Shown here: positions 1-64,000 of the stretch, in pieces | How the letters are laid out: each line of letters opens with the position of its first letter | Position numbering within the stretch: position 1 is the stretch's first letter | Assembly (NCBI GenBank): GCA_965248925.1 | Contig: CBDFLE010000005.1 | Span: 992,001 to 1,056,000 of the forward strand | From: Candidatus Multivoradales bacterium | Lineage (GTDB): Bacteria; Acidobacteriota; Thermoanaerobaculia; Multivoradales; J023 | DNA length: 64,000 nucleotides | Reading direction: 5' to 3' | Made by a program: the position numbers and the translations under genes | Notes under the pieces: model-generated | What the model saw: the letters and a program-made list of their open reading frames with translations, nothing else | Database searches by the model: none | What the model was told of the DNA's origin: nothing

Positions 1-1
1 G

Positions 2-1306
2 GTGGCTTTGCAAACCGAGCGGGGCTACTACATCACCACTAGGCCCGACGGTGAACTGCGGGCCAACGCCAACTCCGCCGCTGAGCGGGAGACCTTTGAG
101 CTGGTCGAGATCGACGCCGATCACTTGGCCCTAAGGGCTGCCAACGGGCGCTTCGTCTCCGCCGATGGCGGTGGTGGCGGCGAACTACGCGCCAACCGCG
201 AACGGCCGCGAGACTGGGAAACCTTCCACATCCGTCCCCAGGGCGGCGGCCGCATCGCTTTTGAAACTGAGCGCGGCTACTACTTGACAGCTCAAATCGG
301 TGGCAACGCAACGATGCGCGCCGACCGTTCTTCGGTGGGCAATGACGAGATCTTCCGTTTGGTGGAACTCGACGACTCGACCTACGGCGACCCCCGCGAC
401 GACCCACACGGCCACCCCCACGATTTCCCTAACACCCCTCGCCACGATGATCCGCCGGACAACGGCTGGACCGAACCTCTGCGCAGCGGCCCTTCCTACC
501 GGCTGACCTTCCAAACTCAGCGCGGCACCTATCTCACCCTCGACTCTCAAGATCAACTCAGCGCCCGCGGCAGCAGCCCAGGTCAGCGTGAGGTCTTCGA
601 GCTGATCCCCTTGGCTGGCGACCGTGCCGCGCTGCGCGCCAGCAACGGCCGCTTCGTCAGCGTCGACGGCAAACGGGTACTGGCGACTGCCAATCAGCTT
701 GATCGCTACAGCATTTTCACCCTGGAGCGCCTAGCCGAAGGCGGCCAAGCGCTGCGGGCTTGGAACGGTCGCTATCTTTCGGCCGAAGATGGTGGCGGCG
801 GGAGCTTGACCGCGGATCGCGAGCACGCCCGCGCCTGGGAAATCTTCCGCGTCAATGTGATCAGCCAGGGTAGCGCCTCAGCACCGAATCCCGCCCCCGC
901 ACCCTCCCCCGGCGGCAACCTCGGCGGCCGGATCGCGCTGAAGACCCAGAACGGCTTCTACCTCACCGTCTCGAGCGACGGACGGCTGCGCGCCGACGCC
1001 CGAACCGCGGGCCAACAAGAGTCCTTTGACTTGGTGAAACTCGACGGTGATCGCGTCGCCCTCCGCGCCAGCAACGGCCGCTACGTCACCGCTCTGCAAA
1101 GCGCCGACCGCGGGCTGGTGGCCGACCGCAGCGAGGTTGGCACCTGGGAGAGTTTTCGCCTGGTCCGCCGCGGCGGCGACCGCATCGCCCTGATGACCCG
1201 CCAAGCCCGCTTTCTATCCGCCGATGCAGGCGGCGGCAATGGCTTGCGGGCGGATACTTACGAGGCTGGTGATTGGGAAACTTTCCAATTGGTAGAGCTG
1301 CGTTGA
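2..1306 (+). CDS. Fascin-like (beta-trefoil) repeat protein, 5'-truncated by window edge
   Basis: Three ~125-aa repeats with motifs ALRA(A/S)NGR(F/Y)VS, GGGG.L.A.R and WE.F, joined by an Asp/His/Pro-rich linker and a Pro/Ala-rich linker. ORF is open at the window start. Confidence 0.75.
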   Translation: MALQTERGYYITTRPDGELRANANSAAERETFELVEIDADHLALRAANGRFVSADGGGGGELRANRERPRDWETFHIRPQGGGRIAFETERGYYLTAQIGGNATMRADRSSVGNDEIFRLVELDDSTYGDPRDDPHGHPHDFPNTPRHDDPPDNGWTEPLRSGPSYRLTFQTQRGTYLTLDSQDQLSARGSSPGQREVFELIPLAGDRAALRASNGRFVSVDGKRVLATANQLDRYSIFTLERLAEGGQALRAWNGRYLSAEDGGGGSLTADREHARAWEIFRVNVISQGSASAPNPAPAPSPGGNLGGRIALKTQNGFYLTVSSDGRLRADARTAGQQESFDLVKLDGDRVALRASNGRYVTALQSADRGLVADRSEVGTWESFRLVRRGGDRIALMTRQARFLSADAGGGNGLRADTYEAGDWETFQLVELR

Positions 1307-1327
1307 GGTAGAGGCTGACCACGGACC

Positions 1328-2560
1328 TCAGTGAGTGCCGCCTGCCTCTGGCAGCGCCAACTGCAAACCGAGCAGCTCGGCCATCAGCCAGGCAATGTCG
1401 GTGTTGTCGAGAGCGCCGGTGAAGCGCTCAGCACCGGCACCGTAGGCGTAGAGGGGCACCGGGCCACCGGTGTGGTGGGTGCTGTCGAAGCGGATTCCCA
1501 AAGGCTGGCCCTGACCCCCGCTGTGGATCCCGAAGTGGCCGGTCTCATGGTCGGCGGTGAACAGCACCAAGGTGTGGCCGTCGGCACGGGCGGCGGTGAT
1601 CGCCAGCTCTGCACAAGCCTCCAGGTTGGCGACCCCACGGCGCACCCGCGGCCAATCTAGTCGGTGGCCACCGGTGTCAGTCTCCTCGTCTTCGATCATC
1701 AGGAAAAAGCCCGAGGGCGAGCTAGCCAGCCGTTCGAGGGCGAATTTGGTGGCAGCTGCCAGCGTCGGTTGCTGGTCCGGATCAGCGACCGAGCCGCTTT
1801 CGAACAAGCCGAGCAAGGGTCCCGAGTCCACCGAACCCTGCAACGAATCCCAGTCCTGATGCACTGCGTAACCGCCGGTAGCGAATTCGCCGAGCTGTTG
1901 CCGTAGCTGCTCAGAATTCAGGTCATCATCCACCTCGCCGAGCAGCAGGTCGACTCCCGACCGGGCCATTTGCCGAGCAATCTCAGCGGAGTCGCGGCGT
2001 GACACAACATGGCTAACGAAGGCCGCCGGGGTGGCATCCACCAGGTAGCTGCTGGTCACCAAGCCGGTAGCCATGCCACGATCGCGAGCCGCTTCGAGCA
2101 CCGATTGCAAGTGGCGCCCCTGTGAGTCCACCCCTACCCGACCATTGAGAGTCTTGTGACCACTGGCTAAAGCAGTGGCTGAAGCCGCCGAATCGGTGAT
2201 GGCGCTGCGCCATGAGTGGGTCGACAACCAACCGGTGAAGGGCATCTGCTCGAAATACAATCGCTCGTCCAACCCCACCAGGTCTGCTCGCGCCGCCTGG
2301 ATTTGCGAAAATCCCAGGCCATCGCCGATCAGCAGCACCACATTGCGAACTTCGGTTCCCGGCGCCAGGCGTTCAAGCGGCTGCGCCCACCCAGCTGCGG
2401 ACCCCTGACGCTGCGCCAGGCGTACCACTCGGGTCAACGAAGCGTCGCCCCCATCGTGCAGCAAGCGGATCTCCCAGGGTGACTGATGCAGCCACCACCC
2501 AGCGCCCAGCAGGATCCCGAGAAGCAGTAAAAATCCGGTCAAACAGCCCTGTCTTCGCAT
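1328..2560 (-). CDS. Alkaline phosphatase (PhoA family), N-terminal membrane anchor
   Basis: Motifs NVVLLIGDG, TDSAASATA (phospho-Ser), DATPAAF, TADHETG and DNTDI. Confidence 0.9.
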   Translation of the reverse strand: MRRQGCLTGFLLLLGILLGAGWWLHQSPWEIRLLHDGGDASLTRVVRLAQRQGSAAGWAQPLERLAPGTEVRNVVLLIGDGLGFSQIQAARADLVGLDERLYFEQMPFTGWLSTHSWRSAITDSAASATALASGHKTLNGRVGVDSQGRHLQSVLEAARDRGMATGLVTSSYLVDATPAAFVSHVVSRRDSAEIARQMARSGVDLLLGEVDDDLNSEQLRQQLGEFATGGYAVHQDWDSLQGSVDSGPLLGLFESGSVADPDQQPTLAAATKFALERLASSPSGFFLMIEDEETDTGGHRLDWPRVRRGVANLEACAELAITAARADGHTLVLFTADHETGHFGIHSGGQGQPLGIRFDSTHHTGGPVPLYAYGAGAERFTGALDNTDIAWLMAELLGLQLALPEAGGTH

Positions 2561-2653
2561 AGTCGGGCATCTTACCCCGCCGCCAAGCTGTAGAATCCAA
2601 TCTGGCTCACGCTCCCAGCGAGCCGCCCCCAGAACTCAACCGAGGTCAAGGAC

Positions 2654-3259
2654 TTGAAGACTACGATCATCTTGCTCTGCTGCTTGCTGCCCTGCGCCAC
2701 CCTGGCCGCTCGGGCCGACACAGCCTCTACCAGCCAGACCGCCGCCAGTGAAGGCGCGGCCACTGAGACTGCGGCCACTGAGACTGCGGCCACTGAAACC
2801 ACCGTGCTAAGCAACCCGCTGCCCGGCGGTCGTCTGCTGTCAGCTTTTGGTAGCCGTCAAGCCGTGCTCGGCAGCGCCAAGCATCATCCGGGGGTCGATC
2901 TCGCGGCGCTTGAAGGCGTGCCGGTGATCGCCCCGGCCGATGGTACGGTGATGCTGGCCACAGACCCCACGGAACGACCGGGTAAAGGAGCCATGCTGAT
3001 TCTCGACCATGGCCCCGAACTCAAGACCTTCTTCAACCATATGGGAGAGCTGGTGGTCGAGGTCGGTCAGGAAGTCAAGCGCGGCGACATCGTCGGCTAC
3101 CCTCGCAATGCCGGTGACATGGCCGGACCGCACATTCATTTTGAAGTGGTCTACGGCGGCAAGCAGGTAGACCCAGCTGACTGGATCGACGAGCTGATCG
3201 AGCGTGGCGCCGAAAACCAGGCGATCGACAGCACCGGCCCAGGCTTGACGGATAGCTAG
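2654..3259 (+). CDS. M23 family metallopeptidase, secreted
   Basis: Signal peptide, HxxxD (HPGVD) and HxH (GPHIHFEV) motifs, plus APADGTV. Confidence 0.88.
   Translation: MKTTIILLCCLLPCATLAARADTASTSQTAASEGAATETAATETAATETTVLSNPLPGGRLLSAFGSRQAVLGSAKHHPGVDLAALEGVPVIAPADGTVMLATDPTERPGKGAMLILDHGPELKTFFNHMGELVVEVGQEVKRGDIVGYPRNAGDMAGPHIHFEVVYGGKQVDPADWIDELIERGAENQAIDSTGPGLTDS
2756..2800 (+). repeat. 15-bp tandem repeat x3 (GCGGCCACTGAGACT) encoding an AATET linker
   Basis: Units at 2756, 2771 and 2786 (third imperfect). Confidence 0.9.
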
Positions 3260-3298
3260 CCGGCCGGCGCGGCGGCCCGGCCGAGAACAGACCGAGAC

Positions 3299-4951
3299 TC
3301 AGACGCCGGCGGCGGCGAATGCATCACCGACAATTTCTTGCGCCTGCTGCTGAATCTGCCGTAAGTGCTGCTCGCCGAGAAAGCTCTCGGCGTAGATCTT
3401 GTAGATCTCTTCAGTTCCTGAAGGCCGCGCCGCGAACCAGCCGTTCTCGGTCACCACCTTGAGCCCGCCGATCGCTTGCTGGCCAAATGGCGCATGGGTC
3501 AGTTTGGCCACCACCCTTTCGCCGGCCAACTCTTCAGCGACTACATCCTTGGCCGATAAGTTCAGCAGTACAGCCTTCTGCCGCGGGTTCACCGGCGCGT
3601 CGATGCGCTCATACACCGGAGCCCCATAACGCAACTCCAGCTGGGCATAGAGTTCGCCTGGATCGCGGCCGCTGACGGCGGTGATCTCGGCGGCCAGCAG
3701 GTTGAGCAAGATACCGTCCTTGTCGGTGGTCCAGGCGCGGCCATCGCGGCGCAGGAAGGCGGCGCCTGCGCTTTCTTCGCCGGCAAAACCCATGCTGCCG
3801 TCAAGCAAACCAGGCACAAACCACTTGAAGCCCACCGGCACCTCCGCCACCTGCCGGCCAAGGCCCGCCGCCACCCGGTCGATCATCGAACTCGACACCA
3901 GCGTCTTGCCGACCGCCGCTTCCCCACCCCATCCCGGCCGCTGGCCAAAGAGGTAGTCCACCGCCACTGACAGATAGTGGTTGGGAGGCAGCAAGCCGGT
4001 ACTTTTGGTGACAATACCGTGGCGATCGACATCGGGATCGTTGCCAAAGGCCACATCGAAACGGTCGCGCAGCGCGATCAGACCAGCCATCGCCCATGGC
4101 GAGGAACAATCCATGCGGATCATGCCGTCCTTATCGACCGGCATGAAGGCAAAAGTCGGGTCGCGATGGGGATTGACCACTTCCAGATCGAGGCGCCACC
4201 GCTCAGCGATCGGCGCCCAATAGTCGACCGCCGCACCGCCCATCGGATCGACTCCCAGGCGTAGCCCCGACGCCGCCACCGCATCGAGGTCGAGGACCGC
4301 GCCGAGGTCTTCGACGTAGGGGGACATCAGGTCCCGCTGATGGGTGGTCGAAGCCGCCAGAGCGCGCGCCGCGGGCAGTCGTCGCACTCCTTGCAGGCGA
4401 TCGCCCAAAATGGCGTTGGCACGCTCTTCAATCCAGCGGGTGGTAGCGTTGTCCGCCGGGCCGCCCGAGGGAGGGTTGTATTTGAAGCCACCATCGGCCG
4501 GCGGATTGTGCGATGGCGTGATCACTACCCCATCTGCATGGTCGTCACCACGAGCGTGGTTGTAGGTGAGGATGGCGTGAGAGATCACCGGCGTCGGGGT
4601 GGTGCCATGGTTCTCCTGCAACACTGTCTCGACGCCGTTGGCGGCCAGCACCTCGAGCGCCGTCGTCTGAGCCGGCTCGGAGAGGGCATGGGTATCGCGT
4701 CCGAGGAAAAGCGGGCCCTTGATGCCGCACTGCTGCCGCAGCTCACAAATCGCCTGGGTGATGGCCAGAATATGAGCCTCGTTGAAAGTTGCCGCCTGCG
4801 CCGTACCGCGATGGCCAGAAGTACCAAACGACACCTGCTGCGCCGGATCGTCGGCGTCGGGACTGACCGTGTAGTACGCTGACACCAGGCGGGGTATGTC
4901 GGTCAGCATCTGCGACGGCGCAACCTGGCCGGCTAGCTCATGAACGGGCAT
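3299..4951 (-). CDS. pgm: Phosphoglucomutase (alpha-D-glucose-1,6-bisphosphate-dependent)
   Basis: Motifs [30 protein letters not shown] and RPSGTE. Start taken at MPVHELAG. Confidence 0.95.
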
Positions 4952-5354
4952 CTTCAGGCTCCTGGGTGCCGGCACGGGAGATGAGATCGATCACTCGTCG
5001 CTCTATCTCGTCGCGGACTTGATTGAATTCGACCCTTGGCATCGCCTTGGGATCAGCCAGGCCCCAATCCTCTCGCTGCTCGCCGGCAAGCGATGGACAT
5101 TGGTCGCCACAGCCCATGGTGACGACGAAGTCGAAAGGTCCCGCGGGCAGCTCGTCGGTGGCTTGGGAGCGGTGCCGGGAAAGATCATAGCCGCGTTCCG
5201 CCATCGCCGCGATGGCCCGCGGATTGACCACTCCGGAAGCCGCCGAGCCGGCGCTCCAGGGCTCTAGTACAGCCGCACCATGGAGGCGAGCGAAGGCCTC
5301 CGCCATCTGGCTGCGGTTGGAGTTTTCGCTACACAGGAATACGACGCGCTTCAT
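4938..5354 (-). CDS. arsC: Arsenate reductase / low-molecular-weight PTP family protein
   Basis: [16 protein letters not shown]-loop, [10 protein letters not shown] and DWGLADP. Overlaps the pgm start. Confidence 0.8.
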
Positions 5355-5458
5355 GCCGGTTATGGGTCCTCTGAAAGGTGAGCCGGGCGGAGATTCTAGA
5401 ACCTGGAACTACTCTGTCCACGTAAGACTCTTAGTAGATATCCTCGCTGCTGATCTAT

Positions 5459-6199
5459 ATGCCCAAGCCTATCCCACTCCAGACCCCCTTCAGCAGCGAG
5501 CGACCGCGCTCCGGCGCCCCTGCTTTCGAGATCCTGGAGGAGGACGCCCGACGCGACCGCCAACACAGAAAACGCACCGCCTGGACCGTCGCGTTGGCCG
5601 CCGCCGCCCATCTCTTGATCCTGGTTCTCAATCTTCCCCAGAGCGCCGCCGAGCCGATAGGCGCCCCTGAACGGGGCCCGGTCTACGTCGTTCAGCAGGT
5701 GCGCCTCCAGCCACCCGCGCCGCGGCCGGAGATGAAGGTCACCAAACGCAAAGCCAAGCGAATTCCCATCCCCGACCCGACTCCGGACGATCCAGAGCCA
5801 ATTTTTGATGATGAGATCGAGATAGAACTCGAGCTCGTCGACGGTGCCGAGGTCGCGGTAGAGATTCCCGACGCCCCACCTGGCGTGGGCCCTCATCCGG
5901 CCGCAGCCGGGGCCTTGCAGATCGGCAAAGGGGTGGCAAGACCGCTGAAGATCTTCGCCCCCAAACCTAGCTACCCTGAGGAAGCGCGCGCCGCCCGCAT
6001 CCAGGGCACGGTGCTGCTGCAGGTCGTGGTCACCGCCGAGGGCGAAGTGGTCGATCCGACGGTACTCAAGGGCCTGCCCCTGGGACTCTCCGAATCGGCC
6101 CTCGAAACGGTCAAGACTTGGACCTTCAAGCCAGCCACCAAGGACGGCAGACCGGTGGCTGTTTTTCTAATCCTCACGGTCAACTTTAACCTGCAATAG
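5459..6199 (+). CDS. Energy transducer TonB family protein
   Basis: N-terminal TM segment with His, Pro/acidic linker, and C-terminal YPEEARAARIQGTV...WTFKPA...VNFNL TonB_C motif. Confidence 0.88.
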   Translation: MPKPIPLQTPFSSERPRSGAPAFEILEEDARRDRQHRKRTAWTVALAAAAHLLILVLNLPQSAAEPIGAPERGPVYVVQQVRLQPPAPRPEMKVTKRKAKRIPIPDPTPDDPEPIFDDEIEIELELVDGAEVAVEIPDAPPGVGPHPAAAGALQIGKGVARPLKIFAPKPSYPEEARAARIQGTVLLQVVVTAEGEVVDPTVLKGLPLGLSESALETVKTWTFKPATKDGRPVAVFLILTVNFNLQ

Positions 6200-6391
6200 A
6201 ACTCCTGGAAGGGCCAGCACTTGCCCCTCCCGCCGGCCCCCCTGGTGAGGCCGAGTGTCCTGGTGGCCCTCGTGATAGCCTGGCGATCAGCTTTGAACAA
6301 TAGCTCCGCTCCCGGCTCGGCGGCACCTGAGTACCTTGATGGTGCTGAGGTTGCAGCTGCCCGAGCGAGCAGAACAGGAAGCGAGGGGACA

Positions 6392-7009
6392 ATGGCTTGG
6401 TTGATGGGTGAGATGCTCTGGTGTCTTCTGTTCGCCTTCCTGAGCGGCCTGCTAGTTGGCTGGCTGTGGAACAGGTGGCGTTGTGGGAGGCGTTGCACAG
6501 AGATCGAGAACGAGTGGAGAAAGCGCCTCGACAGCTGTGAGGAACGCCTTGCAGATGCCCGAACGCGGCAAGCGAAGAGCGCCGCGGCGGCATCCAGAGC
6601 CGCCGAGTTACAAGCCACCGCGAAAGCCGATCAAGCCGCTGCGGCGGCCAGTGAAGCGGACGCCGCAGACGAAGCCTTACGCCAGCGTCTCGGCCTGGTC
6701 GACAGCAGCCTAGCGGCCGACACGGACGCAGCACCGGCTATCGCCGAGGCCAGAGACGACCTGAAGAAGATTGAAGGTATCGGACCAAAGATCGAACAGC
6801 TGCTCAACGCTGCCGGCATCCGCACCTGGGCCCACCTAGCCAGCAGCGAAAGCGAGAGCATCAGAGAGATTCTCACGGCTGCCGGCGAGCGCTACCGCGT
6901 GCACGACCCCACTACCTGGCCGGAACAAGCTGCTCTGGCTGCTGTTGGCCAATGGCAAGAACTTGGGCAGCTGCAAGATCTACTAAAGGGTGGCCGGCGC
7001 CCCGGCTGA
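6392..7009 (+). CDS. Membrane-anchored coiled-coil protein with helix-hairpin-helix (DUF4332-like) domain
   Basis: GAGGGG RBS before ATG 6392; N-terminal TM; DDLKKIEGIGPKIEQLL...HDPTTWPEQA...LKGGR motif. Confidence 0.75.
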   Translation: MAWLMGEMLWCLLFAFLSGLLVGWLWNRWRCGRRCTEIENEWRKRLDSCEERLADARTRQAKSAAAASRAAELQATAKADQAAAAASEADAADEALRQRLGLVDSSLAADTDAAPAIAEARDDLKKIEGIGPKIEQLLNAAGIRTWAHLASSESESIREILTAAGERYRVHDPTTWPEQAALAAVGQWQELGQLQDLLKGGRRPG

Positions 7010-7011
7010 GA

Positions 7012-9807
7012 TCAGCGAATCACCAATCCTCGCGGCAGACTGTCGCCGAATAACTGCCGCTTCTCGGCCGCCTCCAACTGGCCACCGCTGCGAACCAACT
7101 GTGACCAATGGCTCGGCGCCCGGTGGTGTTCGAGCCATCTTGCAACTTTCTCGACCGTCGCGGCAGAGAGTTCGCGGTAGCGATCTCCAGTGTGGCGGGC
7201 CAGCTGAGTCGCGGCAAACTGCGCCTCGGCACTGGGCTGAGAGAGGCCAAGCAGGCGCTCTAACCACGTCTCCACCGTAGTGGCAGGCAAGACCGCGTTG
7301 AGCGGACCGTAGATCGGTTGCCGACTGCCGAGGCGCCCGAGGGTCCAGACCAGCGCCCCCGACAAGACTTTGGCACCGCGCATTTCGATCTCTTTCAAGG
7401 CAGTATCCCCGAGCCAAGTCTTAGTCGCCGGATTTAGCCATTCGAGAGCACCCAGTAGGCGCCAGATCTCGGCCAACTCGTGCGACCCAGCTTTCAATTT
7501 GCTCTTGCGCGCTGAGTTAGAGAGAGATTTGACACCGGTCAGCAGCGGTTCCGACAGGGCCTTCTGCTGACCGCCGGAAAGACCGCCAGCTAGGCGGCGC
7601 CACATTACCCACCACTCCGCGCGGCACATCGCGTTGCCGCTATGGACTACCGCCTGGTGCGACAAGCGCCAGCTGCGAGCCATCCGCCAATCGTCGACCG
7701 CGTAGCCATATCCCGGCCGCAGGGAGAAACCCAGCAGATTGAGCCAACGCGCCTCGTGGGCAACACTGCGGTGGCGGCCGCGCTGATGTTCGATCAAGGC
7801 ATGCCACAGGGCGCGAAGCAGCGACGGCGGCCACTCGTGGCGGCTGGCCTCGGTGGCCTCTTCAAGCCGCTTGACCAGCCCTGCTGGCGACGCCGAGCCG
7901 GCGAAGCTGTCGGCGATCAGCTGCTCGGCCGCCACCACCACCGCGGCATCGAGGAAGCCAGCCCTCTCGCCAGCGCCCTGGTGCGCGGCGACATCGGTGG
8001 CCACCGCCGAGCGAACATCGAATTGCAGCCTCCAGCTGCGCTCGCCAGCCACTTCTCGACAACCCAGTTCAAGGGTGCCGATCTCGGTCACCCGGGCACC
8101 GAGCCGTACTTCAACCCTCTCCGCGCTCTTCTTCTTACCCGAGGCCAGCACGGTACGGATCGGCGGCAGGGCTTTGATTTCGGTCGGATCGATGTCGATC
8201 AATTGGCCGGATAGATCGCTGATCCGCACGCTGGAGGTGAAGATCGGAAACTCCACCGGCTCGCGGATCAGCAGCTCGAAGGTGCGATCTTCGAGTTCGA
8301 CTTCGCTACCCTCCTGCAGCCCGGCCGGCACCAAGCAGAGAGCAGAGGTCACCGTGCCGCCCTGTTCAGCGCGGTCGGCGCCAAGGTAGTAGGTACGGGC
8401 CAAACCAGCCTCGATGCGCTGACCTTTGCCCCGGCGCACACAGCCGAAGTAGGCCGCGCCATGGGCTACTGCCAGGTCAAGGCGATGGTTGGCCAACAGA
8501 CGCGGTTGCCAGTCGGGCTCGGCCGGGGTGCGAAACCACGACGCCAATACCTCCAGCAAGCGTCGGCGCAGGGCGGCGCCGGCGAAGAAGCCGCCATTGA
8601 GCAGCACGACGTCGGGCCGCACCGCCCGACCTGGGTCCCCGTGATCGCAGAGAAAAGCCGCCAGGTAGCGGGTGACCGCCGAGTCGGCGGCGTAGGGCAA
8701 CCCCATCTCACGGAAGCCCGAGGCGTGGCTCCCCGCCCGCTCGTCCAGGCCAACGCGGGGCAAAAAGCCTTCGACCAGCAGCTCGATGGCTTCGTCGCGA
8801 CCGAGTTCGGCGGCCAGCGCGCCGCCAATCAATCGAGAACCACCGCCGGGCAAAGTCACGGTTAGCGAGGCCGGCGGCTGCTCGCCAAGTAGTTGCTCTT
8901 TGGCTTGCCGGCAGCGTTCGACCAACACGCTCCACTGCCGGGGTGGCAAGCGGCCGGAGCTGCTCAGTCTGTCTTCCAGATGGTGGGCCAGGGTCAGATC
9001 CAGATTGTCGCCACCGAGTATCAAATGCTCGCCCACCGCCAGGCGGTGAAACCGAACCCTGCCTTCGCCTCCATCCTCGACCCGAATCAGTGATAAGTCA
9101 GTGGTGCCGCCGCCGATATCGCAGACCAGAATCCTCTGCCCCGGCGCCATCGGCCGAGCCTCACCACCGCCCTCGCCATGACGATCAATCCAGGCATAAA
9201 AGGCCGCCTGGGGCTCTTCCAGCAACACCAGACGGCGCAGACCCGCGTGCTTGGCAGCTTCGACAGTGAGCTCGCGAGCGATCTCGTCAAAAGATGCTGG
9301 CACGGTCAGCACCAGGTCTTGGTCGGCCAGAGGATGTTGCGGATGCAGGTGGTCCCAGGCGCGGCGAATGTGCTCCAAGTAGGCCGCTGAGACCTCGACC
9401 GGGGACCGTTGGCTGACCCCTTCGCCACCCTGCCAAGGTAGGATTGCCGCCGTGCGGTCGACGCCGCCATGACTGAGCCAAGATTTGGCGGAGGCGATCA
9501 TCCGGCCGGGTAGAACCGCGCCCTGCTCCCGCGCCGCGACCCCGACGACGGCAGCCGGATCAGCCGACTGCCAGGGCAGGCGCAAGGCACCCCCGGTGTG
9601 CTCGGCTGCCGTGGGTTGATAATGAAAGGAAGGCAGCGTTTCTCGGGCCTCGATGGTCACCGGCGCCACCAGCTGTGGCACGGAGAAGGTCTCCACCCGC
9701 CAGCTCTCGGCCTCAGTATCGACCACCGCCACCGCCGAGTTAGTGGTGCCTAGATCGAGACCGACGATGTAACGCGATTGCTGGCGGACATCCTTGCCTT
9801 CCCCCAT
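7012..9807 (-). CDS. Hsp70-family (DnaK-related) protein with long C-terminal extension (DUF3731-like)
   Basis: Motifs VGLDLGTTNS, TVPASFD, EEPQAAF, DIGGGTTD and GGDNLD; C-terminal WLNLLGFSLRPGYG region. Confidence 0.85.
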   Translation of the reverse strand: MGEGKDVRQQSRYIVGLDLGTTNSAVAVVDTEAESWRVETFSVPQLVAPVTIEARETLPSFHYQPTAAEHTGGALRLPWQSADPAAVVGVAAREQGAVLPGRMIASAKSWLSHGGVDRTAAILPWQGGEGVSQRSPVEVSAAYLEHIRRAWDHLHPQHPLADQDLVLTVPASFDEIARELTVEAAKHAGLRRLVLLEEPQAAFYAWIDRHGEGGGEARPMAPGQRILVCDIGGGTTDLSLIRVEDGGEGRVRFHRLAVGEHLILGGDNLDLTLAHHLEDRLSSSGRLPPRQWSVLVERCRQAKEQLLGEQPPASLTVTLPGGGSRLIGGALAAELGRDEAIELLVEGFLPRVGLDERAGSHASGFREMGLPYAADSAVTRYLAAFLCDHGDPGRAVRPDVVLLNGGFFAGAALRRRLLEVLASWFRTPAEPDWQPRLLANHRLDLAVAHGAAYFGCVRRGKGQRIEAGLARTYYLGADRAEQGGTVTSALCLVPAGLQEGSEVELEDRTFELLIREPVEFPIFTSSVRISDLSGQLIDIDPTEIKALPPIRTVLASGKKKSAERVEVRLGARVTEIGTLELGCREVAGERSWRLQFDVRSAVATDVAAHQGAGERAGFLDAAVVVAAEQLIADSFAGSASPAGLVKRLEEATEASRHEWPPSLLRALWHALIEHQRGRHRSVAHEARWLNLLGFSLRPGYGYAVDDWRMARSWRLSHQAVVHSGNAMCRAEWWVMWRRLAGGLSGGQQKALSEPLLTGVKSLSNSARKSKLKAGSHELAEIWRLLGALEWLNPATKTWLGDTALKEIEMRGAKVLSGALVWTLGRLGSRQPIYGPLNAVLPATTVETWLERLLGLSQPSAEAQFAATQLARHTGDRYRELSAATVEKVARWLEHHRAPSHWSQLVRSGGQLEAAEKRQLFGDSLPRGLVIR

Positions 9808-11603
9808 CAGCCCGGCCCTGCTTCACGCACACTGAGTTCCATCTTCCACTGCTCCTTGGAATTCGTACTGTCACACCACAGCTCGAGCACTCCGAGTTCG
9901 GTCAGGCGGGCGCGCAAGCGCACCGAGACGAAGCCGTCTTCCGCCCCCTCCGCGGTCTCGAGCGCGGCTTCCAAAAAGTCGCTCTCGACCAAATCGCCGG
10001 TGGTCTCACCACGCAGCAAGTCACCGGGCTGGTCGGCGGGGCGAACAGTCGAGCTGAAGAAGCGAAAAGTCGCAGCATCGCCCACCACCAGCCCGATCTC
10101 GCCTCCCGGCACCGCGACTTCACTGCCTTCCTCCATCCCCTGCGCCACCACGCAAAGGGCGTCGAGGGGCCGGGGCGCGCCAGGAACCGCCAGGCCGGCA
10201 GTCTCGATCCCGAGGTAGTACGAACGCCCCACGCCACCCCGAATCCGCACCCCGCCCACCTGCCGGCTGCGACCGTAGAAAGCCGCCCCCCGGGCGACCG
10301 CGAAATCCAGATCCGGGGCGCCATCGAGCAGCCGAGGCGGCGCCTCGGGGAACCATTGCTGAAGAATATCGAGTAGCCGCTGAGCCAAAGCAGGAGCTTT
10401 GAGCACGCCGCCATTGAGCAGCACTCGGGTCGGCGCGCGGCCAGCCAAGAACGCCGCCAAATGGCGGGAGATAGCGGTGTCGGTAGCGAAGGGCAGGCCA
10501 AGCTGGCGAAAACCAGAAGCCGGCTGACGCCGCGGCCGCGCATCCTTCCGACAATGGGGCAAGAAGCCTTCGAGCAGCAAATCCAGCACTGGCTGACGCT
10601 CGAGTTCAGTGGCAACGGTGCCGCCGATCAAACTTCGCCCCCGTCCCAAGATACTCACGGGATAGCTTGCAGGTGCATCGTCGCCTAGCAAGGACTCTTT
10701 GGCGGCGCGGCAAGCGTGCCACAGGGCTACCGATTGCCAGGCGTCGACTTGCACTCCGCGGTCGGCCAATCCTTGTTGCGCCAAGTGGGCCAAGGCCAGA
10801 TCCATGTTGTCACCGCCGACCAGCAGGTGCTGTCCCACCGCCAAACGTTCGAGCTCCAGCTCGCCCTGCTCGGCGCGGGCCTCGATCAAGCTGAAGTCGG
10901 TGGTACCGCCGCCGATATCGACCACCAGCAACCGGTCGCCTAGTTGTAGGTCTCGGCGCCAGCCGCCGCCACGCTCGGCGAGCCAAGCGTAGAGGGCCGC
11001 CTGCGGTTCCTCCAGCAGCACCAATTCCGCTGGTAGGCCGGCGGCCAGCGCCGCCTCGCGGGTCAACTCGCGGGCACTGGCGTCAAACGAAGCCGGCACC
11101 GTCAACACTACCGCCTGCTCGCCCAGCGGCGCTTCGGGATGGGCCTGCCCCCAGACTGCGGCCAAATGCTGCAAATAGCAGCGTGCCGCGGTCACCGGCG
11201 AGACTTTGTCGATCTCCGCCGGCGCTTGCCAGGGAAGAATTTCTTGCCGCCGATCGACCCGGTGGTGACAAAGCCAGGACTTGGCCGCCGCTACGGTCCG
11301 CGTTGGCGCCTCCGCAGAGCGCTGACGCGCCCATTCCCCTAGGACTCGAGTCGCCGAGAGACCATCGCTCCAGGGCAAGGAAAAGGCACCTTGTGCGGCC
11401 TCTGCCACGGTAGTCAAATAGAGAAAGGAAGGCAGGGTCGAGCGCGGTTCCACCGTGTTGGCCGCAACGACCTGCGGAATGGCGACCAACTCCGCGGTGA
11501 TCGACTCGACCGTCGAATCCGGCTGCCGCAGGTCACAGCAAGCCAGCACGCTCTGAGTGGTGCCGAGATCGATGCCGACCGCGAACATTGCCGAGTCCAT
11601 CAT
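9807..11603 (-). CDS. Hsp70-family (DnaK-related) protein
   Basis: Motifs GIDLGTTQS, TVPASFD, DIGGGTTDF and GGDNMD. Its stop overlaps the next gene's start. Start placed at MMDSAM, just after the DUF2760 stop. Confidence 0.85.
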   Translation of the reverse strand: MMDSAMFAVGIDLGTTQSVLACCDLRQPDSTVESITAELVAIPQVVAANTVEPRSTLPSFLYLTTVAEAAQGAFSLPWSDGLSATRVLGEWARQRSAEAPTRTVAAAKSWLCHHRVDRRQEILPWQAPAEIDKVSPVTAARCYLQHLAAVWGQAHPEAPLGEQAVVLTVPASFDASARELTREAALAAGLPAELVLLEEPQAALYAWLAERGGGWRRDLQLGDRLLVVDIGGGTTDFSLIEARAEQGELELERLAVGQHLLVGGDNMDLALAHLAQQGLADRGVQVDAWQSVALWHACRAAKESLLGDDAPASYPVSILGRGRSLIGGTVATELERQPVLDLLLEGFLPHCRKDARPRRQPASGFRQLGLPFATDTAISRHLAAFLAGRAPTRVLLNGGVLKAPALAQRLLDILQQWFPEAPPRLLDGAPDLDFAVARGAAFYGRSRQVGGVRIRGGVGRSYYLGIETAGLAVPGAPRPLDALCVVAQGMEEGSEVAVPGGEIGLVVGDAATFRFFSSTVRPADQPGDLLRGETTGDLVESDFLEAALETAEGAEDGFVSVRLRARLTELGVLELWCDSTNSKEQWKMELSVREAGPG

Positions 11604-11605
11604 CT

Positions 11606-12121
11606 TCAACCGACCTCGATCTCGGCTGGCGCCAGCACCCTCGCCGTATCCGGCGCGCCGGTCCACGAGGGCACTTCGCAGCGGGCCGCCTTCCAGCCAC
11701 CATGTTGCAGCGAGCCTCGTTGCGCGCCCTCTCCAGCCGGCTGGCCGGTAAGCCGCCATTCGCCGGGGTCATAGCTCGCCGGCACCTCGATAGAGCTTCC
11801 TTCCGCCTCCTGGCGCAAGGCTCGCGGATCAAAGAGGCGCCGGATCACCGCCCCACAGTCGCGATGCACATCGCGAGCGGCGGCACCGATTTGGGCATCG
11901 GAAAAGCCTTCGAGAGGCTCCATCACAAAGTCCACAAGGCGGGCTTCCCGTTGCAGAGTTGCCAGCAAGGTGAGCGCCTCGCTGCGTTTCTGTTCCACCT
12001 CCCCGAGTGACGCTGCTATCTCCGGCGCCGAGCCGTCCAACAACTGCCGCACTCGGCCTGCCAGCTCGGCATCGCCGAGGATCTTGAAAAATGCTTTGAA
12101 AGCCGTAGCCAAGCTCATCAC
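11606..12121 (-). CDS. DUF2760 domain protein
   Basis: Motifs LLATLQREARLVDF, DAQIGAAARDVH, HGGWKA and APAEIEV; GAGGAGG RBS; first gene of the Hsp70 operon. Confidence 0.8.
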   Translation of the reverse strand: MMSLATAFKAFFKILGDAELAGRVRQLLDGSAPEIAASLGEVEQKRSEALTLLATLQREARLVDFVMEPLEGFSDAQIGAAARDVHRDCGAVIRRLFDPRALRQEAEGSSIEVPASYDPGEWRLTGQPAGEGAQRGSLQHGGWKAARCEVPSWTGAPDTARVLAPAEIEVG

Positions 12122-12366
12122 TACCTCCTCACTGAATCCTTGCCCCGACCAGGGGTCGGTCGATTAATCTAAGAACGAGCAGGCGGGCGCAGGCGACAGC
12201 CGGCGGCATCTGCGTGGCGGGGACTCTAGCAAGACAGGTGTTGGCTTGCCAAACTTCGACCACCTCCTTGTCGGGTGCCGGGAAAGGCCGCCCGAAGGAG
12301 ACTGGATCGCTTCATGTTACGATCTCTGGATCCCGCACATCTGCCACGACTTTGGAGCTTTCATCG

Positions 12367-12744
12367 ATGCGCAACTTCCTCTTGCGACTGCTGATCAACG
12401 CTTTCGCCCTGGCGGCGGCGGCCTATCTCGTTCCCGGTGTCAGCCGCGGCAGCTGGCTTGACCTGCTGCTGGTGGCGTTCGTCTTCGGCATCGTCAACGC
12501 CATCGTCGGGCCGCTGCTGAAATTTCTCACCTGCCCCTTGATTTTGCTCACTTTGGGACTCTTCCTGTTGGTGATCAACGCCCTCTTGCTACTGATTACT
12601 TCGTGGGCCGGTAGCTTGTTCGGCCTCGGCTTCTCGGTCAGTGGCTTCGGCGCCGCCTTCTTCGGCGGGCTGGTGGTATCGATTGTCAGCTGCTTGCTGT
12701 CGATCGCCTTGGGAGATCTCAAGAAAGACCGCAAGCGGGACTAG
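12367..12744 (+). CDS. 4-TM membrane protein, phage holin family 4 / YvlD-like
   Basis: VNAIVGPLLKFLTCPLILLTLGLFLLVINA and GF.VSGFGAAFFG motifs. Confidence 0.8.
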   Translation: MRNFLLRLLINAFALAAAAYLVPGVSRGSWLDLLLVAFVFGIVNAIVGPLLKFLTCPLILLTLGLFLLVINALLLLITSWAGSLFGLGFSVSGFGAAFFGGLVVSIVSCLLSIALGDLKKDRKRD

Positions 12745-12776
12745 GCCAGCGCCGCCAGGAAAATCAAGCCCGTCTC

Positions 12777-13817
12777 TCAGGGTCTTGATTCGAGCGCGCG
12801 AAGTAAGTCTAGGGCAGCGGACCGTCGATCACCAGAGCCTTGAACATAGGGTAGCCAAGTGGCTCGCAGAGGCTCGTAGAGGGGCCGCCAGCGGCCTTCG
12901 AAGACACCCAGGGATTCGGCGCTAGGCAGATATTCTTCTACTTCCCCCTGCTCCGCCAGTCGAGCCCGCGTCACCTCGCCAACCGTGACGAAGAGTACCC
13001 CATGCCAAAGATCCCGCGGCACCGAGGTCTGCACCGTCCGTGCCGCCGCGGCCAAGGCCTCGGCGATCGGTCCATTGCGGGGACCGACGAACTCATGCGA
13101 GATTTCATGGAAGATCAGTTCTAAGGAAGCCCAGCCCTGGTAGCCCAGATCACGGCTGTTGATCTGGGTGTGGGTGGTCGGCCCAGCGATGGTATCGGCA
13201 CCGTTGCGGCCGGCGGTCTCGACGACATCGACGGCGATCGGCAGCTGCCGCCAGCGCTGGCCGAAGCGGTCCTGCAAGCGCTCGCCAATCGCCTGCTCGT
13301 GCTGCTCAAGTTTGGGCAACAATTGCTCAATCCAGGTTTTGTTGGCCGCCGCCTGGGCCGGCCAGCGACAGGTCCGATAGGCAGCTTCAGCAGCCTGCAT
13401 GAAGAGCAAGCCCAGGCGAAGATCCTCACCATCGTCATCATCTAGGTCGTCGATCATCAGCTGGGCCAAGTGCGAACGAAAGGCAAAGCGCTCGCGACTG
13501 AAAGTGTAAGTCGCGGCAACATTAGTGGCAAAGTAATCTACCGCCTCGTGCCAGGCACTGCGCTGTTCACGCGGCAAGCGGTCGAAGCAAGCTCCGGACT
13601 CCGCATCTTCCAGGTCCTCTGTCCGATGCGCCGTCCGCGCTGTCGCGGCGCTGAGCAGCGCGTCGTAGAGATTGAAAGCGAAATCTGAATAGAAGGTGAA
13701 ATAGCGACTCTCGGCCAGCGCTACTCGGCCGTCGTCTGCGGCCAATAGAGGTGGAGTTGGCGAGGTCGCACAAACTAGAATTGTCAAGACAAAAATCGGA
13801 GCAGCAGCACGTAGCAT
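12777..13817 (-). CDS. Secreted hypothetical protein with HExxH zinc-metalloprotease motif
   Basis: Signal peptide, LIFHEISHE, and a downstream LWH motif. Confidence 0.55.
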   Translation of the reverse strand: MLRAAAPIFVLTILVCATSPTPPLLAADDGRVALAESRYFTFYSDFAFNLYDALLSAATARTAHRTEDLEDAESGACFDRLPREQRSAWHEAVDYFATNVAATYTFSRERFAFRSHLAQLMIDDLDDDDGEDLRLGLLFMQAAEAAYRTCRWPAQAAANKTWIEQLLPKLEQHEQAIGERLQDRFGQRWRQLPIAVDVVETAGRNGADTIAGPTTHTQINSRDLGYQGWASLELIFHEISHEFVGPRNGPIAEALAAAARTVQTSVPRDLWHGVLFVTVGEVTRARLAEQGEVEEYLPSAESLGVFEGRWRPLYEPLRATWLPYVQGSGDRRSAALDLLRALESRP

Positions 13818-13942
13818 ACGGGGGCCTCCAGGTGAGATGTCTTATCGGTGTCGTACACGCTCTCTCGGTGCTTACGAAACAAAGGTCTTTTCGCCCAATT
13901 CCGCGCCCGCGGCGCGCTGGCCTCGAGCGACTGTTTTCCTAG

Positions 13943-15439
13943 CAGCCCGTGGTGAAAGTCCCGATTACGGCCGTCTTGGCGATCTTCCCTGGTAGAATCT
14001 TTCCACCCGAGGGAGGTAGCGACCATGGCGATGGGCAGGCGAAGCAAACGAAGACAGCGGCAGCTCTGGGTGGAAACCCAGGCGCTGGCCAAGTCCCCAG
14101 GACATCCTTTCTACGAGCGTCTGTCCAAGATTCTCGACAAGCACGGTTTCGATCGCTTTATCGAGGAGCAGTGCGCGAGGTTTTACGCTACGAGGATGGG
14201 ACGGCCTTCGCTGGCGCCCGCGGTGTATTTTCGGTTGCTGTTGATCGGCTTCTTCGAGGGTATCGACTCTGAGCGAGGTATCGCATGGCGGCTTGCGGAT
14301 TCGATGACTCTGCGCGACTTTCTGGGCTTCGAACTCTCGGACCAGACCCCGGACCATTCGACGCTCTCTCGGACCCGTCGCCTGATCGATCTCGAGACCC
14401 ATGAGGCGGTGTTTGCTTGGGCTTTGCAAGTACTGGCGAAGGCTGGCTTGCTCCGGGGAAAGACGCTGGGCATCGATGCGACGACCCTCGAGGCGAACGC
14501 GGCGATGCGCAGCATCGTGCGTCGAGACTCGGGCGAGAGCTACGAAGAGTTTCTCACGCGCCTGGCCGAGGCTTCGGGTGTGGAGACCCCGACGCGAGCG
14601 GATCTGGCGCGTTTTGACCGCCAAAGGAAGAACAAAAAGACGTCGAACGGCGACTGGAAGAACCCCCACGATCCCGACGCCAAAGTCACGCGAATGAAGG
14701 ATGGGCGGACGCATCTGGCGCACAAAGCCGAGCATGCGGTGGATATGGAGACGGGTGCGGTTGTGGCGGTGACGGTGCAACCTGCAGACCGAGGGGACAC
14801 GTCGAGCCTAGAGCGGACGTTGGATGAAGTCGCTGCGGTGCTGGAAGATGTCGTTGAGGATTCGGAGGCTGGCGATCACTTGAGCGAGAAAGTCCGTTCA
14901 GAGCTGGTGGCTGACAAGGGCTATCACAGTAACGCGGTCATGAAGGCACAGCGTCAAGGGAAGATTCGAACCTATATTTCGGAACCGGATCGAGGCCGAC
15001 GCAACTGGTGCGGCAAAGAGGCGGAGAAGCAAGCGGTGTATGCCAACCGTCGACGGATCAAGGGTCGTCGAGGCCGCGAGCTGTCGCGGCGTCGAGGAGA
15101 GAAAGTAGAACGCACCTTTGCCCATTGCTACGAGACTGGCGGTATGAGAAGGACCCACCTTCGAGGTCACGACAACATCCGCAAAAGGTTGCTGATTCAC
15201 ATCGCGGGATTCAATCTTGGGCTGCTGCTTCGTCAAATGTATGGAGCCGGCACTCCACGGGCCCTTCAGGGCTTTCTTTCGGCTCTCGAACAGGGCTTTC
15301 GCGCCGTATATAGCTTGCTGAGCTGGCTTCTGCCGCACGAGAGCGGATATTGGCCACTAAGATCTTCGATCAGACCACCTGCGCCGGCTGGCCTCAATTT
15401 AGGCCACATTTTGTAGAAACGGACTTCTGCCACGGGCTG
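13943..15439 (+). mobile_element. Complete insertion sequence (IS1182/IS5-like), 1497 bp
   Basis: IRL CAGCCCGTGGTGAAAGTCC (13943-13961) matches the reverse complement of IRR, CAGCCCGTGGCAGAAGTCC (15421-15439), at 16/19 positions. CTAG direct repeats flank it at 13939-13942 and 15440-15443. Confidence 0.9.
14025..15416 (+). CDS. DDE transposase (IS1182/IS5-like)
   Basis: Motifs GRPSLAP, PDHSTLSR, IDATTLEANA, ADKGYHS and R..VERTFAH. Confidence 0.92.
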   Translation: MAMGRRSKRRQRQLWVETQALAKSPGHPFYERLSKILDKHGFDRFIEEQCARFYATRMGRPSLAPAVYFRLLLIGFFEGIDSERGIAWRLADSMTLRDFLGFELSDQTPDHSTLSRTRRLIDLETHEAVFAWALQVLAKAGLLRGKTLGIDATTLEANAAMRSIVRRDSGESYEEFLTRLAEASGVETPTRADLARFDRQRKNKKTSNGDWKNPHDPDAKVTRMKDGRTHLAHKAEHAVDMETGAVVAVTVQPADRGDTSSLERTLDEVAAVLEDVVEDSEAGDHLSEKVRSELVADKGYHSNAVMKAQRQGKIRTYISEPDRGRRNWCGKEAEKQAVYANRRRIKGRRGRELSRRRGEKVERTFAHCYETGGMRRTHLRGHDNIRKRLLIHIAGFNLGLLLRQMYGAGTPRALQGFLSALEQGFRAVYSLLSWLLPHESGYWPLRSSIRPPAPAGLNLGHIL

Positions 15440-17371
15440 CTAGGGACCGCCCTCCGCCAGGGCTGGTGACAACGACCTGCTTTGTCGCTCAGCCTGCCAC
15501 TCGCGGGTCTTGCGCTCGAACCATTTGCGACTGCCAATCAAATCCCAATCTCGCTGCTCGTCGAACATCTCCAACGAAGCCGATAATCCGCGGTATTTGC
15601 AAAAAAGTAGCGCTACCACTTCGTCTTCTGACAGGTGAGCGTGAGCCTTCAGCTCCAACTTCTGGCCGCTGAGAGAAAAATTATTGAGCCAGATATCTTG
15701 ATCGCGAATCACCACTTCGCTGGTCGCCTCAATGTCCTCTACCGTCAGCAAGTTGCGTAGCCAGGTCGGACGGGATTTGGTGCGCTCGAAGAGAGTCACC
15801 AATGGGCTAGTATCGCTCATCTCTATCTTCAGGAGGGTCTCTAACTCCATCGCCTCCGCGAGTCGCACCGCCCCTTGCACTATTTCAATTCTGGCCCACC
15901 AAGCCGCGTTACTTGTCTCAGCCTGTCCTGCCGCCAAGCCAGCGTTGTCGATCTCCCACCGAGTGCCCGAAATATCGAACCGCCGCTCGCCGATGTGGCC
16001 GTCAGTGATCGTTGTCAACAGCTTCATATCACCCCGCACCTCGACATCTTTGAACCGCGCATCAACCGCTTTGCCGACGATCTGCAAGGCGCCATAGATC
16101 CGACTGGCCTCGGTTTCAAGATGAAGCTGCCCTTCGATTTCGCCGCTGCCGGCGAAGATCTCCATCGCCGCGCTCTGCGGCAGGAATCGGTTGTAATAGG
16201 CGAGGTGAGGAATCTGCGACTTGGGCAACTCGACGTCAACCACCAGCTCTGGAGTCGGCTCGGCCAGATCGAGTTTTTCGGTGACCACCTGCACTCTGGC
16301 ACCCGCACCGACGATGTGCGGCTGCTCAGCACCCCGCTCGCGCAGCTGGTATTTCTCGAAAACCACTGCCAATGTGCCACTGGGTCGATTCTCGACCTCG
16401 GCAACTTCGCCACGTAGTCGTGCTTGGCCTTCGATCCGGTAGTCTAGATAATCCAGCTCAACACCAGCCCATGCATGGAGATGACTATCGGGCAACAAAC
16501 GTCCATGATCTAGAGTAAGATCGATCTGCAGGGCGCCGTCGCCGCCGATAGCAATCCAAGGCGAACCGCGCAAGAAATAGTCGAGCACACTGAGATCTGC
16601 GCGCGGTGCATCGACCTGTAGCCGGCCAGAGATGAATCGCAACGCCTGCAGACCGCCGTGTTGGCGAGGAGTAAAGGGGTGAACTTGCACCCGAGCCTCG
16701 AGCCGCTCGACCTCACTAGCTTGGTCTGCGCCCTGCCAGATTTTGCCTCGCCCGAGCACCAATTGCGCCTGATCTACCCGCAAGGGACCCCGCAGCTGAA
16801 AATCCAGCTGACCGCTGAGTCGCCCTTGGCCCGCCCAGCGATGGCGTCGCAACCAGATCTCGCGCACCTCCTCCACCGCCATCCGGTCTATCGAAATCCT
16901 CCACCGCCGCCGCTTGGCTGGGGTCGCCGCCGCCGCCGGGGCTGTGGTTAAACCATCGATGGTCGGCAATGCCGGGTCAGACTCGCCCGTGACCGGCGCC
17001 GGTCGCAGGTGGAATTTCAGTCCTTTCCCCTGCAAACGCCGTAGCCGAAAGTGCTTGCGCGCCAATCCGAGGAGGCTGATCGACAATCGCCCTTGATCCA
17101 ATTGCAGCGCCCACAGTTGCTTCTTGTTCCGTGCTTTAAGTTGCAGGTCTCGAAGATGCAACCGGCCTGGAACCAACGTCCAGCCTCCGCTCCAGCTGAT
17201 CTGCATCTTGTCTGGCTTTCGGCTTACCCAGCGCGGACCGAGTGCAGGCCGCAAAAAGATATTCCCGGCCACCAGGTACAGCCCCCATAGCACTAGCAAA
17301 ACGGTGGCGAACCAACGAAGCGGCCGTGGCAGGGTCCCCTTCGGCCGCACAGCATCCTGATCGGGTTTCAC
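15440..17371 (-). CDS. Hypothetical envelope protein, single N-terminal TM, beta-rich (AsmA-like)
   Basis: 643-aa ORF overlapping the pabAB stop; alternating hydrophobic beta pattern. Family call is tentative. Confidence 0.55.
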   Translation of the reverse strand: MKPDQDAVRPKGTLPRPLRWFATVLLVLWGLYLVAGNIFLRPALGPRWVSRKPDKMQISWSGGWTLVPGRLHLRDLQLKARNKKQLWALQLDQGRLSISLLGLARKHFRLRRLQGKGLKFHLRPAPVTGESDPALPTIDGLTTAPAAAATPAKRRRWRISIDRMAVEEVREIWLRRHRWAGQGRLSGQLDFQLRGPLRVDQAQLVLGRGKIWQGADQASEVERLEARVQVHPFTPRQHGGLQALRFISGRLQVDAPRADLSVLDYFLRGSPWIAIGGDGALQIDLTLDHGRLLPDSHLHAWAGVELDYLDYRIEGQARLRGEVAEVENRPSGTLAVVFEKYQLRERGAEQPHIVGAGARVQVVTEKLDLAEPTPELVVDVELPKSQIPHLAYYNRFLPQSAAMEIFAGSGEIEGQLHLETEASRIYGALQIVGKAVDARFKDVEVRGDMKLLTTITDGHIGERRFDISGTRWEIDNAGLAAGQAETSNAAWWARIEIVQGAVRLAEAMELETLLKIEMSDTSPLVTLFERTKSRPTWLRNLLTVEDIEATSEVVIRDQDIWLNNFSLSGQKLELKAHAHLSEDEVVALLFCKYRGLSASLEMFDEQRDWDLIGSRKWFERKTREWQAERQSRSLSPALAEGGP

Positions 17372-19440
17372 TTCTCGATCTTAGCAGGTAGGTCGATCGA
17401 GCCACCGAGGGCTTCGAGCAGGGGCTCGGCTTTGATCAGCATCTCAGCCAACTCGGCCTGCGGCTCGGAGAGGGCGACAATCGCCCCGCCGGTGCCGATT
17501 TCGGTGGCCGACGAACTCGCCACCGCGGTTCGAATGACAATCGCCAGATCCGCTGTGCCGCCCAAGCCAAAGAAGCCCAATGCTCCCGCGTACGGTCCCC
17601 GAGCCCGCCCCTCCAACCGCTCGAGAATCTCCATCGAGCGTCGCTTCGGCGCACCGGTCATTGAGCCTCCTGGGAAGGCCGCCCGCACACACGCCACCGC
17701 GCCCACCCCTGAGCGTAGCTGGCCCCGAACCGTCGACACCAACTGATGCACCGTGGCATAGGTCTCCACCCGCATCAACTCCGGCACCCGCACCGAGCCC
17801 AACTCGCAAACCTGCCCAAGATCGTTGCGCAGTAGGTCGACAATCATCAAGTTCTCGGCACGATCCTTGATGTCGGTCTGCAACTGCAGACGGCGCCGAC
17901 GGTCTGCTAGCGGATCGGTATGGCGAGCACGGGTGCCTTTGATCGGTTTGCTCGTCACCTGCCCCCGGCGATCGATTTGCAGAAACTGCTCAGGCGATGA
18001 GCACAGCAGTGAGAAATCACCGCAGCGCAAGAAGGACGAATAAGGCGCCGGGTTGATTCGCCGCAACCAGCGATAGCTGTCAAGCGGTCGCTCCAATGGC
18101 TCACCCAGCAGCTGATTGGTCAAACAGAGTTCGTAACTTTCCCCTTGACGAATCTCCTCCAAGCAGCTCTCGATATCAGCCAGATAGCGTTCCGCGGCCC
18201 GCGCCAACTTGAAACTTAGGACCCGGCGCGCCGGCAACCGCGGCGCTGGCGGCACCTTCTCCAGCTCACTCTCCACCTGTCGCAACCAAGCTCGATCGCA
18301 GTCTTCGCTCCCATCCTCCCCCAGCGCCAACATGTAGACACATTGTTCCTGATGGTCGAAGGCTAGCAATCGATCGGCGAAAATCAGCCACCCATCGGGC
18401 AACGCCGAGCGCTGGTGCAGGCTAGTTCCACACTCCTCTCTAAGTTCGTAACCCAAATATCCGACGAAACCCCCATTGAAATCAAAGGGTAGCTCGGGAC
18501 TGGTCATTAGCCGATCCTCAAGCCGGCGCTCGAGATAGTCGAAAATACTCTCTGAACGGCACTCCAGCCGCCCTTGCCGCTCGATTTCCAACGAACCACC
18601 AACCCGGTAGCGCAGGATCTCGGCTCGGGGCCCGGAAGCATCGCCCATGAAAGAGAACCGCGAGCGGTAGGAACTTGCCAGACTACTGTCAAGCCAGAAA
18701 GCATTAGGGCTCTGCGCATAGAACTGGCAAAACACCGCCTCGGGCTCGACAAAGTGATCCAACCGCCGCCACCGCAAACGGCTTTTCCGGCCCTGCCCCG
18801 GAGAGTGATCAGCGCCCCGAGCGAGGCCGGCCGCGACCGCCGTCCGTGATCGCCGCCCGCGGCTAGCGCCCGAGAGTTCCAAGAAATTGCTGAGGATCTG
18901 GTCGCCATGTTCGGTGGCGATCGACTCGGGATGAAACTGCACCCCCCACAAGGGCCGGCGACGGTGCCGCAGTCCCATCAGGACGCCGTCTTCGGTCCAA
19001 GCACTGCGCTGCAACTCGGCCGGTAGCTCACCGAGCACCGCCAACGAGTGATAGCGCACCACTTGCAGACCTTGAGGCAAGCCGGCGAAGAGACCCTTTC
19101 CATCATGCGACAGCGCCGACAATCGGCCATGCATCGGCTGCTCCGCGACCCCAACTTGCCCACCAAGACTCTCCGCCAGCCCCTGGCACCCCAGACAAAC
19201 CCCTAAAATGGGCACCTCCAGCTCATCGATCACCGCGGCACAGATGCCAAAGTCAGCTTGCCGGCTGGGCCGACCCGGACCGGGCGAAAGCACGATGCGA
19301 GCCGGGCGTAAGTCGACAAGCTGCTGCAACGAAAGCTGGTCGTTGCGCACCACTCGCGGTGCCGCGCCACTCAAGCGGCCGATCTGCTGATAGAGGTTGT
19401 AGGTGAAGGAGTCATAGTTGTCGATGATCAACGTGGTCAT
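17368..19440 (-). CDS. pabB: Fused aminodeoxychorismate synthase (PabA glutaminase + PabB)
   Basis: GATase motifs IDNYDSFTYN, SPGPG, GVCLG and QFHPES; synthase motifs GESYELCLT, PIKGT, ENLMIVDLLRND and PGGSMTGAPK. Confidence 0.92.
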   Translation of the reverse strand: MTTLIIDNYDSFTYNLYQQIGRLSGAAPRVVRNDQLSLQQLVDLRPARIVLSPGPGRPSRQADFGICAAVIDELEVPILGVCLGCQGLAESLGGQVGVAEQPMHGRLSALSHDGKGLFAGLPQGLQVVRYHSLAVLGELPAELQRSAWTEDGVLMGLRHRRRPLWGVQFHPESIATEHGDQILSNFLELSGASRGRRSRTAVAAGLARGADHSPGQGRKSRLRWRRLDHFVEPEAVFCQFYAQSPNAFWLDSSLASSYRSRFSFMGDASGPRAEILRYRVGGSLEIERQGRLECRSESIFDYLERRLEDRLMTSPELPFDFNGGFVGYLGYELREECGTSLHQRSALPDGWLIFADRLLAFDHQEQCVYMLALGEDGSEDCDRAWLRQVESELEKVPPAPRLPARRVLSFKLARAAERYLADIESCLEEIRQGESYELCLTNQLLGEPLERPLDSYRWLRRINPAPYSSFLRCGDFSLLCSSPEQFLQIDRRGQVTSKPIKGTRARHTDPLADRRRRLQLQTDIKDRAENLMIVDLLRNDLGQVCELGSVRVPELMRVETYATVHQLVSTVRGQLRSGVGAVACVRAAFPGGSMTGAPKRRSMEILERLEGRARGPYAGALGFFGLGGTADLAIVIRTAVASSSATEIGTGGAIVALSEPQAELAEMLIKAEPLLEALGGSIDLPAKIEK

Positions 19441-19676
19441 GGCGGGTGAACCTCAGACCCGGCTGGATCCAACTCCAACCCGCCAATTATCGCGCTACTG
19501 ATCTGCTCGGAAATCAATTCTAGATCGCCAAAATCGTCGTCGGTCTCGACCCACAGGTGGACCCCGTCACGGCCCCTGATCAGCTCCACCAAAACCTGGT
19601 GGGACGCCACCTCGCCACTTTCCAACCGCAGCAGCTCATCGCTCGCGGGGTCGTAGCGAAAGTCGCCCAACCGCAC
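19437..19676 (-). pseudogene. Short ORF resembling an internally deleted wHTH/TolB-like regulator
   Basis: VRLGDFRYDPASDELLR resembles the start of CadC/OmpR-type wHTH domains. VELIRGRDGVHLWVET resembles the TolB-like domain segment QLI...G.HLWA. Confidence 0.35.
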
Positions 19677-19861
19677 CGCCTCGGCCGTCGACGCCTCTGG
19701 CGACGACCACCCAGAACCGTCGGCATGGCAGGTCGCTGTGCCGAGCCGCGCTGACCTTCGACGGCGCCGCCGCGGCAAGCTCTTCGCAGCACTGCCAGTC
19801 ACCTGCCAGTGCTGCCTCGTTAAGATCGCTCTCTTAGCCGCGACAGGCCAAGGCAAAGGCT

Positions 19862-20626
19862 TCACTTCGCCATTCGCCCGATCAGCCACTCGCTCAAAGC
19901 AGTAGGTAGGCGGGCCAGGAGCTGGATGATCCAGCGCATCTGCCACGGAAACATGACTTCACCACGGCGTCGCTCGAGGGCGTCGGCGATATAGCGCACC
20001 GCGCGATCGGTGGGCCAGAAGAAAGGCATCGGTGCCTTGGTCTTCCGCGTCAGCTCGCTGTCGACAAAGCCTGGACAGAGAGTGGTCACGGCGATTCCGC
20101 GGCGCTTCAGCGAGACCCTCAGTGATTGCAGATGCACCCGCATCGCCGCCTTGCTGCCGCAGTAACTGGCCGAATTCGGCATGCCGAGGTAGGAGGCCAT
20201 GGAGGCCACCCCGACAATGTGACCGCTGCGCCGTTCCCAGAACCCGGGCAGCGCCCAATCGATCATCCGCAACATGCCAAAGAGGTTGATGTCGTACATC
20301 CGCTCCGCCGTGCCCGGCTTAAGTTTGGCCGGGTTTTCGGGATGGCCGTAGCCGGCATTGGCGATGATCATGTCGACGCCATCGAGTTCCCTGGCCAGGT
20401 CGTCAAGAGCCCGGCAAAGAGCCTCAGCATCAGCAACATCCGCCACTGCCCAGGCAGCCTGGCCGCCGGCTTCTTCGATTTCAGCGGCCAGTGCTTCGAG
20501 CCGCTCAGCACGCCTCGCCAGTAGCCCTACTCGCGCACCGCGGCGCGCCAACTCCCTGGCCAGCACGGCACCAATACCGGAAGAAGCACCCGAGATCAGG
20601 ATCGACTTTCCCTCAAGATAAGACAT
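19862..20626 (-). CDS. Short-chain dehydrogenase/reductase
   Basis: Motifs SGASSGIG, NAG and YCGSK (YxxxK). Confidence 0.92.
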   Translation of the reverse strand: MSYLEGKSILISGASSGIGAVLARELARRGARVGLLARRAERLEALAAEIEEAGGQAAWAVADVADAEALCRALDDLARELDGVDMIIANAGYGHPENPAKLKPGTAERMYDINLFGMLRMIDWALPGFWERRSGHIVGVASMASYLGMPNSASYCGSKAAMRVHLQSLRVSLKRRGIAVTTLCPGFVDSELTRKTKAPMPFFWPTDRAVRYIADALERRRGEVMFPWQMRWIIQLLARLPTALSEWLIGRMAK

Positions 20627-20633
20627 AAGAATC

Positions 20634-21419
20634 CTAATTGAGACCCAGCACTAGCGCCGGAACCTCCGCGGCATGAGTGGCCTCGTCCGGAAACACCACC
20701 AAGATAGTGGATGCTGCGTCGCCACCCCACTGCTCCTTCCGCAACAGCCAGGTGCGCACGAACTCAGCCACCGTATGGCGAGCCGGCTCACGGGCAAAGG
20801 CCAGATGTCGCGGATCGTTAGCCAGACCCTCCAAGCGCGGCGTCAGACTGCGCTGCAGATCCGCCAGTTGATCAGCACCGTCGAAACGCAGCCAGCCGGC
20901 GGCGACCCGTTTCTCGATTCCGTCGCTGTGAATTGCCGGCGGCAGGCTGGGGCGAATCGCCGGTGCGTAGACAATGCAAGTGCTCTGCTGGATCTCAATC
21001 CGCCACGGACCCTCGAGGAGCAGGTGATAGCGGTAGGTCACCGGTACCTTGATCTCAGAAACCGTGGTGCCGAGGGAGATCGCGTCCCACAAGATGCGCC
21101 GCTCGTCCGACCGGGTCAGGGTCTCGGTAACGCGGGCGGTAGCCACCTCCAACCGCCCCCCGCCCGCGGACTGCACCTGCGGAATGGCGGCGACGAACGA
21201 CTCGGTCATATCACCGCTCCAGAACTTCCCCGCCAGCTCCTCCGCCCCCCGAGCCGCCGCCGCGGCGACACTAGAAACCGCCCCCGCAGCTCGGTCCACC
21301 CGGGAGAAGGTATCCCGCCACAGCAAATAGGCCAGCACCATGAGGGCGATCAACACCAAGGGCCAGCGGAAGGCGACCAAAGTAGAGCGGGCCGAAGGCT
21401 GGTCAGCAGGAAGGGTCAT
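20634..21419 (-). CDS. Membrane-anchored hypothetical protein (DUF4230-like)
   Basis: N-terminal TM; LEVAT...LGTTVSEIKVPVTYRY pattern. Family call is tentative. Confidence 0.5.
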   Translation of the reverse strand: MTLPADQPSARSTLVAFRWPLVLIALMVLAYLLWRDTFSRVDRAAGAVSSVAAAAARGAEELAGKFWSGDMTESFVAAIPQVQSAGGGRLEVATARVTETLTRSDERRILWDAISLGTTVSEIKVPVTYRYHLLLEGPWRIEIQQSTCIVYAPAIRPSLPPAIHSDGIEKRVAAGWLRFDGADQLADLQRSLTPRLEGLANDPRHLAFAREPARHTVAEFVRTWLLRKEQWGGDAASTILVVFPDEATHAAEVPALVLGLN

Positions 21420-21675
21420 TACCAGCGATCTTATACGCTGCTCCAAAGCCGCGCCTTGCAACCTCAGAAGAAGGTGCCAGAATTTTCAAGTCGGACCGTG
21501 CGCAGTAGGCAACTGTCCACTTTCGCCAGCCACCTAGTAAAACTGTTCACTTCCGAACACCCACAGAATCGCCTCGCCGGCCCACCGCAGGCTCCTACCC
21601 CGCCCTATTGCCGGGACTGCCACTGCTAGAGGACTCACCCGCCCCGCTGGCATGGAGCCTGCACAAGAGGGCACC

Positions 21676-21954
21676 ATGGACCGCGAAATTCCCGCCGCCC
21701 GACAGACCCGCCAGGCTCTTGGTCGCTGGCTCAGTTGGCTGGCGGCTGCCGTGTGCCTGGGAATCGCTCTGCTCGTGCTGCGCTTCTGGATCCGGCCGAG
21801 CATGGATCGCGATGAGATTCGCACCGCGCGGGTCGAACGCGGGGCGGTGAGTGCCAGCGGCGAGGAGGGACTGGCGCTGTTGGCGCGAATCAAGCAACTG
21901 AGCCCCTTCTTCAGCACCAAAGCCCAAGGTCTTGTCGGCCCTGACTGGCTCTGA
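21676..21954 (+). pseudogene. Chimeric remnant: HlyD/MFP adaptor N-terminus + response-regulator fragment + histidine-kinase fragment
   Basis: MDREIP...TM...RTARVERG (adaptor start), SGEEGLALLARIKQL (receiver-like segment) and PFFSTKAQG (HATPase F-box). Confidence 0.6.
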
Positions 21955-22148
21955 AAGGCCCGATCGCCGCAACGCAGCAGCACACATCATGAAGGGCTAG
22001 CCGGAGATCTCCATTCTGATGGCAACCCAGGGTCGTCCGGTCGCCTGGCCGGAGATTCGGATCCGCTCAACCGCTTGCCGCTTGGTAATCTCGTTTCGAC
22101 GGTCGCATCGTGAAAAAGTACTGCATTCCATCAAGCAGCCAATAGCCA

Positions 22149-23564
22149 TCAACCGGCGGCACTCGATAGATCACTCTCGATCCTGTCTCTGACCAAGACC
22201 ACGTCCCACTGCCTCATTACGAGATAGTGTAGATCCGCCGGTGAGTCGAAGATGATGTTGCCTTCGTCGAACCGCATTGGGCCAAACGGCCCGCTTTCTA
22301 CTTGGTCGACGACGACGAACTGTTCGTCGCCCCGTGCGGCCATGTATGCGAGATGTGCACTGTCCGGGCTGAAACAGAGTGCGCTGCCGATAAGCACGTG
22401 ATCGGGTCTGATGCCGGCGCCGTCCAAGACCAAGAGCGGCTCCCCACTCTCTACACCTGCGTAAGCCAAACGATCACTGTTGGGAGAGAATACGGGCCGG
22501 TAAATGAAACTCGAGAATTCGTGCGCTTGCTCTCTACCGTTCAGCACGATCACCGATCTGTCGCCGATCGCCCCACCATAGTCGATTGTTCCAAGATAGA
22601 CGACTTGCCGGCTGTCAGGGCTGAACGTAAACACCGCTCCTGACGTCGGTCCGCTCGCCATGTGGTAGGACGACATGATGGTATCGACTGCGCCGAAATC
22701 TTCGCCGTCGACAAGGGCCCGCCACCGCGAGCCGTCTTTGATCCCGTAGGCGACACGTTGGCTGTCTGGGCTGAAGGCGATGCTGCCGGCCGTCGCACCG
22801 AGCGTTGCGTCATAGAGTTCGGTCTCATTGTCATCAAGGACCACCAGGTTTTTTCCTGCTTGCGCCGCCGAATAGGCAAAGCGGCTGCTGTCAGGGCTGA
22901 AGACGAGACTCGTCAGATGGATGGCTTCGTATTCTTTGTGGGTCTGGCCGTCCAGGACGACGAACATCGTAGTGCCTTCCCGTGCGACATAGGCAAAGCG
23001 ACTGCCGTCCGGACTGAAAACCGCTCCCAACGCCTCATCGTGCTCGCGTAGTGGCTTGCCATTAAGGACGATGACACAGCGCTTGTCCGACTTCACGATG
23101 TAGGCCATACCGCCACCGCTGGGGCTGAAGACCAGTTCGACCGGAGCCGCGTCGTGAGTCATTCCCTCCGTTCCGTCTATGAGCCACGAGTATCCGCGAG
23201 CGGACTTGGTCAGGACTGCGACCTGGGAGGAGTCCGGACTGAAGCGCAATGTTTCGGGAAAAAGGCGCTCGTAGCCTTGTCCTGCGCTGCCGTCGACGAC
23301 CAGGGTGAATCCAGATCGTGACTTGGAGACGTAGGCGAGCCTTTGACTGTCAGGGCTGAACGCAAGACAGCCCAGAACTTTGCCAGGTGCGGCGTCCAGG
23401 GTCGCGTCGACGCCTACTGAGTGCTTTCGATTGAACAGATTGCCATTCTTGTAGACGTAGGCGATCCGAAGACCGTCGGGGCTCGCAATGACCGATCTGG
23501 GCAGCAGCGATGACTCGTCGAGAGACATGACGGTCTGCTCGCTCTGCCGGTTTAATCTAATCAT
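22149..23564 (-). CDS. TolB/WD40-like beta-propeller repeat protein
   Basis: About 10 repeats of FSPD(S/G)xRxAY...VV.DG. Start is uncertain (23564 or 23528). Confidence 0.75.
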   Translation of the reverse strand: MIRLNRQSEQTVMSLDESSLLPRSVIASPDGLRIAYVYKNGNLFNRKHSVGVDATLDAAPGKVLGCLAFSPDSQRLAYVSKSRSGFTLVVDGSAGQGYERLFPETLRFSPDSSQVAVLTKSARGYSWLIDGTEGMTHDAAPVELVFSPSGGGMAYIVKSDKRCVIVLNGKPLREHDEALGAVFSPDGSRFAYVAREGTTMFVVLDGQTHKEYEAIHLTSLVFSPDSSRFAYSAAQAGKNLVVLDDNETELYDATLGATAGSIAFSPDSQRVAYGIKDGSRWRALVDGEDFGAVDTIMSSYHMASGPTSGAVFTFSPDSRQVVYLGTIDYGGAIGDRSVIVLNGREQAHEFSSFIYRPVFSPNSDRLAYAGVESGEPLLVLDGAGIRPDHVLIGSALCFSPDSAHLAYMAARGDEQFVVVDQVESGPFGPMRFDEGNIIFDSPADLHYLVMRQWDVVLVRDRIESDLSSAAG

Positions 23565-23670
23565 CCTCGAGGGTTCCCAAAAAGTGAAGCAGCAGTGACG
23601 GAACGGTACTGCCAACTTCGCCCCGGCCGTGTCAGTGAGACCTGCTCGCTAAGCGCGGCATCACTGTATC

Positions 23671-23901
23671 ATGGGATGTGTTCCGAAGTCTGTAGAAAAG
23701 CACCTGGGCGGAAACCTCAACGCGATCGAACTCGCCATCACCAATGCTCGGCTCGAGGGCATCAACACCGTCATCCAAGGCCTGAAGAGAGCAGCAAGGA
23801 GCTTTCGCAATCGAGAACGCTTTCGCAATGCCATCTACTTCCATCTCGGGGGTTTGGACCTCTATCCAGATTCACTCACCCACACAAGTTCCTGAAGAGC
23901 C
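23671..23901 (+). mobile_element. ISL3-family remnant (transposase C-terminus + right end)
   Basis: ITNARLEGINTVIQGLKRAARSFRN..F..AIYFHLGGLDLYP is the typical ISL3 C-terminus. The remnant ends in GAAGAGCC (23894-23901), the reverse complement of a GGCTCTTC ISL3-type terminus. Confidence 0.8.
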
Positions 23902-24307
23902 AATAATCTTCCGCGTCCCTTGCCAAGAACATCAGGTGCGATGGATCCGCAGTGGCGACCCGCAAGTACCGCCTGTAGCTCTCGACCGCGAGCAGATCGA
24001 GCAAGTGCTGATCAATATTGTCAAGAATGCCCTCGAAGCCATTACCAACGCCGGCAGCTTGGAGATCTCCCTCACCGCCGTCGATCGGCAGGTTGATCTG
24101 CGTATCCTCGACGATGGCTGCGGTCCTGATCCCGAGACCACAGCCCAACTCTGCAGCCCCTTCTTCAGCACCAAAGCCCAAGGCCAGGGCGTCGGCCTGA
24201 CTCTGGCCAAAGAAGTGCTGCACCAGCACGGCTTCGACTTCGCCCTGCAGCCGGCACCAGACGGCCGCACTTACTTTTTGCTACGGATGCCCCTGAGCAC
24301 GCAATAG
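23902..24307 (+). pseudogene. Sensor histidine kinase C-terminal (HATPase_c) fragment truncated by ISL3
   Basis: N-box QVLINIVKNALEA, DDGCG, PFFSTK and GQGVGL are present; no HisKA domain or proper start upstream. Confidence 0.75.
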
Positions 24308-24328
24308 AAATAGCGCCAGGACCAAGAA

Positions 24329-24718
24329 TCAAGAGTCCCACCTACCTCGCTGCCGCCAAAACGCCACAACGAGGCCGACAGCGAAAGCCATAACCACCAG
24401 CAACAGCACCACCAGGCCACTGATCGGTACCCTGGGATAGCGAACCGCCAGATCGAGCCGTGCCAGCTCCACTCCCTCCCCCATCAGCCGCAGCCGCACC
24501 AACCCAGCCCGCCGAGGTCGCCACCTCACCACCCCGTCCACAACCTCAAGTTTTTCCTGCCGCGAAACCTGACTCATCGGCCGATACACCACCTCCAGCC
24601 CATCCCTCTGCCCCCCATCCACCACCTCAACTTCAACCTCCACTCCCGCCACCAACGGCAAGTCCCGCACCACAATCTCCGTCGCCCAAACCCAATCCCC
24701 CCCACCCACCACCAGCAT
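24329..24718 (-). CDS. Small hypothetical protein with C-terminal TM, downstream of the SNF transporter
   Basis: Signal-like N-terminus, beta-rich middle (VVYRPMSQVSRQE) and C-terminal TM. Start uncertain. Confidence 0.45.
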   Translation of the reverse strand: MLVVGGGDWVWATEIVVRDLPLVAGVEVEVEVVDGGQRDGLEVVYRPMSQVSRQEKLEVVDGVVRWRPRRAGLVRLRLMGEGVELARLDLAVRYPRVPISGLVVLLLVVMAFAVGLVVAFWRQRGRWDS

Positions 24719-24745
24719 CACCACCAAAGCCCCGCACCGGTACGC

Positions 24746-24905
24746 CCGGGGCATTCCGGTTGCCTGGAGCGCCGAAAGTAACGGGCCAAGGCAAAGTGTT
24801 CGGCCAAGCATCGCCCGGCACACAGCGCCAAGCCCGGCAGCTCTAGCCACCAACGACCGCCGCGGACCTAAAGGCTCGGCGCGGAAGGCAACTGGAATAC
24901 CCCGG
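24746..24905. repeat. 160-bp element with 30-bp imperfect terminal inverted repeats (MITE/REP-like)
   Basis: CCGGGGCATTCCGGTTGCCTGGAGCGCCGA (24746-24775) matches the reverse complement of 24876-24905, CCGGGGTATTCCAGTTGCCTTCCGCGCCGA, at 25/30 positions. Confidence 0.7.
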
Positions 24906-24906
24906 A

Positions 24907-26475
24907 TCACGCACCACCCCCAACATCCACTTTCTTCATCCGAGTCAGCAGCCAAGCGACCCCAGCCGGTATCGCCAGCCAGCCCACCAGCATCCCTAGC
25001 GGCGCCAGCCGCAAAATCCCCCAACCGGCGCCATAGTTCTCCCCATAAGAACCTCCATAAAGGCCGCCACGAACCTCGCCGACGACTCCACCCAGCAATA
25101 GAGTGGCCAGAACCAGCGGGATACCCACCCCGATCAGATGGTCAAACCAGCGCCCCAAACGCCACCGCGACTGAGCGTTCATTCGCCGGCGAATCTCCGT
25201 CACCCGCCCAGATTGCCCAAGCACCAAACATTGAGCGAGACCGACCACCAACAGGCCGTAGCCAAAAACCCAATGATCCAACAGATCGAGCAGAGTCAGT
25301 CCCAGAGTGCCATTGTTAGTAATCCGAGGGTCCACCACTTGCGGCAACACGAAGCAGCAACTACCCACCGCTCCCAGCGAGCACAGCACCAGCACCACCC
25401 GCCGACGATCAAATCCCAGTTTGTCCCGCAGCGCACAGACCACACTCTCCACCAATGACACCGTCGATGAAAGACCCGCCAGCAACAGCAACGAGAAAAA
25501 CAGCACGCCGAAACTAGCCGCCACCCCACCACCGCCGGGCAATTGGCCGATGCCCAGCGGCACAATAAAGAAAGTCATCGCCAAGGTGCTCGCTTGCGGC
25601 ACCGTGGCAAAGACGAATAAGAGCGAGAAGATAGCAATGCCGGCAATCACTTCGAAACTGCAATTGAGCAACGAGATCAGCAACGCATTGTTGGCCTGAT
25701 CGCTTCGTCTCGGCAAATAAGAGCCATAAGTAGTCATGACCCCGAAACCGATCGACAAAGTAAAGAAAATCTGGCTCACCGCACCCTGCCAAACCGCCAG
25801 CTCGCCCATCGCTCGATAATCTGGAACGAACAAATCCCAGACTCCCTGCTCGCCACCCGGCAGAGTCACCCCGCGCAGCGCCAACAAGACCATCAGCAAC
25901 CACATCAGCGGCACCACGATCCTCGCCGCCCGCTCAATGCTCGCTGGACCCCGCCAGACGACCCAGCCATTGAGCCCCCAGACCACGACGATGAACAGCA
26001 ACGGCCGGTAACTCGCCAGCATGGCGAAGAAAAAGCCACTCGGGTTGGCCAACTCGCCGACCGAAAAGTCGCCAAGAGCCGTCATCGGCGTCCACAGAGG
26101 ACCCAGCGAGCCGACTAGCATGCCCATCACCCAGGCGAGAATCGCCACGTAGTAGAGAGTCAGTAAGCTGGTGTTGACCAACGCCCACCAGCCGAGCCAC
26201 TCACCACGCCTCCCGGCCACTTGGCGCAGAGCCGCCGGATAAGCTCGTCGCTGCTGATGGCCGAGGCCAAGCTCGACAGCCATCAACGGCAATCCGACCA
26301 GCAGGAGGGCCAGCAAATAGGGTAAGTAGAAGCCGCCACCGCCAAAGCGATAGGCATTGGCGGGAAAGAACACCACGTTGCCGAGCCCAATGGCCGAGCC
26401 TGAAGCCGCCAAGATAAAACCGACTCGGCTCCAATTACCGCGCACGTTCGCCTCAGTCTTCGCTAGATTCGACAT
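24907..26475 (-). CDS. Sodium-dependent transporter (NSS/SNF family)
   Basis: Motifs W.SRVGFILAASGSAIGLGN, GGGGFYLPY and QIFFTLSIGFGVMTTYGSY; about 12 TMs. Confidence 0.92.
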   Translation of the reverse strand: MSNLAKTEANVRGNWSRVGFILAASGSAIGLGNVVFFPANAYRFGGGGFYLPYLLALLLVGLPLMAVELGLGHQQRRAYPAALRQVAGRRGEWLGWWALVNTSLLTLYYVAILAWVMGMLVGSLGPLWTPMTALGDFSVGELANPSGFFFAMLASYRPLLFIVVVWGLNGWVVWRGPASIERAARIVVPLMWLLMVLLALRGVTLPGGEQGVWDLFVPDYRAMGELAVWQGAVSQIFFTLSIGFGVMTTYGSYLPRRSDQANNALLISLLNCSFEVIAGIAIFSLLFVFATVPQASTLAMTFFIVPLGIGQLPGGGGVAASFGVLFFSLLLLAGLSSTVSLVESVVCALRDKLGFDRRRVVLVLCSLGAVGSCCFVLPQVVDPRITNNGTLGLTLLDLLDHWVFGYGLLVVGLAQCLVLGQSGRVTEIRRRMNAQSRWRLGRWFDHLIGVGIPLVLATLLLGGVVGEVRGGLYGGSYGENYGAGWGILRLAPLGMLVGWLAIPAGVAWLLTRMKKVDVGGGA

Positions 26476-26587
26476 CGCAACAGCCTACAGTCGGCCGCCC
26501 AGCCAAACCACGGCAAAGGCGGGTCGATCGTGGCGCAATGTCGACGCAATCGCGGGAATCGCTACCAGGAAGTCTTAGAATCAACCA

Positions 26588-27739
26588 ATGAGCGCAGACT
26601 CCAAACAACCGACCCCGGCCGGCGAGAAGATCCTCGAGCGGCTCGCCGAACGGTCCTGGTCGATCGCCGAGATCGAGCGCCGCACACCGCTGACCAAGAA
26701 CACCATCGCCAATGCCATCTACGGTCCGCGGCAGCCGCAACGCAAGACCATCGAGATCCTCGCCACCGCCCTCGACCTACCGATCTCACAGCTCACCCGC
26801 CCCGAATTGGCGGCTATTGACACTGCTCGCTTTGCCAGCTTCGACAGCTGGCTGTTGCGATGGCGCAATCCCAGCCTGTGGATCTGCCTCGCTGGCGCCG
26901 CCCTGACCGCCTTCTTGCTCCGCCACGGTCTATCAGGCGGCGGCCTGTCGCCGGCCGTCCAAGGACTTCACGGCCTAGTCATCCTGGTGCTCTTATTGCG
27001 TCTGCCGCGAGCTTGGGTACGCCCCCGAACCTGGACCGACGCCACGGCTTCCCTACGCCTCGCCGCCGCCGCCGCGAGTGATTTTCGCCGCTACTGGGGA
27101 GCGGCCTGGACCTGTTGGCTGTTCCTCTATCTCGGCCTCACCGCCGGCGCCATATTCGGCCTATTGCCGAGCTCGGAAGTGCCCTACAGCAGTGCTAGCC
27201 GGTGGCTGATCGTCGGCCTGAACCTGATTCAGAACGGTGCCACAGTGATGCTGCTGCTGGGCTACGAAGTACTCGCCCGACCCACTATCGAGGCTGACCT
27301 GACCCGCAAACAGGTGCTGCCCACCGAAGCCTGGTTAGCCTTCGCCCTGCTCCTGCCACTACTCGAAGCGGCGGTGCTGGGGGCCGGCCTGTCGTGGCAA
27401 CTTCAGCAGTGGTTCGGCTGGATCAGCGGTTTCGCCCAGGGCACGGCCCTGGCCTTGATGGTGGGCCGCCTCGACAGCAAATACCTCGAGCCTCCGACCG
27501 TGGTGGTGGCCCTGCTCTACGTTTACGCCGCGATCCAAGGCGCCTGGCCGATGTTTCAATCCCACCACCAGCTGATGTTGGTGCTCACCTTCCTGGCGTT
27601 GGTGCTCAAGTGTTTGCTCTTCCTCTTCGTCGCTTGGTTGTTCGAGAGTCAGGTGCTGCTTTTCTACCTCGAACGGGTGCGACAACTCGACCACGGAGTG
27701 CGTACAGAGCGGGCGGATTATCTAGCACGGATCCAATGA
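26588..27739 (+). CDS. XRE-type HTH fused to an ~8-TM membrane domain
   Basis: N-terminal WSIAEIERRT.LTKNTI...PQRKTIEILATALDL HTH, followed by eight hydrophobic segments. Confidence 0.7.
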   Translation: MSADSKQPTPAGEKILERLAERSWSIAEIERRTPLTKNTIANAIYGPRQPQRKTIEILATALDLPISQLTRPELAAIDTARFASFDSWLLRWRNPSLWICLAGAALTAFLLRHGLSGGGLSPAVQGLHGLVILVLLLRLPRAWVRPRTWTDATASLRLAAAAASDFRRYWGAAWTCWLFLYLGLTAGAIFGLLPSSEVPYSSASRWLIVGLNLIQNGATVMLLLGYEVLARPTIEADLTRKQVLPTEAWLAFALLLPLLEAAVLGAGLSWQLQQWFGWISGFAQGTALALMVGRLDSKYLEPPTVVVALLYVYAAIQGAWPMFQSHHQLMLVLTFLALVLKCLLFLFVAWLFESQVLLFYLERVRQLDHGVRTERADYLARIQ

Positions 27740-28041
27740 AAGAGTCACCAACAACCCACCTCTCGACATCACTAGGCCGGCCCGAGCAGGCCGACGTCAA
27801 GGTTAGGTAAAAGCTCTTCTGGCACTCGAACTCCACAGCGCTGAAGTGCGTAGCTCGCCGTGTGTCCACCGATTCCCGCCCAGGTCGGCCCCCTCGGGCT
27901 AGCAGTCTCTCGTTGCTTTCTACAGCTGCTGCTTGCGCCCCTGCAAGCGCAAACGTAGGATGCCGGAAACACAGCCCAAACACACGACAGTTCCAGCACT
28001 TCTAGCCCAACGAATTACTCGCTCTGCAGAGAGGACCCAGG

Positions 28042-30273
28042 ATGCCCAGGTTCAGCAAGTTCTCAATACTCTCGCTCGCCGCCGTCGCGGCCTTTGTTTT
28101 GACGTTGCCGGCCCTTGCCGGCGAATGGACCGGCTGGCGCGGCCCGCACCAGAACGGTGTCTCCGATGAGACCGGCCTGCCCGCGAGTTGGTCCCGCGAC
28201 GGCGAAAATCTGATCTGGCGCGCGGATTTCGAAGGCCGCTCCTCGGTGATCGTCTTCGACGGCCGGGCCTGTGCCATCGGTCGCCTGGGCGAGGACATCG
28301 AACGCCAAGAGCGGGTCACTTGCTGGAATGCCGAGAACGGCACGCTGCTGTGGCAGAAGAGCTACACGGTCTACCAGACAGACGTGCCCTGGAACCGGGT
28401 CGGCTGGTCTAACCTGGTGGCCGATGCCGAAACCGGCTATGTCTTCATGCACACCGTCCACGGCGTCTTCGAGGCCCTTGATCGCCACGGCAAGTCGGTG
28501 TGGCGCCACCAGTTGGCCGAAGACTACGGTCGCCTCTCAGGCTATGGCGGTCGCACGCAAACTCCAACCGTCGACCAAGACCGGGTCTATCTCGGCACGG
28601 TCTCCTCCAACTGGGGCGATCAGCGAGCACCGCGGCATCGCTACATGGCCTTTGACAAGCACAGCGGCGAAATTCTCTGGGTTGCCACTCCGGGCGGTCC
28701 GCCAGCCGGCGACCTCAACACTCAAACTACCCCGGTGGTAGCGGTCATCGGCGGCCAGCGGCTGCTGATCACCGCCAGCGCCGATGGCGGCGTGCACGCC
28801 CTTGAGGCCCGTACCGGCCGCAAGGTGTGGAGCTTCCAACTTTCTCAGCGCGGCCTCAACATCAGCGTGGCAGTCGAAGGCGACACTGTTTTCGCTTCCC
28901 ACAGCGAAGAGAACCTCGACTCCGGCGTGATGGGTCGCCTAGTGGCGATCGACGCCACCGGCCGCGGCGATGTGACTAAGACCCATGAGCGCTGGCGGAT
29001 CGACGAGCTGCAATCCGGCTTCCCCTCACCGATGGTTCACGACGGCAAGGTCTACGTTGTTGACAACTCGGCCAATCTGCACGCCATCGACGCCACCAGC
29101 GGTCGGGAACTGTGGGCCCAGAACTTCGGCAACGTTGGCAAGTCCTCTCCAGTGTGGGCCGACGGTAAGATCTACCTTACCGAAGTCAACGGCAACATCA
29201 TCATTCTCGAAGAAGACGAGGACGGCGCCAAGATACTCGACCAAGAGCACCTCGAGGTGCCGGGCGGCCGCTACGCCGAGATCTACGCCAGCCCGTCGGT
29301 GGCATACGGCCGGATCTACTTCGCCACCGAGGAAGGGGTCTACTGCCTGGGCGACAAAGCAAAACCCTTCGTGGCCAGCAGCTCGCCGGCCATCGACCTA
29401 GGAGAGGCGCCAGCAACCGACGACGCCAAAGCCTCTCAGCTCTTGCTGGTGCCGGCTGAGCTGGTGATCGATGCTGGCCAAAGCATGACTTTCAAGGTGC
29501 GAGCCTACGACGATGGGGGCCGCTTTCTGCGCCAAGTCGATGGCGGTGAGTGGAGCCTGAGCGGCGTCGACGGCAAGCTCGCCAAGGGTCAGCTGGAGAT
29601 CGCCGCCAGCGCCCCCAATCAGGGTGGCACGGTGGCGGTCACGGTCGGCGAACTCAAGGCCCAAGCGCGAGTCCGGGTCACCGGCAAGCTACCCTGGACT
29701 GAGGACTTCGAACAGCTCGCCGACGGCCAACGTCCCAACCATTGGCGGCCGACCTTCAAAGCCGCCGCGGTGAAGACGCTGGAGGACGGCAACAAGGTCC
29801 TAGCCCAACCCAAGGCAGCCCGTGGAGCACCGCGCGCCTTCATCTATCTGGGCTCCTCCCACCAGCGCGGTTACACCATCGAAGTCGACGTGCTGGGGGC
29901 CAAGCAGGGTCGCCGGGTTACCGACTTGGGCATCACCAACAGCGGCTACACCCTCGACTTGCAAGGCGCCGCCCAAAGTCTGGTGGTGCGTTCCTGGAGG
30001 GCCGAGCGGCGGATGATGCAGAAGATCGATTTCCCGTGGCAGATGGGGGTTTGGTACACCTTGAAATTACGCGTCGACCTGCAAGCTGACGGCCAAGGAG
30101 GCCACCTCGCCATCGTCCGCGGCAAGGCTTGGAAGCGCGATCAACAAGAGCCCGAAGACTGGAACCTCACCGCCGAGGATCCCCGACCGGTAGCGGCCGG
30201 CAGCCCGGGGCTTTACACCTACGCGCCGGTCGAGTCGTACTTCGACAACATTCGGGTTTACGACAGCCCATGA
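28042..30273 (+). CDS. Secreted PQQ-binding-like (BamB-like) beta-propeller with C-terminal beta-sandwich extension
   Basis: Signal peptide, W.GWRGPHQNG, repeated D..TG..(V/L)W Trp-docking motifs, and ~300-aa C-terminal region ending YFDNIRV. Confidence 0.82.
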   Translation: MPRFSKFSILSLAAVAAFVLTLPALAGEWTGWRGPHQNGVSDETGLPASWSRDGENLIWRADFEGRSSVIVFDGRACAIGRLGEDIERQERVTCWNAENGTLLWQKSYTVYQTDVPWNRVGWSNLVADAETGYVFMHTVHGVFEALDRHGKSVWRHQLAEDYGRLSGYGGRTQTPTVDQDRVYLGTVSSNWGDQRAPRHRYMAFDKHSGEILWVATPGGPPAGDLNTQTTPVVAVIGGQRLLITASADGGVHALEARTGRKVWSFQLSQRGLNISVAVEGDTVFASHSEENLDSGVMGRLVAIDATGRGDVTKTHERWRIDELQSGFPSPMVHDGKVYVVDNSANLHAIDATSGRELWAQNFGNVGKSSPVWADGKIYLTEVNGNIIILEEDEDGAKILDQEHLEVPGGRYAEIYASPSVAYGRIYFATEEGVYCLGDKAKPFVASSSPAIDLGEAPATDDAKASQLLLVPAELVIDAGQSMTFKVRAYDDGGRFLRQVDGGEWSLSGVDGKLAKGQLEIAASAPNQGGTVAVTVGELKAQARVRVTGKLPWTEDFEQLADGQRPNHWRPTFKAAAVKTLEDGNKVLAQPKAARGAPRAFIYLGSSHQRGYTIEVDVLGAKQGRRVTDLGITNSGYTLDLQGAAQSLVVRSWRAERRMMQKIDFPWQMGVWYTLKLRVDLQADGQGGHLAIVRGKAWKRDQQEPEDWNLTAEDPRPVAAGSPGLYTYAPVESYFDNIRVYDSP

Positions 30274-30380
30274 CCGCATTTGAAAGATCCATGCTGATAT
30301 CTCAACTCACGACTCTTGATGACCTGCCAATAAGGATTCAGATGCCATTTGCCAGCCAGCCTGCGAGGAGCAAGCCGAAG

Positions 30381-31904
30381 ATGAGCGACCATAGATCAAT
30401 CCTCCACCCGACCCGCCGCCGTGGCCTGGCCACTCTCCTGGCCTGCTGCGGCCTGCTGACCGGTCTAGCCAGTCCGGCGATCGCCGCCGATCCCCCGCAA
30501 GCGATGTTTGGCGGCAGCCATGGGCGCAATATGGTGTCCAGTGAAACGGGTCTGCCCAGCGAGTGGGATGTCAAGACTGGCAAGAACATCAAATGGTCGC
30601 AAGCAGTCGGTTCCCAATCCTATGCCGGGCCGGTGATCCTCGATGGCAAGGTCTACGTCGGCACCAACAACGAGGGCCAGCGCGACCCCGAGGTGCAAGG
30701 GGACAAGGGCAACCTGATGGCCTTTAGCACCCAAGACGGCACCTTCCTCTGGCAAATGGTGCACGACAAACTGCCGCAGTCGAAACTGCACGACTGGCCG
30801 CTGCAGGGGGTCTGCTCAACGCCGGTGGTCGAGGGCAACAAGCTCTACTACACCTCCAACCGGGCCGAGATCGTCGCTCTCGATGTCGGCGGTCTGGCCG
30901 ATGGCAACGCCGGGCCGTTCCAGAGTGAGAAGTACCAGGGCGACCAGCATGGCGACGTAGTCTGGTCCTACGACATGATCACCGAACTCGACGCCTTCCC
31001 CCACAACCTGGCGGTGAGTTCGCCGCTGGTGGTGGGCGATCTGATCTACGTTTCCACCGGCAATGGTGTCGACGAGGGGCACGTCGACGTGCCGTCACCC
31101 TTGTCGCCAAGCTTCATCGCGATCAATAAGAAGACCGGCAAATTGGTGTGGGAAAGCGCCGCCCCCGGAACCTCGATCTTGCACGGCACCTGGACCAATG
31201 CCAGCTATGGGGTGATCAAGGGCAAGCCGCAGGTGCTCTTCCCGGGCGGCGACGGTTGGTTGTACTCTTTTGCGCCGAAGACTGGTGAATTGCTGTGGAA
31301 GTTCGACTGCAACCCGTCGGACTCGAAATGGCGGCTCGGCGGCTCGGGCACCCGCAACAACATCATCTCCTCAGCGGTGGTCTACGACGACAAGGTCTAC
31401 ATCGGCGTTGGCCAAGACCCTGAGCATGGTGAGGCTCCAGGGCACTTCTATGCCATCGACCCGAGCGCCAAGCCGGCGACGGGCAAAGACATCTCAGCCA
31501 CAGGAACGGTCTGGCATCGCGGTGGTGAGGACTTCAACCGCACCATCTCGACGGCAGCGATCCTGGACGACATTCTCTACATTACCGACCTCTCAGGCTT
31601 CCTCTACGCCCTCGACGCACAAACTGGCGAGCATTTCTGGACCTACGACGCCTTCGCCGCCATCTGGGGCTCCCCCTACGTCGCCGACGGCAAGGTCTAC
31701 CTCGGCGACGAAGACGGCGACATCGTAGTGTTGAAACACGGCAAGAAGCTTGTCGAGCTGGCCGAAGTCAACATGGGCAGCGCGGTTTACACCACGCCAG
31801 TGGCCCACGATGGCGTGCTCTACGTGCTAGCCCGCAACCGGCTATTCGCGCTTCAGGAAGGCGTGCAGATGTCGGCTGATGGTGGCAAAACGACCGCTCC
31901 CTGA
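30381..31904 (+). CDS. Secreted PQQ-binding-like beta-propeller protein
   Basis: GAGGAG RBS; signal peptide with RRR; MFGGSHGRNMVS; repeated KTGKLVW/TGELLW motifs. Confidence 0.82.
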   Translation: MSDHRSILHPTRRRGLATLLACCGLLTGLASPAIAADPPQAMFGGSHGRNMVSSETGLPSEWDVKTGKNIKWSQAVGSQSYAGPVILDGKVYVGTNNEGQRDPEVQGDKGNLMAFSTQDGTFLWQMVHDKLPQSKLHDWPLQGVCSTPVVEGNKLYYTSNRAEIVALDVGGLADGNAGPFQSEKYQGDQHGDVVWSYDMITELDAFPHNLAVSSPLVVGDLIYVSTGNGVDEGHVDVPSPLSPSFIAINKKTGKLVWESAAPGTSILHGTWTNASYGVIKGKPQVLFPGGDGWLYSFAPKTGELLWKFDCNPSDSKWRLGGSGTRNNIISSAVVYDDKVYIGVGQDPEHGEAPGHFYAIDPSAKPATGKDISATGTVWHRGGEDFNRTISTAAILDDILYITDLSGFLYALDAQTGEHFWTYDAFAAIWGSPYVADGKVYLGDEDGDIVVLKHGKKLVELAEVNMGSAVYTTPVAHDGVLYVLARNRLFALQEGVQMSADGGKTTAP

Positions 31905-31915
31905 GGCAAGCGATC

Positions 31916-33013
31916 ATGGTGGATGTCATCATTCCCGGCGAGTTGGAAGCCAAGGCGGCCAAGGCGCGCCAGCATCTCGACTCTCATCTGCGCGACGTCG
32001 TCGCCTGGCATTTCGATCCCGATCGCGGCACTCCCTTTTGGCTCGACAAAGAGCGTGAGTTGGGAATCAACGCGCGCAAGGAGGTGCACACCTTCGACGA
32101 CCTTCGCATCTTCGGCCATTTCCAGGACGAATGGCTCCGCGGTGGCCCGGCTCGGCGCTGGCTGCCACGGGGGTTTCGCGGCAAGCCGATCTACGTTTTC
32201 GAGACCGGCGGTTCCACTGGCCTGCCCAAGAGTCGCATCAATTTGCAGGACTTCGAGATCGATTACGAGCTGTTCGCCGACCAACTCGACGACGAGACCT
32301 TCCCCCGCGGCGCCGACTGGTTGATGCTCGGCCCCTCGGGACCGCGTCGGCTGCGGCTGGCGATCGAGCATCTGGCGCAATATCGCGGCGGTATCGCCTT
32401 CTGCATCGACCTCGATCCGCGATGGGTCAACAAATTGGTCAAGGCGCAGCGTTGGGACGAGATGAACGCTTACAAGGATCACGTCATTGATCAGGCGCTG
32501 AAGATCCTCCGCGGTCACGATTCCGTGCAGTGCATCTTCACCACTCCCAAGCTGCTCGAAGCCCTGTGCGAGAAGGTCTCGTTGGAGAAGTACGGCATCA
32601 CCGGCATCTTCTGCGGCGGCACCGAGATGAACGCCGAGTTTCACCGCTTCGTGCGCGAAGAACTGGCGCCGCAAGCTGATTTTAGGCCGGTCTACGGCAA
32701 CACGCTGATGGGTTTAGCGCCGACCCCCCCCTTCGACCCGGTGAAGAAGGACTACACCATCTCCTACTATCCGCCGCTGCCCCGCGCGGTGTTCGAGATC
32801 GTCGATCCGGACGATCCAGACACCCTGGTCGACTATGGAGAAACTGGTCGTGTGATCCTCACCACCCTGACCCGTGAGTTCTTCATGCCCCGCTTCTTGG
32901 AACGTGATGAGGGGGAGCGCGCGGCTCCCTGCGAGATCTATCCTTGGGACGGGGTGTCGAACCTGCGACTGTTCTCGCGCTTCAACAAATCGGTGGCCGT
33001 GGGGGTCTACTGA
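31916..33013 (+). CDS. EhpF/GriC-like truncated adenylate-forming (aryl-carboxylate activating) enzyme
   Basis: WHFDP..GTPFW start; ANL P-loop-like FETGGSTGLPK; YGNTLMG; 365 aa, lacking the ANL C-terminal domain as EhpF does. Confidence 0.7.
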   Translation: MVDVIIPGELEAKAAKARQHLDSHLRDVVAWHFDPDRGTPFWLDKERELGINARKEVHTFDDLRIFGHFQDEWLRGGPARRWLPRGFRGKPIYVFETGGSTGLPKSRINLQDFEIDYELFADQLDDETFPRGADWLMLGPSGPRRLRLAIEHLAQYRGGIAFCIDLDPRWVNKLVKAQRWDEMNAYKDHVIDQALKILRGHDSVQCIFTTPKLLEALCEKVSLEKYGITGIFCGGTEMNAEFHRFVREELAPQADFRPVYGNTLMGLAPTPPFDPVKKDYTISYYPPLPRAVFEIVDPDDPDTLVDYGETGRVILTTLTREFFMPRFLERDEGERAAPCEIYPWDGVSNLRLFSRFNKSVAVGVY

Positions 33014-33015
33014 CC

Positions 33016-34449
33016 ATGTCGTTGCTACGACTGCCGATGCTGCGCGCCGGCGAGCCCTACTTCAGCCTCAAGACCATGACGCTGACCGATATTCGCGACG
33101 GTTCGCCGGTGGCCGAGGTCAGCCAGGCGATCCCCGGCATCATCGCCCGCGACCTCCTACGCATCGCCGACAGTCGGCGGGCGCTCGAGGCACTGCCGGT
33201 AGCCCGGCTACTGGCAATCTGCCGCGAGGCCGGCCGCCGTTTCCTCGAAGACACCCTGCCGGTCGGCGAGCAAGAGCAAACGCCGGACGACTACCTCGAG
33301 CAACTCGCCGCCACCACCGGCATGCCGGTGGTCATGGGGCGGCTGAATATGGGCAAGATTTTCAAGGTCCTGGACGAGATGGAGGCGGTGCTCGACGGCC
33401 TCACCCGCGGTCTCGATCTGCGGGTGCTCGACCATGGCTGGGCAGTGCAGAACGAGCGCCAACTGAGCTACATGCGACTGAGCGACGCGCTGGGCGCGGT
33501 GCTGCCCAACAACTCCCCCGGCGTGCATTCCCTGTGGTTGCCGGCAATTCCGCTAAGAACACCGCTGGTGCTCAAGCCCGGCAGTGCCGAGCCCTGGACG
33601 CCGCTGCGCATTGCCCAGGCGATGATCGCCGCCGGCTGCCCCAAAGAGGCCTTTTTCCTCTACCCCACGGACCACGGCGGCGCCACCGAACTGCTGCTGC
33701 GCTCGGGCCGCTCGTTATTCTTCGGCGATGCCAGCACCGTCGCAGGGTGGCGCGCCAGCGGCAAGGTACAAGTCCACGGTCCGGGCTGGAGCAAAGTCAT
33801 CCTGGCCGCCGACCAGGCCGACGCCTGGGAGCAACACCTGGACCTGATGGTGGGCTCGATCACCGCCAACGGCGGCCGCTCGTGTATCAATGCTTCCGGT
33901 GTCTGGACCACCGCCCACGGCCGCGAGCTAGCGGCGGCACTGGCCAGCCGACTAGCGGCGATAGAAGCCCGTCCACTGGACGATCCGCAAGCCGCCCTAG
34001 CGGCATTTCCCGACCCAGAGGTGGCGCGGCGAATCTCAGAGAGAATCGATCAGCAGTTAGCTGAGACGCCCGGCGCGGTGGATCTGACCGCCGCAGTTCG
34101 TGGAGCGGAGCGGGTGGCGGAGGCCGGAGGCTGCACCTTCCTGCTGCCCACCGTGATCTGGTGCGAAGATCCCACCCACCCACTGGCCCACAGCGAGTAC
34201 GGTTTCCCCTTTGCCGCCGTGGTTGAGCAGCCGGAAAAATTGCTAGTGCAAGCCATCGGGCCCACCTTGGTGGGCTCAGTGGTGACCGCGACGGAAGAGG
34301 GCGAACGGCGTTTCTTGGCTTGCCGCCACATCGATCGGCTCAACTTTGGAGCGATCCCGACGTACGAGATCTCATGGGATCAACCCCACGAAGGCAATCT
34401 GTTCGATCACCTCTACCAGCAACGTGCTTTTCAGCGGCGGTCTGCTTGA
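33016..34449 (+). CDS. ALDH-fold protein, GriD/LuxC-like acyl reductase
   Basis: Motifs LPNNSPGVH, LKPGS.EP, catalytic Cys in NGGRSCINAS and EYGFPFA; HGPGWSK sits where ELGGK is expected. Confidence 0.72.
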   Translation: MSLLRLPMLRAGEPYFSLKTMTLTDIRDGSPVAEVSQAIPGIIARDLLRIADSRRALEALPVARLLAICREAGRRFLEDTLPVGEQEQTPDDYLEQLAATTGMPVVMGRLNMGKIFKVLDEMEAVLDGLTRGLDLRVLDHGWAVQNERQLSYMRLSDALGAVLPNNSPGVHSLWLPAIPLRTPLVLKPGSAEPWTPLRIAQAMIAAGCPKEAFFLYPTDHGGATELLLRSGRSLFFGDASTVAGWRASGKVQVHGPGWSKVILAADQADAWEQHLDLMVGSITANGGRSCINASGVWTTAHGRELAAALASRLAAIEARPLDDPQAALAAFPDPEVARRISERIDQQLAETPGAVDLTAAVRGAERVAEAGGCTFLLPTVIWCEDPTHPLAHSEYGFPFAAVVEQPEKLLVQAIGPTLVGSVVTATEEGERRFLACRHIDRLNFGAIPTYEISWDQPHEGNLFDHLYQQRAFQRRSA

Positions 34450-34471
34450 TGGACTGTTCGGTGGTCGCCCG

Positions 34472-35659
34472 GTGAGCGGCCACGCTCCATGGCGGCCCGA
34501 TGGCACCTGGAAGGTAGATCTGGGAGGCATCGAGGTGACCTTTGGCGACCACACCCTAAGTCGCCTCGGAGATCTCTGCCGCGCCGCTGGCATGTCGCGA
34601 GTGCTGCTGGTGACCGATCCCGGGATCGTCGAGGCGGGGCATATCCGCCCAGCCTTGGCGGCGCTCGCCGAAGCTGGGCTGAAAGCAGCCGTATTCGACG
34701 GCGTTGGCGAAAATCCCACCACCGAGCACGTCGCCGCCGGGGTTGACGCAGCTCGGCAGTTGGGCGCCGATGGGCTAGTGGGGCTAGGTGGCGGCAGCTC
34801 GATGGACTGCGCCAAAGGGGTCAACTTCCTGCTCACCCAAGGCGGCTCGATGGCCGACTATTGGGGCGATGGCAAGGCCAGACGAACCATGTTGCCCGCA
34901 ATCGGCGTACCGACTACTGCCGGTACTGGCAGCGAGGCACAACGTTTTGCCCTAATCTCGGACGTCGAGACTCATCGCAAAATGGCCTGTGGCGATCGCC
35001 GAGCCCGCTTTCACAGCGTTATTCTCGACCCCCGGCTGTTGACCAGCCTGCCCCGCTCGGTAGCGGCGGTCACCGCCATGGACGCTCTGTCCCACGCCGT
35101 CGAGAGCTACGTCACCCGACGCCGCAACCCGATTTCGCAACTCTTCGCCCGCGAAGCCTGGCGCCTGCTGGAACGCAGCTTCGAACGTTTCCTCGCCGAC
35201 CCCGAAGATCCGGCCAGCGCCGACATGTTGCTCGGCGCCCACCTGGCCGGCGCCGCCATCGAAACCTCGATGCTCGGCGCGGCCCACTCCTGCGCCAATC
35301 CGCTGACCGCCCGCTACGGCGTCACCCACGGCGTGGCGGTAGGTCTGATGCTGCCACCGGTGGTGCGGTTCAACGGCAACGAAGTCGAACCCCTCTACCG
35401 TGAACTGGCCACTACCGCCTCGCTCAACGGCGACCTCGGCAATGGATCAAGTGGCGGCGCCAGCGCCCTACGGGTCAGCCGCCGGGTCAGTGAATTGCGC
35501 GCCGTCGCGGGGCTGCCTGGCCGGCTCGAAGATTGTGGCGTCGAGCGCCCACGTTTGCGCGAGCTAGCGGAGGCCGCTGCCAAAGAATGGACCGCCAGTT
35601 TCAATCCCCGCGCTGTTGGCGCCGACGAACTCGAGTCGATCTATGTCGATGCTTTCTGA
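34472..35659 (+). CDS. Iron-containing alcohol dehydrogenase
   Basis: Motifs GLGGGSSMDCAK, PTTAGTGSE, DALSHAVE and H...HG metal ligands. Start uncertain. Confidence 0.9.
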   Translation: MSGHAPWRPDGTWKVDLGGIEVTFGDHTLSRLGDLCRAAGMSRVLLVTDPGIVEAGHIRPALAALAEAGLKAAVFDGVGENPTTEHVAAGVDAARQLGADGLVGLGGGSSMDCAKGVNFLLTQGGSMADYWGDGKARRTMLPAIGVPTTAGTGSEAQRFALISDVETHRKMACGDRRARFHSVILDPRLLTSLPRSVAAVTAMDALSHAVESYVTRRRNPISQLFAREAWRLLERSFERFLADPEDPASADMLLGAHLAGAAIETSMLGAAHSCANPLTARYGVTHGVAVGLMLPPVVRFNGNEVEPLYRELATTASLNGDLGNGSSGGASALRVSRRVSELRAVAGLPGRLEDCGVERPRLRELAEAAAKEWTASFNPRAVGADELESIYVDAF

Positions 35660-35713
35660 AGCGCGGCAGCGGTTTTGTCGGCATCGGAACCGATCGCGGT
35701 GGAGCCTGCAAGC

Positions 35714-36871
35714 ATGAAGTGGGTCACCCCCGCGGCAGCGGCGTTGCTCTTTTGGATTCTCCTGACGGCCGCGGCCATCCAAACCCAGCCGGCTACTAGC
35801 GTCGACACTTGGGGCCAGTTCCGCGGCGGCGGCGCCCAAACCGGTGTCGCCACCAGCTCCCTCGAAGGCGATCTCCAACCACTCTGGACCTTCGAGGCAG
35901 ACGACGCCATCGAAGCCACCGCCGCCATCGCTGGCGACACGGTCTATGTCGCCTCCCTCGATGGCAGGCTCTACGCCCTTGACCTCAAGACCGGCCAAGA
36001 GAAATTCCGCTACGACGCCGGAGACGAGATCAAGTCCTCTCCCTTGGTGGCCGCCGGCCGGGTCTACTTCGGCGACGAATACGGCCGCCTGCACGCCATC
36101 GACGCCGCGACCGGCAAGCGGATCTGGGTTTTCGAAACCGACGCCAGCATCTCGGGCTCGGCCAACTTGGGTGATGGTTGCCTGGTCTTCGGCGCCTACG
36201 ACAACTACCTCTACTGCCTCAATCCCAAGGACGGCAAGCTGCGCTGGAAGGTCGAAACCGAAGGCTACATCCAAGCTACACCCGCGATCTGGAACGGCCA
36301 GTCGATCTCGACCGGCTGCGACGGTTTTCTGCGCCAACTCGATCTGCGCAGTGGCGAAGCCAAAGGCCAGATAGCGCTCGGCGGCTACGTCGCCTCTAGT
36401 CCAGCAATCGCCGGCAGCAGGGCCTTCCTGGGCTCGTTCGACAACAAAGTGCTGGCGGTCGATCTGGCGGAACAGAAGCTCTTGTGGGAATACAAACACC
36501 CCAAGCGGGAGTTTCCTTTCTTCAGTTCGCCAGCAGTGTCCGGCAACCGGGTGGTGATCGGCGGTCGCGATAAAATCGTCCATGCCTTAGATCCCGAGAG
36601 CGGTGAGGCGGCGTGGACGGTAACCCTACGAGCGCGGGTCGATGCCTCGCCGGTGATCTCCGGGCAGCGAGTCTTCGTCGCCGATCAAAGCGGCGTGCTG
36701 CTCGCCCTGGCCCTGGACGACGGCAGCGAGAGCTGGCGCTTCGAAACCGGCGACAGTTTCACCGCTTCGCCGGCCATCGCCTCAGGCACCCTGGTCATCG
36801 GCACCGACGGCGGGGTGGTCTACGCCTTTACCCCCTCCGCCACAGCTAGAGAAACGAAGGAGCTTCCATGA
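35714..36871 (+). CDS. Secreted PQQ-binding-like (BamB-like) beta-propeller protein
   Basis: Signal peptide, WGQFRGG..QTG and eight SSP...G.(L/V)YA.D..TG...W blades. Confidence 0.85.
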   Translation: MKWVTPAAAALLFWILLTAAAIQTQPATSVDTWGQFRGGGAQTGVATSSLEGDLQPLWTFEADDAIEATAAIAGDTVYVASLDGRLYALDLKTGQEKFRYDAGDEIKSSPLVAAGRVYFGDEYGRLHAIDAATGKRIWVFETDASISGSANLGDGCLVFGAYDNYLYCLNPKDGKLRWKVETEGYIQATPAIWNGQSISTGCDGFLRQLDLRSGEAKGQIALGGYVASSPAIAGSRAFLGSFDNKVLAVDLAEQKLLWEYKHPKREFPFFSSPAVSGNRVVIGGRDKIVHALDPESGEAAWTVTLRARVDASPVISGQRVFVADQSGVLLALALDDGSESWRFETGDSFTASPAIASGTLVIGTDGGVVYAFTPSATARETKELP

Positions 36872-38217
36872 CTGACTCCACCGCTCCCGCGGGCGTCCCG
36901 CCGGCCAAAAAGGCAACGGAAGTCGGCAGCGTTTTCGTCTCCAACTATCCACCCTTCTCAGTGTGGGGCGAGGACGGGCTCGACGATTACCGGCGCCAGC
37001 TAGCTACACCGCCGGCCAAAGAGTCCCCAACTCTGGGTCTCTACCTCCACATTCCGTTCTGCCGCAAGCGCTGCAAGTTCTGCTACTTCAGAGTTTACGT
37101 CGATAAGAACGCAGGGGAGATTCAACGCTACCTGGATTGCCTGGCGCGCGAAGTAGAGCTTTACGCCGCCCAACCGGCGTTCGCCGAGCGGAAACTCGAC
37201 TTCGTCTACTTTGGCGGCGGCACACCTTCTTACATCGCCGCCAAGCATCTGCGGTCGCTGGTCGATCGCATCCAAGCCGTGCTTCCTTGGCAGCAGGCGC
37301 AGGAGATAACTTTCGAATGCGAGCCCGGCACCCTGACCCAATCCAAGCTCGACGCCATCCGCGAGATCGGCGTCACCCGGCTCAGCTTGGGTATCGAGAA
37401 TTGGAACGATGACATCTTGCGCGACAACGGCCGCGCCCACCTAACTCCAGAGATCGACCGCTGCCTGCCCTGGATCCGCGAACGGGGCTTCGATCAGCTC
37501 AACGTCGATCTGATCGCCGGCATGGTCGGCGAGACCTGGGAGACCTGGCGCGACACGGTGCAGCGCACCATCGACATCGACCCCGACAGCGTCACCATCT
37601 ACCAGATGGAATTGCCTTTCAACACTGTCTATTCCCAAGGCATCCTAGACGGCGGCAGCTCGCCGGTGGCCGATTGGCAGACCAAGAGGGCCTGGAATGA
37701 CCACGCCATCAAGCAGCTGAGCACTGCCGGCTACGAGATTTCGAGCGCTTACACCATGGTCAAGAAGCGCTCTGGCGACACCAGTGGCAAGAGCCGCTTC
37801 GCCTACCGCGACTCGCTGTGGCACGGCGCTGACCTGCTTGGCACCGGCATCGCCTCCTTCGGCCACCTCGGCGGCGTACATTTCCAGAATGTCACCGGCT
37901 GGAAGCCCTATCTCGACGCTCTAGAGGCCGGCGAGCTGGCCCTCGGCCGCGCTTACGCCACCACGGCCGACGAACGCCTGACCCGCGAGTTGATCTTGCA
38001 AATGAAACTCGGCAGGCTGGGCACTAGCTATTTCCGCGACAAATTCGGCGTCGACGTGCTGGACCGCTGGCGCCAGAAGTTCGCTGACCTCGAACAACGG
38101 CAGATGCTGAGCATCGACGGCGACCACATCGAACTCAGCCGCCGTGGCCTACTGCAGGTCGATAGCCTGCTGCCCGGTTTCTACGATCAGCGCTTCCAGA
38201 ACGCCCGCTACACTTGA
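36868..38217 (+). CDS. HemN-like (class C) radical SAM enzyme
   Basis: Motifs LYLHIPFCRKRCKFC (CxxxCxxC), YFGGGTPS, RLSLG and NVDLIAG; N-terminal SNYPPF; HemN-type C-terminus. Confidence 0.88.
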   Translation: MTDSTAPAGVPPAKKATEVGSVFVSNYPPFSVWGEDGLDDYRRQLATPPAKESPTLGLYLHIPFCRKRCKFCYFRVYVDKNAGEIQRYLDCLAREVELYAAQPAFAERKLDFVYFGGGTPSYIAAKHLRSLVDRIQAVLPWQQAQEITFECEPGTLTQSKLDAIREIGVTRLSLGIENWNDDILRDNGRAHLTPEIDRCLPWIRERGFDQLNVDLIAGMVGETWETWRDTVQRTIDIDPDSVTIYQMELPFNTVYSQGILDGGSSPVADWQTKRAWNDHAIKQLSTAGYEISSAYTMVKKRSGDTSGKSRFAYRDSLWHGADLLGTGIASFGHLGGVHFQNVTGWKPYLDALEAGELALGRAYATTADERLTRELILQMKLGRLGTSYFRDKFGVDVLDRWRQKFADLEQRQMLSIDGDHIELSRRGLLQVDSLLPGFYDQRFQNARYT

Positions 38218-38239
38218 TTTCGAAGACCTGGAGATAATC

Positions 38240-39496
38240 ATGCACTCCCTACGTCCCGGCCTCCTGCTCACCAGTCTGCTGTTCGCCAGTCTTTTGCTCA
38301 CCGGCCTGCTGAGCACTACCTCCGTCTTCGCCCAGATCAAACCAGTCGATTGGCCGAGCTTCCGCGGTGCCAATCGCGACGGCCTTTCCGCAGAGAAGGG
38401 CCTAGCCACCACTTGGCCAGAAGACGGCCCGCGGATGATTTGGCGGGCCGATGGTGGTTCCGGCTTCTCCAGCTTGGTGCTGGTCGCTGGCCGCCTCTAC
38501 ACCCAACTCGGCCGTGACGGCGACGAGCTGCTAGCCGCCTTCGACGCCGGCAACGGTCGCCCGCTGTGGACCTACCGCACCGGCAGTGAGCGCCCTGACG
38601 ATTGGGGCAAAGGGCCGCGGTCGACGCCCCTCTTTGACGATGGTTTGCTCTACGCCGCCAGCGCCCTCGGCCAGCTGCACGCGGTCAAGGCCGACAACGG
38701 CGAAATGGTGTGGAGCCACGACCTGGTCAAAGAGTACGGCGCGCGAGTACCCACCTGGGGGATTTCCAGTCAACCGCTGGTGGAAGGCGATCTGCTGCTC
38801 TTCGATACCGGCGGCAAGGCCGGCCACTCGATTCTCGCCTTCGACAAGAAAAGTGGAGCGCTGCGTTGGAAAAGCGGTTCACGCCTGCCCGGCTACTCCA
38901 ACCCGATCGCCTTCGACAGCGTCGGCAAACGGCAGGTCCTTTTCTTCACCGGCAACGGCTTGGTGGCTCTGGCGCCAAAGGACGGCAAGGAGCTGTGGAG
39001 CTTCGATTGGCAAACCAGCTACGACATCAACGCCGCTAGCCCAATCTTCATCCCGCCCAACAGAATCCTGGTCTCGAGCGGCTACGACGTTGGCAGCGCC
39101 CTACTCCAGCTCTCTCCCGCCGAAGATGGCATAGCGGTCAAAGAGCTGTGGCGAAGCCGCCGCCTGAAGAACAAATTCAGCTCCTCGGTCTACAGCGAAG
39201 GCTACCTCTACGGCTTCGACGAAGCGACGCTCAAGTGCATCGACGCCACCACCGGCGACGAGATCTGGCGCCAAAGGGGCCTCGGCCACGGGTCTTTGAT
39301 CTGGGCCGATGGCCACCTCATCGTGCTCGGCGAAAAAGGCCAGCTGGTGCTGGTAGAAGCTACGCCCGAGAGCTACCAAGAGAAGGCCCGCACCCAAGTC
39401 ACCACCGGCAAACACTGGACCGCGCCAACGGTTTACGCCGGCCGGTACTACCTGCGCAACGAGAAGGAGATCGTCTGCTTGAAGGCAACCGGGTAA
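38240..39496 (+). CDS. Secreted PQQ-binding-like beta-propeller protein
   Basis: GGAG RBS; signal peptide; DWPSFRGANRDG, GPRSTP and repeated G...W blade motifs. Confidence 0.85.
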   Translation: MHSLRPGLLLTSLLFASLLLTGLLSTTSVFAQIKPVDWPSFRGANRDGLSAEKGLATTWPEDGPRMIWRADGGSGFSSLVLVAGRLYTQLGRDGDELLAAFDAGNGRPLWTYRTGSERPDDWGKGPRSTPLFDDGLLYAASALGQLHAVKADNGEMVWSHDLVKEYGARVPTWGISSQPLVEGDLLLFDTGGKAGHSILAFDKKSGALRWKSGSRLPGYSNPIAFDSVGKRQVLFFTGNGLVALAPKDGKELWSFDWQTSYDINAASPIFIPPNRILVSSGYDVGSALLQLSPAEDGIAVKELWRSRRLKNKFSSSVYSEGYLYGFDEATLKCIDATTGDEIWRQRGLGHGSLIWADGHLIVLGEKGQLVLVEATPESYQEKARTQVTTGKHWTAPTVYAGRYYLRNEKEIVCLKATG

Positions 39497-39518
39497 GAGC
39501 GGGAGCTTCCGGGCATCT

Positions 39519-39570
39519 CAGTTGTCTTTCACGGCTTGACCGCAGTGAAAGACAACTGTAATATTTGTCT
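39519..39570 (+). promoter_or_regulatory. Sigma70-type promoter overlapped by a perfect 14-bp inverted repeat (likely TA operator and/or terminator)
   Basis: TTGACC (39536-41), 17 nt, TAATAT (39559-64); IR arms CAGTTGTCTTTCAC (39519-32) and GTGAAAGACAACTG (39545-58). Confidence 0.7.
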
Positions 39571-39682
39571 TGAGGCAGGCTACGCCGCCAGGCTAAGACC
39601 CTGCGGCGGTCGATTGGGGAAACCGTGACTTCGCCCGCTAGCGACCGACAGGGCAAAGGGCAAAACAAGGGAGCCAGGCCGG

Positions 39683-40024
39683 ATGCCAACGACAGCAGTT
39701 GCAAGAATACTCGACGACCTCAAAAGTCGCGGAGGTTTACGCGGCGCCGACATCGCCAATATTGTCGATGTCTCTCCCCCCACGGTTTCGCGCTGGACCA
39801 CCGGCAAGGGATCTCCTCCCTTGAGTACCCAGACCGAGATCGCCGACTTAAGATTCGTGGTCGAGAGGCTGTCGGATTTCTACACCCCAGACGAAACCAG
39901 ACTTTGGCTGCACACTCCCCACCCCCTGCTCGACCGCGAACGAGCCGTTGACTTGATCCACTCAGGAAAAATCAAAGAGGTCTTGGCGGTTATCGATCGC
40001 ATAGAGGCGGGAGTCTTTCTCTAA
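39683..40024 (+). CDS. Antitoxin, Xre/MbcA/ParS family
   Basis: HTH (IANIVDVSPPTVSRW) plus a C-terminal WLHTPHPLL...AVDLI motif; upstream of a RES gene. Confidence 0.85.
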   Translation: MPTTAVARILDDLKSRGGLRGADIANIVDVSPPTVSRWTTGKGSPPLSTQTEIADLRFVVERLSDFYTPDETRLWLHTPHPLLDRERAVDLIHSGKIKEVLAVIDRIEAGVFL

Positions 40025-40028
40025 TTCG

Positions 40029-40577
40029 ATGAATAATGACCGAAGAGCGCGCGATCTGGCGCTCTTAGACTTCCTCGACAAGTTGGATCGGGTGCCGCTA
40101 AAGGCTACGGTCTGGCGCATCGTCCGCGAAGGCCGCGACCCCCTACTTTGCAGCTCCTCGGCAGGGCGCTGGGATCCGGGCCGTTTCGACGTTCTCTACA
40201 CCTCCTGCAGCGCCGAAGGAGCCCTCGCGGAAGTACACTTCCACCTCTCCAGGCAGCCCGTATTTCCCTCTGCTTCTTTTCTGCTGAACGAGATCCACAT
40301 CGAGACACGACGCACCTTGCAGCTGTCGGGGTCCGCAGATCTCAGAGCTTTAGGAGTCAACCCAGACGACTCCCAAGGCGTTCTGTACCAGAGAAGCCAG
40401 GAAATCGGCGACGCCGCCGCATTCTTAGGATTCGATGCGATCGTTGTTCCCAGCGCGCGTTGGCAGTGCCTTAACTTGGTCGCTTTTTGCGACAGCTTGG
40501 AGCCGGGGGATATTGAGCTCGCGAGCTCGGCAGAGGTTGATTGGACTGGGTGGAGAGGTAAGAGCAAAGACATTTGA
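40029..40577 (+). CDS. RES-domain toxin (NAD+ phosphorylase-like)
   Basis: GRWD...VLYTS....ALAE and VPSAR carry the R/E/S residues. Confidence 0.85.
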   Translation: MNNDRRARDLALLDFLDKLDRVPLKATVWRIVREGRDPLLCSSSAGRWDPGRFDVLYTSCSAEGALAEVHFHLSRQPVFPSASFLLNEIHIETRRTLQLSGSADLRALGVNPDDSQGVLYQRSQEIGDAAAFLGFDAIVVPSARWQCLNLVAFCDSLEPGDIELASSAEVDWTGWRGKSKDI

Positions 40578-40667
40578 AAGATCGGCCACTTTGAGCAACG
40601 CAACGAGAAAGATCTCGTCTGGCTGAAAGTAACCGACCTTTATCTACGTCGGTGAATAAAAGGCTGG

Positions 40668-41168
40668 TCACTTGTTCTTGCGACCGAAGCTCCAGCCAAA
40701 GCCGATCAATACATACTCTCCTTCCTCATCATCGTCGGCCATAAAATTGTAACCATATACAGCCGAGAGGGTAAAAGACCCCTGCTCGAGGCCATCCCCG
40801 TTGAGCCGATATAGAAGACCAAGGCCAATGCCAGTTTCGAAATCGATGTCGTCGTAGAAGTCCAGCGCTGACAAGTTGACGATGAAGTGATTTCGATCAT
40901 TGCCGAGTTTTGATAGTGAGTAGTAGAAAGAAGCACCGCCGAAATACCGAGCCCCCAAGCTGTCTCCCGCCCGGTCTATCACGTTCAACGCGACGCCGAG
41001 GTCGGTGCCCATCCTTTGATCGCCATCGCCATCGCCACCGTCATCCGACGCTACGCCCAGGGCATCGTCATCTTGAGCAACCTCGGCGGCCAGATCGTCC
41101 GCCGCAGCGAGACGTCCCGGTACCAGCAAGATCAAGAGAACAACTAGGTAAGCTGAATAACTTCTCAT
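40668..41168 (-). CDS. Small secreted/outer-membrane beta-rich hypothetical protein
   Basis: GAGGAG RBS; signal peptide; acidic GD linker; amphipathic aromatic strands ending GFGWSF. Confidence 0.55.
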   Translation of the reverse strand: MRSYSAYLVVLLILLVPGRLAAADDLAAEVAQDDDALGVASDDGGDGDGDQRMGTDLGVALNVIDRAGDSLGARYFGGASFYYSLSKLGNDRNHFIVNLSALDFYDDIDFETGIGLGLLYRLNGDGLEQGSFTLSAVYGYNFMADDDEEGEYVLIGFGWSFGRKNK

Positions 41169-41396
41169 GGTTCGCTCCTCTAGGACCCACCGGCCCTGGT
41201 TATTTCGCAAGGTCCCTGAAGATTGCTTCGGCTACTACAGCGAAAAACCTGCCCGCAAACACCCACCCAACTCCGCTCGTTCTTTTGGATCGATCACATT
41301 GGTGGATTCGGCGAGTGACCGCCGCTGTAGAGATTCGAAGCATGGTCTTTTGAGGAAAAACCGCAAAATGGAGTCAAGAATGGCTACAATTGCCTC

Positions 41397-41978
41397 ATGG
41401 CAACAAGTTCTGGCGAGGTCACGGAGCTGCTCCGGGCGTGGGAGAAGGATCCGGAAGCACTCGATCGGCTACTTCCGCTGGTGATGGAAGAGGTGCGCAC
41501 GCTGGCTCGTAGGGCGCTGTTGGGGGAAGGTCGCGGCTATTCGCTGGAACCCACCGAGCTGCTTAACGAGGTCTATCTGCGTCTGGTTGGCCGCAAGGTC
41601 TACTGGTGGAAGAACCGCGCCCAATTCTTCAGTATCCTGGCCGAGCTGATGCGGCGCATTCTGGTCGATCGAGCCCGCCGCCGGCTGGCCGCCAAGCGCG
41701 GCAGCGGCGCCGAGAAGCTGAGTCTGGATGAAGGTATCTTCGCCGCTGACCAGCCCGACCCACAGCTGATCTTGCTCGACGACGCGCTGCAGCAGCTGAA
41801 GAAGCTGGATCCGATGAAGTACAAGATCGTTTCCCTCAGCTTCTTCGTCGGCCTGAGCCAGAAGGAGACCGCCAAAGAACTCGGCGTGTCGGTCAATACC
41901 GTTGGCCGTCACTGGCAGGCAGCCCGCCTGTGGCTGCAAACCCAGATGTTGCAGAGCGACAATCAGGGCACAAAGTGA
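41397..41978 (+). CDS. ECF-type sigma factor (kinase-associated, TIGR02999-like)
   Basis: EVTELLRAW....ALDRLLPLV, MRRILVDRARRRLAAKRG and region 4 ETAKELGVSVNTV.R.W..AR.WL. Confidence 0.88.
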   Translation: MATSSGEVTELLRAWEKDPEALDRLLPLVMEEVRTLARRALLGEGRGYSLEPTELLNEVYLRLVGRKVYWWKNRAQFFSILAELMRRILVDRARRRLAAKRGSGAEKLSLDEGIFAADQPDPQLILLDDALQQLKKLDPMKYKIVSLSFFVGLSQKETAKELGVSVNTVGRHWQAARLWLQTQMLQSDNQGTK

Positions 41979-44377
41979 GCCAAGACAGTGGCCAGGAGCT
42001 GGATCTCCTTTTCCGGGCCCTTGATGTACCGACTGCAGAAAGAGTCGACTTCCTGCGCCGAGAGTGCCCGGAGGACGCGGCTCTGGCCCAGCGAGTTTTC
42101 GCCATGTTGGCCAGCCAGGACACCGCCAGCCTGATCGACCAGCCCCTCTTCGATATCCACCAGGAAGAGCCCCTGCCGGTCGAGAAGATTGGCTCCTACC
42201 GGCTGCTGAAACGCCTCGGTCGCGGCGGTATGGGTTCAGTCTTTCTCGCCGAGCGCGAAGATTTCGCACAGCGGGTGGCGTTGAAAGTCATCCGCCGCGG
42301 CCTCGATCTGGACGCTGGACTGGTGCGCCGCTTTCACAACGAGCGCCAGATCCTGGCGCGCTTGCAACACAAGAATATCGCTCAGGTCTTCGATGGTGGC
42401 ACCGTCAGCGATCGGCTGCCCTACTTCGTCATGGAGTACGTCGAGGGCGAGCCGATCAATGCCTACTGCTTGCGGCAGCGGCTCGGAATTCCAGAGCGGC
42501 TCGAGCTTTTCCGCCAAGTCTGCGACGCGGTGGGCTACGCGCATCAAAACCTGGTGGTCCATCGCGACCTCAAACCCAGCAACATCTTGATCACCGCTAG
42601 CGGCGAGCCCAAACTGCTCGACTTCGGAGTCGCCAAGCTGCTTGACGAGAGTGTCGCCAACACCCCCCTGGCCACCGTGACCGGGCAGGCGCCAATGACC
42701 CCGCGCTACGCCAGCCCGGAGCAAATCAAAGGCGAATCGATCACCACGGTCGCCGACGTCTACTCGCTCGGAGTGCTGCTCTACGAGCTACTCACCGGCC
42801 TTAGTCCCTACCGGGTCGACACCGACATCGAGCACGATCTGGCGCGCGCGGTCTGCGAGCAAGAGCCAGATCGCCCCAGCACCGCCGCGCGTCGCCGCTC
42901 CAACGAGCACACATTGGTGATCGCCGACCGACTCGACCGCAAACTCAGCGGCGACCTCGACGCCATCGTATTGAAGGCAATCCGCAAAGAGCCTGAGCAG
43001 CGGTATGGCTCGGTCGAGCAGCTGGCGGAGGATATCGGCAGATATCTGGAGGGAATGCCGGTTGAGGCACGGGCTGGGACGTGGGCCTACCGAGCGACAA
43101 GATTCAGCCGCCGGCACCGGATCGGCCTAGCGACCGCCCTTGCCTTCGTCATACTGTCGATCAGCTACGGTCTACACGCCAACTATCTCGCTCGGCAATC
43201 CGAGGAGCAAAAGGAGATTGCCGAGAAGCAGAAGGAAATCGCCGAGAAGCAGAAGGAAAATGCCGAGAGAACGCTTGAGTTCCTGAAATCACTGTTCCTG
43301 GAAGCTTCGCCCGATGCAGTAGCAATATCCAAGCTGTCGGCGATCGACCTGCTGCGCCGAGGCAAGGACAGGGTCCTCAACCAAGAGCTAGCCAGCCACC
43401 AATCCAGAGAGGTGATTGCCGGAGACCTAGGTTCCTTGTTCCGAGAACTTGGTTACTACGATGATTCCCAACAGCTCATGCAGCGCGCCCTAGAACTTGC
43501 ACTTGATAACCATCCTTCTCCCCATCAAGACATTGCAAGAAGACTCAATAACCTCGCTGTGGTCTACCACGAGTTCGACAAATATGACGACGCAGCGAAG
43601 CGCTTCAGAGAAGTCCTGCAGATGAAGGAGGTGCTCAAGCAGACTGCCCAGCAGATCTTCAAAGCGAAGAGCAACCTCGCATCCGCCTTGATGCACGCTG
43701 GGCATCCGCGGCAAGCCGAAATTCTCTTCGAGGAAGTATTGGTGGGCCGCAGAGCGCTCTACAAGAACTCAGAAACTGATCTGAATCTTGCTTCGAGCTA
43801 TCAAAATTCTGCTGCCAACCAACTTCAATTAGGCAATCTTGACCGAGCCCTAGAAAGATCCCAGAGAGCCCTTAGCGCTCGACGCAAGAGCAAGAAACCC
43901 ACATTCGTCGCCGATTCGCTGCACCTCATCGGCAAGATATGGCTCGAAAAAGGCGACAGTTCGCAAGCGAGAATCTCATTCAGTGAGTCGTTTAGTATCC
44001 GTGATATTCATTTGAAGAGCGACCACCGAAAGATCTCTCTCTCCAAGCGCTTTCTCTCAGAGTCCCTTCTTGAAACCGATCTCGATACCGCCGAAGTCCG
44101 CCTCGATCAAGCTATCGCAGCTCTTTCGAAGTCCCCTGATCCGGGCTGGCGCATGGCGGATTTTCTGAGTGTCAAAGGGGAACTCAGATCGCGCCAAGGT
44201 GATCCCGAGGAGGCAGCGATTCTACTACAACAAAGTTACGATCGCCTTCGCGAGATTCGCGGGCCGCAAGTCTGGGTTACCCGACGTGCCAAGGCCCGTC
44301 TGCAGGAGTTCCTACAGGCGGGCCCAAGCGATCAAATGCCCCTCTACCAGGCCGAAGTGTCGACCCGCAGCCCATAG
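41975..44377 (+). CDS. Membrane Ser/Thr protein kinase with C-terminal TPR region
   Basis: Motifs GRGGMGSV, VALK, HRDLKPSN, DFG and YASPEQ; TM segment; TPR-like LNNLA repeats. GTG start overlaps the ECF stop. Confidence 0.9.
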   Translation: MSQDSGQELDLLFRALDVPTAERVDFLRRECPEDAALAQRVFAMLASQDTASLIDQPLFDIHQEEPLPVEKIGSYRLLKRLGRGGMGSVFLAEREDFAQRVALKVIRRGLDLDAGLVRRFHNERQILARLQHKNIAQVFDGGTVSDRLPYFVMEYVEGEPINAYCLRQRLGIPERLELFRQVCDAVGYAHQNLVVHRDLKPSNILITASGEPKLLDFGVAKLLDESVANTPLATVTGQAPMTPRYASPEQIKGESITTVADVYSLGVLLYELLTGLSPYRVDTDIEHDLARAVCEQEPDRPSTAARRRSNEHTLVIADRLDRKLSGDLDAIVLKAIRKEPEQRYGSVEQLAEDIGRYLEGMPVEARAGTWAYRATRFSRRHRIGLATALAFVILSISYGLHANYLARQSEEQKEIAEKQKEIAEKQKENAERTLEFLKSLFLEASPDAVAISKLSAIDLLRRGKDRVLNQELASHQSREVIAGDLGSLFRELGYYDDSQQLMQRALELALDNHPSPHQDIARRLNNLAVVYHEFDKYDDAAKRFREVLQMKEVLKQTAQQIFKAKSNLASALMHAGHPRQAEILFEEVLVGRRALYKNSETDLNLASSYQNSAANQLQLGNLDRALERSQRALSARRKSKKPTFVADSLHLIGKIWLEKGDSSQARISFSESFSIRDIHLKSDHRKISLSKRFLSESLLETDLDTAEVRLDQAIAALSKSPDPGWRMADFLSVKGELRSRQGDPEEAAILLQQSYDRLREIRGPQVWVTRRAKARLQEFLQAGPSDQMPLYQAEVSTRSP
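43202..43268 (+). repeat. 21-bp tandem repeat (~3 copies) encoding a QKEIAEK heptad
   Basis: GCCGAGAAGCAGAAGGAAA at 43220 and 43241, with partial flanking copies. Confidence 0.8.
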
Positions 44378-45258
44378 GCACCCTCGGCGCCGTCGCGGCC
44401 TGCGACCCGTAGATAGTACGTGCCGGAAACTAGCGCCGTGGCTAGCCGAAAGTTGCTGCCTTCGCCATCATCGTCACTGAAGACTATCTGCTGCCCCTGC
44501 TTGTTGTAGAGCCGAGCCACGGTATCGAGATCGCCAGTACTTTCGACCACCAAGCGCCAGATCTGCGCCCCGTCGGGACTACCAAGATTGATGCGGTAGT
44601 AGTCCTCATCGTCGCCCCAACGGTTGGAGATCTCAGCCGCTAGACCCGCTGAATCCAACAGGCTGGCACAGGATCGTGAATCACCGTGATCGTCCCCCGG
44701 CGCAATGCATGAGCCGGACAAGACCGGGCCACCAAGCCCCTGTGGGGCGCCGCCGCCGGCATCGATCTCAATCTCATCCTCATCTTCCCCTTCCTTGGCC
44801 TGCACTACACCGGCCGCATGATCCGCCAGCGACAGGAAGCTGCTATGCACCTTGACCACGCCGAGCTCGCGGCGTTGATCGGCGGCCGACAAACGGAAGA
44901 GCAAGGAGCCTGGGCGGTCAACGCGGGCCAACAAGGCGTTCGGACTACGCTCGATGATCTGTAACGGGTCTGCTGAATTTGCGTGACAAGAGAATCCCCA
45001 GAAGGAAAGCAAGGAGGACTCGGCGGCACCGCTGATCTCAATCTTGACCCAACCGGCTGCTGGGGCATCGAAGCGAAGCCACTCGCCACCGCGCGAAACC
45101 ACAGTTCGCGCAACTTGTCCGGCAACCAGATCCAAGGGTCGGAAGCAAGCGGCAGAAGAGGGTTGCGCGTAACTCGCACGCGGTACCACCAAGACCAAAG
45201 CGGCAGCTATTAGAAGGTATCTGACAGGACTGGTGCTGATCGACAAATTTGCAAACAT
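44344..45258 (-). CDS. Secreted protein with pre-peptidase C-terminal (PPC)-like domains
   Basis: Signal peptide; DDHGD; DEDYYRI; DLDTVARLY...DDDGEGSNF...GTYYLRV. Convergent overlap with the kinase. Confidence 0.7.
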   Translation of the reverse strand: MFANLSISTSPVRYLLIAAALVLVVPRASYAQPSSAACFRPLDLVAGQVARTVVSRGGEWLRFDAPAAGWVKIEISGAAESSLLSFWGFSCHANSADPLQIIERSPNALLARVDRPGSLLFRLSAADQRRELGVVKVHSSFLSLADHAAGVVQAKEGEDEDEIEIDAGGGAPQGLGGPVLSGSCIAPGDDHGDSRSCASLLDSAGLAAEISNRWGDDEDYYRINLGSPDGAQIWRLVVESTGDLDTVARLYNKQGQQIVFSDDDGEGSNFRLATALVSGTYYLRVAGRDGAEGAYGLRVDTSAW

Positions 45259-45531
45259 CACATGCTCCATTCTCGGCCTCGAGAGGCCAATTAAAGATGT
45301 TCTGTTTGCCGGCAAACAAAGACTGAGCTCGCAATGTAAGACGGACGTGGCTGGATTCTTCCGGCAAGAAAGTGTCGAAAGGAGTGGTATTTCCAGAAAG
45401 ATCCTAAGGAGGATCGCTAGAAACCATAAATCTTCGGCGGTGAACTCGCCGCAATCGGCTGGATAGCAAGTGTCCGACAAGAAGCGTCGGGGCCGGCTAA
45501 GCTGCCGGCCAAGGGACTGCGGCGAGTCTGT

Positions 45532-45858
45532 CTACTTGGCGGGCAAGGAACGCACGAAGCGGCCGCCGCGCTCGACCCAGGCGGCCAGCGTGCTGTCCTC
45601 GGCGATGCCCTCCGGGGCGACGAAAACGAAACCTCTCAGGGGCCGGCCGGTGAAATCCATCTTGCGGGCAAAGGACTGCTCCAGCGCCTCGGCGTAAGCT
45701 TCCGGGCCGACCCTCACCATCAGCTCGTCGCCCGAGACGCCGACGCACATGTGGCCCCGCACCATGAAGCACAGGCCGCCGAACATTTTCTTCTCCTCGT
45801 ACGCTTCGCCTGCCAGAGTGTCGCGCAGGCGCTCGGCAAGACCTTCGTCATAGGGCAT
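45532..45858 (-). CDS. TfoX/Sxy N-terminal domain protein
   Basis: EKKMFGGLCFMVRGHMCVGV...LMVRVG...MDFTGRPLRGFV motif. Confidence 0.85.
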   Translation of the reverse strand: MPYDEGLAERLRDTLAGEAYEEKKMFGGLCFMVRGHMCVGVSGDELMVRVGPEAYAEALEQSFARKMDFTGRPLRGFVFVAPEGIAEDSTLAAWVERGGRFVRSLPAK

Positions 45859-46096
45859 CGGTGGCTCCTGGTAGATCGTCCTCAATCGTCCTCAAGGGGA
45901 GGAAAGTCGCAGGGATTATACAGCCCAACGCGGAATTCCCTGCTTGCCGGCTCACCTTGTGCGGTTTGGGATAGGGTCGCTAGCATCAGGATGCAGACGA
46001 GAATCATGCCCGAAGACCCTTCGATGACCGCAACCGACGGCCAGCCGCCGATCAGCTGGCCCAAGACCGTCGACCAGCAGAGCTGAGCCAATATCG

Positions 46097-46945
46097 ATGG
46101 AGCTATTCCGCACTCTCGGCTGTCTGCTCGAGACACCGACCCCCGAGACTGACCGCCTCGCTCAGCTACTCGACCTTGGCCCGCCGCCGTCAGCGGCTGA
46201 GCACACGGCGGTTTTTGTGCTCGAACTCTACCCCTATGCTTCGGTCTATCTGGGAGAGGGCGGCAAGCTCGGCGGCGAAGCCCGCGATGCGATCGCCGGC
46301 TTCTGGCGCGTACTGGGTGAAGAGCCACCGAAGGAGCCCGACCACCTGGTCGTTCTGCTGGCGACTTACGCCCGCCTGGCCGAACTCGAGGACCAAGACC
46401 TACGGCACACTGAGCGCTGGCGCCATGCGCGTCTGGCTTTTCTCTGGGAGCACCTGCTGAGCTGGCTGCCGATCTACCTCGACAAGCTGGCGCAGGCCGA
46501 GTTCCCCTTCTATCGCCGCTGGTCCGAAGTGGCCCGACAAGCCTTGAATTCCCAAGCCGACGAGATCGACGCTCCTCCAGCCCTGCCCCTTCACTTGCGC
46601 CGAGCAGCTCAGCTGGCGGATCCCCGGCAGGCCGGTGCCGAAGCGTTTCTCAGAGACCTGCTCAGCCCGGTACAGAGTGGCCTGCTGCTGACCCGAAGCG
46701 ATTTGGCCCGCCTTGGCGAGGAGCTGGATCTGGGTCTGCGGCGGGGCGAGCGCCGCTTTCAGCTCAACGCCCTGCTCGGCCAAGATGGCGCTGGGGTCTT
46801 GGCCTGGCTGGCGGACTACGCCGGCCAGCCAGGCGGGCGATTCCCGGCGCCGGCCAAGGTGATCAAGAACCACTGGCAGCAGCGGCGGCACACTACCGCG
46901 AAGCTCCTCGAAGAGCTCTCCATCGAGCAAGCTCGTTCAGCATAG
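46097..46945 (+). CDS. TorD/DmsD-family redox enzyme maturation chaperone
   Basis: PYASVYL, EPDHL and FL.EHL.SW motifs. Confidence 0.8.
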   Translation: MELFRTLGCLLETPTPETDRLAQLLDLGPPPSAAEHTAVFVLELYPYASVYLGEGGKLGGEARDAIAGFWRVLGEEPPKEPDHLVVLLATYARLAELEDQDLRHTERWRHARLAFLWEHLLSWLPIYLDKLAQAEFPFYRRWSEVARQALNSQADEIDAPPALPLHLRRAAQLADPRQAGAEAFLRDLLSPVQSGLLLTRSDLARLGEELDLGLRRGERRFQLNALLGQDGAGVLAWLADYAGQPGGRFPAPAKVIKNHWQQRRHTTAKLLEELSIEQARSA

Positions 46946-47435
46946 ACCTCGACCAAGAAGGAACCTGAAGAGGCGGTGATCACCCAGACTCGCAGCAGTC
47001 GGAATAGAATCAAGCGCACAGAGTCAAACTCAGATTCGGGTATGGGCGAGATCGGTCAAGAGTATGGACGAGATCTGCATCAGCTATCACTTTGCTTTCC
47101 AATGCAAAGTCTGGGGGAGAAGGGAGCAGGCGTGATGGCGAGATGGCAGGGTTGCAAAAGGGTCGCCTCCCGATAGTGTGACAGGGTAAGGATGATGCCG
47201 GAAGTGAACCCTCAAGCCGGCCGCAGTGACGCCCTACGAGGACGATGCAGACCGGTAGCGACAAACCACCCCTTCGGGTAGCGACGACATCCTTGCTTCA
47301 GTGAAAGGATGGGCCCGTGCTCAGGACGGAGTACGGCAGTCCCGCCTCAAGTAGTCCCGAGTCGCACTCGGCTCTGGGGATTTGGGCTTGCGCTTCGGAC
47401 AGACCGGGATCGGGAGCGAAGGTGAGGTGGTGCCA

Positions 47436-47903
47436 GTGAAACGAGTACAGCAAATCCTAAGAAGCTTGATGAGTTCGACGCCTGACCTCGAAGGCGCCAC
47501 GGTGGTGACTCCGGACGGCCGAGCGTTGGCCTCGACGTTTCCGGCGGGGACCGACCAGGACCGGGTCTCCGCGATGGCGGCGGCCCTGCTCTCGCTCGGT
47601 GAGCGAATCGCTGGCGAACTCGAGCGCGGCGTGTTGGAGCAGATCTACGTCAAAGGAAGCAGTGGCTACACCGTTCTGATGCATGCGGACGGCGAGTGGG
47701 TCTTGGAAGTAGTTACCGGGCCGCTGGCGAGGTTGGGAATGGTACTGCTCGAAATGGAAGAAGCGGTGCGACATCTCAACGAAATGTCCGACCTGGCCAA
47801 GAGCACCCAGGAGATCGTACTCGCCAAAGGTACCCAGGAACTCTCGATACCTGCCACCAATGCCAGCGACACTGCTGGCACCCTATTCGAATCCAGGTAC
47901 TAA
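47436..47903 (+). CDS. Roadblock/LC7 (MglB-like) protein 1
   Basis: GATVVTPDG..LAS, DRVSAMAAALLSLGER and EQIYVKG motifs. Start uncertain. Confidence 0.85.
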   Translation: MKRVQQILRSLMSSTPDLEGATVVTPDGRALASTFPAGTDQDRVSAMAAALLSLGERIAGELERGVLEQIYVKGSSGYTVLMHADGEWVLEVVTGPLARLGMVLLEMEEAVRHLNEMSDLAKSTQEIVLAKGTQELSIPATNASDTAGTLFESRY

Positions 47904-47922
47904 ACGACAGAAAGGAGATTGC

Positions 47923-48291
47923 ATGGCAACGCGAGCAGAAGCGATGCAGCAAACGCTGAAGAATCTGGTAGCCAACACACCGGACCTAGAAGGTGCCGCG
48001 ATGGTCAGCACTGACGGTCTGGTGTTGACCTCGGTCTTGCCGGCGGGGACCGATGAGGACCGGGTCTCCGCGATGGCGGCGGCCCTGCTCTCGCTCGGTG
48101 AACGCACCGCTGGCGAGTTGGAGCGCGGCGAGCTGGAGCAGATCTACGTCAAGGGAGCCAACGGCTATATCGTACTGATGCAGGCCGGCACCGACACGGT
48201 CTTGGAGGCCATCGCCGGACAGTCGGCGAAGCTCGGCATGGTGCTCCTCGAGATGAAGCGAGCAGCCCACGAGCTTGTCAGGATCGTCTAG
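47923..48291 (+). CDS. Roadblock/LC7 (MglB-like) protein 2
   Basis: AAGGAG RBS; VSTDGLVLTS, DRVSAMAAALLSLGER and LGMVLLEM. Confidence 0.9.
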   Translation: MATRAEAMQQTLKNLVANTPDLEGAAMVSTDGLVLTSVLPAGTDEDRVSAMAAALLSLGERTAGELERGELEQIYVKGANGYIVLMQAGTDTVLEAIAGQSAKLGMVLLEMKRAAHELVRIV

Positions 48292-48296
48292 TAGCA

Positions 48297-48722
48297 ATGC
48301 CTTCCTCGGCCGAGCTGCTCAAGGACTGTCTCTTCTCTCTGACCACCCGAGTGCAGGAGATCCGGGCGCTGTCGCTGGTCGACCGCAACGGTCTGCCCCT
48401 GGTCTCTACGCTGGGCACCGGAGCGTTGGAGGAGATGCTGGCGGCGTTCGGCGGCTCGATCTGGACCCAGCTCGACCGCGCGCAACAGGACTTCCAGATG
48501 GGGCCGCTCTATCAGGCACATATCATCGGACGGGACCGGCAGATCTTTGTCACCCCGATAAATCAAGACGCGGCGCTGGTGGCCATGGTTGAGTCCTACG
48601 CCACCGCGGCCACCATCACCATGCATCTACTGGCCCTTTCCCGCACCGTAGCGCAACACCTACCAGAATCACTGGCCGCCAGCGATGAAGCCGTCGCCAA
48701 CTCAGTGAGTCACAAGACCTAG
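48297..48722 (+). CDS. Roadblock/LC7-like protein 3
   Basis: IRALSLVDRNGLPLVST motif and roadblock-type size and pattern. Confidence 0.7.
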   Translation: MPSSAELLKDCLFSLTTRVQEIRALSLVDRNGLPLVSTLGTGALEEMLAAFGGSIWTQLDRAQQDFQMGPLYQAHIIGRDRQIFVTPINQDAALVAMVESYATAATITMHLLALSRTVAQHLPESLAASDEAVANSVSHKT

Positions 48723-48731
48723 GAGAATTCG

Positions 48732-49292
48732 ATGAAGGCGACTCTGGAGCATCTGATCTCGTTGACCGGTCACACGGAGGAGGACTTCGAGATCCTCGGG
48801 CGCCACGCTGCGATCACGCAGCAGTGGGCCGACGACGCCGTGCAGGCCTTTTACGACACCCTATTCGCCTACCCGCCCACCTCGGTAGTCTTCCGCGAGG
48901 GCGAGCGCCCGGAGCGTGAGGCCACCCTGCGCGCCTGGTACCTGGAGGTCACCAGCGGCACAATCCGCGGCGACTTCTGGAACCATCAGTGGATCGTCGG
49001 CCTAGTCCACATCAAGCGCCAGGTCACCAACAGCTTCATGATCTCGATGGTCAGCCGGCTGCAGCTGGTGTTTCTCGAGAAGTGCCTCGCGACGCTCGAT
49101 CAAGCCGCGGCGGAGGCCGTCTTCGGAGCCTTCAAGCGGGTCACCGACATCGTGCTGGGGCTGATCGCAGAGGGTTACCATCAGGGCTACATCGAAGCGG
49201 TGACCGACGTCACTGGCATGAACGCGGCGTTGATCGACCGCATGGCAGACGTAGCGGTCGACAAGCTGCTTACCAAAGCCCGTCAAGGCTGA
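48732..49292 (+). CDS. Stand-alone protoglobin / globin-sensor domain protein
   Basis: G.TEED...L, AFYDTLF (B10 Tyr), LRAWY and VGLVHIKRQV (proximal His); AGGAG RBS. Confidence 0.8.
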   Translation: MKATLEHLISLTGHTEEDFEILGRHAAITQQWADDAVQAFYDTLFAYPPTSVVFREGERPEREATLRAWYLEVTSGTIRGDFWNHQWIVGLVHIKRQVTNSFMISMVSRLQLVFLEKCLATLDQAAAEAVFGAFKRVTDIVLGLIAEGYHQGYIEAVTDVTGMNAALIDRMADVAVDKLLTKARQG

Positions 49293-49310
49293 GCAGGAGC
49301 CTGTACCGAC

Positions 49311-49838
49311 ATGGCGAGAGGACTCGGGCCGCCACCCTGCGGCGGCACCACAGTGCGCGGCAAGGTCGTGATCCTCGGTGCAGCCGAGGCCGGCAAGAGC
49401 ACGCTCATCACCACCCTCTGCCCAAACAGCATGAACCTCCACGTCGACGGCCGGACGGTGGCGATGGACCATGGCATGCTGAGTCGAGGAAGCAGCTGTC
49501 TCTCGTTGGTCGGTGTCCCCGGGCAACAGCGCTTTGCCGCCGTCCGAGATGCTCTCGTCGCCCACGCGCTGGCCGCGGTCTGGGTCCATGCCGCCGGAGC
49601 GGAGACAGATCTGTCGACCACCGAGCTGATCCGCCGGACCGCTCTACCCTATCTGGTGTACGTCAATCTCCATGGTCGCGGAGGAGGAGAGTGGTTGACG
49701 CCGACGGTGCTACGACGCCCGCGCGCGGTGCTCGTCGGCGACCTGCTCGATCCGATGCGTAGCGAGGTGGACACTTTGAAGATGGGAATCTGGAAGCTCG
49801 CTGCCGAGCTTCCGATCGGCGCCGGCAGCTCCTCTTGA
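49311..49838 (+). CDS. Small GTPase, MglA-like (group with TVAMD / GxPGQxRF)
   Basis: G1 GAAEAGKST, G2 TVAMDHG, G3 GVPGQQRF; G4 is atypical (VNLHG). Confidence 0.75.
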   Translation: MARGLGPPPCGGTTVRGKVVILGAAEAGKSTLITTLCPNSMNLHVDGRTVAMDHGMLSRGSSCLSLVGVPGQQRFAAVRDALVAHALAAVWVHAAGAETDLSTTELIRRTALPYLVYVNLHGRGGGEWLTPTVLRRPRAVLVGDLLDPMRSEVDTLKMGIWKLAAELPIGAGSSS

Positions 49839-49906
49839 AGGAATAGAAGACGCCGGGTTGACGATTCGAGCGGTTTGCGATCTTGTCGAGGGAGGGCGAG
49901 GGTGGC

Positions 49907-50311
49907 ATGACTACAACTAATGACATGGTCGCGAGTCTAATGTCCAACATCCCGCAAATCACCTCTTGCGGAGTCTTGGACTTGGAGACCAGCAAGTGGC
50001 GGCGACTGGTGCACGGACGCAGCGACCCGGAGGAGCTTCTCGACTTCGTGGCCCTTTCGGTCAAGAAGATTTTCGGCGGAGATCGGGTCAAGACCATCAA
50101 GACCCTCCTCGATGAGCACTCTACGAACCGGCCGCGCCAAAGAGAGTTCGAGGAAGTCATCCTGCGGTCGACCAACTTCTTACATGTGTTTCTGCGCCTG
50201 CATCATGAGCCTGGCACTGCGCTCTGCGCAGTGGTGTCGGGGGATGTCAAGCTAGGAATCGTCCTCAATCTGATGCGTACCGCCATCGATCGGGCCGCTG
50301 GCCCGCCATGA
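49907..50311 (+). CDS. Divergent roadblock/LC7-like protein 4
   Basis: CGVLDLET, FEEVILRSTNFLHVF and VKLGIVL motifs typical of roadblock-fold partners. Confidence 0.6.
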   Translation: MTTTNDMVASLMSNIPQITSCGVLDLETSKWRRLVHGRSDPEELLDFVALSVKKIFGGDRVKTIKTLLDEHSTNRPRQREFEEVILRSTNFLHVFLRLHHEPGTALCAVVSGDVKLGIVLNLMRTAIDRAAGPP

Positions 50312-50432
50312 CCTTTCGCCAGGTCGGCGGTGATCCTGCGCCGGCTCGGCAAGAATTCCGGAACTCCCGCGACCCACCGCCGTATCAGCAAGGGATCGAA
50401 CGCCGAGTCCACGCCCGACGCCCCAGAGATCT

Positions 50433-51698
50433 ATGCCCAGCGCCTCAACCACCTACGACGCCGTCGTCATCGGCGCCGGCCCCGCCGGTTCGACCGCCGC
50501 TACACTGGTGGCGAAGGCCGGCCATCGGGTGCTGCAGCTGGAGCGGGCGAATTTTCCTCGCTTCAAAGTCGGCGAATCACTGATTCCGGCGACTTACGAT
50601 GTGCTCCGCCGGCTCGGCATGTTGCCGCGGCTGCGCGGCGGACGTTTCGTCGAGAAACACAGCGTGCAGTTCTACTCCGGTGATGGCCGCGCCGGTCGGC
50701 CGTTCTACTTTCACGAGACCGACCCCAGTGAGCGCTCGCAAACCTGGCAAGTGCTGCGCAGTGAGTTCGATCAAATGATGTTGGAGAATGCTCGCCAGCA
50801 CGGTGTAGAGGCCCAGGAGGGAGTCGGTGTGCGGCAAGTGCTGTTCGATGAGCAACAGCGGGCGGTGGGGGTGGAGGCGCGGTTCGCCGACGGCGAGCAA
50901 CGGCGATTTAGCGCCCGAGTGGTCATCGACGCCTCCGGACAGCGTTCTCTGCTGGCCCGCAAGCTGGGCCTGCGGGTGACCGACGAACGGCTGAAAATGG
51001 CTTCGATCTTCACCCATTTTGAAGGCGGCCAGCGCGATCCGGGAATCGACGAAGGGGCGACTTTGATCTGTCACAGCGAGGGCAGCAAGTCCTGGCTGTG
51101 GTACATCCCGATGCCGGACAACATGGTCTCGGTCGGCGTGGTCGGGCCGATTCCTCATTTGATCCACGGCCGCCAAGGCAATCCCCAGCAAGTGCTCGAT
51201 GAAGAGATCGCCCGCTGTCCCGGAGTCCAACCGCGGCTCGTCGGCGCCCGCCAGGCGCTCGAGGTCAAGGTGCTGAACGACTTCTCCTACGTCTCGAGCC
51301 AGCTAGCTGGCGACGGCTGGGTGCTCGCTGGCGATGCCTTCGGCTTCCTCGACCCGATGTACTCCACCGGGGTACTGCTGGCCCTCAAATCTGGCGAAAT
51401 GGCCGGCGACGCGGTCGCCGCGGCACTCAGCCAAGGAGATACCTCAGCCGCTCGGCTAGGGGGTTTCGAAGCCACTCTGCGCGGTGGCCTGAACGCCTTT
51501 CGCCGCCTGATCTTCGCCTTCTACTCTCCCAAATTCAGCTTCGGCCGCTTCTTGAAGAGGTTTCCCGAACACCGTCCGCAGGTGGTCGACATCTTGGTCG
51601 GCGATGTCTTCGAACGAGACTTCGAACGCTTCTTCCACGACCTGGAAGGAATGCTCGGCGCGGCCACCAACAGCGACAAAGCGGAGATGGACGCTTGA
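50433..51698 (+). CDS. Flavin-dependent halogenase-like oxidoreductase
   Basis: Motifs GAGPAG, FPRFKVGES, FVEK (position of the catalytic Lys), WLWYIP (WxWxIP) and GDAFGFLDPMYSTG. Confidence 0.8.
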   Translation: MPSASTTYDAVVIGAGPAGSTAATLVAKAGHRVLQLERANFPRFKVGESLIPATYDVLRRLGMLPRLRGGRFVEKHSVQFYSGDGRAGRPFYFHETDPSERSQTWQVLRSEFDQMMLENARQHGVEAQEGVGVRQVLFDEQQRAVGVEARFADGEQRRFSARVVIDASGQRSLLARKLGLRVTDERLKMASIFTHFEGGQRDPGIDEGATLICHSEGSKSWLWYIPMPDNMVSVGVVGPIPHLIHGRQGNPQQVLDEEIARCPGVQPRLVGARQALEVKVLNDFSYVSSQLAGDGWVLAGDAFGFLDPMYSTGVLLALKSGEMAGDAVAAALSQGDTSAARLGGFEATLRGGLNAFRRLIFAFYSPKFSFGRFLKRFPEHRPQVVDILVGDVFERDFERFFHDLEGMLGAATNSDKAEMDA

Positions 51699-53059
51699 GC
51701 AACGCGGCCCCGCAGGCACCACTGAAGATCGCCTTCATCACCGCCGGCGCGGCGGGCATGTACTGCGGCTCCTGCATGCACGACAATACTCTGGCTCGAC
51801 AACTGATGGGCCGCGGCCATGATGTCTCGTTGATGGCCCTCTACACGCCGCTGCGCACCGACGAGGAAAACGTCACCCTCGACCGTGTGTTTTACGGCGC
51901 GATCAATATCTACTTGCAGTCCAAGCTGTCTTTCTTCCGCCACACTCCGCGGCTGATCGATTGGTTGCTCGACCGACCCCGTCTACTAGGTTGGGCGGCC
52001 AAGCTGGGCTCTTCGACCGCTGCCTCGGAACTTGGCGACATCACCTTGGCCACTTTGCAAGGAGCCGACGGCCCGCAAGCTAAGGAACTCGATCGCCTGG
52101 TCGCCTGGTTGCGCGACGACCTACGCCCCGACCTGGTCCACCTCTCGCAGACCCTGATGCTCGGCCTGGCACCGCGCCTGGGCGAGGAACTGGGGGTACC
52201 GATCACTTGCGCGCTGCTCGGCGAGGACATCTTTCTCGATGGCCTGCGCGAGCCCTTTCACTCGCAAGTGCTGGAGATCATGCGCCGCAATGCCCGTCAG
52301 GTGGCGGCCTTTATCGCCCCCTGCCAGTATTTCGCCGACTTGATGGGAGAGCAGCTCGATCTGGATGAGACCAAAATCCACCAGGTGCCCTTGGGGGTCG
52401 ACAACCAGGATTTCAACAGCCCGCCACCGACCCCTCGCCCCGTCGACCGCGTCACTCTCGGCTACCTGGCGCGAATGTGCCCTGAGAAGGGTTTCCACCT
52501 GCTGCTCGACGCCTTCCGCCGGCTGGCCAGCGAGGATCCTCGACTCCGGCTCGAGGTCGCCGGCTACCTCGGCGGCGGTGATCGGGCCTATTTCGAGGAA
52601 CAGCGGCGGCGAGTCGCCGCCTGGGGGCTCGAAGATCGAGTGCGATTTCACGGTGAGGTCGACCGCGCCGGCAAGATCCGCTTGCTGCACAGCCTCGACC
52701 TCTTCTCGGTGCCGTCGGTCTATAGCGAGCCCAAAGGACTGTCAGTTCTTGAAGCGATGGCTGCCGGGGTGCCCGTGGTGGTCCCTGAGCATGGCGCGTT
52801 CCCGGAGATCCTCGGCGCCACCGGCGCCGGTTTGCTAGTCGAACCCGGTTCGGTGGATTCGCTGGTCACTGGACTGCGTCGCCTGATCGCCGATCCAGAT
52901 CAGCGCCGGCACCTGGGGGAACAGGGGCGGCGAGCGGTTGAGCACGGAGCCTATGGCGCTTCAGCGATGGCCGTGGCCACCCTGGACGTCTTCCACCAGG
53001 TGCTTGCCACGGGCGCAACCGAAGTCGAACAGGAACTGAGCCTCGGCGCTACGGGCTGA
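51695..53059 (+). CDS. Glycosyltransferase family 4 with N-terminal CxxC motif
   Basis: ARMCPEKG and EPKGLSVLEAMAAGVPVV; N-terminal GAAGMYCGSCMHD. Confidence 0.85.
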   Translation: MSNAAPQAPLKIAFITAGAAGMYCGSCMHDNTLARQLMGRGHDVSLMALYTPLRTDEENVTLDRVFYGAINIYLQSKLSFFRHTPRLIDWLLDRPRLLGWAAKLGSSTAASELGDITLATLQGADGPQAKELDRLVAWLRDDLRPDLVHLSQTLMLGLAPRLGEELGVPITCALLGEDIFLDGLREPFHSQVLEIMRRNARQVAAFIAPCQYFADLMGEQLDLDETKIHQVPLGVDNQDFNSPPPTPRPVDRVTLGYLARMCPEKGFHLLLDAFRRLASEDPRLRLEVAGYLGGGDRAYFEEQRRRVAAWGLEDRVRFHGEVDRAGKIRLLHSLDLFSVPSVYSEPKGLSVLEAMAAGVPVVVPEHGAFPEILGATGAGLLVEPGSVDSLVTGLRRLIADPDQRRHLGEQGRRAVEHGAYGASAMAVATLDVFHQVLATGATEVEQELSLGATG

Positions 53060-53092
53060 AGCGGCAAGACTCAAGTAGGCTACGATCTGCCG

Positions 53093-53527
53093 ATGTATGA
53101 ATTCCGCACTAGTCGCCGGATCGAATTCGCCGATACCGACATGGCCGGCATCGTCCACTTCAGTCGCTTCTTCGTCTTCATGGAAACCGCCGAGCATGAG
53201 TTTCAGCGCTCCTTGGGCTCGGCGGTGCATTTTCAACACGAGGGAGTTGAGATCGGCTGGCCGCGGGTCGAGGCCAACTGCCGCTACCGCAGCCCGGCAC
53301 GGCTCGGCGATGAACTCGATATTCACTTGCGGATCCTGCGCAAGGGTCGCCGGTCGCTGACATACAGTTTCGATATCCGCTGTGGCGAGCGCTTAGTGGC
53401 CGAGGGGCGCTTGTCGATGATCTGCTGTGCCCTCGAGCCTGGACAGCCGCCGCGGCCAGTGGCCATTCCCTCCTTTCTGGCGGAGCGGCTGGAACAAGCG
53501 CCCGACAACGCTAAGATGCAGGCTTAA
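53093..53527 (+). CDS. Hot-dog fold thioesterase (4-hydroxybenzoyl-CoA thioesterase family)
   Basis: FADTDMAGIVHFSRFF...E and YRSPARLGD motifs. Confidence 0.9.
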   Translation: MYEFRTSRRIEFADTDMAGIVHFSRFFVFMETAEHEFQRSLGSAVHFQHEGVEIGWPRVEANCRYRSPARLGDELDIHLRILRKGRRSLTYSFDIRCGERLVAEGRLSMICCALEPGQPPRPVAIPSFLAERLEQAPDNAKMQA

Positions 53528-53537
53528 ACCAACCCAC

Positions 53538-53612
53538 AGGAAAACAAGTGCCAGGAGAACAAGTGCTAGGAGAACAAGTGCTAGGAGAACAAGTGCTAGG
53601 AGAACAAGTGCC
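53538..53612 (+). repeat. 15-bp tandem repeat x5 (AGGAGAACAAGTGCT), each unit a Shine-Dalgarno plus GTG
   Basis: Units at 53538, 53553, 53568, 53583 and 53598; the three middle units are identical. Confidence 0.92.
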
Positions 53613-54297
53613 GCCCACGCCGCAGATCTCGCTCAAGGTTTCCAACTTGTTCAAGGACTTCGCCACCGGACAACAGACTGTCGAAGTGCTGCGAGGCATC
53701 ACTCTTGAAATGCGGGCTGGTCAATCGCTCGCCGTCACCGGGCCTTCAGGATCCGGCAAGAGCACTTTGCTGCATTTGATCGGCACCCTCGATGTGCCCA
53801 GCCGCGGCGAGATCACCATCAACGGTGAGAACCCCTTTGCCCTCAGCGAACCGCGGCTGGCGCGCTTCCGCAATCGCCAAATTGGCTTCGTCTTCCAAGA
53901 CCACCACTTGCTGCCACAATACTCAGTGCTGGAAAACGTGCTGGTACCGACCCTGGCCCACGGTTCGCCGGATGGCGACGCCGAGGATCGCGCGCGCCAT
54001 CTACTCGGCCGGGTCGGCTTGGAGCACCGCCTCCTGCATCGGCCAGGGGAGTTGTCCGGCGGCGAGCGCCAGCGAGTGGCGGTGGCGCGGGCCCTGATCC
54101 AACGACCGGCGCTGCTGCTCTGTGACGAACCCACCGGCAGCCTTGATCAACACACCGCCATGATGGTTGGCGATCTGCTCGCCGAATTACACCAGGAGGA
54201 GCAAAACATTCTCATTGTGGTCACCCACAGCCCGGAGTTAGCACACCGCTTCACCCGCCGCTTCGAATTGCGTGAGGGCACATGCGCGCTACTCTGA
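53608..54297 (+). CDS. ABC transporter ATP-binding protein (LolD/MacB-like)
   Basis: Motifs GPSGSGKST, LSGGERQRVA, CDEPTG and VTH. In-frame alternative GTG starts extend back to 53548. Confidence 0.92.
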   Translation: MPPTPQISLKVSNLFKDFATGQQTVEVLRGITLEMRAGQSLAVTGPSGSGKSTLLHLIGTLDVPSRGEITINGENPFALSEPRLARFRNRQIGFVFQDHHLLPQYSVLENVLVPTLAHGSPDGDAEDRARHLLGRVGLEHRLLHRPGELSGGERQRVAVARALIQRPALLLCDEPTGSLDQHTAMMVGDLLAELHQEEQNILIVVTHSPELAHRFTRRFELREGTCALL

Positions 54298-57200
54298 GCT
54301 TCTACTGGCGCACCCACCTGGCGGTAATCCTCGGCGCCGCGGTGGCCACCGCGGTGCTTACCGGCGCCCTACTGGTCGGCGACTCGGTGCGCGGCAGCCT
54401 GCGCCAACTCACCTTGGAACGCCTCGGCCACATCGACTTCGCTCTGGCCGGCCAGCGCTTCTTTCCCCAGCACATTGTTCAGCGACTGACCGACGACGAC
54501 GATTTCACCACTCAAGTCGATAGCGTGGCGCCGGTCATCCTGCTGCGCGCCAGCGCCCAACACGCCAGCAGCCGGGCGCGCGCCAATGGCGTCGGCTTGC
54601 AGGGGGTTGGCCGGCATGCATTGGCCCTTTTTGACCACGGCCCGGGCAAGCCACAGGCTCTTTACGCCGAGCGCAAACGCAGCCCATTTCCACCCGCGGC
54701 GATCAATCGAACCCTGGCCAGGGAACTCGGCGCCGAAGTCGGTGACGACCTGCTGCTGTCGCTGAAACGCTGGAGCCAGGTACCCACCGGCTCGCTCTTG
54801 GGCCAGAAAGCTATCGCAGATGTGGTCCAGACCCTGCGCCTGCGGGTGGTCGAGATCGTTGCTGACCGTGGCATGGGACGTTTTGCGCTGGAGACCCACC
54901 AAGGCACCACACGCAATATCTTCGTACCCCTGGAGCGGCTGCAGAAAGCCCTCGCCGAGGACGGCTCGATCAACGGTCTGTGGGTCGATGGCAAAGACGA
55001 AGACAGCGATCCCCAGGAGCAAGCCAAGCTCCTCGATGAGACGCTGCGGCGCCAGCTGCACCTGGCTGATATCGGGGTGCTGGCCAAGCCACACGACGCC
55101 GTTGTCACCCTGGAAAGCGAGGAGTTCATCCTCCGCCCTAGCCTGGTCACGGCGGTCGAGCAAGTTGCCGGCGACGCCGCCGTGTTGCCGATCTACACCT
55201 ACCTCGCCAACAGCCTCAGCATCGGTGAGCGGCACCTCGCCTACTCGACCGTCAGTGCCATGCCCACCCAACCGGCAGCAGCCTTCGGCGATTTGCGCTT
55301 GATCGATGGCAGCCTCGCGCCACGGCTAGCGGAGAACGAGATCCTGCTCAACACCTGGGCTGCCGAGGAACTTGGCGCGAAGGTCGGCGACAGCGTCCAG
55401 CTGGACTACTTCGTGGTCGGTCCGCGAGAAGAGCTGCGCGAAGACAGCCACCCGCTGCGTTTGGCCGGCATCGTCGCTCTCACCGGCCTGGGGGCCGATT
55501 CCCGATTGAGCCAGGACTACCCAGGCATTGCCGGCGCCGCCGACATGTCAGATTGGGATCCGCCTTTCCCCCTCGACCTCAGCCTGGTCAGCGACCGCGA
55601 CGAGGCGTATTGGGATCTCTACCGCGGCACCCCCAAGGCCTTCGTCCACCTGGCGACCGGCCAACGGCTGTGGCGCAATCGCTGGGGAGCTTTGACCGCC
55701 CTGCGCCTGGCCCCCTCGGATGGCGACCGCGACGCGCTGATCGGTCGCTTGGAGCGCGAGCTGCCGGCGCTACTTCCTGCCGAGAGTCTCGGACTGGTCT
55801 TGCAACCGGTCAAGGCTCTGGGATTGGCGGCGGCCAGCGGGGCCACCGACTTCGGCGGCCTCTTCGTCGGTTTCAGCATCTTCTTGATCGTCGCCGCGGC
55901 GTTGCTGGCGGCCTTACTCTTCGGCCTCGGCGTCGAGCAGCGAGCGGCCGAGATCGGCCTGCTCGAAGCGGTTGGCTGGACAGTGCGCCAGGTGCGCCAC
56001 CGGCTGCTCGGCGAGGGGCTGTTGTTGGCGCTGCTCGGCGGCCTGCTCGGGCTGGCCGGCGCGGTCGGCTATGCGGCACTGATGATGGCCGCCCTGCGCA
56101 GCTGGTGGCAGCCGGCGATGGGCACCTCGGCGCTCTACCTGCACATCTTGCCGAGCAGCTTGGCAAGCGGCTTCTTGATCAGCCTGGTGGTGGTTCTGGT
56201 GTCGATCTGGTGGACCGTGCGGCGCATCGGCCAAGTGCCGGCAACGCGCCTGCTCAAGCGCTTGGTCGAACCCCCGACAAGCGGCCCGCGGGGACGCCTG
56301 GCGCGGTGGCTGTCGCTGCTGGTGCCACTCGCTCTGCTGCTGCTTGGCTGGGCGGTGAGTAGTGACAACAGCGAGAATCCAGCCGTCTTCTTCACCGCCG
56401 GTCCACTGCTGTTGCTCGGCTTTCTGGCCTGGTTTTCGTTGTGGACCGGGCGCGGTCGCCGCCGGCCGACGGTCGGGTTGCCCTCGCTGCTCAGCATGGC
56501 AGCGGCCAACAGCGGTCGCCAAAGAGGACGTGGCCTGCTCTCGGCCAGCTTGTTGGCGGCGGCCAGCTTTCTCATCGTCACTGTCGCTTCGATGCAGCAC
56601 GACTACCGGCGCGAGGAGCTTGATCGCAGCTCCGGAACCGGCGGCTTTGCCCTGGTGGCGCAGTCAGACATACCTCTGCATCATGATCTTGACAGCGACC
56701 CAGGCCGCTTTGAGCTGGGCATGCCCGACGCCGCCACTCAGCGCCTGGCTGGAGTTGCCATCACTCCCCTGCGTTTGCTGCCCGGCGACGACACCAGCTG
56801 TCTCAACCTCTACCAACCTGGCCAACCACGGATCTTGGGCGTCCCCGACTCCTTGATCGAACGCGGCGCTTTCACTTTCACTCGCCAAGCGACGGCGGTG
56901 GACAACCCCTGGACCTTGCTGCAGCAGGACCTCGGCGCGGGAGTAGTGCCGGCGATTGGCGACTTCGAGTCGCTGTCCTACATTCTCAAAGTCAAGCTGG
57001 GCGAGACGGTGGAACTCGAAGACGAACATGGCCAGCCGTTGCGATTACAGATCGTCGGCATGCTGGCGACCAGCATCTTCCAGAGCGAGTTACTGATCTC
57101 AGAAGCCAACTTGCTCCGTCATTTCCCCAGCCGCGATGGCTTCTCCTACTTTCTTGCCGACGCGCCACGGGAGCGCCGCCAAGACGTGGCTCAAGCGTTG

Positions 57201-57662
57201 GAGGTCTACCTCGAACCCTACGGCTTTGACGCCAGCACCGCGGCCGATAAACTGGCCGCCTTCCACGCCGTGCGCAACACCTTCTTACAGACCTTCCAGA
57301 CCCTCGGCGGTCTCGGTCTGCTGCTCGGCACCATCGGCTTGGCGGTGGTGCTGGTGCGCGGCCTAGTGGAGCGCCGCGGCGAACTAGCCACCCTGCGAGC
57401 GTTTGGCTTTCGCCAGGCCAGATTGACCCTGCTGGTGGTGCTGGAAAACGCCGTGCCGCTGGTCGGTGGCTTGGCCATCGGTACCACCGCGGCGCTAGTC
57501 ACCGTGATGCCCTTTCTGCTCAGCGACGGCTCGGCGGTACCTTGGCGATCGATCGCGCTGACTCTGCTCGGCATCTTGGCCTTCGGCTTATTGAGCGCCG
57601 CGGTAGCCGCCAAAGGGGCGCTGCGAGCCGACCTCTTGCCGGCTCTCAAAGCCGAGCAGTGA
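54282..57662 (+). CDS. Large ABC transporter permease (duplicated FtsX/MacB-type)
   Basis: Two FtsX-like TM modules (R..EIGLL.A.G and RRGELATLRAFGF) with large periplasmic domains; 1126 aa. Confidence 0.85.
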   Translation: MRATLSFYWRTHLAVILGAAVATAVLTGALLVGDSVRGSLRQLTLERLGHIDFALAGQRFFPQHIVQRLTDDDDFTTQVDSVAPVILLRASAQHASSRARANGVGLQGVGRHALALFDHGPGKPQALYAERKRSPFPPAAINRTLARELGAEVGDDLLLSLKRWSQVPTGSLLGQKAIADVVQTLRLRVVEIVADRGMGRFALETHQGTTRNIFVPLERLQKALAEDGSINGLWVDGKDEDSDPQEQAKLLDETLRRQLHLADIGVLAKPHDAVVTLESEEFILRPSLVTAVEQVAGDAAVLPIYTYLANSLSIGERHLAYSTVSAMPTQPAAAFGDLRLIDGSLAPRLAENEILLNTWAAEELGAKVGDSVQLDYFVVGPREELREDSHPLRLAGIVALTGLGADSRLSQDYPGIAGAADMSDWDPPFPLDLSLVSDRDEAYWDLYRGTPKAFVHLATGQRLWRNRWGALTALRLAPSDGDRDALIGRLERELPALLPAESLGLVLQPVKALGLAAASGATDFGGLFVGFSIFLIVAAALLAALLFGLGVEQRAAEIGLLEAVGWTVRQVRHRLLGEGLLLALLGGLLGLAGAVGYAALMMAALRSWWQPAMGTSALYLHILPSSLASGFLISLVVVLVSIWWTVRRIGQVPATRLLKRLVEPPTSGPRGRLARWLSLLVPLALLLLGWAVSSDNSENPAVFFTAGPLLLLGFLAWFSLWTGRGRRRPTVGLPSLLSMAAANSGRQRGRGLLSASLLAAASFLIVTVASMQHDYRREELDRSSGTGGFALVAQSDIPLHHDLDSDPGRFELGMPDAATQRLAGVAITPLRLLPGDDTSCLNLYQPGQPRILGVPDSLIERGAFTFTRQATAVDNPWTLLQQDLGAGVVPAIGDFESLSYILKVKLGETVELEDEHGQPLRLQIVGMLATSIFQSELLISEANLLRHFPSRDGFSYFLADAPRERRQDVAQALEVYLEPYGFDASTAADKLAAFHAVRNTFLQTFQTLGGLGLLLGTIGLAVVLVRGLVERRGELATLRAFGFRQARLTLLVVLENAVPLVGGLAIGTTAALVTVMPFLLSDGSAVPWRSIALTLLGILAFGLLSAAVAAKGALRADLLPALKAEQ

Positions 57663-57774
57663 AGCGACGAACGGCACCCCCGCGGCTGCCGCGAGCGGTC
57701 TAGAATTGCCCGCACTTGCACACCAACGCTGAACCACTCGCTGACCTCTACGGCCGCCGGCCGAGGAACCTATC

Positions 57775-58230
57775 GTGATGAAGATGTGGATGCTCTTTGC
57801 CCTGCTCGCCGCCCTGTCTTGGGGCGCTTATGTTCCGATTCTGCACCAAGGCCAGATGCTGCTCGACAAGGGCTCCTTGCGCGCCTTCCTCTGCGTCGGC
57901 CTGGCCTACTTCTTCACCGCCGTAGTAGTACCGCTGATCCTGCTGCTGGGACCAAAGATCGAGCCGATGGAATTCAACAGCAAGGGGGTAACGGTAGCCA
58001 CCATCGCCGGGGTGCTGGGTGCTGCCGGAGCGCTGTTCGTGATTCTGGCGCTCAAGAGCGGCGGCTCTCCCCTCTTTGTAGCGCCCCTGGTTTTCGCCGG
58101 TGCGCCGATCGTCAACGCCTTGGTCAGCATGACCTGGCACCGGCCCAAGGCGCCACCGGAACCGTGGTTCTGGGTCGGCATGTTGTTAGCCGCCGCGGGT
58201 GCCGCCATGGTGCTGCGCTTCAAACCCTGA
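57775..58230 (+). CDS. Small 5-TM membrane protein (DMT/EamA-like)
   Basis: Five hydrophobic helices; SWGAY and GG.P.FVAPLVFAGAPIVN motifs. Confidence 0.65.
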   Translation: MMKMWMLFALLAALSWGAYVPILHQGQMLLDKGSLRAFLCVGLAYFFTAVVVPLILLLGPKIEPMEFNSKGVTVATIAGVLGAAGALFVILALKSGGSPLFVAPLVFAGAPIVNALVSMTWHRPKAPPEPWFWVGMLLAAAGAAMVLRFKP

Positions 58231-58240
58231 GGACATCGAG

Positions 58241-59017
58241 ATGAGTGAATTTATCGACATCCAAGACCAAGACGGCGTGCGCACGGTGACCATGAACCGG
58301 CCACGGTTGAAGAACGCCCTGTCGCACGAGATGTACACCGCGATGGCCAACACCATCTTCAGCGCCGCAGACGATCCGGCAATCCGGGTGGTGCTGCTGA
58401 CCGGCGCCGGCGATGCCTTTACTTCCGGCAACGACGTGCAGGAGTTCTTGTCCGCGCCGCCATCGCTGGTGGACGGCAGTGAACCGCCGGTGTTGCGCTT
58501 CCTACAAGCCATTGTCAGCGCCCCAAAACCGCTGATTGCCGCGGTCAACGGGCTGGCGGTGGGCATCGGCACCACCATGCTGCTGCACTGTGACCTGGTC
58601 TACGCCGCCGACAACGCGACCTTCTGCACTCCGTTCATCGACCTCGGACTGGTACCGGAAGCCGCTTCCAGCCTGCTATTGCCGCAAATTGCCGGCTTCC
58701 GCCGCGCTTACGAGATGCTGATGCTCGGCCAATGGCTCGATGCCGCCGAGGCCGAGTCGTGCGGTCTGGTGAGCCGGGTTTTCGCCACCGATGAGCTGCC
58801 CGAGGCGAGTCGGAAGAGCGCTCTGAAACTGGCCGCCAAACCTCCCGACGCCTTACGCCGCACCAAGGCATTGTTGCGCCAGAACATCACGGCCGTACCA
58901 CAGCGCATCGCGGAGGAGGCGAAACAATTCGGCAAAGCGTTGGCCAGTGCTGAATTCAAGGAAGCCGCTCAGGCCTTCGTCGAAAAACGCAAACCAGACT
59001 TCTCGCGCTGCGCCTAA
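58241..59017 (+). CDS. Enoyl-CoA hydratase/isomerase family protein
   Basis: Motifs NRPRLKNAL, FTSGND, KPLIAAVNGLAVGIG, LGLVPE and AFVEKRKPDF. Confidence 0.92.
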   Translation: MSEFIDIQDQDGVRTVTMNRPRLKNALSHEMYTAMANTIFSAADDPAIRVVLLTGAGDAFTSGNDVQEFLSAPPSLVDGSEPPVLRFLQAIVSAPKPLIAAVNGLAVGIGTTMLLHCDLVYAADNATFCTPFIDLGLVPEAASSLLLPQIAGFRRAYEMLMLGQWLDAAEAESCGLVSRVFATDELPEASRKSALKLAAKPPDALRRTKALLRQNITAVPQRIAEEAKQFGKALASAEFKEAAQAFVEKRKPDFSRCA

Positions 59018-59186
59018 CCGCGACCTTCGCGAGTAGATCCCGGGGCAACCTACAGACCGGTCAGGGCAGCTATGGGTTCTTCAGTCAATAGCTGACCATC
59101 TGGCCGCGAACCTTTACCGAGACGAGAGCTGCTCACCGCTAGCGGGGAAAAGCAGGCCGTGGTCGAAGAGAGTACTAGCGAGCACC

Positions 59187-59222
59187 AACTTGTTGAGCCG
59201 AGTTAACTTGTTGAGCCGAGTT
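59187..59222 (+). repeat. 18-bp tandem duplication AACTTGTTGAGCCGAGTT x2 upstream of the antitoxin
   Basis: Exact copies at 59187-59204 and 59205-59222. Confidence 0.85.
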
Positions 59223-59239
59223 GTAGTAAGATCAGGATT

Positions 59240-59590
59240 ATGCAACTCCTTGATCTTGCCAAATCCCTGCCAGCAGCCCAGGTCAGCATTGGCCAGGTCA
59301 AGCGCGACATCTCGCAGCTGGTCAACCGGGTCAGTTTTGGCGGCGAGCGCATCGTCCTCACCTCCAGAGGCCGCCCCAAAGCTGCCCTGGTGAGCCTCCG
59401 AGATCTGACTTGGCTAGAGCAGCAAGGTGCTGAACAGAGCCTCGAACGGTGGCGCGCTTGGGATGAGTCCGCCGGCCGTCTGGCCGCAGAAATCGCTCAG
59501 CGCCGGGGTGGTGAGCCGCTGGCCCTCGACCGGGCTCTCGACAGCAGCCGCAGCGATTTAGAAGAGCGCTCGCGGCCCGAGCGCGGCTAG
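59240..59590 (+). CDS. Phd/YefM family antitoxin
   Basis: VSIGQVKRDISQLVNRV..GGERIVLTSRGRPKAALV motif. Confidence 0.85.
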   Translation: MQLLDLAKSLPAAQVSIGQVKRDISQLVNRVSFGGERIVLTSRGRPKAALVSLRDLTWLEQQGAEQSLERWRAWDESAGRLAAEIAQRRGGEPLALDRALDSSRSDLEERSRPERG

Positions 59591-59599
59591 GGTCCGGCG

Positions 59600-60031
59600 T
59601 TGGACTCGACCGTCGTCATCGACGCTTGCGTGGCCATAAGCGCACTCATGCCCGGCCCCAGACAGGCGACTTGCCGGCAGCACTTGCGGCGCTGTGCCGA
59701 GGATGGCAGGCAGCTTTTCGCACCGACCCTGTGGGCCTATGAGACCACCTCGACACTGAATAAGTTGCATCATTTTGGCGACCTGACCGGCAGCGAAGCG
59801 CGCCGCGCCTTGGCCCAGCTAGACAGCTTTGACATCCGCTTGATTGCCCCCGATGGAGAACTCCGCCAGCGGGCCTTCGACTGGTCTCTGAAACTCGAAC
59901 GCGCCAGTGCTTACGACTCCTTCTATCTCGCCTTGGCGCAAACCCTCGACTGCGAGTTGTGGACCACCGACAAGAGGCTGCGCCGAGCCGTCGCTGAGAG
60001 TTGGGTCCGTGAACTCGAGCCGACCGACTGA
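59600..60031 (+). CDS. vapC: PIN-domain toxin (VapC)
   Basis: VVIDAC, YE, SAYDSFYLALA and LWTTDKRL supply the acidic tetrad. Confidence 0.88.
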   Translation: MDSTVVIDACVAISALMPGPRQATCRQHLRRCAEDGRQLFAPTLWAYETTSTLNKLHHFGDLTGSEARRALAQLDSFDIRLIAPDGELRQRAFDWSLKLERASAYDSFYLALAQTLDCELWTTDKRLRRAVAESWVRELEPTD

Positions 60032-60218
60032 CCCAGCGCTCTTCGACAGCGCGGTTCTCTGAACCTCCCGACCCTAAATCCATCCATTCCGAGTAGCAGA
60101 TCTGAACAGCTGGTCCCGCGATCCCAGCTCGCAGGCGGTGCCAGAACCTTGTCCCAGGCCGAACCGTACCAAGCAGCAGCTGCGCTACCCGCAACTCCCA
60201 AACCAGAGGAAATGAGGA

Positions 60219-61382
60219 ATGAGAATTAGAAAACCTAGTCGCGTCGTTCTCTTGATCTTGCTCTTCGCTGCGCTAACCGTCGGCACTAGCTTGGCGCAAC
60301 CGCCGGGTATTACCACCCCACCAGCCGGCGACAATCAGCGCTCCGTAACCACCCAATACATGGGCTTTGTAGCTGTGACCGTGGACTACAACAGCCCCGA
60401 TGTTCACGCCCCGAACGGAGGCGATCGCAGCGGAAAAATTTGGGGCACGTTGGTGCCCTGGGGGATGAAAAACCTTGGCTTCGGCACCGCCACCGAGAGT
60501 CCCTGGCGGGTTGGCGCTAACCAGAACACCACCATCACTTTTTCCCACGACGTCGAAATCGAAGGACAGGCCCTTGCCGCCGGCACCTATGGATTGCATA
60601 TGGCACCCGGCGAAGAGGAATGGCAAATCATCTTCTCCAACAACTCAACCTCCTGGGGAAGCTTCTTCTACGACCCCACCGAGGACGCCTTGCGAGTGAC
60701 GGTGAAGTCCGAGCCGGCGCCTTATCGCGAGTGGATGAGTTTTGAATTCCTAGATCGCCAGCTGGACACCACCTTGGTGGCCTTGGAGTGGGAGAATCTC
60801 CGCGTTCCCTTCCGCGTCTCGCTGCCCGACATGGTCGGTCTTTACATTGCCAAGATCGAAGACGAGCTGCGCAACGCACCGGGGTTCTCGTGGCAGAGCT
60901 GGCAAGGTGCGGCGCAATACCTCTTGCAGCGAGACACCGAGGGTAAGCACCTGGACAAGGCATTAGCTTGGGCCGAGTTCGCCCTCAGTTCTCCCTTCCC
61001 CGGCCAGGAAAACTTGCAAACTCTGCAAACGAAAGCACGGGTTCTCGACCGCATGGGCAATAGCGAGGAGGCTCTGGCCACCCTCACGAAGGGTCTCGAT
61101 CACCCCACCGCGACGGTATTTCAAGTCCACCAGATAGGCCGTGGACTGCTGGCCCAGGGACGCAGCGATGTGGCGATGATGGTTTTCCAGCACAATGCCC
61201 AGCGCTTCCCCGACACCTGGCCGATCAACGTCGGCCTGGCCCGTGGTTACAAAGGTGTGGGCGACAACGCCAAGGCCCTCGAACACGCCAAGAAGGCACT
61301 CCAGAACGCTCCCGATGATCTCAACCGCCAGGCGCTTGCCGGCATGGTCGAGCAGCTCGAGGCAGCGGTCAGCGGCAAATAG
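60219..61382 (+). CDS. DUF2911 domain protein with C-terminal TPRs, secreted
   Basis: VDYNSP...IWGTLVPWG...WRVGANQNT.ITFSHDV...AGTYGL, WGSFFYD..EDALRV; signal peptide. Confidence 0.85.
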   Translation: MRIRKPSRVVLLILLFAALTVGTSLAQPPGITTPPAGDNQRSVTTQYMGFVAVTVDYNSPDVHAPNGGDRSGKIWGTLVPWGMKNLGFGTATESPWRVGANQNTTITFSHDVEIEGQALAAGTYGLHMAPGEEEWQIIFSNNSTSWGSFFYDPTEDALRVTVKSEPAPYREWMSFEFLDRQLDTTLVALEWENLRVPFRVSLPDMVGLYIAKIEDELRNAPGFSWQSWQGAAQYLLQRDTEGKHLDKALAWAEFALSSPFPGQENLQTLQTKARVLDRMGNSEEALATLTKGLDHPTATVFQVHQIGRGLLAQGRSDVAMMVFQHNAQRFPDTWPINVGLARGYKGVGDNAKALEHAKKALQNAPDDLNRQALAGMVEQLEAAVSGK

Positions 61383-61418
61383 GCGATGGGACTCGGCCGG
61401 TGGGTTACACTCACGGCC

Positions 61419-62378
61419 ATGATCGCCCTCCACCTGGGGCCGCGAGGCCCGCGGCTGCTGGCCAACTACCCCACACCCGAGCCGGCGGCTGGCGAAGCCC
61501 TGATTCGCATCACCAAGGCCGGCATCTGTGCTACCGATCTACAGCTGATCGCCGGCTACGCTGGCTTCCGAGGCATCCTAGGTCACGAGTTCGTCGGCCG
61601 GGTCGAAGGCGGTGACGACCCGGCCTGGATTGGCCGTCGTGTGGTCGGTTCGATCAACCTTGGCTGCGGCCAGTGTGCCAGCTGCGGCGCGGGCTGCGCC
61701 GAGCATTGTCCGCGGCGCCGAGTGCTGGGGATCCGCCAACACGACGGGGTATTTGCCCACTACGCCACCCTGCCCCTAGCCAATCTACTAACGGTTGCCG
61801 ACACCCTGAGCGACTCAGAAGCCGTCTTCACCGAGCCCCTAGCGGCAGCGCTGCGCATTGGCGAGCAACTAACCCTGCCGCCGTCGGCGCGAGTGGCCGT
61901 ACTCGGACCTGGCAAACTGGGGCTATTGGTCGCCCAAGTGCTCGCCCTGACCGGTGGTAAGCCCAGATTGCTGGGCCGCAGGCCAGAATCGCTGACTCTT
62001 GCCAGCAGCCTCGGCCTAGAGGTTAGCTTGGCCACGGAAGCAGAAGATCATGCCTGGGATCTGGTGGTCGAGGCCACTGGCAACGCCGCCGGTTGGGACA
62101 CCGCCCTACGTTTGCTGCGACCCGGTGGCACTTTAGTATTGAAGAGCACCTTCGCCGCACCTGCGAGCTATGACCTCAGCCGCTTGGTGATCCACGAGAT
62201 CCGCGTCATCGGCTCACGCTGCGGCCCGTTCGCGCCGGCTCTTCGTCTGCTCGAACAAGGCGCCGTACAGGTGCGTCCCCTGATCGACGGCGACTACCCA
62301 CTGGCTCAGGGCCTCGAAGCGCTGCACCACGCTGCTCGGCAAGGTACGCGCAAGATCCTGCTCAGTCCAGCGGGGTAG
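61419..62378 (+). CDS. Zinc-binding alcohol dehydrogenase (MDR family)
   Basis: GICATD, GHEFVG, structural Zn Cys cluster CGQCASC.......C and GPGKLG. Confidence 0.9.
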   Translation: MIALHLGPRGPRLLANYPTPEPAAGEALIRITKAGICATDLQLIAGYAGFRGILGHEFVGRVEGGDDPAWIGRRVVGSINLGCGQCASCGAGCAEHCPRRRVLGIRQHDGVFAHYATLPLANLLTVADTLSDSEAVFTEPLAAALRIGEQLTLPPSARVAVLGPGKLGLLVAQVLALTGGKPRLLGRRPESLTLASSLGLEVSLATEAEDHAWDLVVEATGNAAGWDTALRLLRPGGTLVLKSTFAAPASYDLSRLVIHEIRVIGSRCGPFAPALRLLEQGAVQVRPLIDGDYPLAQGLEALHHAARQGTRKILLSPAG

Positions 62379-62395
62379 TGAAATAGACTTGTTCG

Positions 62396-63130
62396 ATGGA
62401 GATCAATGCACCAACCGCTCGATTCCTTACCGCCCGCTGGGTCCATCTGGCGCTGCTCAACTACGAGGTTGCGCCCGAAATTCTGGCACCGCTGGTGCCG
62501 GCGGGCACCGAACTCGACAGTTTCGCCGGCAAGACCTTCCTCAGCATGGTGGGTTTTCAGTTTCTCGACACCCGCGTCCTCGGCCTACCGATCCCCTTCC
62601 ACCGCCACTTCGAAGAGGTCAACCTGCGCTTCTATGTCCGCCGTGAGACCACAGAAGGTCCTCGCCGCGGGGTGGTCTTCGTCAAAGAGCTAGTGCCCAA
62701 GCGGGCCATCGCTTGGACCGCTCGCTGGCTCTATAACGAGAACTACGTCCCCCTGCCGATGAGCCACCAAGACAGCCTGGACGAAGGAACTGGCGGCTGG
62801 ATTCGCTACTGCTGGAACCACCGCGGCCAGGACGAGGAGTTGGCGGCCCGCATCACCGGCCAGCCCTACCTGCCCGATCTCGACAGCGAAGAGAGCTTCA
62901 TCGCCGAGCACTATTGGGGCTACTCCCGGCAACGCTCCGGGGCGACCGTCGAATATCAGGTACAGCATCCACCCTGGCGGCTGTGGAATGCGCGCGAGTC
63001 CTCTTTCAGCTGCGACAGCGGCAGGCTCTACGGCAGTCGATTCGCAGATTTAGCCGGGAAAAAACCGAGTTCGGCATTCGTCGCCGAGGGCTCGGAGATC
63101 GTCGTCCACCGCGGACGCCGCCTCCGGTGA
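62396..63130 (+). CDS. DUF2071 (YqjF-like) protein
   Basis: FEEVNLRFYV, GVVFVKE, FIAEHYWGY and VQHPPW motifs. Confidence 0.85.
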   Translation: MEINAPTARFLTARWVHLALLNYEVAPEILAPLVPAGTELDSFAGKTFLSMVGFQFLDTRVLGLPIPFHRHFEEVNLRFYVRRETTEGPRRGVVFVKELVPKRAIAWTARWLYNENYVPLPMSHQDSLDEGTGGWIRYCWNHRGQDEELAARITGQPYLPDLDSEESFIAEHYWGYSRQRSGATVEYQVQHPPWRLWNARESSFSCDSGRLYGSRFADLAGKKPSSAFVAEGSEIVVHRGRRLR

Positions 63131-63140
63131 CATTGCGCTC

Positions 63141-63226
63141 GGCGAGAGGTGCCGGCGAGAGGTGGCGAGAGGTGCCGGCGAGAGGTGCCAGGCACATTTT
63201 GAGCGGGCACATTTTGAGCGGGCACA
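63141..63226. repeat. Composite intergenic repeat: (GGCGAGAGGTGCC) x~4 then (GGCACATTTTGAGCG) x2+, centred on palindrome GTGCC-A-GGCAC
   Basis: Read directly from the sequence; lies between convergent genes. Confidence 0.85.
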
Positions 63227-63245
63227 CCATCAATTCCCCCCGCCT

Positions 63246-64000
63246 CTACTCGTACTGAATAAATCCCGGATTAAGAATCCCATCAGGGTCGAATTTCTTC
63301 TTCGCCGCGCAGATGACCGGCCATTTGTCGCCGAAGTGGGCGGCCCATCTTTCGGCCGTGTCGAAGGTTATGTAACCCGAGAGATAGCGCTTGCCACCGT
63401 AGCCGATCGATAACTCACTGACCATGTCGAGATTGCTCAGGGCCTGCTCTAGGAACTTCTCCGGCACCGCCGGCAGGATGCCCCAGCCCATCACATGGTC
63501 GCCCCCAGGGTGCATGAAGAGGGGTACGTCGGAGGTGTCGCCACGGGATGGCCACAGCAGGATGTGTCCGGCCGGTCCCAGAGCTTGGGGCGGCAGGTTG
63601 TCGAGGGCAAATTCGATGAATCCCTGTGCCTTGTCCCACGGCAGCACGGTCTCCATCCATGGGTGGGCCATCTCCCAGTTGCCCGACATATGCCAGATCT
63701 CGAATACCGGGTCGAGGCGGCAGCAGAACTCGAGCTGGGTATATTCGTCGGTACGCAGGTGGCGGTGAAAACTCAGCCCTTTGAGCAACTCGGCGTCGTT
63801 GGGCTCTTCGCCTTCGTCGTACTCGACGGTGAGGAACATCGGATAGGTCCAGTAGGCGTAGAGCTGACAACCCTCGCGCAGCTTCATTCCCTCGCCGATC
63901 CGCTTCATGAAGATCGGACACGGCGCGCAACGCGATTCCAAGGTGTGGAAACGCCGATCATCCGGGTTCATCACCGTCTCGGCGTCTTTCATGAAGTCGC
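63246..64000 (-). CDS. FAD-linked oxidase, cytokinin-dehydrogenase-like C-terminal part (5' end outside window)
   Basis: HPWMETVLP, KRYL...W..HFG.KW and KKKFDPDGILNPG (VAO/BBE-type end). Confidence 0.7.
   Translation of the reverse strand, partial: DFMKDAETVMNPDDRRFHTLESRCAPCPIFMKRIGEGMKLREGCQLYAYWTYPMFLTVEYDEGEEPNDAELLKGLSFHRHLRTDEYTQLEFCCRLDPVFEIWHMSGNWEMAHPWMETVLPWDKAQGFIEFALDNLPPQALGPAGHILLWPSRGDTSDVPLFMHPGGDHVMGWGILPAVPEKFLEQALSNLDMVSELSIGYGGKRYLSGYITFDTAERWAAHFGDKWPVICAAKKKFDPDGILNPGFIQYE

What the first reader, a model, noticed from the sequence alone, without database searches (positions are those of the whole stretch)
28042..39496. Orphan biosynthetic operon: aryl-acid reduction cassette and radical SAM enzyme interleaved with four secreted PQQ-like beta-propellers
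Seen: eight co-oriented, closely spaced genes in the order propeller, propeller, EhpF/GriC-like, GriD/LuxC-like, Fe-ADH, propeller, HemN-like radical SAM, propeller. There is no PKS, NRPS, phz core or pqq gene in the window. Known: GriC/GriD (grixazone) and EhpF with its partner (phenazine tailoring) activate and reduce aromatic carboxylates, and HemN-like class C enzymes often methylate aromatic carbons. Inference: the cytoplasmic enzymes convert an aryl acid to aldehyde and then alcohol and methylate it. The product could be an unknown small molecule or redox cofactor that the exported propellers bind or use. I know of no described pathway with this architecture.
Basis: partly seen in the sequence, partly recalled or inferred. 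Interest (0 to 1): 0.88.

Follow-up and report, generated by a model that had tools for sequence, protein, structure and literature searches.

The report
Conserved aryl-acid pathway with secreted propellers
The eight genes are real and form one half of a roughly 13-gene system, shared by soil, sediment and sponge bacteria of several phyla, that probably makes, exports and recaptures a small decorated aromatic compound whose identity and role are unknown.

Summary
Eight tightly packed, co-oriented genes encode four Sec-exported PQQ_2-type propellers, an EhpF-like adenylating enzyme, an EhpG/GriD-like ALDH-type partner, an Fe-ADH and a HemN-like radical SAM enzyme.

The finding is too narrow. 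A second module of the same system lies at 50433-57662 in the window. It holds a flavin-dependent halogenase-like enzyme, a GT4 glycosyltransferase, a 4HBT thioesterase, a LolD-like ABC ATPase and a 1126-aa FtsX/MacB-type permease. In other genomes both modules are contiguous, often with a siderophore-type TonB receptor.

In 151 Acidobacteriota genomes, the EhpF-like gene occurs in 40. All 40 also have the g2 propeller and the permease. The gene set also occurs in Planctomycetota, Poribacteria, Latescibacterota and Gemmatimonadota.

My best reading (0.4) is aryl acid to aldehyde to alcohol, then ring decoration, glycosylation, export, periplasmic handling and recapture, like a metallophore cycle. 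The product is unknown. A 2026 preprint lists similar orphan clusters in sponge symbionts.

The parts
28042..30273 (+). g1: Sec-exported 8-blade-type PQQ_2 propeller (about residues 30-445) fused to an Ig-like domain and a galectin/lectin-like jelly-roll domain (residues 450-743)
   Evidence: Pfam PQQ_2 E 2e-28. The signal peptide is conserved in orthologs. The C-terminal model has pLDDT 93; the best PDB folds are galactocerebrosidase (the match covers about a quarter of that 641-residue chain, TMq 0.50, TMt 0.25) and Big_2-CBM56. Orthologs are 46-60% identical and lie upstream of g2-g3. The gene is split into two in Poribacteria.
30381..31904 (+). g2: Sec-exported propeller, the most conserved of the four, with invariant His/Asp/Glu/Cys in inserted loops. 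Candidate periplasmic enzyme or metal site
   Evidence: Model pLDDT 85.5. The fold matches BamB, tetrathionate hydrolase and PQQ-ADH. 117 of 507 positions are at least 95% conserved in 45 sequences, including H208, H234, H268, H349, C145, D231, D346 and E348. Present in all 40 of 40 g3-positive Acidobacteriota genomes.
31916..33013 (+). g3: EhpF/GriC-type truncated adenylate-forming enzyme
   Evidence: PDB EhpF 3l2k E 1.3e-38 over residues 20-349. 60-76% identical orthologs in 42 of 61 relatives. More than 554 matches in species genomes. 36% of positions are at least 95% conserved.
33016..34449 (+). g4: EhpG/GriD-type ALDH-superfamily partner, the putative thioester-forming reductase
   Evidence: 26% identity, E 8e-29, full length to the ALDH gene next to EhpF in Pantoea. 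27% identity, E 5e-33 to the equivalent haloarchaeal partner. Cys290 is invariant in 26 of 26 sequences. Predicted complex with g3: score 0.78, best control 0.00.
34472..35659 (+). g5: iron-type alcohol dehydrogenase (start uncertain: GTG 34472 or 34514)
   Evidence: Pfam Fe-ADH E 2e-46 and ADH_Fe_C E 1.6e-33. D246, H250, H314 and H328 (ORF numbering from 34346) are at least 95% conserved in 31 sequences.
35675..36871 (+). g6: Sec-exported propeller (alternative start ATG 35714). Its end overlaps g7 by 4 bases
   Evidence: Beta-prop_ACSF4 212.8 bits, cut-off 133. Signal peptides in orthologs. Always lies next to g7.
36868..38217 (+). g7: HemN-family radical SAM enzyme, not a true HemN. Role unknown (class C-like methylation is a guess)
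   Evidence: TIGR00538 188.9 bits against cut-off 325. HutW 180.6, HemW 158.4 against cut-off 205. CxxxCxxC is present, but HemN's fourth Cys is replaced. 29% of positions are at least 95% conserved. Found in 36 of 40 g3-positive genomes.
38240..39496 (+). g8: Sec-exported PQQ_2 propeller. The least constant member, duplicated in some loci
   Evidence: Pfam PQQ_2 E 1.9e-31. Orthologs are 42-55% identical and lie downstream of g7.
50433..51698 (+). h1: flavin-dependent halogenase-like enzyme
   Evidence: PDB halogenases 8zop, CndH, CmlS, PltA and Bmp2 at E 6e-61 to 2e-48. GxGxxG, WxWxIP (W221-P226) and K75 are invariant in 15 of 15 sequences. Adjacent to g7 in several genomes.
51695..53059 (+). 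GT4-family glycosyltransferase
   Evidence: Pfam Glycos_transf_1 E 3.8e-35. Orthologs follow g3-g4 directly in 20 of 40 long loci.
53093..53527 (+). 4HBT/YbgC-type hotdog thioesterase
   Evidence: Pfam 4HBT E 6.9e-13. A gene of the same family holds the same place between GT4 and ABC in L114 and L119. PDB relatives include 4-hydroxybenzoyl-CoA and DHNA-CoA thioesterases.
53548..54297 (+). LolD/MacB-type ABC ATPase
   Evidence: TIGR02211 LolD 260 bits, below cut-off 308. Pfam ABC_tran.
54282..57662 (+). 1126-aa duplicated FtsX permease with a MacB-like periplasmic core domain (type VII ABC exporter)
   Evidence: Pfam FtsX x2 and MacB_PCD. 42% identical over its full length to the permease that follows g3-g4-GT4-ABC in L052. 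Present in all 40 of 40 g3-positive Acidobacteriota genomes and in 5 of 5 g3-positive genomes of other phyla.

Best explanation
The eight genes are one module of a conserved system of about 13-14 genes. The system makes a small decorated aromatic compound in the cytoplasm, pumps it out, handles it in the periplasm, and probably takes it back up, much like a metallophore cycle.

Proposed order of steps:
1. The 4HBT thioesterase frees an aryl acid from a CoA or carrier thioester.
2. The EhpF-like enzyme (g3) adenylates the acid. Its bound ALDH-like partner (g4) takes it onto Cys290 and reduces it to the aldehyde.
3. The Fe-ADH (g5) reduces the aldehyde to the benzylic alcohol.
4. The halogenase-like flavoenzyme (h1) and the HemN-like radical SAM enzyme (g7) decorate the ring.
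5. The GT4 enzyme adds a sugar.
6. The LolD-like ATPase with the giant FtsX/MacB-type permease expels the product.
7. The four Sec-exported propellers bind or process it. g2 is the likely catalytic or metal-binding one. g1 binds the sugar through its lectin-like domain.
8. A siderophore-type TonB receptor brings the compound, possibly metal-loaded, back into the periplasm.

Shown here: homology, gene linkage, phyletic co-occurrence, conserved residues, and a predicted g3-g4 complex.

Inferred: every chemical step, the order of steps, the aromatic nature of the substrate, the periplasmic roles of the propellers, and the metal.
For: One system:
- g1-g7 keep their order in 10 of 18 loci of the same order, and also in Poribacteria, Latescibacterota, Gemmatimonadota and Phycisphaerae.
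- In 20 of 40 long loci, g3-g4 are followed directly by GT4, ABC and FtsX genes.
- Both modules are contiguous in L119/L120: g1-g7, TBDT, h1, GT4, TE, ABC, FtsX. In L114, L116 and L117 the run g5-g8 ... h1 ... GT4, ABC, FtsX is contiguous.
- In 151 Acidobacteriota genomes at least 90% complete: g3 in 40, g2 in 41, permease in 42, with all 40 g3-positive genomes holding both. g7 is in 36, all of them g3-positive. Strong h1 orthologs (E < 1e-100) are in 35, all g3-positive.
- 5 of 5 g3-positive genomes from other phyla have the permease.

Acid reduction:
- Homology to EhpF and EhpG.
- Cys290 of g4 is invariant.
- Predicted g3-g4 complex: score 0.78, best of 3 controls 0.00. That mark was reached by 58 of 80 solved complexes and 2 of 110 mismatched pairs. 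The runs agree in at least 79% of contacts and the partner's pLDDT is at least 91. My own alignments were used, so those counts hold only roughly.
- Fe-ADH metal-ligand positions are conserved.

Aromatic substrate:
- By my recollection, the characterised relatives EhpF and GriC act on aryl acids.
- The PDB proteins most similar to h1 in sequence are halogenases whose substrates, as I recall, are phenols or pyrroles, and the motifs are intact.
- The thioesterase is of the 4HBT family.

Glycoside and periplasmic handling:
- GT4.
- g1 carries a lectin-like domain.
- All four propellers have signal peptides.
- g2 has invariant His x4, Cys, Asp and Glu.

Recapture:
- The three TBDTs scanned (L119, L114, L013) score above the curated cut-off of the TonB-dependent siderophore receptor subfamily: 236, 236 and 246 bits against 223.5.
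- A TBDT ortholog lies in 6 of the 11 long loci that contain g7.
- G000 has a 45%-identical ortholog 28.6 kb beyond the window.
Against: - No product is known, and no chelating group can be predicted from these enzymes.
- There is no NRPS or NIS synthetase, no periplasmic binding protein with an ABC importer, and no ferric reductase in the conserved set.
- No Fur-box-like site was found in the window. That is a weak test, because I used the proteobacterial consensus.
- The TBDT is not adjacent in the window itself, nor in many loci.
- 60-76% identity of g3 across phyla is unusually high for a siderophore or secondary-metabolite pathway. It would fit a more central function.
- Four or five of the 40 g3-positive genomes lack g7 or h1 with these queries, so ring decoration may be optional.
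- Some clusters carry a sodium:solute symporter, which would fit import of the acid instead.
- The halogenase assignment rests on motifs. The catalytic role of K75 is inferred from recalled numbering in CndH and CmlS.
Confidence: 0.4

Rival explanations
1. Diffusible specialised metabolite. The system makes a halogenated small aromatic natural product, an antibiotic or a signal, that is simply secreted. The propellers and the TonB receptor are accessory, for example in self-protection or sensing. This is how the sponge-microbiome preprint treats its 'Halo_AMP' clusters.
For: The halogenase-like enzyme, rSAM enzyme, GT, TE and ABC exporter are typical tailoring and export genes. The preprint reports such clusters, with frequent PQQ-like domains and TonB genes, in Acidobacteriota, Latescibacterota and Poribacteria. 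The distribution is patchy: present or absent family by family. The type I clade of g3 mixes phyla (a 27-row set with 99% SH-aLRT support), which suggests transfer.
Against: Sequence conservation is very high and the range is very wide: 40 of 151 Acidobacteriota, 19 of 101 Planctomycetota, and more than 554 species genomes. The g2 propeller and the permease co-occur with g3 in 40 of 40 genomes, so they are core parts and not accessories. No core scaffold synthase is present.
Confidence: 0.23
2. New exported organic cofactor. The cytoplasmic enzymes build a small redox-active aromatic compound. It is exported and loaded into g2-type propellers, which are enzymes. The TonB receptor scavenges the cofactor, as PqqU does for PQQ (recalled).
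For: g2 is far more conserved than the other propellers (23% of positions at least 95% conserved, against 11-13%), with invariant His, Asp, Glu and Cys in its loops. It co-occurs with g3 in 40 of 40 genomes. G000 has no PqqC-family gene (PF03070, 0 matches at 96.9% completeness). None of the propellers reaches the PQQ-dehydrogenase cut-off.
Against: No cofactor chemistry can be derived from the enzymes. A sugar (GT4) and a halogen are unusual for cofactors. The TBDTs match PqqU only weakly (30-47 bits against a cut-off of 1200). g2's fold search gives no closer hit than BamB, tetrathionate hydrolase and PQQ-ADH. No partner for electron transfer, such as a cytochrome, is in the conserved set.
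Confidence: 0.12
3. Envelope glycolipid. The acid is a fatty or isoprenoid acid. It is reduced to an alcohol, glycosylated and inserted into the outer membrane by a Lol/Dev-like ABC system, with the propellers acting as periplasmic carriers.
For: The ABC ATPase is LolD-like and also DevA-like (260 and 165 bits). The permease is FtsX/MacB-type. GT4 enzymes include glycolipid synthases (recalled). Among the PDB folds most similar to g1's C-terminal region is part of a glycolipid hydrolase (galactocerebrosidase), which I take, from recall, to be its lectin domain. The h1 family also scores against geranylgeranyl reductases (149.5 bits against cut-off 158.8). The thioesterase is YbgC-like.
Against: The known relatives of g3/g4 act on aryl acids (recalled; annotated as 'arylcarboxylate reductase'). 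h1 is much closer to halogenases (E 6e-61) than to GG reductases (E 1.6e-11) and keeps WxWxIP and the Lys. A siderophore-type TBDT has no place in lipid export.
Confidence: 0.1
4. Uptake and conversion of an external aromatic acid or glycoside. The TBDT and the symporter import it, the enzymes detoxify or convert it, and the ABC pump removes the product.
For: Some clusters carry a sodium:solute symporter (Pfam SSF E 1.4e-36). The haloarchaeal EhpF-like/ALDH pair sits next to a symporter. A TBDT is present.
Against: A halogenase, GT4 and radical SAM enzyme are biosynthetic in character. The symporter is found in only 3 of 80 loci. No ring-cleavage or beta-oxidation genes are in the conserved set.
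Confidence: 0.06

Closest known systems
EhpF/EhpG of the Pantoea agglomerans D-alanylgriseoluteic acid (phenazine) cluster, and GriC/GriD of grixazone biosynthesis (two-protein ATP/NAD(P)H aryl-carboxylate reductases; biochemistry recalled, not read here)
   Same: g3 aligns with the solved EhpF over almost its full length (E 1.3e-38) and has the same short size (365 aa against 366). g4 aligns over its full length with the ALDH-family gene next to EhpF (E 8e-29) and keeps the Cys. The two genes are adjacent, and the pair is predicted to bind.
   Different: Identity is only 26-33%. There are no phenazine (phz) or 3,4-AHBA genes nearby. The pair sits among secreted propellers, an Fe-ADH, a HemN-like enzyme, a halogenase-like enzyme, GT4 and a MacB-type exporter. 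It is conserved at 60-76% identity across phyla, unlike the actinomycete and enterobacterial pairs, which sit in antibiotic clusters.
'Halo_AMP pseudoclass' gene clusters of sponge microbiomes (bioRxiv 10.64898/2026.08.03.742642)
   Same: The class is defined by a flavin-dependent halogenase plus an AMP-binding enzyme. The preprint reports rSAM, GT, TE, ABC and TonB-dependent transporters, and PQQ-like domains 'at high frequency'. It names Acidobacteriota, Latescibacterota and Poribacteria as hosts and knows no product.
   Different: The preprint is a survey of sponge metagenomes. It focuses on a P450-containing variant (CC A) that is not seen here. Its main text has no occurrence of 'aldehyde dehydrogenase', 'alcohol dehydrogenase' or 'FtsX'. 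I could not see its figures or supplements, so I cannot say whether this exact architecture is among its 20 components.
Pyoverdine-type siderophore cycle: periplasmic maturation, the PvdRT-OpmQ MacB-type recycling pump and the FpvA TonB receptor (recalled)
   Same: The same logic: a cytoplasmic precursor, a MacB/FtsX-type ABC pump, dedicated periplasmic proteins, and a siderophore-subfamily TonB receptor.
   Different: There is no NRPS. The periplasmic proteins are PQQ_2 propellers, not PvdM/N/O/P/Q homologues. No membrane-fusion protein or outer-membrane factor was seen in the conserved set. Metal binding is unproven.
BamB and PQQ-dependent dehydrogenases (8-bladed PQQ-like propellers)
   Same: Same fold class. 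The g2 model matches BamB (TM 0.74-0.81 on the target), tetrathionate hydrolase and PQQ-ADHs.
   Different: All four propellers are below the curated cut-offs for BamB (58-202 bits against 285) and for PQQ dehydrogenases (42-89 bits against 480). g2 carries about 130 extra residues in conserved loops. The profile search of PDB finds only repeat-level matches.

Membership tests
EhpF/GriC-type truncated ANL adenylating enzymes | Full-length homology to EhpF | tested here: met
   phmmer against PDB: 3l2k/3hgu EhpF, E 1.3e-38, query 20-349 of 365 against chain 19-349 of 366.
EhpF/GriC-type truncated ANL adenylating enzymes | Lacks the C-terminal ANL subdomain (about 365 aa only) | tested here: met
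   Length is 365 aa. Pfam AMP-binding covers only residues 203-313, and there is no AMP-binding_C hit. Orthologs are 355-388 aa long.
EhpF/GriC-type truncated ANL adenylating enzymes | Adjacent ALDH-superfamily partner | tested here: met
   g4 starts 3 bases after g3 ends. g4 lies next to g3 in 36 of 40 long loci. The same pairing occurs in Pantoea and Halalkalicoccus.
EhpF/GriC-type truncated ANL adenylating enzymes | ATP-dependent activation of an aryl carboxylate | not testable with these tools
   Needs an enzyme assay.
EhpG/GriD-type ALDH-like reductase | Homology to the partner of EhpF that is stronger than homology to ordinary ALDHs | tested here: met
   E 8e-29 and 5e-33 to the two partners, against a best E of 1.1e-8 to any ALDH in PDB.
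EhpG/GriD-type ALDH-like reductase | Catalytic cysteine conserved | tested here: met
   C290 is invariant in 26 of 26 sequences. It aligns with a Cys of the Pantoea partner. Its catalytic role is inferred.
Iron-containing alcohol dehydrogenase | Pfam Fe-ADH above cut-off, and metal ligands kept | tested here: met
   158.1 bits against cut-off 31.3. D246, H250, H314 and H328 are at least 95% conserved. Their role as ligands is assigned from the recalled Asp-x3-His...His...His pattern.
HemN (oxygen-independent coproporphyrinogen III oxidase) | Reaches the TIGR00538 cut-off | tested here: not met
   188.9 bits against cut-off 324.95. It is nearly as close to HutW/ChuW (180.6), STM4012 (168.9) and HemW (158.4).
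HemN (oxygen-independent coproporphyrinogen III oxidase) | Fourth cysteine of CxxxCxxCxC | tested here: not met
   HemN (1olt) has C-H-K-L-C-Y-F-C-G-C, while g7 has C-R-K-R-C-K-F-C-Y-F. That this Cys is a HemN hallmark is recalled.
Class C radical SAM methyltransferases | Specific similarity to a characterised member | tested here: inconclusive
   NocN (9p2u) matches at E 4.8e-27, but only over the radical SAM core, residues 52-248.
BamB (outer membrane protein assembly factor) | Reaches the TIGR03300 cut-off of 285.2 bits | tested here: not met
   g1 62.8, g2 81.1, g6 201.7 and g8 57.8 bits.
PQQ-dependent dehydrogenases | Reaches the TIGR03075 cut-off of 480 bits; the organism makes PQQ | tested here: not met
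   42-89 bits. No PF03070 (PqqC family) match in G000, which is 96.9% complete.
Flavin-dependent halogenases | GxGxxG, the WxWxIP motif and a conserved Lys near position 75 | tested here: met
   GAGPAG, WLWYIP and K75 in the window protein. W221, W223, I225, P226 and K75 are invariant in 15 of 15 sequences. Best PDB matches are halogenases. The motif definitions are recalled.
Type VII (MacB/LolCDE-like) ABC transporters | FtsX permease domains with a MacB periplasmic core domain, plus a LolD/MacB-like ATPase | tested here: met
   FtsX x2 and MacB_PCD. The ATPase scores 260 bits to LolD and 185 to MacB, both below the equivalog cut-offs. It is therefore a family member but not an ortholog of either.
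TonB-dependent siderophore receptors (TIGR01783) | Reaches the curated cut-off of 223.5 bits | tested here: met
   The three cluster TBDTs that were scanned (L119, L114, L013) score 236.2, 236.0 and 246.0 bits. G000's own ortholog was not scanned.

The most novel reading that the evidence does not exclude
The system makes a previously unknown exported organic cofactor or metallophore that is loaded into the g2-type propeller. That would make g2 the founding member of a new class of periplasmic 'quinoprotein-like' or metallo-propeller enzymes in bacteria that lack PQQ synthesis. The TonB receptor would let cells share or scavenge the compound.
Probability: 0.12. Interest if true: 0.9.

Novelty: new variant of a known kind. 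Interest (0 to 1): 0.68.

Why it matters
The gene set occurs in about a quarter of the sampled Acidobacteriota (40 of 151) and about a fifth of the sampled Planctomycetota (19 of 101). It also occurs in Poribacteria, Latescibacterota and Gemmatimonadota, and in bins labelled KSB1 and Calditrichia. These are dominant but poorly understood soil, sediment and sponge-symbiont lineages.

Its proteins are unusually conserved across phyla, yet neither its product nor its role is known. Finding the compound would do three things:
- assign a function to thousands of 'hypothetical' proteins;
- explain why secreted PQQ-like propellers are tied to cytoplasmic chemistry;
- possibly reveal a new metallophore, cofactor or halogenated metabolite relevant to nutrient cycling and to orphan halogenated compounds in sponges.

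Tried and rejected
Ideas tested and dropped:
- Tat export of g2. The window copy has an RRR motif, but orthologs have ordinary Sec signal peptides. Dropped.
- Protein-derived quinone cofactor made by a LodB/QhpG-like flavoenzyme. NCBIfam gave weak QhpG, LodB and GoxB hits. The protein is much closer to halogenases and keeps their motifs. Set aside.
- A Fur box in the window, using the proteobacterial consensus with up to 3 mismatches: 0 matches. Not informative for this phylum.
- Promoter and terminator scan of 27400-40200: no more sites than in shuffled sequence.

Searches that gave little:
- Protein atlas search for g2: only unnamed PQQ-repeat clusters.
- Profile search of PDB with g2 orthologs: repeat-level matches only.
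- Pfam on the g1 C-terminus: nothing. Its fold was obtained by modelling instead.
- Public runs: 4 rows from one study hold the stretch, and no RNA holder is listed.

Literature:
- 'EhpF' gave no paper on this system (listing only).
- 'GriC/GriD/carboxylic acid reductase' gave 3 Streptomyces or volatile-compound papers, which I did not read.
- 'arylcarboxylate reductase' gave 0 papers.
- 'Acidobacteria + PQQ + beta-propeller + radical SAM + glycosyltransferase' gave 0 papers.
- 'Poribacteria + halogenase' gave 26 papers. I read one of them: abstract, section 13 parts 1-2, and passages.
- My statement that no product or mechanism is in print rests on these five searches only. The preprint's figures and supplementary tables S3-S5, which I could not see, may show this architecture.

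Unpublished genomes: G107 and G202 are positive for g3, g2, the permease, g7 and h1, and G082 has a weak h1 paralog only. They are included in the counts. Without G107 and G202 the counts are g3 38, g2 39, permease 40, g7 34 and strong h1 33, each of 149. No conclusion depends on them.

Full report
**What is there.**

The + strand between 28042 and 39496 carries eight ORFs separated by -4 to about 110 bases. Pfam and NCBIfam identify them as follows.

| Gene | Coordinates | Identity |
|---|---|---|
| g1 | 28042-30273 | PQQ_2 propeller with a 290-residue C-terminal extension |
| g2 | ATG 30381-31904 | PQQ_2 propeller |
| g3 | 31916-33013 | short adenylate-forming enzyme |
| g4 | ATG 33016-34449 | divergent ALDH-superfamily protein |
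| g5 | about 34472-35659 | Fe-ADH |
| g6 | 35675-36871 | propeller |
| g7 | 36868-38217 | HemN-family radical SAM enzyme |
| g8 | ATG 38240-39496 | propeller |

All four propellers and their orthologs begin with ordinary Sec signal peptides, followed by a conserved W-x-x-[WFY]-R-G motif. Names attached to homologs and loci place the organism in Acidobacteriota. The nearest relatives are labelled Thermoanaerobaculia and 'Candidatus Multivoradales'.

**The cytoplasmic enzymes.**

- g3 matches the solved structure of EhpF over nearly its whole length (E 1.3e-38) and has the same short size.
- In a Pantoea agglomerans plasmid, the EhpF homolog is followed by an 'aldehyde dehydrogenase family protein' inside a phenazine cluster. 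g4 aligns with that protein end to end (26% identity, E 8e-29). It also aligns with the equivalent partner in a haloarchaeal plasmid (E 5e-33). Ordinary ALDHs in PDB reach only E 1e-8.
- Cys290 of g4 is invariant in 26 of 26 orthologs.
- A predicted g3-g4 complex scored 0.78 against 0.00 for the best of 3 controls. That mark was reached by 58 of 80 solved complexes and 2 of 110 mismatched pairs. The runs agree in at least 79% of contacts and the partner's pLDDT is at least 91. I used my own alignments, so those counts hold only roughly. This supports binding but does not show it.
- g5 keeps the Asp/His/His/His positions of iron-type ADHs.
- g7 has the CxxxCxxC cluster but lacks the extra Cys seen in E. 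coli HemN. It falls below every curated cut-off (HemN 189 of 325, HutW 181 of 400, HemW 158 of 205).
- G000 has only one other HemN-family gene (27% identity).

The reaction sequence acid to aldehyde to alcohol is a reasonable inference from the recalled biochemistry of GriC/GriD and EhpF.

**The operon is only half of the system.**

In many other Acidobacteria, g3-g4 are followed not by g5-g8 but by a GT4 glycosyltransferase, an ABC ATPase, an FtsX permease of 1100-1200 aa and a propeller. This holds in 20 of the 40 loci that are at least 19 kb long.

The window itself carries these genes 11 kb downstream:

| Gene | Coordinates | Evidence |
|---|---|---|
| h1, flavoenzyme | 50433-51698 | |
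| GT4 | 51695-53059 | |
| 4HBT thioesterase | 53093-53527 | |
| LolD-like ATPase | 53548-54297 | |
| duplicated FtsX permease, 1126 aa, with MacB periplasmic core domain | 54282-57662 | |

The permease is 42% identical over its full length to the one that follows g3-g4-GT4-ABC in L052.

The 11 kb between the two modules hold unrelated genes:
- a RES toxin;
- an ECF sigma factor and a Ser/Thr kinase;
- a PPC-domain protein;
- a TorD-like chaperone;
- three Roadblock/LC7 genes, a protoglobin and a small GTPase.

In L119/L120 the whole set is contiguous: g1-g7, TonB-dependent receptor, h1, GT4, thioesterase, ABC, FtsX. In L114, L116 and L117 the run is g5-g6-g7-g8, receptor, h1, (symporter), GT4, thioesterase, ABC, FtsX.

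**Co-occurrence.**

Among 151 Acidobacteriota genomes at least 90% complete:

| Gene | Genomes with a match | Relation to the 40 g3-positive genomes |
|---|---|---|
| g3 | 40 | - |
| permease | 42 | all 40, plus G145 and G153 |
| g2 | 41 | all 40, plus G153 |
| g7 | 36 | all 36 are g3-positive; missing in G075, G161, G176, G206 |
| h1, E < 1e-100 | 35 | all 35 are g3-positive |

Six g3-negative genomes hold weaker h1 relatives (36-41% identity). Related genomes are not independent, so no statistic is attached, but the pattern is all-or-none by family.

Outside the phylum:
- 5 of 5 g3-positive genomes tested (two Planctomycetota, one each of Gemmatimonadota, Poribacteria and Latescibacterota) have the permease.
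- 19 of 101 sampled Planctomycetota genomes have g3.
- g3 has more than 8000 homologs in the metagenome protein collection. The best 120 are 67-76% identical.
- g3 has more than 554 matches in the species-genome collection.

A g3 tree mostly groups sequences by phylum: 9 label changes, where 6 is the minimum and the shuffled mean is 25.9. The window's clade, however, joins Thermoanaerobaculia-type Acidobacteriota with Poribacteria, Latescibacterota and Gemmatimonadota (27 rows, 99% SH-aLRT support). That is the clade with the contiguous g1-g8 architecture, so some old transfer between phyla is likely.

**Clues to the chemistry.**

- h1 is most similar to solved flavin-dependent halogenases: 8zop, CndH, CmlS, PltA, Bmp2 and Mpy16 (E 6e-61 to 2e-48). 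As I recall, these act on phenol or pyrrole substrates. It keeps GxGxxG, WxWxIP and a Lys at position 75 in 15 of 15 orthologs.
- The thioesterase belongs to the 4HBT/YbgC hotdog family.
- Together with the aryl-acid relatives of g3/g4, this favours an aromatic substrate that is freed from a thioester, reduced, halogenated, perhaps C-methylated, and glycosylated.

**Clues to the periplasmic part.**

- g2 stands out among the propellers. 23% of its positions are at least 95% conserved in 45 sequences, including four His, one Cys and several Asp and Glu that lie in loop insertions. g1, g6 and g8 show 11-13%, mostly Trp and Gly.
- The g2 model (pLDDT 85.5) is an 8-blade-type propeller. It resembles BamB, the cofactor-less enzyme tetrathionate hydrolase, and PQQ dehydrogenases. 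No PDB protein is closer than repeat level.
- None of the four propellers reaches the BamB or PQQ-dehydrogenase cut-offs. G000 has no PqqC-family gene.
- The C-terminal 294 residues of g1 fold (pLDDT 93) into an Ig-like domain plus a galectin/lectin-type jelly-roll. The best matches are galactocerebrosidase, Big_2-CBM56 modules and galectins. This fits binding of a sugar. In Poribacteria this part is a separate lipoprotein.

**The receptor.**

The three TonB-dependent receptors that I scanned (L119, L114, L013) exceed the curated cut-off for the siderophore-receptor subfamily (236-246 bits against 223.5). A receptor ortholog lies in 6 of the 11 long loci that include g7. G000 has one that is 45% identical, 28.6 kb past the end of the window.

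A MacB-type pump plus a siderophore-type receptor plus dedicated periplasmic proteins recalls the pyoverdine cycle. That comparison is from memory.

**Verdict on mechanism.**

I put the 'make, export, handle in the periplasm, recapture' reading, with a metallophore-like role, at 0.4. The rivals are:
- a simply secreted halogenated metabolite (0.23);
- an envelope glycolipid (0.10);
- uptake and conversion of an external aromatic compound (0.06).

That the genes form one functional system I hold at about 0.9. That g3/g4 is a two-protein carboxylate reductase I hold at about 0.7.

Against the metallophore reading:
- no chelating chemistry can be predicted;
- no NRPS or NIS synthetase, importer or reductase is in the set;
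- no Fur-like box was found (a weak test);
- the receptor is not always adjacent;
- the cross-phylum conservation is higher than usual for such pathways.

**Comparison with what is known.**

The closest characterised parts are EhpF/EhpG and GriC/GriD.

The closest description of the whole is a bioRxiv survey of August 2026. It defines 'Halo_AMP' clusters in sponge metagenomes (halogenase plus AMP-binding enzyme). It notes rSAM, GT, TE, ABC and TonB genes and a high frequency of PQQ-like domains, with Acidobacteriota, Latescibacterota and Poribacteria among the hosts and no product known. I read the abstract, section 13 parts 1-2, and passages; I did not see the figures or supplements. Its main text has no occurrence of 'aldehyde dehydrogenase', 'alcohol dehydrogenase' or 'FtsX'.

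My other searches found nothing on this system.

I rate the finding a new variant of a known kind: an orphan small-molecule gene cluster. What is unusual is the integration of four secreted propellers, the breadth of distribution, and the degree of conservation.

Noticed in passing
window 17368-19440 (-), with 15440-17371 (-) downstream: A fused glutamine amidotransferase plus chorismate-binding enzyme (690 aa; GATase N-terminal, as in PabAB-type aminodeoxychorismate synthases by recall). It is followed by a 643-aa ORF with no Pfam hit. It could supply an aryl acid, but it was not syntenic with the cluster in other loci.
   Followed up: partly
window 47382-49838 (+): Three Roadblock/LC7 genes, a protoglobin and a small Ras-like GTPase in a row. 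This looks like an MglA/MglB-like signalling module. It sits between the two modules of the system.
   Followed up: no
window 40029-40577 (+), with 39625-39951 upstream: A RES-domain toxin gene (Pfam E 1.5e-17), preceded by a 108-aa ORF with no Pfam hit that could be its antitoxin. It lies directly after g8.
   Followed up: no
window 41397-44377 (+): An ECF sigma factor (PF07638) overlaps the start of an 815-aa Ser/Thr kinase with TPR repeats.
   Followed up: no
window 7012-11759 (-): A pair of HSP70-like proteins, one carrying DUF3731 ('DNA-K related protein').
   Followed up: no
window 14025-15416 (+); 12001-16000: A DDE transposase (DUF772/DDE_Tnp_1) lies in a stretch where GC drops to 0.59-0.60, against 0.62-0.66 in the windows on either side.
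   Followed up: no
window 24001-26000: Strong strand composition skew (GC skew -0.29, AT skew +0.34) over the sodium:neurotransmitter symporter gene on the minus strand.
   Followed up: no
G000:C6:3164811-3166052: A second copy of the g2-type propeller (49% identical) elsewhere in the same genome. Several other genomes also have two g2 copies.
   Followed up: no
L048 6106-7443 and 7425-8396; also L050, L055, L058, L060, L061: In Poribacteria, g1 is split into a propeller gene and a separate gene for the Ig-like and lectin-like part. The latter carries a lipoprotein-type signal (Cys after LAAG).
   Followed up: partly
L029 9513-12013 (G044): A second, distant EhpF-like/ALDH-like pair (31% and 27% identity) lies in a genome that also has the main pair. 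The two-gene module therefore exists in other contexts.
   Followed up: no
L015 13460-14478: The g6 ortholog gives two separate tblastn pieces that abut at 14032/14035. It may be frameshifted or broken in that genome.
   Followed up: no
window 46097-46945 (+): A TorD/DmsD-like Tat proofreading chaperone with no molybdoenzyme seen next to it.
   Followed up: no

Follow-up and report, generated by a model that had tools for sequence, protein, structure and literature searches.

The closest published item to the locus described here is HGbRL of Methylacidiphilum infernorum, a fusion of a globin with a Roadblock/LC7 domain, the globin domain of which was solved in 2015. Its authors propose that the globin passes a ligand-induced movement on to the Roadblock domain, and they report an MglB/MglA-like gene pair elsewhere in the genome, away from HGbRL (PMC4476040). 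The original prediction for our locus, which knew of no characterised globin-coupled case, had overlooked this protein. The second group of relatives comprises the Ras-like GTPases of the MglA family, whose definitions we take from Wuichet and Sogaard-Andersen (2014). MglA and MglB work as one GTPase per Roadblock dimer (PMC6785124, PMC4316618); in MglA Groups 2-5, conservons included, the GTPase is regarded as the output (PMC4316618, PMC13343842). The G3 motif of MglA lacks Asp and reads xxPGQ, with TVPGQ in Group 1 and GTPGQ in Groups 2-5; Groups 2 and 3 also deviate in G4, yet hydrolyse GTP. A conserved Asp-Gly pair is the criterion for MglB-type partners of Groups 2-5, and its Asp should, according to a 2014 prediction, come within 5 Å of MglA (all from PMC4316618). 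Operons with several Roadblocks per MglA had been said to be catalogued, which is true for 1:2 systems; in the parts of that catalogue covered here we found no 1:4 GTPase:Roadblock system (PMC4316618). For the operon form of globin, Roadblock and GTPase, our literature search found no publication.

Organisation of the operon

The operon lies on the + strand at positions 47436-50311 of the window, by which we mean the whole 64,000-nucleotide stretch of Candidatus Multivoradales DNA analysed here. All six open reading frames are present, separated in operon order by gaps of 19, 5, 9, 18 and 44-68 bases. The features are the following.

46946-47435, no strand: upstream non-coding stretch of 490 bases, presumed promoter region
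47436-47903, + strand: Rb1, Roadblock/LC7 protein of 155 aa (Pfam Robl_LC7)
47923-48291, + strand: Rb2, Roadblock/LC7 protein of 122 aa (Pfam Robl_LC7)
48297-48722, + strand: Rb3, divergent Roadblock/LC7 protein of 141 aa (Pfam Robl_LC7)
48732-49292, + strand: globin, S-family single-domain sensor globin of 186 aa (Pfam Protoglobin)
49311-49838, + strand: small P-loop GTPase of 175 aa, unnamed subfamily (weak Pfam MMR_HSR1/Ras match)
49907-50311 (134 aa), or from a TTG start at 49883 (142 aa), + strand: P6, Roadblock fold, no Pfam family

The upstream stretch holds no long + strand ORF, a search for a sigma-70 consensus site or a terminator-like site in it found neither, and it has no Rfam match at E<=0.1. 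The purine-rich sequence GGTGAGGTGG stands immediately 5' of the GTG start at 47436, and an alternative TTG start for Rb1 is possible at 47382. Pfam and TIGR scans found no kinase or other output domain among the six genes; together with the ORF coordinates this bears out the compact operon, devoid of such a domain, that had been read from the sequence. Pfam finds four Robl_LC7 genes in the whole 7.98 Mb genome and three of them sit here, so the gene arrangement is not a product of chance.

The globin belongs to the sensor globins

The product of the fourth gene scores 66.5 bits (3.6e-18) against Pfam Protoglobin (PF11563, cut-off 25 bits), and a sequence search of the PDB matches it to Tlr1989 (8h17, 3.5e-5), AfGcHK (5ohe, 0.0014) and GsGCS (2w31, 0.0075). 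The proximal His H93 (F8) and Tyr Y41 (B10) are invariant in 21 homologues. In the wider family, 87 of 89 rows keep both, H93 being absent from one row and Y41 from another, and a single tandem-globin locus has lost Tyr B10 in one copy and His F8 in another (1/10 rows each). From these two conserved residues we infer that the globin binds haem. The stand-alone protoglobin-family gene with a proximal His of the original prediction is thus confirmed, by the Pfam match and by the invariance of H93.

The AF2 model of the globin (pLDDT 95) ends in one extra helix beyond helix H, residues 165-185, and superposes on the domains of globin-coupled sensors (AfGcHK, Tlr1989, HemAT and GsGCS) with TM 0.82-0.88 and rmsd 1.7-2.2; for AfGcHK the values are 0.87 and 1.8. 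The protoglobin of M. acetivorans falls below these sensor domains (TM 0.64-0.70, rmsd 3.0-3.8), and assignment as a strict protoglobin of that type was rejected, although by length alone (about 190 aa) the scheme in PMC7475203 would class our globin as a Pgb. The HMM match, the 3-on-3 globin fold, His F8 and Tyr B10 place it in the S family, which is described as comprising protoglobins, single-domain sensor globins and globin-coupled-sensor domains (PMC4648194, PMC7475203). At 186 aa, with no fused transmitter or output domain, it is not a chimeric globin-coupled sensor.

Four proteins with a Roadblock fold

Rb1 (56 bits, 3.3e-15), Rb2 (70.7 bits, 9e-20) and Rb3 (32.9 bits, 5.5e-8) all score above the 23-bit cut-off of Pfam Robl_LC7 (PF03259), as expected for the three roadblock genes first recognised. 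Rb1 is a paralogue of Rb2 (62% identity) and carries a C-terminal tail of about 35 aa. The alignment shows the Asp-Gly pair in Rb1 and Rb2 and Asn-Gly in Rb3, while no equivalent can be aligned in P6; G32 of the pair is invariant across the Rb2 orthogroup. Searched against the PDB, the Rb2 profile matches best a Thorarchaeota Roadblock (7f8m, 6.5e-36) and then CvnB5 (3leq, 2e-18), MglB being weaker than both (7.7e-7).

P6 has no Pfam match and no PDB match by sequence, and a full HMMER search gave 64 relatives. Its AF2 model (pLDDT 92) shows the order alpha-beta-beta-alpha-beta-beta-beta-alpha, for which the best Foldseek match is Roadblock3 of an Asgard archaeon (TM 0.75/0.83); the other top matches, namely Streptomyces Roadblock 3kye, LAMTOR2/3 and MglB, are all Roadblock folds too. 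Comparison of the P6 and Rb2 families with hhalign gave a probability of 92.8% (E 4e-7). The model, Foldseek and hhalign agree in identifying P6 as the divergent fourth roadblock that had been proposed, a predicted structure underlying the assignment.

An atypical GTPase of the MglA type

The GTPase matches Pfam MMR_HSR1 weakly (8.5e-5, 23.1 bits; cut-off 21.9 bits), whereas its matches to Pfam Ras (0.0015), Roc and TIGR00231 (29.1 bits) stay under the respective cut-offs. We found 50 homologues, and an alignment of 23 sequences gave the motifs: P-loop GAAEAGKST, switch I GRTVAMDHG with an Arg-Thr pair (R48, T49), and G3 GVPGQ. G3 has no Asp; its G, P, G and Q are invariant in the 23 sequences, and it reads as a hybrid of the two published MglA forms, TVPGQ and GTPGQ. 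G4 is represented by a lone conserved N119, and the Lys and Asp of the guanine-specificity motif [NT]KxD are missing. MglA Group 1 was rejected on these grounds: the Arg-Thr pair is there, but GVPGQ and the lone Asn stand in place of TVPGQ and [NT]KxD. Consistently with this, the family HMM finds Group 2-5-type GTPases (1e-9 to 2e-12) better than Group 1 (about 1e-3).

Counted from the GTPase gene, the first gene downstream and the second to fourth genes upstream encode Roadblocks, all within the four-gene distance from MglB/Roadblock that defines 'coupled' members of the MglA family. A profile search of the PDB gives IF2, Asgard Arf-like proteins (8oun/8oum), Rab23, Der and Rab11 as the nearest solved G domains, and MglA is absent from the top 60 matches. 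The genome has its own canonical MglA/MglB pair outside the operon, and hhalign relates the operon GTPase, which is present in single copy, to that MglA with 79.5% probability (E 1.5e-5). The description as MglA-like therefore stands at the level of motifs and fails at the level of the nearest solved structures, which are not MglA.

Globin and Roadblock genes adjoin one another in several phyla

In 20 of 55 genome loci a Roadblock gene adjoins the globin gene, and in 14 both a Roadblock and an MglA-family GTPase gene stand beside it. About six phylum-level labels are represented among the linked loci, which belong to Chloroflexota, gamma- and betaproteobacteria, KSB1, Calditrichaeota, Kiritimatiellia and one MAG labelled Bacteroidetes. 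Linkage is scattered over the globin tree and requires at least nine gains or losses. The Rb2 orthogroup travels with the globin in other phyla, with 32-55% identity to the globin-adjacent Roadblocks of 14 loci, and in the closest metagenome locus (L061) an Rb3-like gene is directly 5' of the globin. The linked GTPases are of three MglA types other than the one in our operon: Chloroflexota have RT/TVPGQ/NKQD, Methylococcales and Thiobacillus TT/GTPGQ/TQMD, and KSB1 TT/GTPGQ/NKQD. The Chloroflexota operons encode four Roadblock-domain proteins, one MglA and two globins; four loci (L016, L036, L046 and L056) have Roadblock and globin with no GTPase within 5 kb. Hemerythrin, PAS, Tll0287-like and REC domains also occur beside the globin in linked loci, which fits an input role for the globin.

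At the 35 unlinked genome loci a purpose-built HMM found no Roadblock, and among 103 flanking ORFs from 30 of them scanned against Pfam none was a Roadblock; here, as at most metagenome loci, the neighbours are cofD/cofC, HAD plus UPF0047, GT2 and other genes. The adjacency that the original prediction had asked to survey is thus real in 20 of 55 loci and several phyla, and missing in the other 35. Away from the globin, each of the five unlinked genomes that were tested carries an Rb2-type gene. In one unlinked order such a gene is present in 55 of 61 genomes, including 8/8 of those with a strong globin match, and because it is so common there, co-occurrence at the genome level cannot decide the matter.

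Among 61 related genomes only one has the globin, and the module is therefore not one that the lineage keeps stably. Five relatives possess a GTPase of this subfamily together with a single Roadblock or two, all without globin; in one of the five, G031, a P6-like gene is present too. A sixth has, in consecutive genes, a Roadblock, a GTPase of another kind and a more distant globin. In the related genomes, then, the globin is an accessory to the GTPase/Roadblock module.

A predicted complex between the globin and the Rb2 dimer

We modelled two copies of Rb2 together with the globin. This co-fold scored 0.71 (runs 0.73, 0.69 and 0.71) against 0.00-0.02 for three controls, the best at 0.02, with custom alignments and 2+1 chains, a set-up unlike that of the tool's calibration, in which 116 of 157 solved complexes and 2 of 215 mismatched pairs attained this mark. 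Agreement between the runs covered at least 92% of contacts, with a partner pLDDT of at least 89. The multimer modelling proposed at the outset thus favours, as a prediction, binding of the globin to an Rb2 dimer.

In the modelled pose the C-terminal helix of the globin lies on the Roadblock face that carries the Asp-Gly pair, and the interface on the Rb2 side comprises residues 30-33 and 46-61. Five of the nine invariant Rb2 columns fall inside it (G32, L33, A50, A53 and R61), although the conservation of this face could come from GTPase binding alone. The contact residues of the globin, G162, L167, R170 and M171, are conserved as well; this helix motif is equally conserved in unlinked globins and may serve otherwise, for example in dimerisation. 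Since Ragulator offers known examples of helices that lie on Roadblock dimers, the co-fold score may in part reflect memorised structures.

Discussion

Neighbourhood and co-fold support the view that the globin is functionally linked to the Roadblock/GTPase switch. As a whole, we read the operon as a split globin-coupled sensor with that switch as its transmitter, and give this reading a probability of roughly 55%. The globin would bind haem via His93, have Tyr41 in its distal pocket and sense O2, NO, CO or the redox state of the iron. Having no fused transmitter, it would use its conserved end helix to dock onto the Rb2 dimer, at a surface made up of the Asp-Gly loop and helix alpha-2, the face that MglB-type Roadblocks are thought to offer to their GTPase. 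How available the helix is would depend on the haem, on its ligand or redox state, and this would gate the action of Rb1/Rb2 on the neighbouring MglA-family GTPase, whether they serve as GAP or as exchange factor. Rb3 and P6 may be a second Roadblock pair, and the GTPase would be the output, with targets encoded elsewhere. Beyond the link as such, we infer ligand sensing, the direction of signalling, GAP/GEF activity, competition with the GTPase and stoichiometry. Among the points against this reading, no output target is apparent in the operon or its flanks, and, judged from its sequence, the GTPase has an atypical G4 and is distant from solved MglA. The gas-sensing G-protein module originally proposed is thus partly supported, in its link between globin and switch, and weakened by the 35 of 55 loci that lack the adjacency.

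If the globin acted directly on the GTPase, for example as an effector-like partner, a dissociation inhibitor or an exchange factor, and the Roadblocks kept to their usual GAP role, the globin-Rb2 interface would be a modelling artefact. The two genes are neighbours here, 18 bases apart, GTPase binding by itself would lead one to expect conservation of the modelled Rb2 surface, and the co-fold departed from the calibrated set-up. We nevertheless consider this unlikely, given the four loci that keep Roadblock and globin with no GTPase nearby, the Rb2-type gene as the closest and most conserved neighbour across phyla, a Roadblock orthogroup that stays constant beside four GTPase subtypes, and co-fold controls close to zero. 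The wiring could also run in reverse, with GTPase and Roadblock controlling the placement or sequestration of a globin that is itself an O2-carrying or NO-detoxifying effector. That would agree with an operon encoding no other effector and with a globin family that also occurs by itself in a variety of metabolic settings, which would suit an enzyme or carrier; but the fold is nearest to globin-coupled-sensor domains and not to flavohaemoglobin-type or carrier globins, and the other sensor domains beside linked globins point the same way, which makes the idea improbable.

About as doubtful is mere co-expression, in which a housekeeping haem protein would have landed beside Roadblock genes several times. 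The unlinked majority of loci, the single globin-bearing relative among 61 and a C-terminal helix conserved regardless of linkage are what this would predict, yet Roadblock genes are rare (four Pfam matches in 7.98 Mb, none in 35 unlinked loci), chance is a hard explanation for 20 independent adjacencies under about six phylum-level labels with at least nine changes on the tree, and the co-fold passed its controls. Finally, four Roadblock-fold proteins hint at a larger scaffold, of which the globin might be a constitutive structural subunit with haem for stability only, the module sensing something else or nothing; the tandem-globin copies without Tyr B10 or His F8 would suit this. We regard it as very unlikely, since H93 and Y41 are otherwise invariant and the five relatives with the core GTPase and Roadblock module but no globin show that the globin is not needed for assembly.

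The split-sensor reading can be extended, tentatively and with a good deal less confidence, to a general, so far unrecognised input module of prokaryotic signalling, a globin helix plug dependent on the haem state. The helix would enter the GTPase-binding face of the Roadblock dimer and compete with the GTPase or re-orient it. The atypical MglA-family NTPase would have its own arginine finger and have lost its guanine-specificity residues, and the four Roadblock-fold proteins would form two dimers as a Ragulator-like platform. Such a plug-in may have been recruited to at least four GTPase subtypes across several phyla, and perhaps to Ser/Thr kinases and histidine kinases too.

To our knowledge, the signal inputs to bacterial Ras-like GTPase/Roadblock switches outside Myxococcus are largely not known, and we know of no partners for single-domain sensor globins. 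The recurrence of the globin-Roadblock pairing in several phyla suggests a candidate route by which oxygen-type or redox signals could enter a bacterial G-protein switch. If true, a conserved physical globin-Roadblock link would explain switch inputs and sensor-globin partners alike, and prokaryotic small GTPases would gain haem-based gas or redox sensing among their inputs. The link would moreover offer a soluble system of modest size, two to six proteins of 120-190 residues, for studying the regulation of Roadblock dimers, which is relevant to the MglB, conservon and Ragulator fields. The modelled interface names specific residues to mutate, making the idea directly testable.

Comparison with known systems

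With MglA/MglB of Myxococcus xanthus and Thermus thermophilus the operon shares a Ras-like GTPase beside Roadblocks, a G3 without Asp (xVPGQ) and an Arg next to the switch-I Thr (PMC6785124, PMC4316618). It differs in a GTPase that is some 20 residues shorter, with GVPGQ instead of TVPGQ and no NKxD, and in having four Roadblocks and a putative haem sensor in place of the Frz/RomR inputs. MglA Groups 2-5, which include the actinobacterial conservons CvnA-D, are sensor-fed operons of Roadblocks and small GTPases (PMC4316618, PMC13343842). The switch-I TVAMD(H/Y)G and PGQ of our GTPase resemble Group 2-5-type GTPases in linked loci, and Rb2 is close to CvnB5 (2e-18); in contrast to these groups, Arg and not Thr precedes the switch-I Thr, and the sensor is a soluble globin. 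An actinobacterial conservon was ruled out, as neither HATPase/HisKA nor DUF742/CvnC was found in the six genes or their immediate flanks.

The likeness to Ragulator-Rag suggested by the original prediction holds by analogy, in the several Roadblock-fold proteins with a small GTPase and in the structural match of P6 to LAMTOR2/3. The GTPase here is a single G domain of 175 aa without the C-terminal Roadblock domain of the Rag type and without a GTPase heterodimer, and there is no known LAMTOR1-like wrapping protein, so the operon is not a member of that system. Like AfGcHK, HemAT and GsGCS, the globin has a proximal His, a B10 Tyr and the fold of sensor globins (TM 0.84-0.88); unlike them it has no fused transmitter and a single helix after helix H. 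The likeness to HGbRL lies in a haem globin coupled to a Roadblock/LC7 domain. HGbRL (PMC4476040) is one polypeptide with a flavohaemoglobin-related globin, found in one genus and with no GTPase in its operon, whereas the operon presented here combines a separate S-family sensor globin, with a predicted docking helix, with four Roadblocks and a GTPase.

Organization of the operon

Six forward-strand genes occupy window positions 47436-50311, with spacers of 19, 5, 9, 18 and 44-68 bases; 490 non-coding bases lie 5′ of them and 121 bases separate them from the next gene 3′.

Genes of the operon (window 47436-50311)
Gene 1, + strand: Rb1, Pfam Roadblock/LC7 (3.3e-15)
Gene 2, + strand: Rb2, Pfam Roadblock/LC7 (9e-20)
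Gene 3, + strand: Rb3, Pfam Roadblock/LC7 (5.5e-8)
Gene 4, + strand: globin, Pfam Protoglobin (3.6e-18; 66.5 bits, cut-off 25)
Gene 5, + strand: GTPase, weak Pfam MMR_HSR1 match (8.5e-5), with Ras and Roc below their cut-offs
Gene 6, window 49907-50311, + strand: P6, without a Pfam match

The observation that started this analysis is real: the three Pfam Roadblock proteins, the globin with its proximal His and the small GTPase are all present. The original prediction also held that the operon lacks an output domain, and Pfam and NCBIfam indeed reveal no kinase, receiver or other output domain in the six genes, the sole NCBIfam addition being a sub-threshold small_GTP match. Neither a sigma-70 promoter consensus nor a terminator consensus could be located within the operon or its surroundings, and no Rfam family matched it. 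The stretch is contained in four DNA sequencing runs from one study, with no RNA run among those listed.

Several neighbouring genes are recorded here in their own right. A TorD/DmsD-like chaperone gene (46097-46945; Nitrate_red_del, 2.3e-12) lies on the same strand 490 bases upstream, and no molybdoenzyme gene was noticed in the stretch examined. An 815-aa ORF at 41930-44377 resembles a Ser/Thr protein kinase by eye (HRDLKPSN) and carries a short EKQKEIA repeat as well as a long tail of helical repeats. Directly 3′ of the operon (50433-53059) there is a 4-base overlap between a gene for a flavin-dependent halogenase/geranylgeranyl-reductase-like enzyme and one for a GT4 glycosyltransferase. 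Finally, an ABC-type ATPase ORF at 53548-54297 starts with about four copies of the pentapeptide GEQVL, which derive from a short tandem DNA repeat whose overlapping frames are also repetitive.

The globin resembles globin-coupled sensor domains

The globin family comprises 53 members including the window's own (111-228 residues), and across 21 aligned members Y41 (the B10 Tyr) and H93 (the proximal His) are invariant. By sequence the nearest solved proteins are Tlr1989 of Thermosynechococcus (8h17, 3.5e-5), the AfGcHK sensor domain (0.0014) and GsGCS (0.0075). The structural model (pLDDT 95) superposes best on globin-coupled-sensor domains, namely those of AfGcHK (TM 0.87, rmsd 1.8), Tlr1989, HemAT and GsGCS, and more poorly on Methanosarcina acetivorans protoglobin (TM 0.64-0.70, rmsd 3.0-3.8). 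It also shows one additional helix, residues 165-185, beyond helix H.

The length-based scheme in the available part of a review (PMC7475203) would class this protein as Pgb. A strict protoglobin was rejected, given a fold nearer to the sensor domains, and so was a chimeric globin-coupled sensor, since the protein has no transmitter domain. Because it superposes better on globin-coupled-sensor domains than on protoglobin, we assign it to the S-family single-domain globins; by modelled fold it is a sensor domain without a transmitter.

P6 is a Roadblock protein by fold

A word-index search with P6 returned P6 itself as the sole match, 31 scanned relatives contained no Pfam family and the PDB gave no sequence match, so that its identity came from a full HMMER search, which found 64 relatives, and from fold. 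An AlphaFold2 model built on these relatives (pLDDT 92, pTM 0.84) has the Roadblock order of elements, and Foldseek places it nearest to an Asgard archaeon Roadblock3 (TM 0.75/0.83), Streptomyces Roadblock 3kye, LAMTOR2/3 and MglB. Comparison of the P6 and Rb2 families with hhalign gave 92.8% probability (E 4e-7). The sixth gene had been proposed to encode a divergent Roadblock, and the model bears this out, placing P6 by predicted fold in a Roadblock family without a Pfam model. Among 16 long relatives scanned, a P6-like domain forms the C-terminus of Ser/Thr kinases in three (P0124, P0125, P0143) and of dual-specificity phosphatases in another three (P0134, P0137, P0146), which identifies this as a family of signalling adaptors. 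The family was not found in any of the 97 globin loci.

The GTPase combines motifs of different MglA classes

Fifty homologues of the GTPase (143-205 residues) were collected, and 23 aligned sequences share a GxxEAGKST P-loop, the switch I sequence GRTVAMDHG with R48 and T49 invariant, a G3 motif VGVPGQxRF and a G4 region in which Asn alone is kept, without Lys or Asp. A G3 motif without Asp is the hallmark of the MglA family, in which Group 1 has TVPGQ and Arg-Thr and Groups 2-5 have GTPGQ and Thr-Thr, according to the accessible text of Wuichet and Sogaard-Andersen 2014 (PMC4316618). The window's GTPase differs from either set in combining features of both. Its family HMM matches Group 2-5-type GTPases of other loci at 1e-9 to 2e-12 and Group 1 MglA at about 1e-3. 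The description of this protein as MglA-like is upheld by its motifs, the Asp-less G3 among them, but not by a PDB profile search, where IF2, Asgard Arf-like proteins and Rab23 come on top and MglA is not among the top 60 matches; hhalign against the genome's own MglA gave 79.5% probability.

That MglA (TVPGQ, NKRD, Arg-Thr) is canonical, paired with MglB and encoded on contig 6 of the same genome:

L060 (contig 6 of the window's genome), 3274-3858 and 3973-4563, - strand: canonical Group 1 MglA and adjoining MglB-type Roadblock

A GGDEF protein gene lies beside this pair in divergent orientation. The differing motifs and the existence of this pair led us to reject Group 1 MglA as the identity of the operon GTPase, which is single-copy in the genome, and the window's module thus constitutes a second, separate GTPase system. 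An actinobacterial conservon (Cvn) was likewise rejected, as the operon has neither CvnA nor CvnC.

Roadblock genes recur beside the globin in distant phyla

Globin loci were collected by a pattern search over one genome per species, using a 9-sequence globin alignment as query; a single globin sequence recovered no relatives in genome contigs, and the 21-sequence alignment was too diverse. Roadblock and GTPase genes in these loci were detected with iterative HMMs seeded by the window's proteins, single-sequence phmmer having missed most of them. The globin-Roadblock association is conserved: among 55 genome loci of the globin family, Roadblock genes stand beside the globin in 20 (linked loci), and 14 also have a GTPase. 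The expected joint recurrence of globin, Roadblock and GTPase was thus borne out in part, although 35 of the 55 globins are unlinked, with unrelated neighbours. In 30 of these 35 no Roadblock was found in the flanks by Pfam (103 ORFs scanned of 165 flanking). Unlinked contexts include cofD/cofC (Anaerolineales), a HAD hydrolase with UPF0047 (Aquificales) and GT2 genes (Chloroflexaceae). In four Anaerolineales loci (L031, L037, L038, L041) the globin lies between or beside cofD and cofC, of F420 biosynthesis, accompanied in some cases by a pyridoxamine-oxidase-like gene. Three of 42 metagenome loci are linked; many of the 42 are not long enough for a judgement, and at least four duplicate genome loci. 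The closest (L061, 59% identity) has the order Roadblock, Rb3-like gene, globin, as in the window.

By their labels, the linked loci come from Chloroflexota (9), Methylococcales/Methylothermaceae/Methylohalobius (3), KSB1 and allies (3), Calditrichaeota (2), Thiobacillus (1), Bacteroidetes MAG (1) and Kiritimatiellia (1), and when mapped on an 89-globin tree linkage is scattered, requiring at least nine changes. Their GTPases are Group 1 MglA in Chloroflexota, of the TT/GTPGQ/TQMD kind in proteobacteria and of the TT/GTPGQ/NKQD kind in KSB1. What stays constant is an Rb2-type Roadblock, with 32-55% identity to Rb2 across phyla, which matches a Thorarchaeota Roadblock (7f8m, 6.5e-36), CvnB5 (2e-18) and, most distantly, Myxococcus MglB (7.7e-7).

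Two linked arrangements, in gene order
Chloroflexota: REC-Roadblock-HATPase protein, MglA, Roadblock, Roadblock, PATAN(DUF4388)-Roadblock, two globins
Kiritimatiellia (L056, 1882-5564): hemerythrin, Ser/Thr kinase, 409-aa double-Roadblock protein and globin, consecutively; GTPase absent within 5 kb

With one Roadblock domain in the REC protein, two stand-alone and one in the PATAN protein, the Chloroflexota operon has four, as does the window's operon. Its second, divergent globin lies directly 5′ of the main one (L022, 4241-4891; Pfam Protoglobin 5e-30), with equivalents in L017, L024, L027, L028, L034 and L035. Two Calditrichaeota loci (L036, 2010-4199; L046, 2790-5062) have one Roadblock gene followed by three tandem globins. 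Among globin rows accompanied by Roadblock only, the B10 Tyr is replaced by Ser in one and the proximal His by Arg in one. In two KSB1-type loci (L057, 6157-8530; L026, 6531-8868) a B12-binding protein, a URO-D/MtaA-like methyltransferase and DUF1638 are encoded between the Roadblock genes and the GTPase.

Closer to the window, the globin was detected in one of 61 related genomes, the window's own, with weak matches within longer frames in three others. In five relatives a GTPase of this subfamily (E 1e-50 to 1e-60) is accompanied by one or two Roadblocks but no globin, and one of the five (G031) has a P6-like gene as well. Another relative, G020, which shares its family with the window's genome, encodes PATAN/DUF4388, an ATP_bind_1/Arf-like GTPase, Roadblock and a globin in a row (L115, 5025-7431, - strand); this GTPase is of a different kind, and the globin is a more distant protoglobin-family protein of 182 aa. 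The five relatives without a globin and the distinct one of G020 argue that the core is the GTPase with its Roadblocks, which globins joined more than once.

A predicted contact between the globin and Rb2

The original prediction had the globin acting through a Roadblock complex, and an AlphaFold-multimer-type check favours such a contact. Two copies of Rb2 (15-row alignment) were co-folded with the globin as scored partner (15-row alignment from the same loci), giving a score of 0.71 (runs 0.73, 0.69 and 0.71), against 0.02 for the best of three controls. In the tool's calibration, from which our alignments and 2+1 chain make-up differ, 116 of 157 solved complexes attained the mark, as did 2 of 215 mismatched pairs. 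Contacts agreed between runs by at least 92%, and the partner pLDDT was at least 89. The model supports, rather than demonstrates, binding of the globin to Rb2.

On the globin side the predicted interface comprises residues 160-174, the start of the additional helix, with G162, L167, R170 and M171. On the Rb2 side, one copy contributes residues 30-33 (Thr-Asp-Gly-Leu) together with 46-61 (helix alpha-2), and the second copy contributes 47-54. The interface takes in five of the nine invariant Rb2 columns, and the globin contact residues are conserved. The 2011 Thermus structure reportedly has MglB contacting MglA by its helical face. In the parts of the sources available, a 2014 prediction puts the Asp of the Roadblock Asp-Gly pair no more than 5 Å from MglA (PMC4316618), and one MglA binds per MglB dimer via the Roadblock domain (PMC6785124).

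The motif of the additional helix is equally conserved in unlinked globins, which counts against its reading as a Roadblock-docking element. An Rb2-type gene is present elsewhere in each of the five unlinked genomes tested; in one such order the same holds for 55 of 61 genomes, including all eight with a strong globin match. As Rb2-type genes are this common in the order regardless, the 5/5 and 8/8 are uninformative, and we rejected genome-level co-occurrence as evidence, since it decides nothing.

Relation to known systems

The most likely reading, to which we give somewhat better than even odds (about 0.55), is that the globin is a candidate haem sensor plugging into a Roadblock/GTPase switch. 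We found no published description of an operon of Roadblock, protoglobin and GTPase genes, and tables S2 and S3 of PMC4316618 may list neighbours of Group 3-5 GTPases. The nearest in print, from the accessible portion of the work on the Hell's Gate globins (PMC4476040), is HGbRL of Methylacidiphilum, a globin fused to a Roadblock/LC7 domain. The window contributes a specific predicted interface, a GTPase subfamily of unusual motif composition and a fourth Roadblock whose family lacks a Pfam model. The module is a variation on two known kinds of system, the MglA/MglB-type switch and the globin-coupled sensor.
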